Assembly (NCBI GenBank): GCA_016283195.1
Contig: JAEEML010000057.1
Location: forward strand, 1 to 40,229
Reading direction: 5' to 3'
Length of the DNA stretch: 40,229 nucleotides
Source: Deltaproteobacteria bacterium
GTDB lineage: Bacteria > JAEEML01
Notes under the pieces: model-generated
What the model was told of the DNA's origin: nothing
The model's input: the letters and a program-made list of their open reading frames with translations, nothing else
Databases searched by the model: none
Shown: one piece after another, positions 1 to 40,229 of the stretch
Numbering within the stretch: position 1 is the first letter of the stretch
Layout of the letters: each line of letters begins with the position of its first letter
Program-made: the position numbers and the translations under genes

Positions 1-400
1 ATCATGGCGATTGAATCGTTATTACAGTTAAGGCCTACAGAGAGGCCAGCGCGGCCATATATAGCAATAGGGGCCCAAGAAGTCAGCAGGTTATTTTAAG
101 AGGAGAAGGATAGCTGGGCGAATTGCGGATATAAAATTGGGAAAAACTTGTGACTTGCCTTTTGAGTTATATTAGAGAATTTGGCGGCTGCCCCGCCAGG
201 TAAAATAAAAAGTCAAACCTGAGACATGAGTTTTTGAAATTTGGTAATCTGCTTTTCGCTTAAAAAGGCCAGCGGTGGAATCTTTGTGCGGTAATTATTG
301 AAATGGCGTTTAAACTTAGCTGGTAAGTTCACAATCTCATGTAAAGAGCGATGTTTCTTTCATGGAATAGTCCCCAATAGACTATTTATGACTTATTGAT

Positions 401-435
401 TTTTTTACCACTTTATGTCAGTTTTTTACCACTTT
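401..435. repeat. 14-bp direct repeat TTTTTTACCACTTT x2 (21-bp period), candidate regulator binding site
   Basis: Identical copies at 401-414 and 422-435, immediately upstream of a putative -35 at 443. Confidence 0.6.
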
Positions 436-442
436 TAACCAA

Positions 443-471
443 TTAACTTTTCTTTGAAGCGTACTTAAACT
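443..471 (+). promoter_or_regulatory. Putative sigma70 promoter for the DUF4417 cassette
   Basis: TTAACT (443-448)-N17-TAAACT (466-471); transcription would start just before the hairpins at 482. Confidence 0.35.
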
Positions 472-481
472 GAAACCATAA

Positions 482-627
482 ACTTCTGCCCTGGCATTAG
501 CGTTGCCGGAGCAGAAGTCGGCCGCCGATATACGGAGACCCGACAAAATGTCCCCACATTTGTCACCTCCTTATATCGGCTTGGCCCACATAAATCAACC
601 GTATTGTGTGTGAAGCCATGGTGGCTT
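482..627 (+). ncRNA. Structured 5' leader or candidate ncRNA (three stem-loops)
   Basis: ACTTCTGC/GCAGAAGT stem 482-518; long stem 520-586 (GCCGATATA/TATATCGGC, GGAG/CTCC, GACAAAATGT/ACATTTGTC); AAGCCA/TGGCTT 613-627. Confidence 0.4.
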
Positions 628-660
628 GTCGTGCAATACCTATTTAATAAGGAGTGTTAT

Positions 661-1380
661 ATGAAGAAGATTCGTAACGTTGGAAAACGCAAGGGAATAC
701 GCGACATTTGGTGGAATGCCTTTATGGTAAAAGAATGCCAAAATTGGAGTGATAACGATATCCCAGAATGCCCAACAGCGAGAATTGAAATTCCGCCTGA
801 TTTATTAACATGGCCGGAGGCAGTTAGGCTCCACAACAGGATGAAAAAGGAGGATAGCTATTATAAAAGCAGTGCATACATTTGCTTTTATTGCGATGAT
901 TATCTCTTTGATGGAACAAGAGGTGTTTGGCATTGTTATTATAAAGCTATTGAAATTATAAAACATTTTGCCGGGATAATTACCCCTGATTTCAGCACTT
1001 ATAAGGATTTCCCGAGACCGCTAAAGGCGTGGAATACTTATAGAATGCGAGCTTTTGGCTTTTGGTGCACCAGTCAGGGCATTAACGTGATAAATAATGT
1101 CAGATGGAGTGCTGATACACTGGATATCTGCTTCAAGGGCATTCCCAAAGATAGTGTTATTTGTCTTGGTACTATTGCCAGTGGACTCAAAAAAACGGCC
1201 AACAGAGCAGAATATGAACAATACCTGAAAATTATGATTCAGGAGCTAAGACCGCGAATCATCCTAATATATGGCTCAGCTCGGTACAAATTTTTCAAAG
1301 AATTGCAAGCGAGTGGTATTGTCGTAAAATCATATCAGACAGCTAGAAACAGAAAATACTGTAGTCGGGGGTTGTTATGA
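661..1380 (+). CDS. DUF4417 domain-containing protein
   Basis: Motifs FYCDDYLF, IITPDFSTYKDFP, WNTYRMR, GINVINNVRW are typical of DUF4417. AAGGAG RBS at about 649-654 favours ATG 661 over TTG 604. Confidence 0.8.
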   Translation: MKKIRNVGKRKGIRDIWWNAFMVKECQNWSDNDIPECPTARIEIPPDLLTWPEAVRLHNRMKKEDSYYKSSAYICFYCDDYLFDGTRGVWHCYYKAIEIIKHFAGIITPDFSTYKDFPRPLKAWNTYRMRAFGFWCTSQGINVINNVRWSADTLDICFKGIPKDSVICLGTIASGLKKTANRAEYEQYLKIMIQELRPRIILIYGSARYKFFKELQASGIVVKSYQTARNRKYCSRGLL

Positions 1381-1805
1381 GTAAAGATACAAGCGGTTTG
1401 TTTCCTGGTAAAAATATGAAGGAGACATTAACGTCAGGCTATGTGTATAAGAGTGGTGACCATATAGCATATATTTATAAAAATCCAAGTAATGCAGTGG
1501 CACATATGATTGTGCCACGTTTGCCCAAGAACCCGCAAGTATTGGTAAAAAATGGCTGGGAAGAGACAACACCGCCTGAAATGAGTAATAACACTAACTC
1601 ACAAACTTTTCATGATCCAGTAACCAATCTTGACATAAGATTTGATAAAGGTGAAAAAGGTGTACCAGGATTTGGTGGAAAAGACCATTACCATATTGAG
1701 AACCCGGATTCGACTGGCAAACATGATAAGTATTTAGATAAAGATGGCAATCCCTGTGCGAAGAATTCAAAAGCATCGCATATATTGCCAACTGAGGAGG
1801 GATAA
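1377..1805 (+). CDS. Small polymorphic-toxin-like protein (Ntox37-like predicted RNase domain)
   Basis: C-terminal LPKNP..L...GW.ETT..RFDKG..G..G..GKDHYH..NP.ST...D.YLDKDGNP....SKASHI pattern; ATGA overlap with the DUF4417 stop. Confidence 0.65.
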   Translation: MSKDTSGLFPGKNMKETLTSGYVYKSGDHIAYIYKNPSNAVAHMIVPRLPKNPQVLVKNGWEETTPPEMSNNTNSQTFHDPVTNLDIRFDKGEKGVPGFGGKDHYHIENPDSTGKHDKYLDKDGNPCAKNSKASHILPTEEG

Positions 1806-1808
1806 CAA

Positions 1809-2159
1809 ATGCAACTTGAAGATTTTATTGCTAATTATAACTTACACGACAGCCTTTTGGAAGAATGCATTTATGCCAAAGAAGAAGGAAAGCTCACCCT
1901 GCTGATTGACTTCTGTTATTGGGCGCAAAGCGCTTATAAAGATGGTGAAGCCGAAACAGGCCTTGTAACTGTCATATTTTACGATGTTTCAGCATTTAAG
2001 CGAGATGACTACGAAATTAATAGTGATGCAATTATTGGTATCAGGCAGTCTATGCCCGGCCAAGTAGAATTGGTAGTTCAGTGTGATGATAGGAGCATCC
2101 ATCTGTTTTCCTTTTATACGTCAGCTGTCGAGATTTGCACTGATTCTTCAATGCGCTGA
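1809..2159 (+). CDS. Putative immunity protein
   Basis: 116-aa acidic ORF 3 nt after the toxin stop, GAGGAGG RBS, N-terminal LHD motif. Function inferred from position. Confidence 0.55.
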   Translation: MQLEDFIANYNLHDSLLEECIYAKEEGKLTLLIDFCYWAQSAYKDGEAETGLVTVIFYDVSAFKRDDYEINSDAIIGIRQSMPGQVELVVQCDDRSIHLFSFYTSAVEICTDSSMR

Positions 2160-2206
2160 CTTCTATTCTACTAACAATACATGTATCGTAATTACAACAA
2201 ATACTA

Positions 2207-2235
2207 TTGACAATATTGTAAAAAATAGTTATACT
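2207..2235 (+). promoter_or_regulatory. sigma70 promoter, near consensus
   Basis: TTGACA (2207-2212)-N17-TATACT (2230-2235). Confidence 0.7.
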
Positions 2236-2324
2236 AACCGAGTCGCCTGTTGATTATGTCAGCAAAGTGATAATAAAATCTAAGTGTTGTAGCTTATAAG
2301 CTGCTACAATATATGGAGGTTGGT

Positions 2325-3353
2325 ATGGAAAGTATTAGTAAAATTAAACTGAATTTAGATGATGATGCAACTTCTGATTGTAATGCGTTTAAGTCTGCTA
2401 AGCAGGAAATAGAACAGACTGCTAGTTCAATCAAAACGCTAATGGATTCTTCTGCACTACAGTGTAAAAGCCTACAACAACCAATATTTCAATCCACACA
2501 GTTGTTTGAAAAACAACTACAACCGCTATCTAACTCAATGCAGCAATTACAAAAATTATGCCGACCAATAGGATGTACACAGTTGTTTCTAAACCAACCA
2601 CAACTACTATCTAATTCAATGCAACAATTACAAAAACTGTATCAACAGGTAGAATCTATACAACAATTTCAAAAACAGCAGCAAGGTGATTTGAAGGCAT
2701 TGATGGATAAGGCTACTTTATGCAACTTCAGTGAAATAATAAATGCAGCAATTAAGCGTAGTGACAATATGCGGCGGGAATATAATATTCAAGATTACCT
2801 GCCGTATAATTTTTACGCATCCAGGCGTGATTCAGAGATGGAGGAACTAAAAAACGAGATATACGAACTGAAAAAGGAGTTGCAAGCAAAGAACCAACAA
2901 AATACGGAGATTGATTCAGATAAGCACTCTTCGCAAGAAAACATTGAACTGCCTTATTCAGAGCAGGTTAAATATGAATCAAAAATTAACGCACTGGAAA
3001 ACAAGGTTAATGAACTCACAAGCGAATTATATGCCAAGAATAAACTAATTGAGGAACTGAAGTTATCCAATCATTCTCCGCAGGAAAACCTTGTGCTGGC
3101 TCATTCAGAGCGATTTAGGCAAGATTATGACAAATTAATAGAACTTGGCTATATGTGTAAGGCAGATGGTGGTTACTTGATATGGCTAAAAAGCAAGCAG
3201 TCTTTAGCTGAGTATTTTGGGTATCAAAAAAAGCGTGCCAAGTGGAAAGATATAGAGAATCTTTTCCAAACGAAAAGGCTATCACATTTATTGTCTGTAA
3301 CAGATAATGTTTCAAAAGACTACCTGGAATTAAAAACACTGTTACAATTATAG
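2325..3353 (+). CDS. Hypothetical Gln-rich coiled-coil protein with internal duplications
   Basis: Long AT-rich ORF; GGAGG at 2315-2319 favours ATG 2325 over 2313; 27-aa and 49-aa internal repeats. Confidence 0.7.
   Translation: MESISKIKLNLDDDATSDCNAFKSAKQEIEQTASSIKTLMDSSALQCKSLQQPIFQSTQLFEKQLQPLSNSMQQLQKLCRPIGCTQLFLNQPQLLSNSMQQLQKLYQQVESIQQFQKQQQGDLKALMDKATLCNFSEIINAAIKRSDNMRREYNIQDYLPYNFYASRRDSEMEELKNEIYELKKELQAKNQQNTEIDSDKHSSQENIELPYSEQVKYESKINALENKVNELTSELYAKNKLIEELKLSNHSPQENLVLAHSERFRQDYDKLIELGYMCKADGGYLIWLKSKQSLAEYFGYQKKRAKWKDIENLFQTKRLSHLLSVTDNVSKDYLELKTLLQL
2496..2678 (+). repeat. 81-bp (27-aa) imperfect tandem repeat, 2 copies plus a partial third
   Basis: ACACAGTTGTTT starts at 2496 and 2577; TQLF..Q.Q.LSNSMQQLQKL occurs twice. 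Confidence 0.8.
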
Positions 3354-3356
3354 ACT

Positions 3357-3436
3357 CTGCCAATATAGTCACCTAAACTGTTTGGGTAGAAGATAACCAG
3401 AGATGCGGTTAATCGCGTCTCTATATTGTGTAGCAG
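3357..3436. other. Intergenic branched stem-loop structure
   Basis: Outer stem CAATATAG (3361-3368)/CTATATTG (3421-3428) plus CTGC/GCAG encloses two hairpins at 3371-3387 and 3401-3420. Confidence 0.4.
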
Positions 3437-3439
3437 GCT

Positions 3440-3778
3440 GTGAAGATGAAAACTTATATTCTTTTTGCTGACAAAGCGCTTTCTTTTGAAAAGGCTAAAA
3501 TTATGCTTCAAAGCAGTTTTACCTGCAATGAAACATTGCCCAATCGCCTGACCATAGAGCTTTTAAGGGATCACCTCTATATCGATTTTGATAATGACAT
3601 ACGCGCGGATTATGAGGATGAGAAAATCAGAAATGCCGACTATAACTTCTATGCCATCCTTTATCATTCTGAGAAATTGGCCAGAGCTGTTATCAGGGAA
3701 CTAAAGAATTTTATTATATATGTTGATGATGATGAAGGTACTATTGAAGAAATAAATAAGTTCTTTGATAAAGCATAA
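3440..3778 (+). CDS. Hypothetical acidic protein (possibly an orphan immunity-like protein)
   Basis: 112-aa ORF in the AT-rich segment; GTG 3440 or ATG 3446 start; no recognised motif. Confidence 0.6.
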   Translation: MKMKTYILFADKALSFEKAKIMLQSSFTCNETLPNRLTIELLRDHLYIDFDNDIRADYEDEKIRNADYNFYAILYHSEKLARAVIRELKNFIIYVDDDEGTIEEINKFFDKA

Positions 3779-3795
3779 GTGCTCTGAGTTTTGGT

Positions 3796-3811
3796 GTCCA
3801 CGGTCGTGGAC
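3796..3811. repeat. Short GC-rich palindrome (REP-like or terminator) between convergent genes
   Basis: GTCCACG-GT-CGTGGAC. Confidence 0.35.
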
Positions 3812-3847
3812 GGAGAGAGAAAATACACCGCTTGTCAGCTTGGGCTT

Positions 3848-4813
3848 TCATAGCGCGAGTTCCATAGTGCTCTCTGCTCCTCTGGGTGAAATTTTAATAA
3901 AACTCTTTTGATTGCCCTTAGTTACTATATCGCCCGGCTCCAGATGGCCCAAGATGAGCGGCGAGTCCGGGTTGTGCAGTTTATAATTTTCGCGGGCTTT
4001 TTGGTGATCTTTAGTGGCATAGCAATATTTGCAGCCGTTTAAACAGGTATTATAGGCGCTGATGTCGCGGCTTTCGATGCAGTGGCAGCCACTACGCGTG
4101 CCCCTATGCTTAATATCGCGGAAGCTAAGGCCATTGGCCCGGCCCAGCATCTCCAGAGTCAGGCAGCCGGACTTTTGAATGCCATAGCGGGAAAAATCGC
4201 CGTTTGTGCCGCAGGTTTGGATATGGAGCTTATGGCGTGCGGCTATTTGGCCCAATATTTGGGCCAGAGTGTCCATTTCGCTATCGGACATGGGGTAGAG
4301 CTCCGGCATATTGTTTTCCAGCTTTTTATACATCTCCACAAAGCTGAAAATTACCCGGCTCACATGGCCGGCAAGGCGCCCGGCCATATACTCAAAAGTC
4401 TCGCGGTGGGCCTTAATAGTGTATTTTTTCGTGAGCAACACCGGGTCATAGCGCCAGCAAAGGCGCTCGGCGCCCACCAGCTTTTCCAGCTCGAGAAGAG
4501 TGGCTATGCTTTCGTCGATAGATGGCACCAATGGCTCTATATCCGGCCCGTAAGCTGTGATGGTATAATGAAAAAATGTATTAAAACGGCTGGTTATCTC
4601 ATGAAGATGAGGCAGAATAGGCCGATAATTTTTGGAGCAGAATATGATGCAGTCGATTTTATCGGGGGTCAGCTCGTAGCGCGTGACTTTATTCGGGAAA
4701 AGGGGATTTCGCACCAGCACAAAGCCCTCGGCAAAACGCTTTAAAAGCCAGGGGGTGAAAAACTGAACTGTATCGGTGCGGGCGCCGGTATTCAATATCA
4801 TGATATTACTCAC
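3848..4813 (-). CDS. DUF1848 domain-containing protein (C-terminal CxxxCxxC, radical-SAM-like)
   Basis: MILNTG.RTD start (ATG 4801 possible), WRYDP, GCHC..SRDI.AYNTCLNGCKYCYA. Confidence 0.88.
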   Translation of the reverse strand: MSNIMILNTGARTDTVQFFTPWLLKRFAEGFVLVRNPLFPNKVTRYELTPDKIDCIIFCSKNYRPILPHLHEITSRFNTFFHYTITAYGPDIEPLVPSIDESIATLLELEKLVGAERLCWRYDPVLLTKKYTIKAHRETFEYMAGRLAGHVSRVIFSFVEMYKKLENNMPELYPMSDSEMDTLAQILGQIAARHKLHIQTCGTNGDFSRYGIQKSGCLTLEMLGRANGLSFRDIKHRGTRSGCHCIESRDISAYNTCLNGCKYCYATKDHQKARENYKLHNPDSPLILGHLEPGDIVTKGNQKSFIKISPRGAESTMELAL

Positions 4814-5127
4814 TTTATCTGGTGGAAGATAGTGGCTCCCAGCGATTTTTCGCCGCCATTACGCGGGAGCCTTTTAGCACAGGCTGGCAGGGCGAGGAAG
4901 AGTGAATAATGGGTTCTTACCACAAAATTTGCGACGCGGCGGCCGGGTATCGGCTATAGTGGCGCGGCGTGGCGCGTTTTATAGAACTATATGAGTAAAC
5001 CGGCGCTACCCTCCGGTAAATGAAATAACACTTTAAGTAAAACTGCCTCGCCTCTATCTTTTAGAGCCTCTTTTATGCTATGGGGGAGATGGCCGGTAGC
5101 TAACCGGCAAAAATAGCGGAGAAAAAG

Positions 5128-5637
5128 ATGGAAGGTACTTTTACGCCTCGAGAAGCGCTGGATGAACTGGAGGCTATAATACTAAAAATGTGCCCTGAGC
5201 AGGCAGTGAATGGGCTTACAGAACTGCCGCTTATTGCTTTAAGTGGCGGTATTCATTCGGCTTTAGTTGCGGCAGCCATAAATCGCCACCTGCCGTTGCG
5301 CTCCTTTACTGTGCTTTTGCCGGGCGAGGAGCCGCCCAAAGAGCTGGAAAAGATCGTGGAGTTTTTAGGCACCACGCATACCGAATATGTGCCGAGCAGT
5401 GCAGAGCTGGCACTTTGGAAAGAAGAATACCAAAAACAGGCCGCTAACAAGCTGTCTTTTAACGATTTCCTCCTTTTTGCGGCGGCTGAAAAGCTTGGCT
5501 ATGAGACTTTTTATAGCGGGCACCATGAGACCATACCGGTTTTAAGCGGTGTAAAGAGGCGCTCGCCGCTCGCGGAAATAGCTTTAAATCCGGCAGATTA
5601 TAAGGCTATGGCTGCGCGGTATTTGCCATGTCTCTAA
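5128..5637 (+). CDS. Short asparagine-synthase C-terminal-like (PP-loop) protein, degenerate
   Basis: LIALSGGIHSALVAA..PLRSFTV..A/V..LGTTHTE resembles the SGGLDS region of AsnB; only 169 aa; GGAG RBS. Confidence 0.55.
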   Translation: MEGTFTPREALDELEAIILKMCPEQAVNGLTELPLIALSGGIHSALVAAAINRHLPLRSFTVLLPGEEPPKELEKIVEFLGTTHTEYVPSSAELALWKEEYQKQAANKLSFNDFLLFAAAEKLGYETFYSGHHETIPVLSGVKRRSPLAEIALNPADYKAMAARYLPCL

Positions 5638-6347
5638 AAGTGAACGGTGATATTTACGAAGAGAGGCCGGTAGTGCGGCGGCTTTATTTGCCGGAACTCG
5701 GCCGGCTTGAAGCGGGGAAAGTGCTGAGCCCAAGCGGTGATGAGCTGCATTATGCCACAAGTGTTCTGCGCCTAAAAGATGGCGAATATATTGAGTTTTT
5801 TGATGGCGAAGGCCATTTTGCTGAGGGGCAGATTATAAAGAGCAATAAGCGCGAGTTACTTTTAGAACTTGGTGAAATAAATCATACTCCCCCCATAGCT
5901 GCCCCTTTTTTGGCTGTCGGCTATTGCAAGCGTTTTGATGAAGTATTGGAGAAGGCTACCGAGCTCGGAGCCGGCGCGATTATTCCCCTGAATTTGGAGC
6001 GCACGGCTATTAGCCTAAAGAGCGCCAAAGCAGACCATTTTGCCAAAGTGGTGCTGGCTGCCGCCCGCCAGTGCCGGCGCTACTATTTACCTGAAATTTG
6101 GCCGCTCACCACGCTAAGGGAACTTTTGCAGCAAATTCCCCGGCCGGCGGTGGCTCTGCCCCACGGGGCGCCCATGAGCAATTTGCCCGAAAAACCTAAA
6201 TGTCTGCTTATTGGGCCGGAGGGCGGTTTCAGCCCGGCCGAAGTGGCGCTCTTTAAAGAGCTTGAACTTCCGGCTTTTGGTCTTGGGCCGCATATTTTGC
6301 GCGTCGAAACGGCGGCGGCGGCCAGTTTGGCAGTTTATTGGCAGTAG
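5628..6347 (+). CDS. rsmE: 16S rRNA (uracil(1498)-N3)-methyltransferase
   Basis: HY..SVLRL, EKATELG, A.RQCRR, LIGPEGGFS, LGPHILRVETAA. Confidence 0.95.
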   Translation: MSLKVNGDIYEERPVVRRLYLPELGRLEAGKVLSPSGDELHYATSVLRLKDGEYIEFFDGEGHFAEGQIIKSNKRELLLELGEINHTPPIAAPFLAVGYCKRFDEVLEKATELGAGAIIPLNLERTAISLKSAKADHFAKVVLAAARQCRRYYLPEIWPLTTLRELLQQIPRPAVALPHGAPMSNLPEKPKCLLIGPEGGFSPAEVALFKELELPAFGLGPHILRVETAAAASLAVYWQ

Positions 6348-6355
6348 ATTAAAAA

Positions 6356-6535
6356 TCAGGTCGGCCCAATCATGCCGTAATTGGCTTCACATTCCCAATC
6401 AAGCTTGGATTCTGAAGGGTCACAGCCGCAAAGTGCCATATCCGAACAGAGTGGTTCGGTGTTAATTTGCGGTTTTACATAAGGTTTTTTATCCTTTAAA
6501 GCGGTGTCTTTATTTTTTTGCAGCTCGTTATTCAT
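6356..6535 (-). CDS. Putative RiPP precursor peptide, 59 aa (not in the ORF track): MNNELQKNKDTALKDKKPYVKPQINTEPLCSDMALCGCDPSESKLDWECEANYGMIGPT
   Basis: Manual translation of the minus strand; AGGAG RBS 6 nt before ATG, overlapping the upstream TAG; KKPYVKPQI leader motif; 4 Cys; PqqD gene in the same operon. Confidence 0.8.
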   Translation of the reverse strand: MNNELQKNKDTALKDKKPYVKPQINTEPLCSDMALCGCDPSESKLDWECEANYGMIGPT

Positions 6536-6544
6536 TTTAAACTC

Positions 6545-9500
6545 CTACCAATAAAGATGGAGAGCGCCGTTGCCGTTTATGGCTTCGCTGACAATAAAGG
6601 CACCCAGCGCATCGCCCATAAAATTATTGATATTAACTATTGTGCGGCCAAAGGCAAAAGCCTGATTTGTAGAAGCAGTGCTGCCATAGAGGAAAGAATC
6701 TATCTTAAAGGCAGGCGCTGAGTCTAATAAATCAATATCAGCAATCATAACTGTAGCTACAGTGGGCGCGCCAACCGCAATTTCGACACGGTTATCACCA
6801 TCTATATCGCCAAGAAGTGCCAGAGAGCCGCTATATTGACCAAAGCTGGTAAGAGTGGCGGCGGCAAAGTCTTTACCGGAGAGAGTGGCACAAGGATCTG
6901 CCAAAAGGCCATTTTCGCTGCCACAATATAATTGCACAGTGCCATTATAGCTTAGGAGCAAACTATCAGCTTGCTTGCCGCTCATTGTTCCCGGCAGAGT
7001 GACTAAATTGGTGACCATTGTACCAACTGTTATTTCCCTGATAGCTTGGGCAGGTGTGTAATTCTTTTCTGTTAGTGGCCCATGATAAATATGCAGGGCT
7101 TTTCTATCGGCATTAGTGGTGACCAAATCGGCTTTGCCGTCGCCGTTGAAATCGCCGGCAGCTACCAGGAAGCCGTAATTGCCTTCAGCGGTGATAGTGA
7201 CATCCGGCTGCTTTTCGCCGCTACCATCGGTGGTGATTATAACATCACCTGTGGGGAAGTTGCTGCCGCCGTAATAAATGAATACAGCTTTTCCGGTATT
7301 GCTGCCGATGATGAGATCACCCTGACCATCGCCGTTTAGATCGGCTATAGCTGTGGATACACCAAAGGCTGCAGCTGCTGCCGGTGAATCGTAGTAAAAA
7401 GCTGTTTGGGGCTCATAATTCGGCTGATAAACATTAGCTACTTGTTTGCCGGTAAAATTACTGGCCAAATCATAGCCGCTATAAACAAAGACGGCACCAT
7501 TAGCTATAGCGCCGTTATTAATGTTTGGCATGGAGTTAGAGCTGATAACCAAATCGGCATGATCATCACCAGTTAAATCGCCTTTATGTGCTCCGGAGAG
7601 TGGGGCGGCGGCAATGCTGTAGCCAAGATAAGGACTTCCCGGCGTGTTTTCGGTTAAATTAAAGGTATAGCTCGGGGCAGGTTCTCCGCCGTTTGCTATA
7701 TCTTGCGCTCCGGAGAGGAAGAGATCAACAGCGCCTTTGCCGTTAAGATAGCGCATTGCTGCGACGGCAAAATCATCGCGGCCGTCGTTATCAATATCGC
7801 CGACATTAACCATCGCCGAGCCATAAGAAGCCATGTTGTCTCTTGAGCTTAAATAAGCCGGAGAGGTGTTGTCGCGCCCTTCGCTCTGAGTGCCGTCCAG
7901 GTGGCTGTCTTCGGGCCAGGTGCGCAGCGGTAAGACGCGTTGGCCGTTGCTATCGCCTGTTTCCGAACTGTTTTGCGCACTGTCAAGCGCTTCCACTACA
8001 AAACAATAATCCTGATGCAAGGGGAGATTTTTGAAAGTATAACTTATGGTGCCGTTTTCATCGGCGCTAAGAGAGAGACTCTCCAGGTGGGAGATGTTGC
8101 TTTCATCCAGAGTGCCGCTAAGATCGGCACAGGCTGCCAAATAGCCGAGAGCACTATAGCCCAGCGGGCGATAGCCTACTTTGTACATAGTTATGTCATT
8201 AGCTATGGCACTGTTTTCACTTTGCCAGGCGATGGTGACATGGCCATGGCGGCGTGAGCAGGTCTCTTCTTTGCATATAGAGGAGCAAATATCGGGCTCC
8301 AGATATTTGGCGCTATTGTCATCCGGTGGGTTAGTGCTCTCTCCCAAACAAATAAGCGGCTTAATAGGAGCCGGCGGCATGGTATCAACCAGAGCAATAA
8401 TAGTTTCAGCTACAGCTTTCGCGGAGATATTACCAGCTTTGTCGGTGGCCGAGAGGCTTAAAGAGTGTTTTTCGCCGGCCGGCAGACTTGGTACTCCTAA
8501 ATTGGTAAATATAGCCAGACAGTGATGATTATTGTCACAAGCTGTTGTGCGGGTGGCAGCGCCGCTAAGAGGATAATCAGGCTGATCGGTCGAAATGGTA
8601 ACCAGCTGATTTTCTTCGATATTAGATACCTCAGCCACTAGCGCTGTGCGGCTTGTGTTAAGGCCGTTCTCATGGATGCCGTCGCCACGCAGCCAGTCTA
8701 AAGAGGCATTCCACAGCGCTTCGCCGTTTATGCCGCTTTCGTTATAGGGAACATTAAATTCTTTAAGACCGCCCAGAATGTCGTTGCCGACCCGGCGCCA
8801 GGTTATCGTCGGAGCATCTACATCGGCTACTAAACCGTTAATAATGCGGTGGCCGATTAAAGAGCCGCCTTTGGTTAGCGATATATCCAGAGAATTGTAA
8901 ATAGCTGTTTCTTGCGAAAGCTCAAGATTTACCCCGCTTATCAGTACTGTGTTGTTGCTGCTAACTGTGCCGCTGACCTCGCGCTTACCGGCTGGGCTTT
9001 CAATGGAAAGGGTGACATTAGCTCCGCTGAGATCGCTGCCATCGAGATTATCTACCGCTATTGTAAGGGCGGTATTTAAGAAATCCCCGGCTGGAGTTCC
9101 GTCGAGATTGCCAAAATAGCTGCCTTCTTCCACCAGGAGGCCGGTTAAGGGCTCATTGGTCTCTTTATCGGTGCGCTCCACCAAAATAAGTGCGCTGGAG
9201 ACATTATGCAAAGTTAAATAGAGCGGGTTACTGTAAGTAATATTGCCGCTGGCATCGGTGGCTTTTAATTTTACAGTGCGCTCATCGCCGGGGAGGAAAC
9301 CGGGGCCGATACCGGCTATGGCGGTAGCCAGGTTGCTGTAAGCGGTATCGAGGTCGGCAGCAGAATCAAGAGAGCTGTTGAAGACGATATCGGTAATGCC
9401 GTCCATTTCACTGATTAAAGAAAGAGTGCAGGGGCAACCGGCGACATTAACCAGCAAATCATTGCTGGAGGTGTCAAGGTAACCATAGCCGAGCGGGCGG

Positions 9501-12500
9501 TTGTCACCGCCGGTGACAATATTAGCTGTGCAGGAACCGCTTGCCTGACAGTTTAAGCTGGTGCCGTTTTGCTCTAAAACCAGGTTAGCTGTTGGGCCAA
9601 GATAGTCGATATGATATTCTGTTACGGCGGAATGCACCTCATTTTGGCCGATATCAGTCATCGAAACACTAATTGTATTTATGGTTTCGTTAAGTGTATC
9701 TTTTTGCAAGAAGGGCACATCAAAAGTTAAAATAGCCTCTTTGCCGCTGGCGGTTAGTGTGCGCTCTATTTGTGCTACATCGCTGCCGCTCGTGCGCGAA
9801 AGCACAACTTTACTGCCATTTAAAGCAGAACCGTCGCTGATGATAACTTGCACCGGCATCATGAGGACTTTTTGCCCTTCATAAGTGGCAATGGTGCCAT
9901 CCTGGGCGGTGTAGAGGCTCTTGGCCGGAGTGGAAAGCTCTACGCTAGGCAAGCTGGAATCAACGTAAACGGTATAAGATGATAATTCATTGATTGCATT
10001 TTTGTTACCGTTTTCATCTTCCACTACCACCTGGAGATGATGGGTGCCTTCAGCCAAATTTAGCGTCAATTTTGATTGGACATCATTAGAAACGGAAGTG
10101 CTGCCGACCAGACTATTGGGGCTGGGATTATCGCTATATACGCGGAGCATGGTTTTTTGGGAAAGCCCGCTGACTTCGGCAGCGGCACTCACGGCAAAGC
10201 CGCTTGCTCCGGCTATGCCTTCCTTTAATGTGGAATTAAAGACCAAAAGGTTTTCCGTATCGTTCTGCGTTTTATTGTTTATAAATTCAAATTTTTTAAG
10301 CTCCGGCGGCTCGGTATCCACTATAATGGAACGCATATCAGAGGCAGTAGAAATATTTAAATCACTGTTTTCTATGGCGACATATATCTCTTGAGAGCCT
10401 TCCGGCAAGGTGGCATCGGTAAAGAAAACGGTACTGCGCCTTAGAGAGCCATTATTGGTAGAGGTGGCTAAAACATAGCCGCTGCCTACCGGGCAGAGCT
10501 CGCTGGCGGTACCTTTAAGCGATGAACAGAGGTAGGCCGGTGAGCCCTTAGGATAACCAAAAGCTATAGCGGTAAATTCGGTTTGATAACCGGGGATATT
10601 CTTTTTGAGATCGGTGGCGGCATTGAATTTGGCATTGATAGCCGGAGCGGTGATGCTAATGGCATTGAGCTCGGTGTTAATGGAGAAGGAATAAGAGAGC
10701 TCGCTCTTATTGCCAAAAGAGTCGCTGACTACAAAAAGCGCTGTATAACTGCCGCCGTCAAATGGAACATCATTGAAGGCATATTCGAAAATGCCATTGC
10801 CGATAGCTTTGGGCAAAGCTACTAAAACAGGATCCATATCGGGCACATTAAGCGGAGGTTCAAAAGATAAGTAACCGATATCATTATTAATATCTCCCTG
10901 TACCCGGTAAGAGAATTTGAGCGCTATATCATCGGTTGTCATGGTGACATCATCTTGGACGCCAAATTCGCTACGCGTCGGATCCGGTTGGGCCTGGCGG
11001 ATAACGGGTGCTTTGGTGTTGGCGTTTAAAGTGATACTGAGCGGATTACTGCGGTTGCCGGCGCAATCTAAAAGGTAAGCATTTAAGACAGTTTGGCCTT
11101 CGGTGGCTTCGGCCGGCAAAACGGTAACATCGTAGAAAGTGAGCGAACCGCCGTCGCCAAGTGGCAGAGTAGCGCGGAAGAGCTCTTCGCCGCCGGTAAA
11201 GGAGCTGATAAGTTCCACGCTCATGTTATATAAATTGGGCTCGGTAGTGTCGATGGGCATTTCCAGGGTAACATTTTGTTGCAAACCCTCTTCGTCGCTA
11301 TTGGTATCTATGCTGCTTTGACCAAGAAGAGCGCCATCTTGAGGGGCAATAAAGCGGGCCGAACCGGCGATAGTCGGCGGCGTATTATCAATGAATATTC
11401 TTATTGTTTTGGAGACGGCCACATAGCCGGAATCATTTTCGCAGGTGACATATATGTCGTTTTGTCCGGTGGCCAAATTTCCTACTGCTTCAGCGCTAAA
11501 AGATAGAGCGCCGTCGCTGGAGGAGGGATTTACGGCTAAGGGATTTTTGGAGAAAGCGGTGGCCTCGGCGGCTTTACTCCAGAGGTGGCAATTATAAGAG
11601 CTTATCGATTTGCTGACCGGATCTATAGCGCCGCTTATGACGAGATTATCACCGGCGGCGCAACTACCGCCGCCGTTAAAGATGGTGATATTGTGGCTAA
11701 AGGAATCGATTTTTAGCTCAATAATTTCCGCGCTTTGATTGCCGGCTTCATCGGTGGCTATAACCTTGAGTTGATAGCGACCAAAGGGGAAAATCATTTT
11801 TCCAAAATCAAAATTTAAAATATCGCCGTTATTTATGAGTTCTTTTTGGGCAACAGGCGTAAGTGTGCCGCCTTGGGGATTAGTGAGTAGATCAATAGTT
11901 AACTTAGAGCCGACAAATTCGCCGCTTTGCCGGGGATCGATGCTGACGACAACAGGAATGGCAAGGCCCTCGTCATTCGGCAAGAGCTCCGGATGGAGAG
12001 CGCTTTCAAATAAGGCACTATCTAAGGGACTGGCCAAAGAAAAGATCGGCGCTATGGAATCAATATAAAATTCAATGGCTTTTTGCGCGATGTTGCCGGC
12101 GGCATCTTTAGCCGAAACAGTTAGTACATAAGCTCCGTCAGCAAGGTTTAAGGTGGCAGAAACAGTACTATTTTCGCTGGTAAAGGTGCTTAACGAATTT
12201 TCTGTTATGTGGCTCTCTTTGCGGCGCACCTCCAGAGTTACTTCCGTGCCGGCCTCTATGCCGCTTAATGTGGCGCTAAAATTCAGAATATTATCATTAA
12301 TATATGCGCCGTGGGCCGGGCTTAAATCACTAAAGACCGGGGCTTGGCCGTCGGCCAACAAAGCTAGAGGAATGGAAGAACTTTTTTGCTCATCATTGAC
12401 TACAGCCTGGATATAACGAGTTACAAGGTCATTTTCGCCGGCATAGGTCAGAGAGACATCTTTGAATGTGTAAAGGCGCATTTTACCTTGGACAGTGCTT

Positions 12501-13423
12501 AGAGCTTCGCGGTAGGATATGACTTTCCCGTTTTCAAGATCAGTTAATGAATCCGCTACATTAAGAACAATATCGGCTGCCGGTGAGCAATTTGTTTCCA
12601 CGGTCACGGCTATTTGTAAACCGGCCAAATCGCTATTTGTATCATCGCGGGCCAGGTAGGTATTGCTCTCACTTAGATTGATTTTTAGGCGGCATTTACC
12701 GGTGTCAACATTTAAAATAGTGCATAATTCCTGGTGATTAAGGCAATCTTCTTGGCCTAAAGAAGGCAAATTTTCCCGCAGGCCGTAGAGAAGGATATTT
12801 TCACCTTCTATGAGGGTTACATCGTGATATGTTGCTTTGCCGCTTGCTTCTATTGTATTGTTTTTAATAATTTTGTCATTGACTGAAAGATAAACAGCTT
12901 GTTCGCTGGCGGCATCATCGCCCTGACAAACAACGGTGATATCCTGTTGCAAATAGGGCATTTCACTGTTGCTGTCTTCGGTGATGGTGTAGCCGGGCTG
13001 GGGCCTAGCCAGGCGACAGAAAGTGCTGTTTTCATCGGCAAAAACAGTAAAATTGGCGCTGGTTCCTTCATAGAAAATGGTAAGTTCATTGCGGCCGGAA
13101 GCCAAGGTGTAATCGGGAAATTCAACCACGCCGTTATATAAAGTAGCTTTGCTTAAAACGGAACCGGGGGCTTTATTTTTCAGGCTGATTTTATTGCCGC
13201 TCTCAATGCCGCCGATTCTGGCGGTGATAGTGGTTTGAATATGGTCTTTTTCAAGGTTTTCATCTTGAAGAAAAGTGAGAGTAGAGCCATCGGCCGGCGT
13301 GACGAGGCCGATAGCGGTTTCACGCTCTGGCAAAGGGTCCGGAGTTTTGCGGCATGAATTAATAAAAAAAGAGGAAACTAATAATAAAAAAGCAAAAGAT
13401 TTTATGCTGTTATTGTAATTCAC
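6545..13423 (-). CDS. Giant surface lipoprotein with Ig-like repeats, an FN3-like domain and C-terminal FG-GAP (integrin-alpha-like) repeats
   Basis: Signal peptide ending FINSC; many D-x-A/S-G-N Ig motifs; VTIAW..Y.V.Y..YTFKNL..DYCFVVEALD; GDIDNDGRDD, GDLTGDDHAD, ADLNGDGQGD, GDFNGDGKAD, GDIDGDNRVE; GAAAGGA RBS before GTG. Confidence 0.85.
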   Translation of the reverse strand: MNYNNSIKSFAFLLLVSSFFINSCRKTPDPLPERETAIGLVTPADGSTLTFLQDENLEKDHIQTTITARIGGIESGNKISLKNKAPGSVLSKATLYNGVVEFPDYTLASGRNELTIFYEGTSANFTVFADENSTFCRLARPQPGYTITEDSNSEMPYLQQDITVVCQGDDAASEQAVYLSVNDKIIKNNTIEASGKATYHDVTLIEGENILLYGLRENLPSLGQEDCLNHQELCTILNVDTGKCRLKINLSESNTYLARDDTNSDLAGLQIAVTVETNCSPAADIVLNVADSLTDLENGKVISYREALSTVQGKMRLYTFKDVSLTYAGENDLVTRYIQAVVNDEQKSSSIPLALLADGQAPVFSDLSPAHGAYINDNILNFSATLSGIEAGTEVTLEVRRKESHITENSLSTFTSENSTVSATLNLADGAYVLTVSAKDAAGNIAQKAIEFYIDSIAPIFSLASPLDSALFESALHPELLPNDEGLAIPVVVSIDPRQSGEFVGSKLTIDLLTNPQGGTLTPVAQKELINNGDILNFDFGKMIFPFGRYQLKVIATDEAGNQSAEIIELKIDSFSHNITIFNGGGSCAAGDNLVISGAIDPVSKSISSYNCHLWSKAAEATAFSKNPLAVNPSSSDGALSFSAEAVGNLATGQNDIYVTCENDSGYVAVSKTIRIFIDNTPPTIAGSARFIAPQDGALLGQSSIDTNSDEEGLQQNVTLEMPIDTTEPNLYNMSVELISSFTGGEELFRATLPLGDGGSLTFYDVTVLPAEATEGQTVLNAYLLDCAGNRSNPLSITLNANTKAPVIRQAQPDPTRSEFGVQDDVTMTTDDIALKFSYRVQGDINNDIGYLSFEPPLNVPDMDPVLVALPKAIGNGIFEYAFNDVPFDGGSYTALFVVSDSFGNKSELSYSFSINTELNAISITAPAINAKFNAATDLKKNIPGYQTEFTAIAFGYPKGSPAYLCSSLKGTASELCPVGSGYVLATSTNNGSLRRSTVFFTDATLPEGSQEIYVAIENSDLNISTASDMRSIIVDTEPPELKKFEFINNKTQNDTENLLVFNSTLKEGIAGASGFAVSAAAEVSGLSQKTMLRVYSDNPSPNSLVGSTSVSNDVQSKLTLNLAEGTHHLQVVVEDENGNKNAINELSSYTVYVDSSLPSVELSTPAKSLYTAQDGTIATYEGQKVLMMPVQVIISDGSALNGSKVVLSRTSGSDVAQIERTLTASGKEAILTFDVPFLQKDTLNETINTISVSMTDIGQNEVHSAVTEYHIDYLGPTANLVLEQNGTSLNCQASGSCTANIVTGGDNRPLGYGYLDTSSNDLLVNVAGCPCTLSLISEMDGITDIVFNSSLDSAADLDTAYSNLATAIAGIGPGFLPGDERTVKLKATDASGNITYSNPLYLTLHNVSSALILVERTDKETNEPLTGLLVEEGSYFGNLDGTPAGDFLNTALTIAVDNLDGSDLSGANVTLSIESPAGKREVSGTVSSNNTVLISGVNLELSQETAIYNSLDISLTKGGSLIGHRIINGLVADVDAPTITWRRVGNDILGGLKEFNVPYNESGINGEALWNASLDWLRGDGIHENGLNTSRTALVAEVSNIEENQLVTISTDQPDYPLSGAATRTTACDNNHHCLAIFTNLGVPSLPAGEKHSLSLSATDKAGNISAKAVAETIIALVDTMPPAPIKPLICLGESTNPPDDNSAKYLEPDICSSICKEETCSRRHGHVTIAWQSENSAIANDITMYKVGYRPLGYSALGYLAACADLSGTLDESNISHLESLSLSADENGTISYTFKNLPLHQDYCFVVEALDSAQNSSETGDSNGQRVLPLRTWPEDSHLDGTQSEGRDNTSPAYLSSRDNMASYGSAMVNVGDIDNDGRDDFAVAAMRYLNGKGAVDLFLSGAQDIANGGEPAPSYTFNLTENTPGSPYLGYSIAAAPLSGAHKGDLTGDDHADLVISSNSMPNINNGAIANGAVFVYSGYDLASNFTGKQVANVYQPNYEPQTAFYYDSPAAAAAFGVSTAIADLNGDGQGDLIIGSNTGKAVFIYYGGSNFPTGDVIITTDGSGEKQPDVTITAEGNYGFLVAAGDFNGDGKADLVTTNADRKALHIYHGPLTEKNYTPAQAIREITVGTMVTNLVTLPGTMSGKQADSLLLSYNGTVQLYCGSENGLLADPCATLSGKDFAAATLTSFGQYSGSLALLGDIDGDNRVEIAVGAPTVATVMIADIDLLDSAPAFKIDSFLYGSTASTNQAFAFGRTIVNINNFMGDALGAFIVSEAINGNGALHLYW

Positions 13424-13436
13424 AATAAAATCCTTT

Positions 13437-13727
13437 CTAAGCGCCCCGGGGCTCGGTAATCAGTTTTTTGGCCTTTAGATTGGCCAAAAATTCACTTATA
13501 TCATTTTGGGCCTCAGCTTCATCGACATCATAAGCAGCAGTTAGAGCCCGGGCCAGTTTATCCGGTGATTGCGGCTCTTTAGCTAAAAGATTCCATAAAA
13601 AAGAAGCTGTATCGTTAAGCAGATGAACTTCGCCGCCGCTGATACCGATGATGATGGTTTCGTCACCAACGGTGCGGAAAGCGATGCGTTTATCCGGTTG
13701 CCAGGTTTTGTTGCTCTTATTGCTCAT
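13437..13727 (-). CDS. PqqD-family protein (stand-alone RiPP recognition element)
   Basis: 96 aa; FRTVGDETIII, LNDTASFLWNLL, L...YDVDEAEAQNDISEFLANLKAKKLI. Confidence 0.9.
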   Translation of the reverse strand: MSNKSNKTWQPDKRIAFRTVGDETIIIGISGGEVHLLNDTASFLWNLLAKEPQSPDKLARALTAAYDVDEAEAQNDISEFLANLKAKKLITEPRGA

Positions 13728-13747
13728 AGCACCCCCAACTCTATTTG

Positions 13748-13776
13748 ATTTTACGCATAGTGAGCGTTTTGGGCAA
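13748..13776 (-). promoter_or_regulatory. Putative sigma70 promoter of the PqqD-lipoprotein-peptide operon
   Basis: Minus strand TTGCCC-N17-TAAAAT. Confidence 0.55.
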
Positions 13777-13786
13777 GTAACTTATT

Positions 13787-14923
13787 CTATTTATGCAGAG
13801 TTATGAGGAGTATTTCGCTTTGTGAGCCCATACGCATTGGTGGCCCCCAAAAGCCGGTACCTTGGCTGACCAGTAACTGGGTATGGCCCACCCGGTAGAA
13901 GCCTTTAAAATATTTTTGCACACTTTTTACAAAAATGGTCCAGGGCCAAAGCTGGCCGCCATGAGTGTGGCCGGTGAGTAAAAGGTCTATACCGTAGTTT
14001 TGGGCTTCATCAGCTATATTTGGTTGGTGGGCCAGGCCGATGACGATAGCGGAGCCGGGAATGCCGGCGGTGGCTCTGGCAAGGTCCGGGCCGTGGCCGG
14101 AATAGCGTGCGGCACTAAGGTCATCCACTCCGGCCAGATAAATAACCGCTTCACCTTTGCTAATGGCTATATGCTCGTTAAAAAGCACTTTTAGGCCTAC
14201 TTCCGGCAAAAATTTCAGCCAACCATCGGCATCGCTGATATATTCGTGATTGCCGGGAACAAAAAATGTGCCGTAAGGTGCTTTTAAATCTTTTAACGGT
14301 AAAAGCTCGTTTTTTATCAGATGGGGCATACCGTCGGTGAGGTCGCCGGTGATGGCTACCATATCCGGTTTTAAGGCCATAGTTTCGCTGACGCGTTTTT
14401 CTAGCCACTTGTGGTTTAGCACCGCGGCAATGTGGAGGTCACTCAACTGGGCTATGGTAAAACCCTCAAAATCGTTAGGTAAATCTGGAAGATGAATATC
14501 ATATTTAGTGATTTGCGGCTCGCCGACAGCCTCATCCATGGCAATGGCGCAAGAGATGGTGGCGATGAGTACCGATAAAGCGGCTCGCAGAAGCGGCCAG
14601 TAGCTATAGGTACCTAAATTGATATGCGCTAGGTAAGTTAAGGCCAAAGAGATAATATCTATAGCCAAGAGAGTTATGGTAATAAAAACCAGCATCCCCA
14701 TCCAGGTGTAAGCGACATAAGCCAGCGGTTCCTGCCTTTTTAGCGGTAAATAACGGCTTAGGATAAAAGAGAGAATGGCAGAAAGTCCCAGCAAAATAAT
14801 GATTCCGGTGCCGATGTAACGCGGGAGGCCGGGCGGGGTGACACTATAAACGAGGCGTTGCCAGATATAGAGGTGGACGCCGGTTACCATGACGGAAAAA
14901 ACAACTAAAAAAAGGATGTACAT
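13787..14923 (-). CDS. Membrane-anchored metallophosphoesterase (YkuE/YaeI-like)
   Basis: N-terminal TM helices; SDLH, TGD, GNHE, LAHQP, GHTHGGQ. Confidence 0.92.
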   Translation of the reverse strand: MYILFLVVFSVMVTGVHLYIWQRLVYSVTPPGLPRYIGTGIIILLGLSAILSFILSRYLPLKRQEPLAYVAYTWMGMLVFITITLLAIDIISLALTYLAHINLGTYSYWPLLRAALSVLIATISCAIAMDEAVGEPQITKYDIHLPDLPNDFEGFTIAQLSDLHIAAVLNHKWLEKRVSETMALKPDMVAITGDLTDGMPHLIKNELLPLKDLKAPYGTFFVPGNHEYISDADGWLKFLPEVGLKVLFNEHIAISKGEAVIYLAGVDDLSAARYSGHGPDLARATAGIPGSAIVIGLAHQPNIADEAQNYGIDLLLTGHTHGGQLWPWTIFVKSVQKYFKGFYRVGHTQLLVSQGTGFWGPPMRMGSQSEILLITLHK

Positions 14924-14931
14924 ATAGTTTA

Positions 14932-15822
14932 TTACTTTCCTATGAGGCCCATTTGGCTAAGTAGCTTTGCCAAACTCGCGCGGTTTTTATCCTGCAGCGG
15001 CACGAGCGGAAGGCGGTACTCTTCGGCAATGAGGCCCATTTGTGCCAGGGCGCTTTTTACCGGAATGGGGTTGCTCTCGATAAAGAGCATCTTGTTAAGT
15101 TCGCGCAATTTATAATGAATTTCTTTGGCTAAGGGCCAGTCTCCGCTAAGGGCAGCTTTGACCATTTGGGCCACCATAGCCGGCACAACATTGGCGCTGA
15201 CCGAGATAACTCCTTTGGCGCCTATGGCCATAGCCGGCATGGTGAGGCCGTCATCTCCGGAGAGCAGAGTAAAATCGGCCGGAGTTCCGGCAATAATGGC
15301 ACCCATTTGTTCCAAATTACCGCTAGCTTCCTTAATACCGATAATGCCGGGAATTTTGGCTAGAGTAGCCACTGTTTCCGGCAACATATTGGTGCCGGTG
15401 CGCCCGGGAACATTGTAGAGCACCACCGGCAAGCCGCCTTCTTCGGCCACCGCCTTAAAGTGGGCAATTTGCCCGGCGGGGGTTGGTTTATTGTAATATG
15501 GGGTAACAACCAGGGCGTACTTAGCCCCAAGTTTGGCTGCCAGTTTGGTGCGATCTATAGCCGCCTTAGTGCTATTGGAGCCGGTGCCGGCCATGATTTG
15601 GCAGCGCCCGGCGGCGAGTTTTACGGCAGTGCTTAAAATCAGCTCGTATTCCGCCTCGCTGACAGTGGCCGCCTCGCCGGTGGTGCCCAGTATTACAAGG
15701 CCGGTGGTGCCGCCCTCTATTTGCCGCTCTATAAGTGTGGTGAGGGCCTCTAAATCAAGAGAACCGTTTTTAAAAGGAGTGACGAGGGCTACCCAAGAGC
15801 CGCTGATATCAAAACTAGCCAT
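14932..15822 (-). CDS. dapA: 4-hydroxy-tetrahydrodipicolinate synthase
   Basis: ALVTPF, GTTGE, GTGSNST, PYYNKP, YNVPGRTG, GIKEASG, SGDD, ESNPIPVK; GGAG RBS favours ATG 15822. Confidence 0.97.
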   Translation of the reverse strand: MASFDISGSWVALVTPFKNGSLDLEALTTLIERQIEGGTTGLVILGTTGEAATVSEAEYELILSTAVKLAAGRCQIMAGTGSNSTKAAIDRTKLAAKLGAKYALVVTPYYNKPTPAGQIAHFKAVAEEGGLPVVLYNVPGRTGTNMLPETVATLAKIPGIIGIKEASGNLEQMGAIIAGTPADFTLLSGDDGLTMPAMAIGAKGVISVSANVVPAMVAQMVKAALSGDWPLAKEIHYKLRELNKMLFIESNPIPVKSALAQMGLIAEEYRLPLVPLQDKNRASLAKLLSQMGLIGK

Positions 15823-15863
15823 ATTATACTCCATAATTTGTTATTGTATTGATAATACTGATA

Positions 15864-16616
15864 TTATTTACATTCCCAATCATCTGGATCACGGGGATTG
15901 GTCTTGGTGGCCACCATGGATGTACAGCCTTCCTGAAAGAGAAAAACGGCCCCGGCCGGCCAGTGCCCGGAAATTACGGCTGCCCCCAAAGAGCTAGTCG
16001 CTACCGTTTCGCTGGCCCCATCGGCAGAAGCAGCAACTTCGGCTAAGCCGGCTCCGCCATCATCACTATTGCCATCGCTACTGCCATCACTACTGCCATC
16101 ACTATTGGCGTCACTGTTAGCATCACTGTTAGCATCACTGTTAGCATCACTGTTAGCATCACTGTTAGCATCACTGTTAGCATCGCTGTTGGCGTCGCTG
16201 TTAGCATCGCTGTTGGCATCATTTGACCCATCAGTCCACTTTATATAACTGCATATTTTGGCGGGATTTTGAAACTCGCTGTTAACTACCAAAGCGAGCT
16301 CACCGTTAATTGCTAAATCAAATTTTGCCAAAGGCAAATCTATCTTTACCTGACCTGGTGATAGTTCTATGGCCTGGCAGGCGCCGAATTGACAAAGCGC
16401 ATAGCTCTCCTTAGGTTCCTCATCACTAATTTGATCCAAAGTGATATAGCCGGTAGCGGCGGTTGAGGGCTTAACAGCCGAGAGATAGTGGGAGCAAAGG
16501 GCATTTTTTTCGAGAGCTACATCGTGCTGCGCCCGGCCGATACCATGGCCGTCTTCATCTTTGCAACCAATTATGCCGATAGTGAATAAAAGCGGTAAAA
16601 AGTATTTTAATCTCAT
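15864..16616 (-). CDS. Hypothetical lipoprotein with (DANS)n low-complexity repeat
   Basis: Signal peptide ending IIGC; internal 12-bp tandem array. Confidence 0.75.
   Translation of the reverse strand: MRLKYFLPLLFTIGIIGCKDEDGHGIGRAQHDVALEKNALCSHYLSAVKPSTAATGYITLDQISDEEPKESYALCQFGACQAIELSPGQVKIDLPLAKFDLAINGELALVVNSEFQNPAKICSYIKWTDGSNDANSDANSDANSDANSDANSDANSDANSDANSDANSDANSDGSSDGSSDGNSDDGGAGLAEVAASADGASETVATSSLGAAVISGHWPAGAVFLFQEGCTSMVATKTNPRDPDDWECK
16065..16232 (-). repeat. 12-bp coding tandem repeat, 14 units (10 DANS plus DGSS x2, DGNS, DGSN)
   Basis: Six identical ACTGTTAGCATC units at 16113-16184 flanked by variants. Confidence 0.95.
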
Positions 16617-16730
16617 ATATTATTCCATAAAGCGCATCAGGCGCCCTTTAAGGCTTTTGAGCATATATGCTTCACAAAGTTCCGGCAACTAAAAAGAGCA
16701 GGCTTTTGGGGTAAAAATAGTAGCGAATTT

Positions 16731-17312
16731 TTAATGAATAGCCGGGATAAAAAAGAGGTTACTCCGGCTATAGGTGCAATCCGGCGGCGGAATGGCTACC
16801 ACCTTGCGATAATTCCATGAGTAGCCTTGAGCGCGTAAAACGGCAGCCAGTTCCGGGCGAATTTCTTGGTCATCGGCCAGCCAAAGGGTGGCAAAGCCGC
16901 CTGGTCTTAGGTGCTTTTTTAGCTCGGAGAAGAAAGCCTCGCGCTGGCCAAGTCCGCCGAAAACATCAAATAATATGCCGTCATAGCTACCGAGAGTGGG
17001 CAAAATATCCTGCCATTTTCCGGGGAGTATTTGGGTTTTGGCCCGGCTGCAGGCCCACTTTTCGGCTCGCTCTATAATTTGCGGATGCGCTTCGATAATG
17101 GTTTGACTGCGCGGGTTTAGGCTAGCCACAGCCTTGCTGCTGATGCCCATGCCAAAGCCGATTTCCAGTATATCGCCGCGGCGCATAGCCACAATTTCAG
17201 CCATTGTGCGCATTAAGGGCTCTTCCCAGCTCATCATCACCTGGGTTTTATCGCTCTTTACCACGATGCGATCGGGGAGAAATTCCAGCTCTTCATCTAA
17301 ATAATTATCCAC
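16731..17312 (-). CDS. Class I SAM-dependent methyltransferase, RMT2/guanidinoacetate N-methyltransferase-like
   Basis: VMMSWEEPLM, ILEIGFGMGIS, IIEAHPQI, GKWQDIL..L..YDGILFD; GAGGAG RBS before GTG. Confidence 0.85.
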   Translation of the reverse strand: MDNYLDEELEFLPDRIVVKSDKTQVMMSWEEPLMRTMAEIVAMRRGDILEIGFGMGISSKAVASLNPRSQTIIEAHPQIIERAEKWACSRAKTQILPGKWQDILPTLGSYDGILFDVFGGLGQREAFFSELKKHLRPGGFATLWLADDQEIRPELAAVLRAQGYSWNYRKVVAIPPPDCTYSRSNLFFIPAIH

Positions 17313-17349
17313 GCTTTCACTCCTCGGCTCCAGGGCCGCCGGGTGGGGA

Positions 17350-17378
17350 AGTATAGAAAAATTTGGCTATGGTTTCAA
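17350..17378 (-). promoter_or_regulatory. Putative sigma70 promoter for the methyltransferase
   Basis: Minus strand TTGAAA-N17-TATACT. Confidence 0.55.
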
Positions 17379-17421
17379 TAGTAGGAGGTTAGACGCGGCG
17401 CGGCTGATTTTTCCTATTGAC

Positions 17422-17445
17422 TACAACTCGGCTTTTCGAGTTGTA
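17422..17445. promoter_or_regulatory. Perfect 9-bp inverted repeat in a divergent intergenic region (operator candidate)
   Basis: TACAACTCG-N6-CGAGTTGTA. Confidence 0.4.
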
Positions 17446-17510
17446 TCTTTCCACAATGAGTAACCAAAGGAGGCAGAAGAGCCATTCTTTGGCATTTTAT
17501 GGAGGTTAAG

Positions 17511-18149
17511 ATGAAAAAAGGTTTGTTAATTGTAAGTTTGGCGGGAATGCTGGCACTTATGGGCTGCGGCGGTGAAAAAAAGGGCGAGTCAGGTAGCTCC
17601 AGCGGGCAAAAAACACAAAATTCCCAAAATAACCCCGGTAATACCCAAAATGATCCCGGTGATTCCCAGAGCGACTTGATTCTCTCCACGCAAATTGGCG
17701 CCTGCGGCGAGGATTTGACTATCAGCGGGACGAAGAAAAGCAAGGTACCATTTATGTTGCTTAAAGCCGACGGTGCCACAGAGCTGGATGGCGCCTCGGA
17801 TGATGAAAACAGCGAAGTTTTGCGCTGGAGCTACGATGCCGCCAGTGGTGTTTTGACACTCCTCCATGATAACCACTGCGATAATTGTGCCTATAAATTT
17901 ACCTTTGAACTGACAGGAAAAGATGGTTCTTATAAACTAAGTGAAAGCGGCTCTCCCAATTACGACCCGGAGAAAGAAATGGTTGATTGTATCCCGATGG
18001 GCTGCCTCTATGATTTAAAACTGAGTGCCAAAGTGCCAAGCGGCAAAATTAAGCTGGATTTCTCACCATTTTGGAGTGGTGAAATTGATTTGTCTCAGGC
18101 TTCCGGCGCTATTACCTTGACGAGAGAAGGTGAATGTAACGCCTATTAA
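17511..18149 (+). CDS. Hypothetical Cys-containing lipoprotein
   Basis: GGAGG RBS before ATG 17511; lipobox LMGC; low-complexity linker; CDNC and DC..GCLYDL motifs. Confidence 0.8.
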   Translation: MKKGLLIVSLAGMLALMGCGGEKKGESGSSSGQKTQNSQNNPGNTQNDPGDSQSDLILSTQIGACGEDLTISGTKKSKVPFMLLKADGATELDGASDDENSEVLRWSYDAASGVLTLLHDNHCDNCAYKFTFELTGKDGSYKLSESGSPNYDPEKEMVDCIPMGCLYDLKLSAKVPSGKIKLDFSPFWSGEIDLSQASGAITLTREGECNAY

Positions 18150-18217
18150 ACAGGCGCGTAACATCTTGGCTCTGGTGAACTGAAATATTTTATATAATTC
18201 TCCTCCGGCTTTTCGCA

Positions 18218-18302
18218 TCCCTCACCCCCTGGCCCCCTCTCCATTTTGACAAATGGAGAGGGACAAGCTGCAATAATTTCCACCAATCGCGAGGGTGAGG
18301 GA
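18218..18302. repeat. Nested inverted repeat of the CCCTCACCCC..CCCTCTCC..GGAGAGGG REP-like type
   Basis: CCCTCTCCATTT/AAATGGAGAGGG (18235-18262) inside TCCCTCACCC (18218-18227)/GGGTGAGGGA (18293-18302); lies between convergent genes. Confidence 0.6.
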
Positions 18303-18348
18303 AGTAAAAGATGGAGAAGGCGCGCGCCGCTGACTTTAGTGCGGGCTC

Positions 18349-19800
18349 TCAAAAAAACGACCTGGTCATCACAATATTGAAAGAGGTTTCTCTATAGGGC
18401 AAAAAGGTTTGGCTGATATAATAATTAACATGGCAATCTCTAAAAGCTTGCAAAGTGACCAAAAGACCGCCACCGCCGGAAAGGGCAAAAGCCTCTTTGG
18501 CCGTGGCGACAAATTTGCCGTTATTCCAGGCTTCGCCGGCATCTAAAAAGAGAGCCGCCTGCAGCGTAAAATTGCCCAGAGCTTTAAAAATAAGGCGTAC
18601 ATCGTGAACAATGCGGACTCTAAGCTCCATATTGCCGTATAAGACATTTTGGCCGATAAATTGTGTAGCCCTATAGCCGCGCACATTGGTGAGCCCGATA
18701 CCGCGACCGCCAACGAGCAGATTTTCGAAATTATCCGAGCCGATATTTAACTGATCGAGCGGATCTTCGGCACTGGTGTGGCCCAGGCCGGCCCGTAGCG
18801 TTAGGTCAAAATAGGTGCCAAGAGGAAAATGGCCGGTATAGATAGCGGCCAAAGTGAGAAAATTACTTCCTGACCCCCAGGCAGTATGTGAAGCCACAGC
18901 CAGAGCGTGAAATTCATGACCCTGCCAGCGATATTGTTGCAAAAGCGCCGGCATACCCACTTTTAGATCCAAAACTCCCAGGGAAAGAGGCGTTACTCCG
19001 ACAGGTGTGCGCTCCAAAGCCGGCAACTCAGCCCCGGTTAGAGCATTTTCTAAATATTCCGAATAATTATCCAGTGAATATACCTCGCGGAACAAAAGTA
19101 GATAGCGGAAAGAAATCTGCACCAGGCGTGGCAGGACCTCATAAGAAAGATCAAAAAGACCACCGCGCAAGAATACCTCATAATTCTTTTCCGGAATTAG
19201 CCACTTGTAGTGCCCGGCATCATAAGATTTTTGCAATGAAATAGGCAGGCGGCGCCCTTTATTGGGGTAGTGGGAAATTGCGTTGCCGGTCATCACCAGT
19301 TCGATATTAAAACGGGTATTTTGGCCAAAAATATTGGGCGCGGTGAACCAGGCATTGACCAGGTGTTGCCCCTCGCGCCAGGTGTAAATGCCGCCGACCT
19401 CCAGCATGGAACCAAAAATACTGGGCACATAAAAGCCCAGCTGAAAAAGCCTAAAGGCCCCGAATTGCAAACCAAAAGAGGGGACAATCGGCCAGACATC
19501 GGCCACACTGAGCTCTATGGCCAGAGTTCTGTCCGGGAGCTCATTTATGTTAAGCTCTACTTTTTTGAAAAGCCCGCTGTTTTTTAGCCGCTGGATATCA
19601 TCGCCCCACACTGTGGCATTATAGCAATCGCCCTCTTTTTGCGTGAGGTAGCGACTAAGGGGCTTTTGTTTGGTAAAACCGGTGATATTATAAGAAATTT
19701 TGGCTATTTTTTGGCACTCTTCCGCCTCGCCGGCAGCTTGCGCTATGTCAGCGAACAAGGTGAAAATAACGAGGCATATTGTGAAAATCACCCTAGCCAT
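18349..19800 (-). CDS. Omp85/BamA-TamA family outer membrane protein with a single POTRA-like domain
   Basis: Signal peptide; D.QRLKNSGLF..V POTRA motif; VRGY; ALFLDAG.AW; terminal Phe. Confidence 0.8.
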   Translation of the reverse strand: MARVIFTICLVIFTLFADIAQAAGEAEECQKIAKISYNITGFTKQKPLSRYLTQKEGDCYNATVWGDDIQRLKNSGLFKKVELNINELPDRTLAIELSVADVWPIVPSFGLQFGAFRLFQLGFYVPSIFGSMLEVGGIYTWREGQHLVNAWFTAPNIFGQNTRFNIELVMTGNAISHYPNKGRRLPISLQKSYDAGHYKWLIPEKNYEVFLRGGLFDLSYEVLPRLVQISFRYLLLFREVYSLDNYSEYLENALTGAELPALERTPVGVTPLSLGVLDLKVGMPALLQQYRWQGHEFHALAVASHTAWGSGSNFLTLAAIYTGHFPLGTYFDLTLRAGLGHTSAEDPLDQLNIGSDNFENLLVGGRGIGLTNVRGYRATQFIGQNVLYGNMELRVRIVHDVRLIFKALGNFTLQAALFLDAGEAWNNGKFVATAKEAFALSGGGGLLVTLQAFRDCHVNYYISQTFLPYRETSFNIVMTRSFF

Positions 19801-19862
19801 AGGTTGCCTTTAGTGTGAGAGCGCTTTTTTTGTCAATAGATAAGTTATTACTGGGCTATAAG

Positions 19863-19880
19863 CGGAGCTTTTAAGCTCCG
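19863..19880 (-). terminator. Putative terminator hairpin after the chaperone-partner operon
   Basis: CGGAGCTT-TT-AAGCTCCG just downstream of the stop at 19904; weak U-tract. Confidence 0.35.
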
Positions 19881-19903
19881 GCGAAAAGTATGGCTCTGCT
19901 CTG

Positions 19904-20785
19904 TTATTGCAAGCTGGGGCCCATGCCGGCTCCGGCGCCGTTTTGGGCCATTTGCTGGCCTAAAATGGCAGCTGTGCCGTTTTGAATGTTTTTAGCGCAA
20001 GCTCCGGCTACCAAAAGGAGCATCAGATCCATCATTTGGCCGGCACCCTCTTTTTGGGCTTCCAGGAGGCGCTTAATCATCTCGCTGTCAAATGGATTCT
20101 TCTCATCGGCTTTTTGCGGCTGATTTTGGGCTGCAGCCTGCTGGGCGGCTACGGCTTTGGGGCTGCTTTTTACGAGCGACATGGCAAACATAAATTGCAT
20201 GTGCGGAGGCATGTGGCGCATCATTCTGGCCAAAGCTTTGGCTTCACCGTGTGAATAGCCCATGGCTTCCAGCTTGTGGGTTAATCTCATCTGGGCACCG
20301 CACCCGCCATGGCGCGCAGTGTTTACTAAATCCATAACCTGGCACATTTCATGCAATTTTTTGAAATCGGCAGCCTCTTTCTGATTGCGGCTCTCGGCGG
20401 CTTCGATGAGAGATTTGGCATCTTCGGTATCCATTTTGCCCATAGCTACCATGATGACAGCCATCATCAGTTCCATTTGATCGGGGGTGAGCGGGCCGTT
20501 ATTTTGCACTGCCATTCCGCCAAGGGCATTGGAAACAGTGGCGAGGTCTCTAGCTGTTTGCATGGCCTGCGCCATATTGACAACAATGGCTCCGGCGAGA
20601 GCAAAATTAGCGGCAGCTACAGCCTGTTGCTGCGAGCTTCCTTGGACAAAGCTGTCTTTGTCGTTTTGTAATCTTTGCTGCTTTTCCTCAGCTTTACCGG
20701 TCCGGCCCATGTGAATGTCGGGAGTTATTACATGATTTAAACCACCGGTCATTACAGTACTGATGCCACCTAACAAACTAGCCAT
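19904..20785 (-). CDS. Hypothetical Met/Ala/Gln-rich protein, candidate T3SS translocator-like chaperone client
   Basis: AAGGAG RBS; 23 nt downstream of the SycD-like gene; three hydrophobic stretches; no signal peptide. Confidence 0.65.
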   Translation of the reverse strand: MASLLGGISTVMTGGLNHVITPDIHMGRTGKAEEKQQRLQNDKDSFVQGSSQQQAVAAANFALAGAIVVNMAQAMQTARDLATVSNALGGMAVQNNGPLTPDQMELMMAVIMVAMGKMDTEDAKSLIEAAESRNQKEAADFKKLHEMCQVMDLVNTARHGGCGAQMRLTHKLEAMGYSHGEAKALARMMRHMPPHMQFMFAMSLVKSSPKAVAAQQAAAQNQPQKADEKNPFDSEMIKRLLEAQKEGAGQMMDLMLLLVAGACAKNIQNGTAAILGQQMAQNGAGAGMGPSLQ

Positions 20786-20808
20786 TTTTTACTCCTTATT
20801 ATTTAAGG

Positions 20809-21372
20809 TTAATTATCGTTATCATCTTCTGCCATATCGGCATCTATTTCCGGGCGGTCAAACTCACCTGGCTCCATTTTTTCGGCGATGAGTTGTAACT
20901 TTTTGGCCCGATTCATGAGCTCAATTTCCTGGCTGTCTTTAGCCGGCAGCAAAAAAGCCGCCTTTAAAATATCAAGAGCATAACCGGGCGATTTTAGATG
21001 AATATCACATTCGGCGGCCCGCACATAAGCCTCCAAAAGTTTGCTACTGCGGTTTAAAGCGGTGGTAAAAGCAAAACGGGCCATTTCCCAGTTTTCATTT
21101 ATTTGCAAGACAATGCCGTAAGTAAGCCAGTATTCGGCAGTGTAAGGATCCACCGAGGTGAGCATAGCCAAAACTTTGTCGGCAGTGTCGTAATCTTTGC
21201 GCACAATGGCCTGGCGGGCAAATTGGTGCAAATTATCCAGCTCTTCGCGCGGGATTTGCATGAGCTCGGCCACGCTTACCTGGCCTTGCTTGAACATATC
21301 CAGCAATTTATTAAATAAATCTGGACCTATTTCTTCTTTCATTTCATTAACTACATCCGGGGATACTTCCAT
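20809..21372 (-). CDS. SycD/LcrH (CesD)-like TPR chaperone
   Basis: S.AELMQIP.EELD.L...A......DY..A..V...L...DPY..EYWL.YG...Q....W..A...F..A.......Y..AAEC pattern; AAGGAGGA RBS favours ATG 21372. Confidence 0.75.
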   Translation of the reverse strand: MEVSPDVVNEMKEEIGPDLFNKLLDMFKQGQVSVAELMQIPREELDNLHQFARQAIVRKDYDTADKVLAMLTSVDPYTAEYWLTYGIVLQINENWEMARFAFTTALNRSSKLLEAYVRAAECDIHLKSPGYALDILKAAFLLPAKDSQEIELMNRAKKLQLIAEKMEPGEFDRPEIDADMAEDDNDN

Positions 21373-21509
21373 CTGTTCCTCCTTACAAGAAGCACAAACG
21401 GCGTACACATAATAGTGGCGAATAGGCTAAAAAATTTCTTTAACATTTTCTGCAAATTCTTATAAAGAGAGTTTTGTTGTTACGCCAGAAGGCAAAATTA
21501 AAAAAGTGT

Positions 21510-23474
21510 ATGACCATGGAAGCAACTATTTTATCGTTTTTAGAAAAAAATTCTATAGAGCGCGGGTTAGTGCCCGCTTATTGCGAGCTAAATGAGCAGG
21601 CGGAATTGCAGCACACGGTAACTTACGGCGAATTATATAAAAAAGTTACCGCCGCCGCTTATACCATTGCCGCGACTTTGCCGCCTTGCGGGCGGGTTAT
21701 TATTGCTTTGCCCGATGGAACCGATTTTATCACAGCTTTACTTGGCACTATGTGGGCCGGCGGTGTAGCCGTGCCCTACGCTCCGCCGGATTTGCACCGC
21801 GGGGTAACCTATTTGGAGAATTTGCAAAAGCTTATTGACAGTACCGAGCCGGCGCTGATTATCGTTAGTGAGACTTTTCTTAATTCGGCGGTCAGGCCGG
21901 CGCGCTTTTTAGCCGGTAAAGGGCTCAAATGGCTGGTTCCGGCTTGGAAAAACGGCACCCTTAAGCAAATGACCACCGAGCCGGCTATGTTGCAATATAC
22001 ATCCGGTTCAACCTCCGAGCCCAAAGGGGCTATCGTTACGCATAAGGCGCTGGTAAATAGTTTGGAAATGGTGAAAAAAGCCTTTGAATTTGATGAAAAT
22101 ACGCGCTTCCTCACCTGGTTGCCGATGCATCACAATATGGGGCTTATCGGCAATATTTTGGAAAACATCTATTTGGGCAGCACCTGTTATCTTTTTCCCA
22201 GGGAGGAGGTGCTTAAGAACCCGCTTGCCCTCGCTAAAGCCTTGGAAAAATATCAAATAAGTTGTTCCGGCGGGCCGAATTTTGCCCTTAATTTACTGGC
22301 TGAGGCCCTTATAAATGCCCCGAAAGATTTTAAAGTTGATTTATCAAAATGGCGGGAAGCTTTTTGCGGTTCTGAAACTATCGACCCGGATTTATTACGA
22401 AAATTCGATGCATTAAAAGAGCGTTATCAAGTGGATTCCAGCGTTTTGATTCCCTGCTACGGTTTATCGGAAGCCACTTTGGTGGTGACAGTTAAGCAGC
22501 CCAAAGGGAGTTTTTCCCGCTTAGAAACTATAAATGGGCACAGAATTGTTTCCTGCGGCCGGCCCTGTGTCGGGGTGGAGCTAAAGACTATAAATGACGA
22601 GCTTTTTGTTAAAAGCACTGCCCTCGCCGAGGGCTATTGGCATGGAGAACGCTTCCCCGAATGGCTGGAAACAGGGGATTTGGCCCAAATAGTTGGCGGG
22701 GAGCTTTTTATATATGGGCGCAAAAAAGAGATAATCATCATTGGCGGCAAAAATTATTATGCCCGGGATATTGAGTCGGCCATAAAAGAGCGTTTTGCTC
22801 CGGCTGTAGCCGAGATTGTGGCTCTGCCTATAAGTGATGTTGTTTTGGGCACCGAGCAGCTGGGGCTTTTAGTGGCCATAAATACCCAGGAATACCCGGC
22901 GCAGCAAGCCTCTGAGATAAGACAATTTGTATATAATAAATTTGCTTTAAATATAGGTAAGATGCTGGTTGTGGAACGGGCACTTTTGCCAACTACGCCA
23001 AACGGTAAAATAAAACGCGATGGCGCTCTAAAGCTCCTGAAAAATGCTGCCGCGCCAAAATTTTTTACCGATAAAATGAGCAATTTCAGCCAGCTAAGTA
23101 AAAAGCCGACAACCGAAGAAATAGCCGCCTTTTGCTCTTTATGGATAGAACAAAACGGCGGCGAGATTGTGGGAGAGAAGGGCTTTACGGCTGATTTAAC
23201 GAGCCTGGGCCTAGATTCCTTAAAGCTTGCTCTCTTGTTGGGAGCGCTGGAAGAGTGGCTTGATAAGAGTATTTCCGCTTGGATATTTGGAGAGTGCCAA
23301 ACAATTAAGGCTCTTGCCACTAAATTATTTAGACAATACGATAACTTGCCTGATAGAAATGTTGTCCACGCCGGCGATAAAAAAATAGATTTAGCGGCCG
23401 CCGAGAGCTATTTGGCCGCTATGGATAAGTTAAGCACCGAAGAACTAAGAGCGCAGTTAAATGCCGGTAATTAA
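21510..23474 (+). CDS. Fatty acyl-AMP ligase-like adenylation domain fused to a carrier (ACP) domain
   Basis: LQYTSGSTSEPKG, WLPMHHNMGLIG, GGPNFA, PCYGLSEATL, VSCG, TGDL, GRKKE.II..G.N.Y..DIE, T.NGKIKR, LGLDSL; ATG 21510 or 21516 more likely than TTG 21474. Confidence 0.88.
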   Translation: MTMEATILSFLEKNSIERGLVPAYCELNEQAELQHTVTYGELYKKVTAAAYTIAATLPPCGRVIIALPDGTDFITALLGTMWAGGVAVPYAPPDLHRGVTYLENLQKLIDSTEPALIIVSETFLNSAVRPARFLAGKGLKWLVPAWKNGTLKQMTTEPAMLQYTSGSTSEPKGAIVTHKALVNSLEMVKKAFEFDENTRFLTWLPMHHNMGLIGNILENIYLGSTCYLFPREEVLKNPLALAKALEKYQISCSGGPNFALNLLAEALINAPKDFKVDLSKWREAFCGSETIDPDLLRKFDALKERYQVDSSVLIPCYGLSEATLVVTVKQPKGSFSRLETINGHRIVSCGRPCVGVELKTINDELFVKSTALAEGYWHGERFPEWLETGDLAQIVGGELFIYGRKKEIIIIGGKNYYARDIESAIKERFAPAVAEIVALPISDVVLGTEQLGLLVAINTQEYPAQQASEIRQFVYNKFALNIGKMLVVERALLPTTPNGKIKRDGALKLLKNAAAPKFFTDKMSNFSQLSKKPTTEEIAAFCSLWIEQNGGEIVGEKGFTADLTSLGLDSLKLALLLGALEEWLDKSISAWIFGECQTIKALATKLFRQYDNLPDRNVVHAGDKKIDLAAAESYLAAMDKLSTEELRAQLNAGN

Positions 23475-23503
23475 AAATAATTTAGTATTTTGCGCTTGGG
23501 TGG

Positions 23504-24355
23504 CTATTCTTTGGCCAGCTCGTCATTTAAGCCCATAACCACCATATTGTGGCTATCGGCAGCTTTTATGAGCTCATCCGGGTCCAGCATGAGGCTACGG
23601 CCGGCCTCTATGCCTAAAAGAGTGGCGCCGCACTCGGCCATGTTTTTGATGGTATTAAGCCCCACAGCCGGCAGATCAAAGCGCGTATCCTGGCCCGGTT
23701 TACAAATTTTTACCAGCGCCACATCGCCGTTTTGGGCATAAGAGGCGCCGCGCTTTAAGCAATTATCGGTGCCCTCTATGGCCTCTATGGCGAGAACAAT
23801 GCCGCGGCAGACTACCACAGCTTGGCCGATATCAAATCGGCCCAGCTCTTTGGCCAAGCGAAAGCCGTATTTTAAATCGGCCAGCTGCTCTTTAGTGGGC
23901 TTACGGCGCGTCATTACGCCCAGGGGGGCCAGGGCCTCGGTCAAATAGACGGTAGAGGGGACAATTTCTATGCCATTTTGCGCAAAGACGCCGGCAATGG
24001 TGCGCAAAAGCTCATCATCGCGCTTTAAGAGCAACTTGGCCAAAAGGCGCATGGTGGTATAGTCTATGGGCTGTACTTGAAAAAAGCGTTCCTTTTTGAC
24101 ACCGCCGGCCATAGCGGCAAAATGCACATCATGTTTTTTGAATAATTTTAGCATTTTGCCGAGGCGTCCCACTTCTACCCAGTAAAAGTGTGCGACTTCG
24201 CTCTCCAGCTCCGGCGGTGTTTCGCCCTTGATGGCGAGAGCTATAACCTCTTTGCCGGCTGCTTTGGCCGCTTTGGCAAAAAGCAGGGGAAAGCGCCCAT
24301 TGCCGGCGATAAGGCCGATGCGCGGCGCCGTTTCCAAGGTGCTATGCTCCGACAT
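23504..24355 (-). CDS. lpxI: UDP-2,3-diacylglucosamine diphosphatase LpxI
   Basis: GLIAGNGRFP, DIGQAVVV, AIEAIEGTD, KPGQDTRFDLPAVG; follows lpxA. Confidence 0.93.
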   Translation of the reverse strand: MSEHSTLETAPRIGLIAGNGRFPLLFAKAAKAAGKEVIALAIKGETPPELESEVAHFYWVEVGRLGKMLKLFKKHDVHFAAMAGGVKKERFFQVQPIDYTTMRLLAKLLLKRDDELLRTIAGVFAQNGIEIVPSTVYLTEALAPLGVMTRRKPTKEQLADLKYGFRLAKELGRFDIGQAVVVCRGIVLAIEAIEGTDNCLKRGASYAQNGDVALVKICKPGQDTRFDLPAVGLNTIKNMAECGATLLGIEAGRSLMLDPDELIKAADSHNMVVMGLNDELAKE

Positions 24356-25133
24356 ATTGGCAATATCCCCGTTTGCTTGCGGCCAGAAAATCCAAAAAGT
24401 GGCTAAAATCTTCGTCCATTTGCGGCATCTTTTCGCGGGCGGCGGCCAGGCGCTTATCTATGGGGAGCGGCGAAGTAACAATAAAATTAAAGAGCTCTTT
24501 AAAGGCGCTTATTTTGGCAACCGGCCACTTATGGCGGCGCAGGCCTTCTAAATTGGGCCCAATGAGGCGGGCGCGGTTGCCGTGCACAATGCAAAAAGGC
24601 GGCACGTCTTGGGTGACTTTGGCGCCGCCGGCCAAAAAAGCGCCCCGGCCCACGCGGCAGAATTGATGAATACCGGAAAGACCGCCGAAAATGGCTTCGT
24701 CTTCCACCTGCACATGGCCGCTAAGGCCCACAGAATTGGCTAAAATGACATTATTGCCCACGAGGCAATCGTGAGCTACATGGCTATAGGCCATAAAAAG
24801 GCCGTTATTGCCTATTTTGGTGACCATATTGCCGCCCGCTGTACCGCGATGCACAGTGGCTCCCTCACGGAAGGTATTATTATCGCCGATTTCGGTAGAG
24901 CTCTCTTCCCCGCGATATTTTAGATCCTGGGGAGCGAGGCCAATGGAAGCAAAGGGATAAAAGGTGTTATTGCGCCCAATGACAGTTTTCCCGCCCAGCA
25001 CCACATGGCTTATGAGGGTGCTGCCGGCGCCGATAATCACTTCCGGACCAATAGTGCAAAAGGGGCCGACAGTGACATCAGAAGCCAATTCAGCCTTTTT
25101 ATCAACAATGCTGCTTTCGTGTATAATTGCCAC
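24342..25133 (-). CDS. lpxA: Acyl-ACP--UDP-N-acetylglucosamine O-acyltransferase
   Basis: Hexapeptide repeats; PQDLKY.GE, FREGATVHRGT, YSHVAHDC, IHQFCRVG. Confidence 0.97.
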   Translation of the reverse strand: MAIIHESSIVDKKAELASDVTVGPFCTIGPEVIIGAGSTLISHVVLGGKTVIGRNNTFYPFASIGLAPQDLKYRGEESSTEIGDNNTFREGATVHRGTAGGNMVTKIGNNGLFMAYSHVAHDCLVGNNVILANSVGLSGHVQVEDEAIFGGLSGIHQFCRVGRGAFLAGGAKVTQDVPPFCIVHGNRARLIGPNLEGLRRHKWPVAKISAFKELFNFIVTSPLPIDKRLAAAREKMPQMDEDFSHFLDFLAASKRGYCQYVGA

Positions 25134-26167
25134 TATTTATCTCCGCCGGCCGGCCGGCCATCTTTGGAAACATGCCGTTCCAGGCGGGCGAGGCGCACAG
25201 CCAGTTCATCGAGCTTGCTAAAGAGCAGGCTCACTTTGAGCCATTTTATATGCGGAATAGCTGGGGCGCCGGCCACTTTTGCGCCATTTTCCAGCGATTT
25301 TGCTACGCCGGCCTGCCCGGCTACCACCACATCATTGCCGATGGTTATATGGCCGTTAATGCCGGCCTGGCCGGCGATGATGACCCGGCTGCCAATAGTG
25401 GTTGAGCCGGCCACGCCGCTCTGGGCACAGAGGACGCTATCCGGCCCGATTTGCACATTATGGGCCACCATGACCAGATTATCTATTTTGGTGCCGCGGC
25501 CGATTCTCGTCACCCCAAAGGTGGCCCGGTCGATAGTGGCTCCGGCACCCACTTCCACTTCGTCTTCCAGCTCTACGATGCCAAGTTGCGGGATTTTATG
25601 GCGCTTACCCTTAGCATCCGGGGCATAGCCAAAGCCATCGGAGCCGATTATCGCTCCGGCATAGAGAATAACATTTTTACCCAGGCGGCAGCCCGGCAAA
25701 ACTTTGGCTCCCGGGTGGAGCAGGGAGGCGGGGCCGATAAGTGCGCCCTCGCCAATATAATTTTGCGCTTTTAAAATAGCTTCGGGGCCGATTTTGGCAC
25801 CTGCTTCAATAACGCAGCCGGGGCCGATATAGGAATTGGGGGCTATTTCGGCACTTTCGGCGATAATAGCCGAGGGATGGATGCCCCATTCCGGCCGGTT
25901 ACCAGCAGCGAGTTTTTGCGCAATAACGGCCATAGCCAGGTATGGATCGGCTACGACAATCTGGGGAATAGGGAGATCCGGCGCTTCCTTAGGCAAAATA
26001 ACGGCAGCGGCTTTAGTGGTAGAAAGCTTATCCTTAAAAGCCGGATTGGCCAAAAAGGTGATTTCTCCCGGGCCGGCCTCATCGAGCCCGGAAAGGGCAG
26101 AAATATCGACGTCCTCGCCGAAAAGGCGACCATTCGCCAAAGCGGCGAGGGCGGAAAGCTTTACCAT
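25133..26167 (-). CDS. lpxD: UDP-3-O-acylglucosamine N-acyltransferase
   Basis: ITFLAN, DPYLA, IGSDGFGY, KIPQLG, IDRATFG, TKIDNLVMVAHNVQIG. Confidence 0.97.
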   Translation of the reverse strand: MVKLSALAALANGRLFGEDVDISALSGLDEAGPGEITFLANPAFKDKLSTTKAAAVILPKEAPDLPIPQIVVADPYLAMAVIAQKLAAGNRPEWGIHPSAIIAESAEIAPNSYIGPGCVIEAGAKIGPEAILKAQNYIGEGALIGPASLLHPGAKVLPGCRLGKNVILYAGAIIGSDGFGYAPDAKGKRHKIPQLGIVELEDEVEVGAGATIDRATFGVTRIGRGTKIDNLVMVAHNVQIGPDSVLCAQSGVAGSTTIGSRVIIAGQAGINGHITIGNDVVVAGQAGVAKSLENGAKVAGAPAIPHIKWLKVSLLFSKLDELAVRLARLERHVSKDGRPAGGDK

Positions 26168-26170
26168 GAT

Positions 26171-26728
26171 TTATTTGCCTTTGGGTGCGGAAGCGGGATG
26201 GTTTTTATTATATTGAGTAATGACTTGATCGGTTAAATCGAGGTGGCGCTTATAATAGAGCACCGAGGCCTTGATTTCGCTATTGTCCAAAATCATGTCA
26301 TAGCCGTCGCGGTCGCCGATGGCTTCCACAATTTTGCGGATTTTGCCGTGAATCTGAGCAGCTATTTCGGCCTCTTTTTCGGCCAGCTCATTTTGCAATT
26401 TGGAAAGGGTTTGTTGCATTTCCATATATTTTTCGGAAAGTTGCTTTTGCGTTGAGGCTTGCACTTCCGGCTTCATCATATTTTTGCCGCGCTCAAAATC
26501 CTGGTATTGACGCTCAAAATCCTTTTGCAAGGCGTCAAGCTGGCTCTGTTTCTTTTTGAAATCGTCTTGTAATTGATTTCTGGCTACTTTGGCTTCGTTG
26601 ACTTCAGCTACAATGCGTGCCAAGTTGACATAGCCCACTTTGAAGGCTTTTTGCTGGGCAAAAGCAGCCGTAGAACTAAGCATAACAATAGAAAGGGCAA
26701 TAAAAACAGCTCGGATACTTTTAATCAT
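26171..26728 (-). CDS. skp: OmpH/Skp periplasmic chaperone
   Basis: Signal peptide, KVGYVN, long coiled coil, GYDMILD, DLTDQV; upstream of lpxD. Confidence 0.92.
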   Translation of the reverse strand: MIKSIRAVFIALSIVMLSSTAAFAQQKAFKVGYVNLARIVAEVNEAKVARNQLQDDFKKKQSQLDALQKDFERQYQDFERGKNMMKPEVQASTQKQLSEKYMEMQQTLSKLQNELAEKEAEIAAQIHGKIRKIVEAIGDRDGYDMILDNSEIKASVLYYKRHLDLTDQVITQYNKNHPASAPKGK

Positions 26729-26824
26729 ATTATTTACCTCCAGCCGCGTGCGGCAAAAGTTCTTTAGCTTTGTATAGGAAAGCTGAGTTTAGGTCAAGGG
26801 GTTAGGAGAGAGAGACAGGCAAAG

Positions 26825-29311
26825 TCAGTTGGCTTTGCAACCGGAGACAATAGCGTTGACGTTGTCGTTCTTGAAGGTGTAGGAGACGTTGCTGTTACAC
26901 ACAGGAGCGCTGGCAGCTGTGCAATCGCTGCTTGCCGAGCAGGCGCTGTAGCAGGTTTTGGTATCTTGCATACAGAAACCGCTTTGGCAATCTTCGTTGT
27001 TCATACAGGCAGCGCCGGCAACATAAGAACCGACATTAAGGGCGCAAATCATACGCTCGGCACATTTGCTCACCAGACCTTCACGGATTTGACAGGTGCG
27101 GCCCTCACCGATGGCATCGACACACTGTTTATCGCTGTGACAGGTGGTGCGGTCAAAAGGATCATTGGGGGTAATAACGCGGGCAAACTCGGCTTCCATG
27201 GTGCCTTTGATGCTGGCAGAGTTTTGGCCGAGGTAGATATTACCTTGAAGATCGATAGCCAGGTGGTCGGCTTGCAAATCCTGGTTGGTATCTATTAAGA
27301 GGTTGGTAGCCGATTTGGTATCATTGGTTTGCAATTTTAAGTTGTAATTTTCGGTGCCGCTCACTGAGAGAGAATTAACTTTATCATCAATGACATCGCC
27401 GCCGGCTTTTATTAACTGCACAACAGTGTTAGCAATTGAACCGCAGTTTAGATCCCAAATATATGAACCGTCGGGTTGTTTTACAGGGTTAATATGGCAA
27501 GTAGGCATACATGTGTCATAAGCTACGCCGCCGAAGAAGCTAAGAGAGCCTAACCAGCAGGCCACATTTTCCACAGGTATTAATTTCATCAGCACATCGT
27601 TAAAGGTGACAACGCCGTCCATTTTGGTGATGGCCGGGAAGGCCACATTCTTTAAGACGTACATGATAATTTTGCCGTAATTTAAGGAAAGCACATGTTC
27701 ATCTATGACCAGCTCATAAGCCGATTGGCCGGTGATTGTAGCAGCCTTGGCCCGGCCGGTAAATTTGCCGCTTGCGGCATCCAGCTTATTGTTAACGGAA
27801 TTGCCGGCGCCAAAGACAGTTTCGCCGCAGCATTTGTCATTGGGCGAGCAGTTCTTGCCGAGCGTCCAGGTAAACATATAAGAATTCCAGCGCTCTTCAC
27901 CTTCTAATGTGTAATTTCCGGCTTTAGCAGGATCTTCCTGAGATTTGGTGATTTCAAATTCGCCGCCTACGACTAAGTTTTGCACCATAGCGGAGATGGA
28001 ATTACCAACTTCAAAGATGGAGCCGACCCAGCTCGGGGAGTAACCAAAGACCAGAATATTGATAAATTCTCTGGCTTTGATGCTGTCGCCTTTGGCGTAA
28101 GTAGAGCAGTTGTCGTTGTGCTCCGGGCCGCAGGTATTGGCATTGGTTCCGCAGTTGGCAGCATCAACGGCGCCGGTCATGCAGGAGCAGCTATATCTTA
28201 TTGTTTCGTGATTGCCGCTGGTGGAGCGATAATCCCAATAAAACATTTTGGTATCGCTGTTCATATCGCCATCGGGTTCTTCATTGTTAATGGGATCCGG
28301 CTGGCCGTCATGTTTGGTACAAAAAGCCTGAGCGCCGATGCCGGCAGCAGCATCAACAAAAGAAGGAATATATTGCACAATGGTGTTGCCACTATTTTCG
28401 GCAAAGCTGGCAGCAAAATCAAAAATCCATTTTCCGGGGTTTTCAAAGAAATTAAGCACTTGTCTGACAATGTAAACAGCTGAGACATTGCCGTTCTCGT
28501 CTCTCCAGCTATCGGCCTCTTTAAATACGCTCAAAAGATCCAATTTAGTGGCCATTTGGTAAGTGCCGGTGAAGCTGGTGGGCAGCAGAGTGAGATCCAC
28601 GGATTCATCAATAATTTTGCGGCCGATGATAGCGGCAGACTGTTTGCAGCCGTGAGCGATTTCATTGCCCTCGGGGCCATAGCCGATGACGGAGATAGTG
28701 AATCTGTCGCCTTCGTGCAAATCGGGGAAGAGCACCGGGATGGAAGCGCTAAGAGAATCTTGTGTGGCTTGGGATTCCGGCAAAGTGGACCAATCGTTAA
28801 AATTGGCACAATCAAAGAGCGGCTCGGGATGAATTCTGGTGGATAATTTGCTGAAGTTTATGGAGACTTTATCGGGTACGCCATAGTAAACTCTTAAGCT
28901 GCCGATATCGGCGCCGTTGACATCAATGGCAAATTGCACCTCTTTAGCATTGCTGGAAGAGGCTTTGACAAAGAACTGGGCTTTAACTTCGCCGGCTTTG
29001 ATATCGGTAGCGGCATTACCGGCGTCATCGGTATAAACTTCCTGCTCGCTTAAAGTGGCGCCATTGGCGGCGCCGGTGATAAGGAAGGAGACTTTGCGAT
29101 CCGATACAGGAGAACCATCGGATTTATAGCGGGCACGCACACTGATAGTGCGTGTCTCTTTGAAGCCAAGCATGATAGTTTGGTCGCCAACTATTTCCAG
29201 AGTAATCGGCTCCGGTTCCTCATTTTCCGGTGTCGCCTCCTGGCTACAATTAACACTGGTCAGGGTTAAAAGAGCAGCCAGAGCTACTCCCCACCATTTT
29301 GAATACTTCAT
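26825..29311 (-). CDS. Cys-rich lipoprotein with an N-terminal Ig-like (Big_1-type) domain
   Basis: GAGAGGTG RBS favours ATG 29311; signal ending SVNC; V.F......A.LS....TDDAG.A Ig motif; C-terminal C...EDCQSGFC and CS.SSDC repeats. Confidence 0.8.
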   Translation of the reverse strand: MKYSKWWGVALAALLTLTSVNCSQEATPENEEPEPITLEIVGDQTIMLGFKETRTISVRARYKSDGSPVSDRKVSFLITGAANGATLSEQEVYTDDAGNAATDIKAGEVKAQFFVKASSSNAKEVQFAIDVNGADIGSLRVYYGVPDKVSINFSKLSTRIHPEPLFDCANFNDWSTLPESQATQDSLSASIPVLFPDLHEGDRFTISVIGYGPEGNEIAHGCKQSAAIIGRKIIDESVDLTLLPTSFTGTYQMATKLDLLSVFKEADSWRDENGNVSAVYIVRQVLNFFENPGKWIFDFAASFAENSGNTIVQYIPSFVDAAAGIGAQAFCTKHDGQPDPINNEEPDGDMNSDTKMFYWDYRSTSGNHETIRYSCSCMTGAVDAANCGTNANTCGPEHNDNCSTYAKGDSIKAREFINILVFGYSPSWVGSIFEVGNSISAMVQNLVVGGEFEITKSQEDPAKAGNYTLEGEERWNSYMFTWTLGKNCSPNDKCCGETVFGAGNSVNNKLDAASGKFTGRAKAATITGQSAYELVIDEHVLSLNYGKIIMYVLKNVAFPAITKMDGVVTFNDVLMKLIPVENVACWLGSLSFFGGVAYDTCMPTCHINPVKQPDGSYIWDLNCGSIANTVVQLIKAGGDVIDDKVNSLSVSGTENYNLKLQTNDTKSATNLLIDTNQDLQADHLAIDLQGNIYLGQNSASIKGTMEAEFARVITPNDPFDRTTCHSDKQCVDAIGEGRTCQIREGLVSKCAERMICALNVGSYVAGAACMNNEDCQSGFCMQDTKTCYSACSASSDCTAASAPVCNSNVSYTFKNDNVNAIVSGCKAN

Positions 29312-29353
29312 TTTACACCTCTCTCCGGATAATTCCGGTAACATACTCTGCCC

Positions 29354-29382
29354 ATTCTAGGTAAAAGGCGAGTTCTTAGCAA
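29354..29382 (-). promoter_or_regulatory. Putative sigma70 promoter
   Basis: Minus strand TTGCTA-N17-TAGAAT. Confidence 0.5.
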
Positions 29383-29390
29383 ATAAAATT

Positions 29391-32300
29391 TCAAAATAGG
29401 CCAATAGAAAAATGTAACTGAAAAATTCCTTCGCCTAAACTGCGCCGGGGGAAGGGGTCAAAGCCAAAGTCTAAAGCCAGCGGACCGAGCGGTGTTTCGT
29501 AGCGCAGGCCAAAGCCCACTCCAAAACGGGGCGGGGTGGTAAAAAGTGCCGGAAAATCCATCACCAGGTTGCCAAGGTCGGCAAAGAGGCCCAAAGAGAG
29601 CTGGCCGTAAAGCCTAAGCCGCCCTTCAAGGCGCAAAACGCCATAGGTGCGCCCGCCTTTGGTTTGCACATAATAGCTGCCGTCGCTCTGCTCTATGGCG
29701 TAAAGAGTGTCGTTGCAACCGCCGCCCTGGTAAATAGCGTGGCCATCGGGAGCCAAAACGCAGACATCGGCCGGAATAATAGAGCGCTCAAAGTAGCCTC
29801 TCACCGAAGAACGGCCGCCAAAGAAGAAAGAATCGGAGATGGGGAAGGAACTGCCCAGGTTAAAAATTTGCCCTATATTGGTGGCAATGGCGATAGTCAG
29901 GCGGTCGCTGGCCGGAATATAAAAAGAGAATTGCCCCTCCAGCTTAAAGAAGCTAATCGGCTTGCCGATACCGTGAGAGTATTCTACCGACATATTGCTC
30001 CAAAAGCCGCGGTGGGGGTTGAAGGAATTATCGCGGAAATCGAGCTTTAGGCGGGGAATAATTTTATAAAGAGTATAAGTGCCGGCATCAATACGCTTGA
30101 TATTGCCGCGATCGTCAACCGGGTTGGAGCAGTCGTCGCCGGTGACGCATTGCAGCGAATTATAGACAATGGATTGCTCCAGCTGCACAGCCAGTTGGCG
30201 CCTGGGCTTATAACTTATGCCCAAAATGGCTGAGGAAGAGTCGAGACTATAGGAAAGCGTATTATCGCGCTCATTTAAAAGCGAGAGGGTGAGGGAGATG
30301 GCCCGGGGCAGAAAACCCACATAAGGAGCGTTTAAAGAGATTAAAATCTGGCGCTCCAAAGCTTCGGTAAAAGGCTCATATTGCTGGTAGCGGCGGGCCA
30401 TTTGCTCGCCTTCGACGCCGTAGAGAGAAAAGAAAAACTGGCGGTTTAATTTAATGGAAGTGGAGAGACCCAAAGCAATGCCAAAGAGATTTAAATGGCT
30501 ATATTGAATGCTGGCTCTTATGCCGTCTTCGGTGGAAAGGCCTACGCCGGCGCCAAGATTCTGGCGCGGCCGCTCGGTGATTTTTACCACAATATCTTTT
30601 TGCGGGGCCGGGACACTGGGCTCTACCAGCTCGATATTAGCCATAGAAAAAACGCCCAGGCCGATGAGGTACTGGCGCGAGCGGCGGGCCTGCTCCGGGG
30701 TGAAAACATCGCCGCTTTTTAAAGTCATTTGGGCCAAAATAACCCGTTGGCGGATATGGTGGCGCCCCTGGATGATAATCATGCCCACCCGCACTTTGGG
30801 GCCGGGGATGACCTCTATTTGCACATCGGCCAGAGTGTTATCGGCATAAAGGGTGCTGTTTATATTGACTCCGGCATAAATGTGCCCTCTTGAACTATAA
30901 TAATCCAAAATGGCTTCGCGGCTCTCTTCGATGGCTGTTTCGCTCAAAGGCACCCCCGGCCTCAGGGCGATGGTTTTGGCAAAAAGAGCTTCTTCTTTGG
31001 CGCTTAATTTGCCGGAAATTGTTACATTATTAACTATTGTTTGCGTGCCCTCGGCAATATTTATAAAAACCAGGAGCGTTTTGCCGTCCGGGGCCATTTC
31101 CACTCGCGGAGAGTTTATTTTTACTTTTAAAAAACCGTTGGTGCGATAGATACCGGTAAGGTGCTGGAGCCCTTTTTCATATAGCTCGGCAATATATACA
31201 TGTGTGGGGTCCAGAGAGAGAATAGAGGGCTTATTTAGATGCGGATGGCCGCTCTCGCCGCCCAAGTTGTTTTCGCGGCCGATAGTCGGGCCGGTGAGTC
31301 TGGCTTCGTCATCGCTATCCAGAAGCTGACCCATGATGGAACTTGCGGCCAGCTCGCGCATTTGAGCAAAAAGCTCTTCTTCCAAAAATCTGTGCGTAAA
31401 GTATTCCTGGCCCAAAAAGAAGACTTTGCTCACCGGCAAATAGGGGCCCTCGATTATGTCAATAGTGTAAATTTTGCTGGTATTATCGCTGGTTAAATCT
31501 ATTCTGTTTTTAAGTTCTACTTGGTAATAGCCCCGGGCCAGGTAGCTCTCTTTTATGGAGCTTAAAAAGTTTTCCAGCGTGGTGCGGTTTAAAGCTTCGC
31601 CGGAACGCAGTTTTAGAAGGGAGATGAGGTAGCTGTCGCTCAAAACAGTATTGCCGTTAAAGGCAAATTTGATGCGTCGGCCGGCATTTATGGGAATATT
31701 TATCTCGGCCAGAGCATCGTTTTGCAAGACATCAGGTTCGCCGATGGTGCTCTCCAAAAAGCCCTTGGCGCGGTAGGCTTTTAATAAATTTTCCAGGTCG
31801 CTGGCTAAAATATCGCTGTCATAGATAATGTCCGGCTTTGATTTCATAGCCCTTAGGAGGACTGCGCTGTCCAAAGCCGGTGTGCCGGTGATGGCTATTT
31901 TTTTTATAATGGTCGGCTCGCCGATGTAAACAAAAACACCCAAACTTATTTTGGAATTATGCTCGATAGATAGCTCTTTTACATTTACGCTTGCGGCATA
32001 ATAGCCCCTTTTGTGCAAAAATGTCAGCACATCGCTAGCTATGCTGTCATAGGTGTCTAAATCTATTTCATCGCCGATTTTGGCTGCCAGGCTGTTTCTT
32101 AGTTGTCTTTCATCTATTTTGCCAAAAAGTCCAATAAAAGCAATATCTTCTATGTAACGCTTGGCTTTTAGCGTCACCAAAAGGGTGACGCCGTTGCCCT
32201 GGCGGCCGGCGTTGATATCGATATATTCAAAGCGCCCGGAGTTATAAAGGCGCAAGGTGGCGACACGTAGAGCCTGGCGCGAGAAGGTGGAGCCCACGGC

Positions 32301-32468
32301 GATACCCAAAAGGCGGCGCACCTCTTCTTCGTTTTCGCCCTCCGGCAAATCAATGTTAATTTCGCTGATGGGCAAATCATTAAAAATAGCCAGCGAGTTC
32401 GGCGACTGCGCGCCGGGGGTTGGTGCAGCGGCCAGAAAAGCCAGGAGAAGGGGCAAAAAAAGGCTCAT
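29391..32468 (-). CDS. BamA/TamA family outer membrane protein with multiple POTRA domains
   Basis: Repeated Y...GY/F POTRA motifs; DFRDNSFNP.RG; FFFGGRSSVRGY; G.GLRYETPLGPLALDFG; terminal LHFSIGLF; ATGA overlap with tamB. Confidence 0.92.
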   Translation of the reverse strand: MSLFLPLLLAFLAAAPTPGAQSPNSLAIFNDLPISEINIDLPEGENEEEVRRLLGIAVGSTFSRQALRVATLRLYNSGRFEYIDINAGRQGNGVTLLVTLKAKRYIEDIAFIGLFGKIDERQLRNSLAAKIGDEIDLDTYDSIASDVLTFLHKRGYYAASVNVKELSIEHNSKISLGVFVYIGEPTIIKKIAITGTPALDSAVLLRAMKSKPDIIYDSDILASDLENLLKAYRAKGFLESTIGEPDVLQNDALAEINIPINAGRRIKFAFNGNTVLSDSYLISLLKLRSGEALNRTTLENFLSSIKESYLARGYYQVELKNRIDLTSDNTSKIYTIDIIEGPYLPVSKVFFLGQEYFTHRFLEEELFAQMRELAASSIMGQLLDSDDEARLTGPTIGRENNLGGESGHPHLNKPSILSLDPTHVYIAELYEKGLQHLTGIYRTNGFLKVKINSPRVEMAPDGKTLLVFINIAEGTQTIVNNVTISGKLSAKEEALFAKTIALRPGVPLSETAIEESREAILDYYSSRGHIYAGVNINSTLYADNTLADVQIEVIPGPKVRVGMIIIQGRHHIRQRVILAQMTLKSGDVFTPEQARRSRQYLIGLGVFSMANIELVEPSVPAPQKDIVVKITERPRQNLGAGVGLSTEDGIRASIQYSHLNLFGIALGLSTSIKLNRQFFFSLYGVEGEQMARRYQQYEPFTEALERQILISLNAPYVGFLPRAISLTLSLLNERDNTLSYSLDSSSAILGISYKPRRQLAVQLEQSIVYNSLQCVTGDDCSNPVDDRGNIKRIDAGTYTLYKIIPRLKLDFRDNSFNPHRGFWSNMSVEYSHGIGKPISFFKLEGQFSFYIPASDRLTIAIATNIGQIFNLGSSFPISDSFFFGGRSSVRGYFERSIIPADVCVLAPDGHAIYQGGGCNDTLYAIEQSDGSYYVQTKGGRTYGVLRLEGRLRLYGQLSLGLFADLGNLVMDFPALFTTPPRFGVGFGLRYETPLGPLALDFGFDPFPRRSLGEGIFQLHFSIGLF

Positions 32469-35400
32469 TGGAACTCCAGTTTTAATTGGAGATCAAGGCC
32501 AAAGTCACCCACCGGTACATCGCTGGCACTCTGCCAGCTGAGGCCCACTTTGGAGCGCTCGGTAAGGCTGTATTCCATCTCCAGGCGCTGGTCTGATACC
32601 TCATCGAGTGAGGCCGAAAGGCCCATGTGCAGCTGTGAAGTAAGGCGAAAATCGAGAGCCACCCAGGGAGCTGTTCTGGCGGTGCGCTTGCTGTAACCGG
32701 AAGTGAGGCGGAAAGAATCAATGGGCAGGGGAATAACCTCTTTGGCTTTTTCATCCAGGCCGGTGAGCGAGGTTAAAAGCTCCAAAGAGCCTGGTAAATA
32801 GGCGTTGGCATTATCGGAATTTGCAGTGGCATATTCATCATAAGTGCTTGATTTAAATCCAAATTGCAAACATCTAAGCACTTCTTCGTTGGGCACATCG
32901 CGGCCTTCGCTGGTCTTGCCGCTGGCGGTTAAAAGCTTTTCTTTATCGGCTTCCCACTCGATATTTAAGCTGACATTGTCGCTGCAAGCCACTGTTTCCA
33001 GTTGCAGCGATACACGCGGATATATGCGATATTTTTGAGTAAATTCAATGGTTGCCTGGTTTATGGTAAAAGTATTGTTGTGGTATTTTACCACCGCCGA
33101 GAGCGGATGCACCACTCCCAAAAGGCCCATGCGGGCATTGGTGCCGGTTAATTGCAAATCGGCGGCAAATTCGCCGTTTACCAGGTTGTTGTTGATAATC
33201 ATATTCTTGGGAGCGCTAAGATTTACTTCGAGAGCCAGCCACTCTTCCTCGGTTTCCAAATTGGAAATAATGGTGGGGCGGCGGGCAAAAGAGGGCAAAA
33301 GAGCGTCTAAAGTTACATCTTTGGTGTAACTGAGCTCATTAAAAAGTATGGTGCCGGAGAGCTTGTACTTTTGGCTATCGGCCGCTGTGAGGGCCAGTTG
33401 GCCGCCCAAAGCGGCATTTAAGCCGGGCAGGGGATTAATAATAATATTTTTGAGCGCCAGCTGAAAATTAGGCACAAATTGGCCTTCGTCCAGAGTGTAT
33501 GTACCGCTGCCGATAAGGGTGCCGCCGCCCAGCTCGCCTTTTAAACTGTCGATAAAAAGGCCCTGCGGCCCCATGGTGAACTGGCCGTTTATATTTTGAA
33601 TGGGCTCGTTATTTAGTAGAGCCAGAGTGAGAGAGGCGCCTTTAAGTGAGCCGCTGCCCATAATGAGCGGGGCATCAAGAGAGCCGCTGACACTGCCGGA
33701 TACTTTGAATTTGCCCTCAGCCTGGGTTATCTCTTCAAACATGGCACTTAAAATAGCGGCTTCGGCCTCACCGGAAAAAGCGAGCGACAGGTTGCCATCA
33801 AAACTCAGCGTGCCGCCCAGAGCGGCATTTAACCCCTGGCCTTTAAAAGCGGTGCGCGGCAGTTCCAGGCTGCGCCCTTTCAGGCGCACGGTTACCGGAG
33901 CGGAGAGAGCCACTTCGGCTTTTTCCATGCCCAGGCGGAAGGCTTTTAGGGCTATTTCGCCGTAAACGCTATTAAAGTGGTTAAGTTGCCCTTTGAGCTG
34001 GGCCTCGCCGCTGGTCTCGCCGAAAAAATCCTCTAATTCCAGCATCTTGGTATATGGTAAATCGGTAAATTTCACGGCCAGTTGCCAGGGATTGGCCGGG
34101 CCGGAGAGCTCTAGTTCACCAGCGGCCGCAAGGCCTATTTGTGAGGAAATGGCGCTGATTTTAAGTTTGGTCCCTTCTAAGGTGATGGGCATTTTCAAGG
34201 AGCCAAAATCGATTTTTAAGGCTTTTACATCTTCGGCGGCAATGGCTACGCTGCCGGACCCCAGGCCGTGATTTACTTCCAGCGTACCGGCGATATCGGC
34301 TGTGCCGTCAATATCCAGGCCATTTTCTTTAAAAATTGATAAATCAAGATTTTTGCTGGTAATTTTTAAAAAGCCGTTTTCTTCTTCATAGAGATAACTG
34401 CCGCTTAAATTGAGTGCAGAATTCTTTTTATGGGCCGTAAGTTCGGCCGAGATACCATCGCCTAGAAGGTCGCTTTTTACGGTGACTTCATTTAGCGGCA
34501 GGGAAGCTATTACGGCTTCCTGGGTTTTTAAATCAATAGAACCGGTGAGGCGGTTAAAAGGGCCGTGAATGGCAAAATCGCCGTTTACCGCCCCTTTGAG
34601 GTCAAAAGGCAGCGTTAAAATATTATTGGCGGCGAGCTGCGGCATCAGTTTTTCCAGCGGTAAATCCTGCAAAGTAACGGTGGTATCCATGATAAAGTGG
34701 TCATCCGGATGCATATCGGTAATATAAGTGCCTTCGAAAGAGCCTTGGCCCAGTTTGGCATTTACCGAGGGCAGGGAGATAACAAGATCTTTATATTGCA
34801 GGGCAATATCGGCTTTATCGGCTTTTAGCCCCAAGACGCCGGCCTCTTTCATTTGCAAAGTGGCCGAAACTTCCGGATCGCTTAAGGGGCCTTCGATAAC
34901 CACGGCCATATCGCCTTTGCCACTCCAGGGCAGATCCACCAAAGCGGCCAGGTGGCTTAAATCCACTTTTTCGCCGCGAATGCGCATATAAAAGTAAAAA
35001 TCCCACCAGGAGAGGCCGCCGCTGGTCCAGAGAATGCCCCCTTTGGGGTGGCGCACCGGAATATTGTGAAATTCAATATCTTTATAAGTGATGGTGAGTG
35101 AGCCCTTTACTTTGAGCGGCGGCGTGTAAAAACCCAGGCGGGCTTTGGGGTCGCGGAAGTTATCGCCATAAACTAAAATGGTGTCGTCCATTAAATCGGC
35201 TTCGCCGGATATTTTAAAAGGCCAGAGGTTGCCGCGCATATTGGCTTTGCCGCTGGCTTCCAAAATAATGGGCACAAAATCAATGGGCACCACCTCCAAA
35301 AGGGGCGCGAGCGAAAAAGAGCCGATGGTCACCTGGGTGGTGATGGGAAAGTTTTCTGTTAAGCTGATATCGGCGTTGACCATGACTTCGCCTATCATGT

Positions 35401-36457
35401 TTGATAGCCATAAGTCTTTGACATTTATCATCTTTCCGCCGTCCCAGCTGACTTCGCCGAAGATGTCGCCAAAGGGGCGGTGGACCACGGCCAGGTCGTT
35501 TACTTTGAGCTCGCCGCTTATGAGCTTTTTCTTTTGCGAATCGGCTACAAACTCAAAACTCATAAGGCCGTTAAAGGGCGGCAAATCAGGTATATAATGC
35601 TTTAATTCCGTGAGACTGGCACTTATTTTGCCTTTAGCCTGGTAGCGGGCCGGTTTGAGGTTTTCGAGCTCTAAAAAGCCGTTTAGGGAGATGCTTTCTT
35701 TATGCGCGCCGACTATATGTAAATTTTGCACATTTAGCGCTTCCGGCACGGGAAAGCCGCGAATGGTGGCGTTCATGCTTATTTCGTTTATTTCGAGAGA
35801 ATGGCCGTCAAAAGAGCCTTTTATGTCGCTGGTGCGCAGCCTGGTTAAATAATTTTGCGGCACATCTTCCATCCACACCAAATCAATATGGGGAATACTA
35901 AGGCCGCGTTTTTTACCGTGACTAATGGTAAAATTGCCATCAATAAGTTCGAGTTTATTTAGGCCAAGACGCATGAGGCGCCTGTTTAGGGCGGCTACCA
36001 GTTGCGGATTAAAGGGCGCTTCGCTGGCCCCATCGAGAGCACTGTCGTTAAGCTCCTCTTTTTCGGCCAGTTTTTCCATATTTATAGTGATATTGGGGCG
36101 ATTGAGTTTTAGCTCTTCAACCGCTATCTCGCCGGTTAAAATGAGGAGCCAGTTGGGGGTTATGGTCGCTCCGGCCGCTTCTACGGTAAAGCCGCCGGAT
36201 AAGTCGCTTAAGGTGAGGTGGTCAACCGAAGCGCCTAGCGGGTACCAATGTATTTGTAACTCTTTGAAATATAGGGCTAAATTAGCTTTTTCGTATAAAA
36301 GATAGCGCAGGCTGTTACGCAGCTCCGCCTGCACGGCCGGTTTTCTTATCAGCCAGGGCAGACTGATAACGGCCGCGATGATGGGCAATAATACTATATA
36401 GAGATAGCGCCTTTTTTGACGCACTATATACTCCAAAATACTAAAGTTTACGAACAA
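32465..36457 (-). CDS. tamB: Translocation/assembly module TamB-like (AsmA-family) protein
   Basis: N-terminal TM anchor; long beta-rich repeats (EGPLSDP, SGSLDAP); C-terminal ADLQLTGT, LEMEYSLT, GLDLQLKLEF; coupled to the Omp85 gene. Confidence 0.8.
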   Translation of the reverse strand: MFVNFSILEYIVRQKRRYLYIVLLPIIAAVISLPWLIRKPAVQAELRNSLRYLLYEKANLALYFKELQIHWYPLGASVDHLTLSDLSGGFTVEAAGATITPNWLLILTGEIAVEELKLNRPNITINMEKLAEKEELNDSALDGASEAPFNPQLVAALNRRLMRLGLNKLELIDGNFTISHGKKRGLSIPHIDLVWMEDVPQNYLTRLRTSDIKGSFDGHSLEINEISMNATIRGFPVPEALNVQNLHIVGAHKESISLNGFLELENLKPARYQAKGKISASLTELKHYIPDLPPFNGLMSFEFVADSQKKKLISGELKVNDLAVVHRPFGDIFGEVSWDGGKMINVKDLWLSNMIGEVMVNADISLTENFPITTQVTIGSFSLAPLLEVVPIDFVPIILEASGKANMRGNLWPFKISGEADLMDDTILVYGDNFRDPKARLGFYTPPLKVKGSLTITYKDIEFHNIPVRHPKGGILWTSGGLSWWDFYFYMRIRGEKVDLSHLAALVDLPWSGKGDMAVVIEGPLSDPEVSATLQMKEAGVLGLKADKADIALQYKDLVISLPSVNAKLGQGSFEGTYITDMHPDDHFIMDTTVTLQDLPLEKLMPQLAANNILTLPFDLKGAVNGDFAIHGPFNRLTGSIDLKTQEAVIASLPLNEVTVKSDLLGDGISAELTAHKKNSALNLSGSYLYEEENGFLKITSKNLDLSIFKENGLDIDGTADIAGTLEVNHGLGSGSVAIAAEDVKALKIDFGSLKMPITLEGTKLKISAISSQIGLAAAGELELSGPANPWQLAVKFTDLPYTKMLELEDFFGETSGEAQLKGQLNHFNSVYGEIALKAFRLGMEKAEVALSAPVTVRLKGRSLELPRTAFKGQGLNAALGGTLSFDGNLSLAFSGEAEAAILSAMFEEITQAEGKFKVSGSVSGSLDAPLIMGSGSLKGASLTLALLNNEPIQNINGQFTMGPQGLFIDSLKGELGGGTLIGSGTYTLDEGQFVPNFQLALKNIIINPLPGLNAALGGQLALTAADSQKYKLSGTILFNELSYTKDVTLDALLPSFARRPTIISNLETEEEWLALEVNLSAPKNMIINNNLVNGEFAADLQLTGTNARMGLLGVVHPLSAVVKYHNNTFTINQATIEFTQKYRIYPRVSLQLETVACSDNVSLNIEWEADKEKLLTASGKTSEGRDVPNEEVLRCLQFGFKSSTYDEYATANSDNANAYLPGSLELLTSLTGLDEKAKEVIPLPIDSFRLTSGYSKRTARTAPWVALDFRLTSQLHMGLSASLDEVSDQRLEMEYSLTERSKVGLSWQSASDVPVGDFGLDLQLKLEFQ

Positions 36458-36487
36458 ATAGGCCGCATAAAATACAAGCCTTTTTCT

Positions 36488-36516
36488 ATTCTACTCCTTA
36501 TTTAAGCTTTGGGCAA
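36488..36516 (-). promoter_or_regulatory. Putative sigma70 promoter of the tamB operon
   Basis: Minus strand TTGCCC-N17-TAGAAT. Confidence 0.5.
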
Positions 36517-36618
36517 TTAAGTAACCGCGAAAAAGCGCCATTTGCTTCTGAAAGAGTGCCAAAATCTTTACCGTTTCTTTAGTAGATGATATTTCCGCCT
36601 TGATGAGGTGCCCTTGGC

Positions 36619-38697
36619 ATGCGGATAAAAAATATTGTTAGAAAAATTGCTTTATACCTCCTCACCGGGGTTTTGGCTCTTTTGGCTTTCGGGCTTTTGC
36701 GCTGGCTTTTAAAAGAGCAAATCGGCTTTGACTGGCCCAAAGCCGTATCTTCCGGTTTTTGGCTGGGGATTCAATATGATGCCGGCGTTATCATCCTCAT
36801 TGCCGCCCTTGGCTTTTTATTATTTGGCATAATAGGTATTCCCAGGCGTCTTACCTGGCTTGGCGGTCTGGCATTTTTTTACGCTATAAGCGTGGCCGAT
36901 CTGCTCTATTTTACCCGCTTTGCTCAGCAGATGAATTGGTGGGTATTTAGATACCATCGTGTTGAAGTGGCCAATTTGCTCGTTGACAAATTGTCTATGC
37001 TGAGGCAGCCGGTGGGCGTGGCTTCGCTGATTGTTTTGGGCATAGCCGTTATTTTGCCGTTTATTATAAATTTTGAGGGCAAAGAGGCGGAAAGCATCTC
37101 CAAGGACCATTCTTATTTTAATGTGTTGGGGGCTTCTTTAACCGTTACTTTACTGCTTGGCAGCGTTTCCTGGGCCGCTTTTAATTACCCTAAATATGAG
37201 CAGGGGCGGGGCGGCGGTATTGCCAATTCGCTGGCTCTTTTGTGGCTTGGGCAAATCTTTGATTTTAATACCAATAATTATTCTGCGATAAAGCAAAGTA
37301 TAACTTCCGAGGAAGAAAGCGCTTTTTGGCAAAAAGCCGAGCTTTTGGCCCGTTATCGCTCTCTGCCGCCGGAGGGCGAATTTGCCGGCTACGAGGATAT
37401 ACCTTTGGAGCCGCCCCTTTTAGAGCCTAAAGAGAAGGAGTGGCCGCTTTGGGCAAAACTTTTAAAAGATGATAAATTTAGCTGCGAAATGCGTGAGCTA
37501 ATTGGCGTTTCATGCGAAAAAGATCTTAATATAATTGTTGTTTTTGCTGAAGCTTTGCGTGCTTTTGAATATCTAAAAAAAGATACGGCCACCTTTATTT
37601 TGCCTAAGACCAGCGCGCTTTTTAAAGAAAAAGCCCTTTTGTTTGCTGCGGCTTATTCGGAGGCTTTAAGTGCCGGGCAGGCGGCGAGAGCGCAGTTTTC
37701 CACCTCTTGTTCTCTGCTTTCCGATAATAATGCCGCGGCCACCTTTTTTACTCATACTACTTTGCGTGCGGCCTGCTTGCCGGAACTTTTGCATGATGCG
37801 GGTTATTTAACCGCCTTAATGACGGCCTATGATAGCAGCGCCGGTTCGATGCGGGCTTTTGAAATGCTCCATGGGACCGATCGCTTTTTTGATGAAGATT
37901 ACTATATTTCCCGCGGGGTTAGTGAGCGCATTGACTCTCGCGGTTTGGAAGATGGCCCTTTTTTGGCCGAAACGGTAAAGATTCTCGGAGAACTGGCTAA
38001 GGAGAATAAGCCGCTTTATGCCAATATCCACACTCTGCCGGCCTATTGGACCAGCAAGGCGGCCGTTGACGATCTTCCGGAAATTATTAGAAAACGAGGT
38101 GCCGGCCACCAAAAATATCTGGAATATTTGGCGCGCCTTAAAGCGCTGGACCAGGCTTTGGATCACTTTTTTACCGTCTTTTTCAGCTTGCCTATGGCCG
38201 ATAACAGCGTGGTTATTTTGCTGGGCGACCATAGCCCGGCCATTGAGCCTTATCACCAGCTGAGTGATTTGCAAAAGCAGGAGCTTACGCGGCGCATTCC
38301 TCTGGCCGTTATCACTAAAAATATGCCGCGGCCGCTACTTATTCCCTGGCCGGTGCAGCAAATTGATATAGCGCCCACAGTGGCTCGGCTCGCCAAAGCC
38401 GAAGGGGAGGTGGCCTGGCTGGGGCGGGGGCTTTTGGCGCGGCCCGGTTCGCCATTTATGGCTGATTTAAGTGCCAAAGATTTAAGTTTTCGCACCGGGC
38501 GGCGCGCTTGCTATACTCTTTTAAGGGAACAAAAAGTGGAGTGTTACCTTTTAAACGGCAAGGATCCGCTATTGGATGAGCTGGAAACGCCTTTGCCGCC
38601 AGATCAGGAATTCATTGATTATATAAGAGAATTTTATATAGCTATTGAGGAACTTATCGCGGCAAATAAAATTTACCCCTTAGGCGCGCGGCCGTAA
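36619..38697 (+). CDS. LTA synthase/sulfatase-family membrane protein
   Basis: About five N-terminal TM helices; NIIVVFAE, LPELL.DAGY.T, DQALD.FF, NSVVILLGDH, QIDIAPTV. Confidence 0.82.
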   Translation: MRIKNIVRKIALYLLTGVLALLAFGLLRWLLKEQIGFDWPKAVSSGFWLGIQYDAGVIILIAALGFLLFGIIGIPRRLTWLGGLAFFYAISVADLLYFTRFAQQMNWWVFRYHRVEVANLLVDKLSMLRQPVGVASLIVLGIAVILPFIINFEGKEAESISKDHSYFNVLGASLTVTLLLGSVSWAAFNYPKYEQGRGGGIANSLALLWLGQIFDFNTNNYSAIKQSITSEEESAFWQKAELLARYRSLPPEGEFAGYEDIPLEPPLLEPKEKEWPLWAKLLKDDKFSCEMRELIGVSCEKDLNIIVVFAEALRAFEYLKKDTATFILPKTSALFKEKALLFAAAYSEALSAGQAARAQFSTSCSLLSDNNAAATFFTHTTLRAACLPELLHDAGYLTALMTAYDSSAGSMRAFEMLHGTDRFFDEDYYISRGVSERIDSRGLEDGPFLAETVKILGELAKENKPLYANIHTLPAYWTSKAAVDDLPEIIRKRGAGHQKYLEYLARLKALDQALDHFFTVFFSLPMADNSVVILLGDHSPAIEPYHQLSDLQKQELTRRIPLAVITKNMPRPLLIPWPVQQIDIAPTVARLAKAEGEVAWLGRGLLARPGSPFMADLSAKDLSFRTGRRACYTLLREQKVECYLLNGKDPLLDELETPLPPDQEFIDYIREFYIAIEELIAANKIYPLGARP

Positions 38698-38714
38698 GTT
38701 TTTTGGCTACACTA

Positions 38715-40229
38715 TCAGCGCTGCCGCCCCAGCCCGCAGCTCTTGGCATTTAGGGGATCCTCCGGCCAAAAATGCTTGGGATAACGGCCAAAAAGCTCTT
38801 TTCTTACCATAGGATAGCTCTCGCGCCAAAAAGAGGGCAAATCAGCTGTTATTTGTGCCGGCCGGCCGCTGGGGGCTAAAAGCTCCAATAAAAGCGGCAG
38901 GCGACCGCGGGCAACAGCCGGGTGTTTACTTACCCCGTAGAGCTCCTGAATATGTACGGCCATGACGGCCACCGTTTTTTCGCCTTTTCTCTCATAACGA
39001 ATAGGGACTTTTTTGCCGCGCGGCAGAGTATATTCGCGCGGAAATTCGGCATCTAAAAGTTTCTTTTGTGGCCAGCTGAGCTTTTGGCCCATAAGGCTTA
39101 GCCAGGGTTTTTCCCTGAGCTCGGCAAAGGAAGAACATTCTGTGCACAAAGTGCATAACGTATCGGCGAATAAATCGGCATATTTGGGAAAATCTTCGCC
39201 GCCCAAAATGGTGGCGGCAAGCTCCAGGCGCAACTCGAATTCTTTAAGTTTATCAAGTGGTGCCAAACGCTCGGGGGCGCTCTTTTGGGCTGCCTGCCAA
39301 AGAGTGGCCGCTATTTTGTCTTTGCTCGCCTGGCCGCCCCGCTTGGTGGCGAGCTTTAGTGAGCCGCACATGGTGATGGTGTTAATGGTCACCGCTTCTT
39401 TGGCTTCGTCAAAAAGGTATTCTTCTTTAATTTGTAGCGCTTTAGGCACAAATTCCTGCAAATCCCTGATGGTGAGCGGCGCATAACGCTCTATAACGGC
39501 CCGGCTATGCTGCCCTTTTTCGCCCTCGCGGGCGGCTAAAACCAATAGCAACGGCGGATAATCCAGGAGAGCACTCTTGAGAAGGCGGCCACCGCGCCCG
39601 CTGGCCATGGTATAATCGTGCGAATTTGTTAAACTATTAACAGCTAAATTGTCCAAATAAGCCGGCAAAAGTAGTGATAAAAGAGCTTTTTCTGGTGCCT
39701 CAAAAGCCTCTTTTTCCAAGGTGGCGCGCGTAGTGCCTAAAAGAGTGAGTAACTGTTTGCGGGTTTTGATGAGTTCCTCGAGAGCGCTCTTCCCCAGGGA
39801 ATAGTGGCCAGCCATAGAGAGACTTTGGCCGCTTTTTTCCCACTTAAAGAGCAGCGAAAGCGGAGTGGCTATGTCACCCGGCAGATCGCCGGCGTGATCG
39901 GCTAAAATAATATCGCGGCCGGCTAAAAAAGCGGCCAGCGTGGCGCCAAGGTAAGGCATTTGGCGCTCTTTGGCCCGCGCTAAAACGAGCCCCAGGCGCG
40001 GCGGCAAGGGGTAAGCCGAAACTTCCCGGCCCAGAGTGGTGAGCCGCTGGCCATCCTGAGTTAAGAGCCCCATATTTATTAGAGAATTAATAGTATTTTC
40101 CCAGATTTCCCGCGGCGGCTCCTCCAAAAAAGGAAAATGACTATACCAGCCGGGCTGCATAGCGGCCATCCAGAGCAGCGGCTCGGCCGGGTTCATGGTC
40201 AAAAGTTCCGGCGGGCGGAAGGGGGGCAT
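38715..40229 (-). CDS. hrpB: ATP-dependent RNA helicase HrpB, C-terminal part (5' end outside the window)
   Basis: LT.LGR....PLPPRL, IQELYG, LELLAPSGRPAQITADLPSFWRESYP.VRKELFGRYPKH.WPEDP. Confidence 0.93.
   Translation of the reverse strand: MPPFRPPELLTMNPAEPLLWMAAMQPGWYSHFPFLEEPPREIWENTINSLINMGLLTQDGQRLTTLGREVSAYPLPPRLGLVLARAKERQMPYLGATLAAFLAGRDIILADHAGDLPGDIATPLSLLFKWEKSGQSLSMAGHYSLGKSALEELIKTRKQLLTLLGTTRATLEKEAFEAPEKALLSLLLPAYLDNLAVNSLTNSHDYTMASGRGGRLLKSALLDYPPLLLVLAAREGEKGQHSRAVIERYAPLTIRDLQEFVPKALQIKEEYLFDEAKEAVTINTITMCGSLKLATKRGGQASKDKIAATLWQAAQKSAPERLAPLDKLKEFELRLELAATILGGEDFPKYADLFADTLCTLCTECSSFAELREKPWLSLMGQKLSWPQKKLLDAEFPREYTLPRGKKVPIRYERKGEKTVAVMAVHIQELYGVSKHPAVARGRLPLLLELLAPSGRPAQITADLPSFWRESYPMVRKELFGRYPKHFWPEDPLNAKSCGLGRQR

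Follow-up and report, generated by a model that had tools for sequence, protein, structure and literature searches.

A conserved four-cysteine peptide gene with a RiPP-type leader and its candidate PqqD-family reader flank a giant surface-protein gene in a deltaproteobacterial genome

Introduction

The PQQ and mycofactocin pathways (PqqA/D/E and MftA/B/C) follow a common logic: the precursor is small, the PqqD-type chaperone stands free, and the radical SAM (rSAM)/SPASM enzyme has no RiPP recognition element (RRE) of its own. The genes of RiPP pathways are normally clustered. The SynChlorMet (ScmC, ScmD, ScmE/F), HPr-rel-A and HprK-related families of NCBIfam, likened here to the present system by their names alone, have the same parts list: a PqqD protein, an rSAM/SPASM enzyme that is short and has no RRE fused to it, and a P-loop protein related to HprK. 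A 2011 paper is said to describe the SCM cassette; our literature search for ‘SynChlorMet’ found no paper.

Discrete RREs of the lasso type read the leader motif [Y/W]xxPx[L/V/I/F/A], according to two reports (PMC13381572, PMC12710340). The linear polyphosphorylated peptides (LPP; Nat Commun 2026) are described in the main text of one of them as non-lasso RiPPs in which a discrete RRE of lasso-like type and a leader with YxxP are used again, with a longer motif, YxxPxVLxHQxIxFETxxS (PMC13381572). This main text contains none of the terms ‘radical SAM’, ‘rSAM’ or ‘SPASM’, and thus describes no rSAM enzyme for the LPP clusters (PMC13381572).

We report here on a 59-aa ORF that is probably the precursor of an rSAM/SPASM RiPP pathway with a free-standing PqqD-type recognition protein. 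The system shares the logic of the PQQ and mycofactocin pathways, with an unrelated precursor sequence. Its recognition protein has the lasso B1 proteins TbiB1 and TfuB1 as nearest solved relatives, and its leader motif is the same as theirs (YxxPxL); unlike lasso systems, the genome lacks a B2 protease and a macrolactam cyclase, and the type of partner enzyme is rSAM/SPASM. It differs from SynChlorMet-like systems in that its genes lie on two contigs or more, with the precursor gene behind a giant adhesin gene.

The peptide gene and its surroundings

The window (the whole 40,229-nt stretch of DNA analysed, contig C90) carries on the minus strand, at positions 6356–6535, a gene for a precursor-like peptide of 59 aa (C90_6356_6535), with the sequence MNNELQKNKDTALKDKKPYVKPQINTEPLCSDMALCGCDPSESKLDWECEANYGMIGPT. 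A Lys-rich leader is followed by an acidic tail that contains the four Cys residues. The stop codon of the gene and that of the convergent rsmE (RsmE family; 5628–6347, plus strand) are 8 nt apart. On the other side, a giant gene (6545–13423, minus strand) codes for a surface protein of 2,292 aa that carries repeats of the Ig-like and FG-GAP types; this gene stands between the peptide gene and the gene for a PqqD-family protein.

The junction between the giant gene and the peptide gene (TAGGAGTTTAAA, 5′ of the ATG; 6536–6547, minus strand) reads tat tgg tag gag ttt aaa atg. An AGGAG site thus shares bases with the TAG terminating the 2,292-aa ORF and ends 6 nt before the ATG (6535); this overlap suggests that translation of the peptide gene may be coupled to that of the giant gene. 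GGAG-type sites 9–15 nt upstream are found in about 10 of the 27 window genes (counted by reading). The identical junction, TAGGAGTTTAAAATG, occurs in L021, a syntenic contig of 3.1 kb. Counts of promoter and terminator motifs around the peptide gene were not above the shuffled expectation.

The first-pass annotation had described a hidden ORF of 59 codons whose AGGAG site overlaps the end of the lipoprotein gene and whose own stop is 8 nt from that of rsmE, and the sequence agrees. The four Cys residues that it gave are also right, but its version of the peptide omitted the residues NT between …KPQI and EPLC…. The statement that the ORF had been missed is true of an ORF list with a 60-aa cut-off; the exact protein and one relative are already in a public protein collection. 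Since public gene callers list the peptide, it was hidden only from that cut-off.

Searches of the Pfam, NCBIfam and PDB sequences placed the peptide in no family, and no signal peptide was found. Its AlphaFold2 model has no fold (pLDDT 56.7) and was too poor for a fold search; the best score in the ESM Atlas, 0.86, is a lead only.

The N-terminus of the giant protein, …LLLVSSFFINSC, resembles a lipobox, and its C-terminus is conserved in L021. The protein itself is probably outside the peptide chemistry. Directly upstream of the PqqD gene is a metallophosphoesterase gene (13787–14923, minus strand; LpxG/YaeI-like, below cut-offs), 59 nt from the PqqD gene and 8 nt from dapA. A DUF1848 gene at 3848–4813 has a C-terminal CX3CX2C motif, but is non-syntenic in L021. 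Family searches detected no rSAM or other modifying enzyme in the window.

Conservation of the peptide

Five relatives of the peptide, with 42–76% identity, were found among billions of proteins. The resulting six-member family has 20 invariant columns, which include K16, the motif Y19-x-K21-P22-x-I24, the segment E-P-L-C-S-D-M-A-L-C-x-C-D, K44 and C49. All four Cys are therefore invariant, the tail is acidic throughout the family, and Y19, P22 and I24 are present in six of six members. Beyond these, 60 sampled genomes gave no significant match (best E 0.106), two pattern scans of a species-representative genome collection detected no relative, and a phylum-wide search returned only the genome itself.

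The comparison with L021, which carries one of the five relatives, covers 58 aligned sense codons, 21 of them identical, 23 with synonymous and 14 with non-synonymous changes. The corresponding rates (pN 0.16, pS 0.87) are similar to those of the flanking genes, and the differences are distributed over the three codon positions as 11/10/31, the count for position 2 including the stop codon. On the evidence of these comparisons, the 59-codon ORF is a real, conserved gene under purifying selection. The frame and its YxxP motif, on whose conservation the first-pass annotation had made its proposal depend, are kept in the five relatives, and the changes against L021 are mostly synonymous.

An ORF as short as this, with a convergent gene ending 8 nt away, could in principle have arisen by chance between two genes and be no gene. 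The conserved relatives and the purifying-selection counts refute this explanation, and the excess of synonymous changes, the codon-position pattern and the conserved ribosome-binding site leave it practically no probability.

Small shares of the stretch were found in 16 sequencing runs from 11 studies, mostly labelled as gut metagenomes. Four runs were compared. In run X1, 10 of 16 compared contigs have at least 99% identity; a 342-nt contig of run X2 spans the whole ORF and differs by one base, at the third position of the Pro28 codon. The sole RNA run (X15) contributed one contig of 182 nt, which falls on the adhesin gene, outside the peptide ORF.

The recognition protein and the leader motif

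The gene at 13437–13727 (minus strand) codes for a discrete PqqD-family RRE of 96 aa (PF05402, 65.7 bits), as the first-pass annotation had proposed. A profile search shows that it is the only PqqD of the genome, and it is also the sole match there (84.0 bits) to an HMM made from 15 PqqD proteins of cassettes in other genomes (see below). Two relatives have 65–73% identity and an invariant core. Among solved chains, TbiB1 (E 9.4e-8), 9x90_B, TfuB1 and 9x8z_B are the nearest, and the best NCBIfam matches are lasso PqqD models, all below their cut-offs. The protein scores 17.7 bits with the model of true PqqD (TIGR03859, cut-off 46), 14.2 bits with ScmD (cut-off 100) and 34.3 bits with the HPr-rel-A PqqD (cut-off 35).

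The leader of the peptide contains, in a Lys-rich context, the invariant YxKPxI, in agreement with the RiPP-type leader motif Y-x-x-P-x-L/I recognized earlier. Among 5,233 random ORFs of 45–75 aa, [YW]xxPx[LVIFA] occurs in 5.7% and YxxPx[LI] in 1.1%. A co-fold of PqqD and peptide, a check proposed with the first annotation, scored 0.53 against 0.02 for the best of three controls, which the tool grades as weak support. The runs share at least 89% of their contacts, and the pLDDT of the partner is at least 53. Of the 157 solved complexes in the calibration, 116 came up to the mark, as did two of 215 mismatched pairs; scores of up to 0.60 include 18 of the 157 solved complexes and both passing mismatches. 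Such complexes have already been solved, so the pass may reflect likeness only. With this PqqD being the only one in the genome and its nearest relatives of the lasso type, the co-fold, weak as it is, agrees with the earlier proposal that the peptide is the cognate substrate of this protein. On sequence and model together, the window PqqD is the likeliest reader of the leader.

The YxxPxI motif and an RRE closest to lasso B1 proteins would also suit a lasso-peptide precursor, to be cleaved and cyclized by B2 and C enzymes. With the Tyr numbered −17, the core would start at the invariant C36, and a Glu stands at core position 7 in three of the first four members (alignment A2, by reading). Position −2 would, however, be Ala34 and not Thr. 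No cyclase was found in the genome: the matches to Asn_synthase (PF00733) are NadE, QueC and a PP-loop-like ORF of 169 aa, the AlphaFold2 model of which (pLDDT 48.6) is too poor for a fold search. Nor was a B2 protease found, PF13471 having one match below its cut-off, at 25.6 bits, to an ORF of 526 aa that lies on a different contig. Both enzymes are thus absent from a genome estimated to be 100% complete, and the relatives of the PqqD protein adjoin rSAM genes, not cyclases. Of the lasso analogy drawn in the first-pass annotation, the RRE and the leader motif are retained; a lasso peptide as the product is largely refuted and very improbable.

Related cassettes in other genomes

A PqqD profile matched 53 of 400 other sampled genomes, and the best 20 loci were inspected. 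In 15 of these 20 loci an rSAM/SPASM gene of 326–385 aa lies beside the PqqD gene, and in 13 there is an HprK-related gene. Small peptidases, akin to archaeal-type signal peptidase I, are often present in the cassettes, some of which are ordered PqqD, HprK-related, rSAM, peptide. The best NCBIfam names for the cassette proteins include ScmC, ScmE, HprK_rel_A/B and HPr-rel-A PqqD. The cassettes resemble the LPP clusters in carrying HprK-related genes and small peptidases of this type; the longer LPP leader motif has no match in the window peptide.

Adjacent small ORFs with a Lys-rich Y-x-K/Q-P-x-I/L leader and a Cys-bearing tail were found in nine of the 15 rSAM loci. The other six showed no motif peptide; in two of the six, little sequence follows the rSAM gene before the contig end. 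One of the cassette ORFs, in genome G014, had earlier been a weak blind match of the peptide (E 0.13) and lies about 1 kb from the PqqD match of that genome. In an alignment of 17 peptides (A6), all have P22 and all but one have Y19; K21 is likewise missing from a single peptide. None of the other cassette peptides in this alignment has an equivalent of the strongly conserved segment EPLCSDMAL and the additional Cys that it contains.

An HMM of cassette peptides, searched against the 32,917 ORFs of the present genome, found C90_6356_6535 as the sole significant match (E 9.2e-5; next ORF 0.34). This result is partly circular, because the 10 peptides of the HMM were chosen by a motif taken from the window peptide; L066, an additional peptide, was picked up by the HMM without help from the motif.

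The analysis points to a recurring cassette in unrelated bacteria, composed of a PqqD protein, a short rSAM/SPASM enzyme and a protein related to HprK, often joined by a small protein that resembles signal peptidases. This family of PqqD/rSAM/HprK-like cassettes appears to be widespread, and limited literature searches found no description of it: one for PqqD, SPASM, HPr kinase and signal peptidase together found nothing relevant. The precursor leader, [KR][KR]xYxKPx[IL], gives a handle for finding more members and a defined substrate for enzyme tests. The Lys-rich YxKPx[I/L] would be a further case of a lasso-type recognition motif reused in a non-lasso pathway, as the main text of one report describes for LPP (PMC13381572).

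Candidate partner genes

In the present genome the adjacency seen in the cassettes is not found. The PqqD and peptide genes lie on contig C90, 6.9 kb apart around the adhesin gene, and the best candidates for the rSAM and HprK-related genes lie on contig C182. An HMM of 15 cassette rSAM proteins gave 223.6 bits with the C182 gene; two other rSAM/SPASM genes reached 126.8 and 115.9 bits. In tblastn searches the C182 rSAM was the best match of all seven cassette rSAM proteins used, with 24–30% identity. It is weakly similar to the StsB and AlbA models (below cut-off), and also scores far below the cut-offs of MftC (67.4 bits; cut-off 265), PqqE (77.8; 381.35) and ScmE (74.9; 400). The ORF just upstream of it, C182_14901_15779, matched an HMM of HprK-related proteins with 54.9 bits, the next ORF having 18.2 bits, and NCBIfam HprK_rel_B with an E value of 6.1e-5, far below the cut-off. 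The stop codon of this gene overlaps the Met48 start of the rSAM gene in an ATGA arrangement (by reading). HprK proper is represented by one gene (202.9 bits), which we take to be the housekeeping kinase. Given the scores below the NCBIfam cut-offs, the present proteins are not members of the SynChlorMet, HPr-rel-A or HprK-related families.

Contig C182 carries neither a PqqD gene nor a motif peptide. With a matching rSAM and HprK-related pair on a contig without PqqD or precursor, the cassette looks split in this genome. The GC contents of C90 (0.480), C182 (0.485) and the whole genome (0.478) are close, but do not prove a common origin; in an assembly of 190 contigs, estimated as 100% complete with 4.18% contamination, C182 could belong to another organism.

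Other enzymes of the genome were considered. The rSAM of contig C103 adjoins a Beta_propel protein, taken as its own partner, and that of contig C70 is cut off at the contig end. The only match for an MNIO/DUF692 enzyme has an E value of 0.03, and no LanC was found in the genome. There are three YcaO genes, one with TfuA, and no link of these to the peptide was found.

A dispersed cassette might also be a broken one, in which the PqqD protein and the peptide survive, the peptide remains unprocessed, and the C182 rSAM acts elsewhere or on nothing. The precursor gene is placed behind a 6.9-kb gene, apart from the enzyme, and the contig of the RNA run is on the adhesin gene only, with none over the peptide. 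Decay of this kind agrees poorly with the strong purifying selection on the peptide, with a core that is the same in all six sequences although overall identity falls to 42%, and with the conservation of the PqqD protein in both of its relatives; we regard it as quite unlikely.

About equally unlikely is a second explanation, by which the ORF codes for an acidic, Cys-rich small protein that stays unmodified (such as a metal-binding or regulatory one) and whose job is tied to the giant adhesin, with no connection to the nearby PqqD gene or the YxKPxI motif. In the one syntenic relative the gene is coupled to the adhesin stop as it is here, four invariant Cys and an acidic tail would be expected of such a protein, and no enzyme is encoded in the locus; the lack of a predicted fold fits any short flexible peptide. 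Against it, the leader architecture is common to peptides beside PqqD and rSAM genes in at least nine other genomes, the peptide is the sole match of its genome to the cassette-peptide HMM, and the co-fold with PqqD passed its controls, if weakly. A peptide without a signal peptide would, moreover, not meet the exported adhesin.

Discussion

The 59-aa ORF is thus best explained as the precursor of an rSAM/SPASM pathway served by the discrete PqqD protein. To judge from the motif and the weakly supported co-fold, the Lys-rich leader would dock through its YVKPQI strand on PqqD, whose gene is 6.9 kb upstream in the same orientation. PqqD may then pass the peptide to the short rSAM/SPASM enzyme of C182, which is coupled translationally to the HprK-related P-loop protein and would act in trans. 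That the peptide is a substrate of such an enzyme had been proposed in the first-pass annotation; relatives of the PqqD protein do adjoin rSAM/SPASM genes and peptides with the same leader elsewhere, and an enzyme of this type is the likely modifier, but the locus itself has no rSAM gene.

The rSAM enzyme would modify the acidic four-Cys part, which starts at about EPLCSDMALCGCD. Cys-based cross-links in this core would be the first guess, with phosphorylation as another possibility. With sactipeptides and ranthipeptides, which carry Cys thioethers, the likeness consists of the four invariant Cys and the StsB/AlbA similarity below cut-off; thioether chemistry for the window peptide is a guess. 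A small peptidase of the S24/S26 type, on contig C28, may cut off the leader.

The outer pair of genes (PqqD and peptide) flanks the giant adhesin gene, and the inner pair is on the other contig. A conserved precursor and recognition protein thus stand without an adjoining modifying enzyme, and the best enzyme pair is found on another contig. Genome mining expects tight RiPP clusters, and cluster-based mining would miss both halves of such a system.

A bolder form of the precursor reading, which we consider rather unlikely, is that of a scattered-gene RiPP pathway. PqqD and precursor would bracket the 2,292-aa adhesin gene and be co-transcribed with it, the rSAM, its kinase-like partner and the leader peptidase would be encoded at two other loci, and a Cys-rich product would be tied to adhesin expression, with EPLCSDMALCxCD defining a new product class. 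A search of literature text for ‘CSDMALC’ found no paper. If this form is true, the peptide could be a signal or a metal-binding factor that is made whenever the adhesin is deployed.

The peptide gene and its conservation

A 59-codon open reading frame on the minus strand (6356–6535) encodes the peptide MNNELQKNKDTALKDKKPYVKPQINTEPLCSDMALCGCDPSESKLDWECEANYGMIGPT. It lies between the gene for a giant Ig/FG-GAP protein of 2292 aa (6545–13423, minus strand), here called the adhesin, and the convergent gene rsmE (5628–6347, plus strand). The minus strand at the start of the gene reads ...TAT TGG TAG GAG TTT AAA ATG, which bears out an AGGAG site placed over the TAG stop of the adhesin gene; the ORF coordinates agree with 59 codons following that site and a stop 8 nt from that of rsmE. 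GGAG-type sites occur 9–15 nt upstream of about 10 of the 27 genes of the window (our count), so this organism does use them. The first-pass annotation, which proposed the ORF as a RiPP precursor and the cognate substrate of the PqqD protein encoded at 13437–13727, gave the peptide accurately except for the omission of the residues NT. It also described the gene as missed by the ORF track. The ORF is indeed just below the 60-aa default of that list, but the exact protein and one relative are present in the public protein collection, and the peptide has thus already been called by gene callers.

The ORF is a real gene that encodes a conserved peptide and evolves under selection. A word-indexed search returned one relative, P0002 (identity 74% by BLASTP, 76% in the alignment). 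When 1.84 billion representatives were searched exhaustively with a profile, six matches reached E ≤ 0.001: three true small relatives (P0002, P0005 and P0006) and three long repeat proteins, dismissed as spurious. P0014 and P0015 were added by a profile search of a 5.8-billion set. The six sequences of the family (42–76% identity to the window's peptide) share M1, K16, Y19, K21, P22, I24, the stretch E27-P-L-C-S-D-M-A-L-C36, C38, D39, K44 and C49. The family is rare: no relative was found in 60 sampled genomes or, by two pattern scans, in the species-representative genomes, and the peptide has no match in Pfam, NCBIfam or PDB sequences.

L021, the 3.1-kb contig that encodes P0002, shows the gene layout of the window: the adhesin C-terminus (...GALHLYW), the junction, the peptide, convergent rsmE and a small PP-loop-like ORF. 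The adhesin–peptide junction, TAGGAGTTTAAAATG, is identical in both. Among 58 aligned sense codons of the two peptide genes, 21 are identical, 23 synonymous and 14 residue-changing; for residues 26–59 the counts are 13, 16 and 5. Nei–Gojobori estimates between the window and L021 are pN 0.16 and pS 0.87 for the peptide; rsmE has 0.105 and 0.543, and the adhesin C-terminus 0.234 and 0.638. A 342-nt contig from a gut-metagenome run spans the complete ORF and differs from it once, by our placement in the third position of codon Pro28.

Genomic neighbourhood

The genes for dapA, an LpxG/YaeI-like metallophosphoesterase, the PqqD protein (13437–13727, minus strand), the giant adhesin and the peptide are tightly packed on the same strand. 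Elsewhere the window mostly encodes housekeeping functions of the outer membrane and lipid A (TamB, BamA, Skp, LpxD, LpxA, LpxI). The metallophosphoesterase (13787–14923, minus strand), directly upstream of PqqD, matches Metallophos over residues 156–322 of 378; it may not be the lipid A enzyme, because the window also encodes LpxI (23504–24355, minus strand).

A 169-aa ORF (5128–5637, plus strand), overlapping the rsmE start, shows weak similarity to the asparagine synthase PP-loop region (E 2.7e-7) and carries SGGIHS, the PP-loop consensus being SGGxDS. It is kept at 64% identity in L021, and its AlphaFold2 model is poor (pLDDT 48.6). A DUF1848 protein (3848–4813, minus strand; 311 bits), whose gene lacks synteny in L021, has a C-terminal C-x3-C-x2-C motif (CLNGCKYC) that resembles the cluster motif of radical-SAM proteins but is unusually placed. 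The sole matches of a 250-aa ORF (15864–16616, minus strand) are short ones (about residues 128–207) to staphylococcal MSCRAMM adhesin models; they score far under the cut-offs and were taken as low-complexity matches.

The PqqD protein and probable recognition of the leader

No second PqqD protein is encoded in the genome. The top NCBIfam matches of the one at 13437–13727 are lasso PqqD models (37.7 and 36.7 bits) and the HPr-rel-A PqqD model (34.3 bits, cut-off 35), all below cut-off, and its nearest solved relatives, TbiB1 (E 9.4e-8), 9x90_B, TfuB1 and 9x8z_B, all precede true PqqD. A lasso system was rejected all the same, as the genome (estimated 100% complete, 4.18% contamination, 190 contigs) contains neither a lasso cyclase, its three Asn_synthase matches being NAD synthase, QueC and the window's 169-aa ORF, nor a B2 protease, the single PF13471 match being below cut-off.

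Discrete RREs of this kind recognise [Y/W]xxPx[L/V/I/F/A], and binding depends on YxxP both in lasso systems and in the LPP family, which is not a lasso family (PMC13381572; PMC12710340). The YVKPQI of the peptide matches this pattern, and the YxxPx[L/I] motif noticed in the first pass is indeed conserved, its positions being invariant in the six-member family. Taken on its own the motif would be weak evidence; among 5233 random 45–75-aa ORFs of the genome, 5.7% carry the broad form and 1.1% YxxPx[LI]. When PqqD was co-folded with the peptide, three runs gave a score of 0.53, whereas the best of three controls reached 0.02 (contact agreement at least 89%, partner pLDDT at least 53), a result that the tool rates as 'weak support'. 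In the calibration of the tool, 116 of the 157 solved complexes and 2 of the 215 mismatches attain the mark; scores of 0.60 or less comprise only 18 of these solved complexes plus both mismatches that passed. The pass may reflect likeness, because RRE–leader complexes have already been solved. It is likely that the PqqD protein reads the YVKPQI leader, since it is the genome's only RRE, is of the right type, shares an operon with the peptide and co-folds with it in a weakly supportive manner.

Cassettes with related precursors in other genomes

A profile of the PqqD protein and two close relatives matched 53 of 400 other sampled genomes (E ≤ 1e-5). The best 20 loci, from 18 genomes, were annotated with HMMs built here and NCBIfam. 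An rSAM/SPASM gene (326–385 aa) lies beside PqqD in 15 of these 20 (seven are HMM training sequences; the other eight are independent, E 7e-81 to 1e-120), an HprK-related P-loop gene (weakly ScmC or HprK_rel_A/B-like) is present in 13, and a clear small peptidase, archaeal-type signal peptidase I-like, in four. Nine of the 15 rSAM loci have a small ORF directly adjoining the cassette, with a Lys-rich N-terminus, Y-x-K/Q-P-x-I/L and a Cys-bearing tail; eight were found by pattern and one (L066) by HMM alone. Their leader stretches include ...KKSKYIKPQIKSE..., ...RKPYKKPELVYS..., ...KRKYVKPEIKSE... and ...KKYLQPKIVYE.... One of these ORFs, in the sampled genome G014 and about 1 kb from the PqqD match there, had come up independently as a blind weak match of the window's peptide (E 0.13).

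When 17 peptides are aligned, all have P22, 16 have Y19 and 16 have K21. The MALCGC of the window's peptide aligns with ...FLACGKC and ...ALSCGKC of other cassette peptides; the EPLCSD segment, which adds a further Cys, is specific to the family of the window's peptide. Placing the peptide with the precursors typical of PqqD/rSAM–SPASM cassettes is well supported.

The cassette recurs in unrelated genomes (L053–L072, 18 genomes; e.g. L063:5255–7785, L061:2340–5833 and L072:422–3373) as an HprK-related P-loop protein, a discrete PqqD, a short rSAM/SPASM protein and a precursor with the leader [KR][KR]xYxKPx[IL], often with a small peptidase. None of its proteins reaches the NCBIfam cut-off of a named SCM or HprK-related family. 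Two loci, L057 (4047–4178, minus strand) and L069 (3749–3874, minus strand), encode the same leader (KKKYxKPx[LI]KKNEPLxNITFA) on a Gly/Thr-rich, Cys-free peptide about 2 kb from PqqD, with no cassette-type rSAM gene between; a different enzyme class may use this leader there.

Candidate partner genes elsewhere in the genome

The first-pass suggestion of a radical-SAM/SPASM substrate finds no peptide-modifying enzyme within the window; a cassette-type rSAM was found on another contig, C182. HMMs built only from cassettes of other genomes (15 rSAM, 11 HprK-related, 15 PqqD and four peptidase sequences) were searched against all ORFs of the genome. The rSAM model selected the C182 rSAM/SPASM protein (223.6 bits; next best 126.8 and 115.9), and the HprK-related model the ORF just upstream of it, C182_14901_15779 (54.9 bits; next best 18.2). 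The PqqD model matched only the window's PqqD gene (84.0 bits), and the peptidase model only a 152-aa S24-like ORF on contig C28 (50.2 bits; Pfam Peptidase_S24). By tblastn the C182 rSAM is the best match for all seven cassette rSAMs (24–30% identity). By our reading, the HprK-related stop and the rSAM Met48 start overlap as ATGA. No PqqD was found on C182, and the 460-nt gap that follows its rSAM gene holds no motif peptide. GC content is 0.480 for the window's contig, 0.485 for C182 and 0.478 for the genome.

A peptide HMM from ten cassette peptides, the window's family left out, ranked the window's peptide first among 32 917 genome ORFs of 25–150 aa (E 9.2e-5; next 0.34), a partly circular test because the ten were chosen with the motif of that peptide.

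The C28 peptidase gene (6194–6652, minus strand), the only match in this genome to the small peptidases of foreign cassettes, has unrelated neighbours: a TonB_C-like protein, a 451-aa ORF and a 1440-aa protein with Fib_succ_major domains. The 3.2-Mb genome also carries three YcaO genes (C105:2659–3633, C31:42334–43293 and C61:10817–11788). One of them precedes a TfuA gene, forming a thioamidation-type pair, and adjoins a Ser/Thr kinase with a PEGA domain; no precursor was evident. On contig C103 (L031:5372–8638) a TIGR04133-like rSAM/SPASM protein (289 bits, cut-off 425) directly follows a 713-aa Beta_propel (PF09826) protein, and the two are probably an enzyme–substrate pair.

Proposed pathway and relation to known systems

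The order PqqD, HprK-related, rSAM, peptide is found in four foreign cassettes (L058, L061, L067 and L068), with a motif peptide actually located after the rSAM gene in L061 and L068. Read against this order, the window would hold the outer pair, PqqD and peptide, around the adhesin gene, and C182 the inner pair; a single rearrangement would explain both loci. In the pathway that we propose, the PqqD protein would take the peptide by its YVKPQI leader. We slightly favour modification in trans by the C182 rSAM and its HprK-related partner, and the C28 peptidase might, speculatively, cut off the leader. Cys-based cross-links would be a first guess at the chemistry, because of the four invariant Cys and the enzyme class; phosphorylation is left possible by the kinase-like nature of the HprK-related partner.

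The SynChlorMet and HprK-related systems of NCBIfam, which use discrete RREs with rSAM/SPASM proteins, have the same parts list, but the present proteins score far below the cut-offs of those families. The PQQ and mycofactocin pathways follow a similar logic. The LPP family (2026) likewise reuses a lasso-type YxxP leader (PMC13381572). Our literature search found no paper on the peptide motif or the cassette; the supplements of PMC13381572 may list related clusters. Two features are new here: a separate family of precursors whose core is invariant, and a scattered arrangement of the genes, with the precursor gene coupled to that of a giant adhesin.

What the first reader, a model, noticed from the sequence alone, without database searches (positions are those of the whole stretch)
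6356..13776. Three-gene operon: PqqD/RRE, giant integrin-like surface lipoprotein, precursor peptide, with no maturase
Seen: a candidate promoter (TTGCCC-N17-TAAAAT, 13748-13776), then PqqD, a 13-nt gap, the 2292-aa Ig/FN3/FG-GAP lipoprotein, a 9-nt gap and the peptide, all on one strand. RRE and precursor sandwich a 6.9-kb surface-protein gene where RiPP clusters normally have a modifying enzyme, peptidase or transporter. Inference: possibly an undescribed system coupling a modified peptide to a surface adhesin (display, ligand, cofactor or signal), with radical-SAM, peptidase or nucleotidyltransferase partners encoded elsewhere. It could instead be the remnant of a fragmented cassette.
Basis: partly seen in the sequence, partly recalled or inferred. 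Interest (0 to 1): 0.88.

Follow-up and report, generated by a model that had tools for sequence, protein, structure and literature searches.

The report
Split-up peptide-modification system around adhesin gene
A small peptide gene and its helper protein, parts of a recently described family of phosphorylated bacterial peptides, flank a giant integrin-like surface protein gene, while the modifying enzymes lie elsewhere in the genome.

Summary
The three minus-strand genes are real: a PqqD-type RiPP recognition element (RRE; 13727-13437), a 2292-aa Ig/FG-GAP lipoprotein (13423-6545) and a 59-aa peptide (6535-6356), with gaps of 13 and 9 nt.

The peptide is a true precursor. It has a 76%-identical homologue elsewhere. 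Its leader (KKPYVKPQI...AL) matches small ORFs beside distant relatives of this PqqD.

Those relatives sit in cassettes of HprK-like kinase, RRE, archaeal-type signal peptidase (SpI/S24-like) and PF14907 nucleotidyltransferase. In non-Bacillota, a radical SAM/SPASM enzyme is often present too. This is essentially the LPP family (linear polyphosphorylated peptides; Popov et al. 2026, PMC13381572).

"No maturase" is therefore explained. In this genome the enzymes are dispersed: HprK-like plus rSAM/SPASM on contig C182, the only S24/SpI-like peptidase on C28, and the only PF14907 gene on C76.

The giant adhesin gene is not found next to any of 32 distant PqqD loci, and close relatives could not be inspected. 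Coupling of peptide and adhesin stays unproven.

Verdict: a new variant (dispersed, non-Bacillota, Cys-rich core) of a known kind. Interest is moderate.

The parts
13437..13727 (-). PqqD-family RiPP recognition element (LppB / lasso-B1-like), 96 aa
   Evidence: PF05402 at E 4.7e-18. It is the only PqqD match in the genome. A family profile hits TbiB1 (2.6e-13), PbaB1 9x90 (1.9e-10), TfuB1 (1.9e-9) and LppB 9x8z (8e-9). Homologues of 73% and 65% identity exist.
6545..13423 (-). 2292-aa probable surface lipoprotein: Ig-like (Big_13 etc.) domains, then a C-terminal integrin-alpha-like FG-GAP beta-propeller with five DxDxDG-like loops
   Evidence: No enzyme domain was found in six overlapping segments. 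GC and GC3 are like the genome's. Collinear homologues of about 26% identity, P0008 and P0009, also have lipoprotein-like N-termini. No paralogue in the own genome.
6356..6535 (-). 59-aa precursor peptide. Leader about residues 1-33 with Y19-V-K-P22-Q-I24. Cys-rich core ...ALCGCDPSESKLDWECEANYGMIGPT ending in Thr
   Evidence: Homologue P0006 is 76% identical overall: 29 of 32 identical in residues 19-50 against 10 of 18 in residues 1-18. The leader aligns with small ORFs in cassettes of distant PqqD relatives. It is the only convincing such ORF of 21 motif matches in the genome.
6536..6547 (-). Giant/peptide junction: TAG stop overlapped by AGGAG, then 6 nt, then ATG
   Evidence: Bridged by an independent contig of run X1 (6307-6648, one difference, which I read as synonymous).
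13424..13439 (-). PqqD/giant junction: TAG stop, AAAGGA, 7 nt, GTG
13748..13776 (-).
   Evidence: Found at 9 of 12 matches, but such sites are not enriched over shuffles (14 against 13.2). It is not evidence of a promoter.

Best explanation
The PqqD protein and the 59-aa ORF are the recognition element and precursor of an LPP-like RiPP system. LPPs are linear polyphosphorylated peptides and close kin of phosphorylated lasso peptides. In this genome the enzymes of the system are scattered over other loci.

Inferred pathway:
1. The RRE binds the leader's YVKPQI motif as an added beta-strand.
2. It presents the precursor to an HprK-like kinase (C182), which phosphorylates a Ser or Thr.
3. The neighbouring radical SAM/SPASM enzyme (C182) probably cross-links one or more of the core cysteines.
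4. A PF14907 nucleotidyltransferase (C76) may decorate the phosphate.
5. The archaeal-type signal-peptidase-like protease (C28) removes the leader.

The giant integrin-like lipoprotein gene lies between RRE and precursor and is almost certainly co-transcribed with them. Nothing found here ties it mechanistically to the peptide. It is best read as a lineage-specific operon neighbour.

Shown: gene identities, leader homology, and the presence and intactness of partners elsewhere.
Inferred: binding, all chemistry, action in trans, co-transcription.
For: 1. RRE identity. PF05402 at E 4.7e-18. The nearest solved proteins are lasso/LPP RREs.

2. Precursor identity.
- It has a conserved homologue whose leader motif and core are nearly invariant.
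- The leader aligns with small ORFs next to distant PqqD relatives: L041, L005, L044, L047, L056, L054.
- The motif fits the [Y/W]xxPx[L/V/I] rule, and Tyr and Pro were shown to be needed for LppB binding (PMC13381572, sections 6 and 8 read).

3. Predicted binding. The RRE-plus-peptide co-fold gave 'weak support'.
- ipSAE 0.54 against a best control of 0.02.
- The mark was reached by 116 of 157 solved complexes and 2 of 215 mismatched pairs.
- At 0.60 or under it was reached by only 18 of those 157, and by both mismatches that passed.
- Runs agree in at least 92% of contacts. Partner pLDDT is at least 53.
- Like complexes are solved, so the pass may be from memory.

4. Cassette context of relatives.
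- Of 16 genome-contig loci, a radical SAM gene is adjacent in 8 and fused to PqqD in 1 (L042).
- An S24/SpI-like peptidase is present in 8, and an HprK-like protein in at least 9.
- PF14907 and ABC exporter genes occur in L044 and L047.
- The same gene types lie in 5-6 of 16 further loci.

5. Partners in the own genome.
- C182 carries a 292-aa HprK-like ORF directly upstream of an rSAM/SPASM gene. This rSAM is the best match to the rSAMs of five of six cassettes used as queries (27% identity, E down to 6e-32; the sixth, L056, matched C70 best).
- The HprK-like family profile hits HPr kinase structures at E 3.7e-7.
- The only PF00717 match is a 152-aa protein on C28. It keeps the GxSM, HR and GD catalytic motifs shared with cassette peptidases.
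- The only PF14907 match is on C76, next to a polysaccharide gene.

6. Published LPP core set: SpI, discrete RRE, HprK-like kinase, PF14907 NTase and exporter, often inside polysaccharide loci (PMC13381572, sections 6, 7 and 12, and supplement file 1).
Against: - No enzyme of the system lies in the 40-kb window, whereas RiPP genes are normally clustered. Action in trans is assumed, not shown.
- The leader lacks the Bacillota LPP 'FET' end (CSD here), and the core has no Ser at position 3.
- The RRE profile scores TbiB1 higher than LppB. TIGR04353 is missed by 0.7 bit.
- rSAM/SPASM enzymes also have non-RiPP roles, and the C182 enzyme reaches no NCBIfam cut-off.
- The tight 13-nt and 9-nt spacing argues that the giant gene is more than a passenger.
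- The paper describes LPPs as restricted to Bacillota, while this organism has Lpx, BamA and TamB genes.
Confidence: 0.6

Rival explanations
1. Functional coupling. The matured peptide works with the giant integrin-like lipoprotein, as a ligand or plug of the beta-propeller, a surface-displayed or attached peptide, or a signal that controls adhesion. The operon exists to make them in fixed proportion.
For: - The gaps are 13 and 9 nt, each with its own ribosome-binding site, and the giant's stop overlaps the peptide's AGGAG.
- The giant gene has native codon usage, so it is not a fresh insertion.
- LPP and related clusters sit in capsule or polysaccharide loci, and their role is unknown, possibly biofilm (PMC13381572, discussion read). 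The Bdellovibrionota cassettes here also lie beside polysaccharide genes.
- In L041 the order is RRE-rSAM-SpI-precursor, so in the window the giant occupies the enzymes' place.
Against: - The giant protein matches none of 32 loci (292 kb) around distant PqqD relatives.
- A query of its C-terminal 603 aa found nothing in 296 Fibrobacterota genomes, and its homologue P0009 found nothing in 301 Bdellovibrionota genomes.
- No orthologue of 1260 aa or more above 26% identity was found, although a relative with 65-76% identical RRE and peptide exists.
- This genome has several other giant surface lipoproteins (earlier notes, untested), so a chance neighbour of this kind is not unlikely.
Confidence: 0.2
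2. Decaying remnant. RRE and precursor are leftovers of a cassette whose enzymes were lost, and the genes found on other contigs serve other purposes.
For: - No enzyme lies within 40 kb.
- The NTase on C76 sits in a sugar-biosynthesis context.
- The rSAM and SpI-like proteins are below curated family cut-offs.
Against: - Both ORFs are intact with good ribosome-binding sites.
- The peptide's motif and core are 29 of 32 identical in a relative whose N-terminal region has diverged to 10 of 18. That pattern points to purifying selection.
- The HprK-like/rSAM pair keeps the cassette's own adjacency.
- The SpI-like protein keeps its catalytic motifs.
Confidence: 0.1
3. A lasso peptide system. The RRE is a B1 protein and the peptide becomes a class-I-like lasso, with core Cys1 and Glu7.
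For: - The best NCBIfam hits of the RRE are lasso PqqD chaperones (37.7 and 36.7 bits).
- The leader spacing from Y19 to the conserved A34-L35 equals the lasso Y...T-x spacing as I recall it. That spacing is recalled, not taken from any call.
- A core starting at C36 would have Glu at position 7.
Against: - There is no lasso cyclase. PF00733 gives only three short PP-loop matches of 35 bits or less in the whole genome.
- PF13471 (B2 protease) is below its cut-off.
- The NCBIfam scores are far below their cut-offs of 80 and 70.
- Family members L044, L047 and L005 have no acidic residue at core positions 7-9.
Confidence: 0.02
4. Assembly chimera. The PqqD and giant genes were joined wrongly at the A/T-rich stretch around 13354-13398.
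For: - No listed contig of four other runs bridges 13423-13437.
- Many unrelated contigs match the low-complexity stretch 13354-13398.
Against: - The junction has a clean stop, ribosome-binding site and start layout.
- Composition is alike on both sides.
- The other junction is confirmed independently.
- The low-complexity stretch lies inside the giant gene's signal peptide, not at the junction.
Confidence: 0.03

Closest known systems
LPP (linear polyphosphorylated peptide) RiPP clusters, lppA-K-B-S-D-N of Paenibacillus alginolyticus (Popov et al., Nat Commun 2026, PMC13381572; sections 6, 7, 8, 11, 12, 35 and supplement search read)
   Same: - A discrete PqqD-type RRE.
- A precursor with an N-terminal YxxPx[V/I] motif.
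- The genome holds an HprK-like kinase, an archaeal-type SpI-like serine peptidase with Ser/His/Asp motifs, and a PF14907 nucleotidyltransferase.
- Association with cell-envelope or polysaccharide genes.
- No cyclase.
   Different: - The genes are dispersed over at least four contigs instead of one cluster.
- The organism is a diderm outside Bacillota, while the paper calls LPPs restricted to Bacillota.
- The leader lacks the FET end.
- The core is Cys-rich.
- A radical SAM/SPASM enzyme is paired with the kinase here and in many non-Bacillota relatives. It is not a core LPP gene.
- A 6.9-kb adhesin gene lies between RRE and precursor.
Phosphorylated lasso peptides (paeninodin and pseudomycoidin: PadeK/PsmK, PsmN; PMC6993621, passages read; Bsf cluster, PMC10368454, passages read)
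   Same: - A B1-like RRE and a YxxP-type leader.
- HprK-family kinase and 'uncharacterised NTP transferase' tailoring at a C-terminal Ser.
- The peptide here ends in Thr, and relatives L005, L044 and L047 end in Ser.
   Different: No macrolactam cyclase or B2 protease in the genome. Leader removal is presumably by an SpI-like serine peptidase.
Radical SAM/SPASM RiPP systems with a separate or fused PqqD RRE (PqqA/D/E; sacti- and ranthipeptides). NCBIfam's in-silico HPr-rel-A (TIGR04352/TIGR04353) and SynChlorMet (TIGR04249-51) cassettes
   Same: - The PqqD scores 34.3 bits on TIGR04353 (cut-off 35).
- The HprK-like protein of L044 hits ScmC and HprK_rel_A.
- rSAM/SPASM is adjacent in relatives and fused in one (L042).
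- The core is Cys-rich.
   Different: - All matches are below curated cut-offs.
- The rSAM is not linked to the RRE in this genome.
- No paper on these in-silico systems was found.
Integrin alpha-type FG-GAP beta-propellers, and bacterial giant Ig/FG-GAP adhesins
   Same: - FG-GAP repeats with Ca-loop-like DxDxDG motifs.
- PDB hits to integrin alpha-IIb, alpha-V and alpha-6.
- A long Ig-like stalk and a lipoprotein-like N-terminus.
   Different: - Only repeat-level similarity: 9720 library hits, with the best non-self at 33% identity over parts.
- No beta-subunit.
- No known link to a RiPP.

Membership tests
LPP RiPP family (PMC13381572) | Discrete RRE (LppB-like, PqqD fold) | tested here: met
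   PF05402 at E 4.7e-18. The family profile hits LppB 9x8z at E 8e-9, PbaB1 9x90 at 1.9e-10 and TbiB1 at 2.6e-13.
LPP RiPP family (PMC13381572) | Precursor with N-terminal YxxPxVLxHQxIxFETxxS-type leader | tested here: inconclusive
   YVKPQI is present and conserved. The FET end is not: the window has CSD, while relatives L041 and L005 have IFET and IIET. There is no Ser at the third residue after either candidate cleavage site.
LPP RiPP family (PMC13381572) | Archaeal-type SpI-like leader peptidase encoded with the RRE | tested here: not met
   None among the window ORFs scanned. The genome's only PF00717 match is on contig C28 (36.7 bits; TIGR02228 37.7 bits, below its cut-off of 51.85). It keeps the Ser, His and Asp motifs.
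LPP RiPP family (PMC13381572) | HprK-like kinase encoded with the RRE | tested here: not met
   Not in the window. A 292-aa HprK-like ORF lies on C182 (blastp 7e-9 to the L044 protein; family profile against HPr kinase structures E 3.7e-7).
LPP RiPP family (PMC13381572) | PF14907 nucleotidyltransferase and MsbA-like exporter in the cluster | tested here: not met
   The only PF14907 match is on C76 (101.8 bits). The exporter was not searched for.
LPP RiPP family (PMC13381572) | Polyphosphorylation of a core Ser, and RRE-dependent leader cleavage | not testable with these tools
   Needs expression and mass spectrometry.
Lasso peptides | Asparagine-synthase-like macrolactam cyclase (C) and B2 cysteine protease | tested here: not met
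   PF00733 gives three short PP-loop matches of 35.4 bits or less. PF13471 gives 25.6 bits, below its cut-off of 26.
Radical SAM/SPASM-modified RiPPs | rSAM/SPASM maturase linked to RRE and precursor | tested here: not met
   Not in the window. Three complete or nearly complete rSAM/SPASM genes lie on C103, C70 and C182, plus a truncated rSAM on C106. Adjacent or fused in 9 of 16 relatives' loci.
HPr-rel-A system PqqD (NCBIfam TIGR04353) | Score at or above the curated cut-off | tested here: not met
   34.3 bits against a cut-off of 35.
Integrin-like FG-GAP beta-propeller protein | Several FG-GAP repeats with Ca-binding-type loops | tested here: met
   FG-GAP at E 8.2e-21 with 4 stretches. Five DxDxDG-like loops. 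Integrin alpha-IIb at E 4.2e-7. The fold itself was not modelled because the structure jobs were not accepted.
Bacterial lipoprotein | Signal peptide ending in a lipobox Cys | tested here: inconclusive
   N-terminus VNYNNSIKSFAFLLLVSSFFINSC. The lipobox is atypical (INSC). Homologues P0008 and P0009 also have a Cys after a hydrophobic stretch. No dedicated predictor was available.

The most novel reading that the evidence does not exclude
The operon is a first functional clue for the LPP-like peptide family, whose role is unknown. The phosphorylated and cross-linked peptide, matured in trans by dispersed enzymes, would be made together with an integrin-like adhesin because it binds or decorates that adhesin's beta-propeller. 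That would make it a bacterial 'integrin plus ribosomal peptide ligand' pair controlling adhesion or biofilm.
Probability: 0.15. Interest if true: 0.8.

Novelty: new variant of a known kind. Interest (0 to 1): 0.42.

Why it matters
- It resolves the apparent paradox of an RRE and precursor with no maturase. The system belongs to a family whose enzymes are a kinase and a signal-peptidase-like protease, and in this genome they are encoded in trans.
- Together with the relatives' loci, it suggests that LPP-like cassettes occur well outside Bacillota. The named records include Bdellovibrionota, Fibrobacterota, Bacteroidota and Hydrogenedentes. These cassettes often carry an added radical SAM/SPASM enzyme and Cys-containing cores, which the 2026 paper does not describe.
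- A RiPP system working from four loci would caution against cluster-only genome mining.
- If the peptide really acts with the adhesin, it would give the family its first biological role.

Tried and rejected
- Close relatives' context. P0005 (on a 14.8-kb contig) and P0006 (on a 3.1-kb contig) could not be fetched. The genome-contig scan gave only relatives of 26-46% identity.
- The genome is the only one of its phylum among the held genomes, so no kin synteny was possible.
- Blind searches for the giant found nothing: its C-terminal 603 aa in 296 Fibrobacterota genomes, and its homologue P0009 in 301 Bdellovibrionota genomes. Both answers were empty with no positive control.
- No RNA holder was listed among sequencing runs, so co-transcription could not be examined.
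- ESM Atlas. For the peptide the best score was 0.86 to unnamed clusters, a lead only. For the propeller only generic FG-GAP clusters appeared.
- The representative-library search gave generic FG-GAP repeat hits only.
- NCBIfam and Pfam gave nothing for the peptide or its 7 aligned relatives.
- Structure prediction of giant residues 1151-1700 and 1690-2292 was requested three times and never accepted. A hidden enzyme domain in 1151-1700 is therefore excluded only by Pfam and PDB sequence search (best E 0.36).
- The 169-aa Asn_synthase-like ORF beside the locus was considered as a lasso-cyclase remnant and rejected. It has only a degenerate PP-loop, SGGIHS.
- A QHNDH-like reading (a small cross-linked subunit bound to a propeller) was considered from memory only and not pursued.
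- Rfam and tRNA scans of the window were empty.
Full report
**Observation**

On the minus strand lie three ORFs:
- a 96-aa ORF at 13727-13437;
- a 2292-aa ORF at 13423-6545 with a GTG start;
- a 59-aa ORF at 6535-6356.

They are separated by 13 and 9 nt. Each gene has a purine-rich stretch at ribosome-binding distance. The giant gene's TAG stop is overlapped by the AGGAG that precedes the peptide's ATG.

The first protein is a PqqD domain (PF05402, E 4.7e-18). The second carries Big_13 and other Ig-like matches and, at its C-terminus, FG-GAP repeats (E 8.2e-21). It has five DxDxDG-like loops, and its last 603 residues hit integrin alpha-IIb, alpha-V and alpha-6 propellers (best E 4.2e-7).

A contig from another run covers 6307-6648 and so confirms the giant/peptide junction. 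No listed contig bridges the PqqD/giant junction (26 further pieces were not shown). No RNA run was listed.

**Surroundings**

Upstream on the same strand are an LpxG/YaeI-like metallophosphoesterase (59-nt gap) and DapA. Downstream and convergent are RsmE and a 169-aa PP-loop-like ORF.

Further along the window lie LpxI, LpxA-like, LpxD, Skp, BamA, TamB, a sulfatase-family protein and HrpB. This is a diderm's envelope-biogenesis neighbourhood.

No radical SAM, peptidase, kinase, nucleotidyltransferase or exporter is among the window ORFs scanned.

**Is the small ORF a real precursor?**

- It has a 58-aa homologue (P0006, 76% identical). Residues 19-50, covering the motif and core, are 29 of 32 identical, against 10 of 18 for residues 1-18.
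- The PqqD has homologues at 73% and 65% identity.
- The genome holds one PqqD match. A motif scan returned 21 small ORFs, of which only the window's peptide was convincing.
- In loci around distant relatives of this PqqD (26-46% identity), I found small ORFs with the same leader, K-K-x-Y-x-K-P-x-I/V ... A-L, followed by Cys-containing cores. These are L041, L005, L044, L047, L056 and L054.
- A co-fold of RRE and peptide gave weak support: ipSAE 0.54 against a best control of 0.02. The mark was reached by 116 of 157 solved complexes and 2 of 215 mismatches, but at 0.60 or under by only 18 of the 157 and by both mismatches that passed. Contact agreement was at least 92% and partner pLDDT at least 53. 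Similar complexes are solved, so this may be recall.

**What system do the relatives belong to?**

Among 16 named loci:
- a radical SAM gene is adjacent in 8 and fused to PqqD in 1 (L042); a SPASM domain was detected in 5 of these 9;
- an S24/SpI-like peptidase of about 150 aa is present in 8;
- a P-loop protein of about 300 aa is present in at least 9;
- PF14907 nucleotidyltransferase and ABC exporter genes occur in L044 and L047.

Five or six of 16 further loci show the same gene types.

A profile of the 300-aa family hits HPr kinase/phosphorylase structures best (E 3.7e-7). A profile of the PqqD family hits the lasso RREs TbiB1, PbaB1 (9x90) and TfuB1, and LppB (9x8z).

This gene set is that of the LPP family described in 2026 (PMC13381572; sections 6, 7, 8, 11, 12 and 35 read, supplements searched). 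The paper reports:
- a core set of SpI-like archaeal-type signal peptidase LppS, discrete RRE LppB, HprK-like kinase LppK, PF14907 transferase LppN and an exporter;
- precursors bearing YxxPxVLxHQxIxFETxxS;
- frequent location inside capsule loci;
- LppK polyphosphorylates Ser3 of the core;
- LppS needs LppB to cut the leader;
- Tyr and Pro of the motif are needed for binding;
- the biological role is unknown, and the family is said to be restricted to Bacillota.

Radical SAM is not among its core domains. In the supplementary domain matrix that I searched, it appears only as a column heading. I did not read the counts.

**Where are the enzymes in this genome?**

- Contig C182 has a 292-aa ORF with the HprK-like P-loop segment. 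It matches four cassette proteins (E 1.6e-4 to 8.6e-8; blastp 7e-9). It lies directly upstream of an rSAM/SPASM gene, which is the best genomic match to the rSAMs of five of the six cassettes used as queries (27% identity, E down to 6e-32; L056's matched C70 best).
- The rSAM domain starts too near the N-terminus for a fused RRE.
- The only PF00717 match is a 152-aa protein on C28. Its best NCBIfam hit is archaeal-type signal peptidase I, and it keeps the GxSM, HR and GD motifs shared with cassette peptidases.
- The only PF14907 match is on C76, beside a polysaccharide-synthesis gene.
- Other rSAM/SPASM genes lie on C103 (beside a PF09826 beta-propeller protein) and C70. A truncated rSAM lies on C106.
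- There is no lasso cyclase or B2 protease.

The missing maturase is explained by a dispersed cassette.

**The giant protein**

- Six overlapping segments show only Ig-like and FG-GAP families.
- Residues 1151-1700 have no Pfam or PDB sequence match.
- Structure jobs were never accepted.
- Its GC, GC3 and codon usage are typical of the genome.
- It has no paralogue in the genome.
- It has two collinear homologues of about 26% identity, each with a lipoprotein-like N-terminus.
- Otherwise it has only repeat-level relatives: 9720 hits at E of 1e-3 or less, with the best non-self at 33%.
- It matches nothing in the 32 PqqD loci, 292 kb in total.
- Its C-terminal part was not found in 296 Fibrobacterota genomes, nor its homologue P0009 in 301 Bdellovibrionota genomes. 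Both are negative searches without a positive control.
- No orthologue of 1260 aa or more was found for the lineage that holds the 65-76% relatives. It may be fragmented there or absent.

The linkage of RRE, giant and precursor is thus so far seen in this lineage only. The crucial close relatives could not be examined.

**Mechanism proposed (inferred)**

1. The RRE binds Y19-x-x-P22-x-I24 as an added beta-strand.
2. It presents the precursor to the kinase and to the SpI-like peptidase.
3. The rSAM/SPASM partner probably links core cysteines.
4. The PF14907 enzyme may add a sugar to the phosphate, as PsmN does in pseudomycoidin (PMC6993621, passages read).

The peptide ends in Thr, and three relatives end in Ser. 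This recalls the C-terminal Ser phosphorylated in paeninodin-type lasso peptides (same paper). LppK, however, targets Ser3, so the phosphorylation site here is open. The leader/core boundary is only roughly placed, between D32 and L35.

**Verdict**

This is a new variant of a known kind:
- an LPP-like system that is dispersed rather than clustered;
- in a non-Bacillota diderm;
- with a Cys-rich core and a likely rSAM partner;
- whose RRE and precursor flank an integrin-like adhesin gene.

Coupling to the adhesin is possible (about 0.15-0.2) but has no support beyond operon structure. Literature searches for FG-GAP with PqqD found only an incidental border gene of a lasso cluster. Searches for HPr-rel-A and SynChlorMet found nothing.

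Noticed in passing
L041-L056, L004, L005, L010, L016, L018 (loci of other genomes): LPP-like cassettes (HprK-like, PqqD RRE, SpI/S24-like peptidase, PF14907, ABC exporter) occur in records named Bdellovibrionota, Fibrobacterota, Bacteroidota, Hydrogenedentes and Clostridia. Many carry a radical SAM/SPASM gene and Cys-containing precursors. L042 has a PqqD-rSAM/SPASM fusion (466 aa). The 2026 paper calls LPPs restricted to Bacillota and does not list rSAM as core.
   Followed up: partly
G000 contig C103, about 9371-12637 (L063:5371-8637): A radical SAM/SPASM gene (TIGR04133-like, 289 bits, below its cut-off of 425) sits directly after a 713-aa PF09826 beta-propeller protein. This is another pairing of an rSAM with a propeller protein in this genome.
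   Followed up: no
window 1-4000: The first 4 kb have 35-40% GC against about 48-49% for the rest of the window and the genome. They encode DUF4417, several ORFs without family, and next to them DUF1848. This may be a foreign island.
   Followed up: no
window 5128-5637 (+): A 169-aa ORF has a degenerate PP-loop (SGGIHS) matching only positions 23-85 of Asn_synthase. It overlaps the start of RsmE by 10 nt. It is not a lasso cyclase, and its function is unknown.
   Followed up: partly
window 15864-16616 (-): A 250-aa ORF has no Pfam family, but its residues 133-187 resemble the Ser-Asp repeat regions of MSCRAMM adhesins (E about 5e-6, far below the cut-offs).
   Followed up: no
window 18349-21408 (-): An Omp85/POTRA-like 483-aa protein, a 293-aa ORF without family, and a TPR protein resembling SycD/LcrH type III chaperones (70.5 bits, below its cut-off of 104.8).
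   Followed up: no
window 23504-36457 (-): A long envelope-biogenesis gene row: LpxI, LpxA-like, LpxD, Skp/OmpH, an 839-aa Ig-like protein, BamA with 6 POTRA matches (1025 aa) and TamB (1330 aa).
   Followed up: no
whole genome G000: G000 is the only genome of its phylum among the held species representatives. Earlier notes of this scan disagree on its affiliation (Treponema against Fibrobacter).
   Followed up: partly
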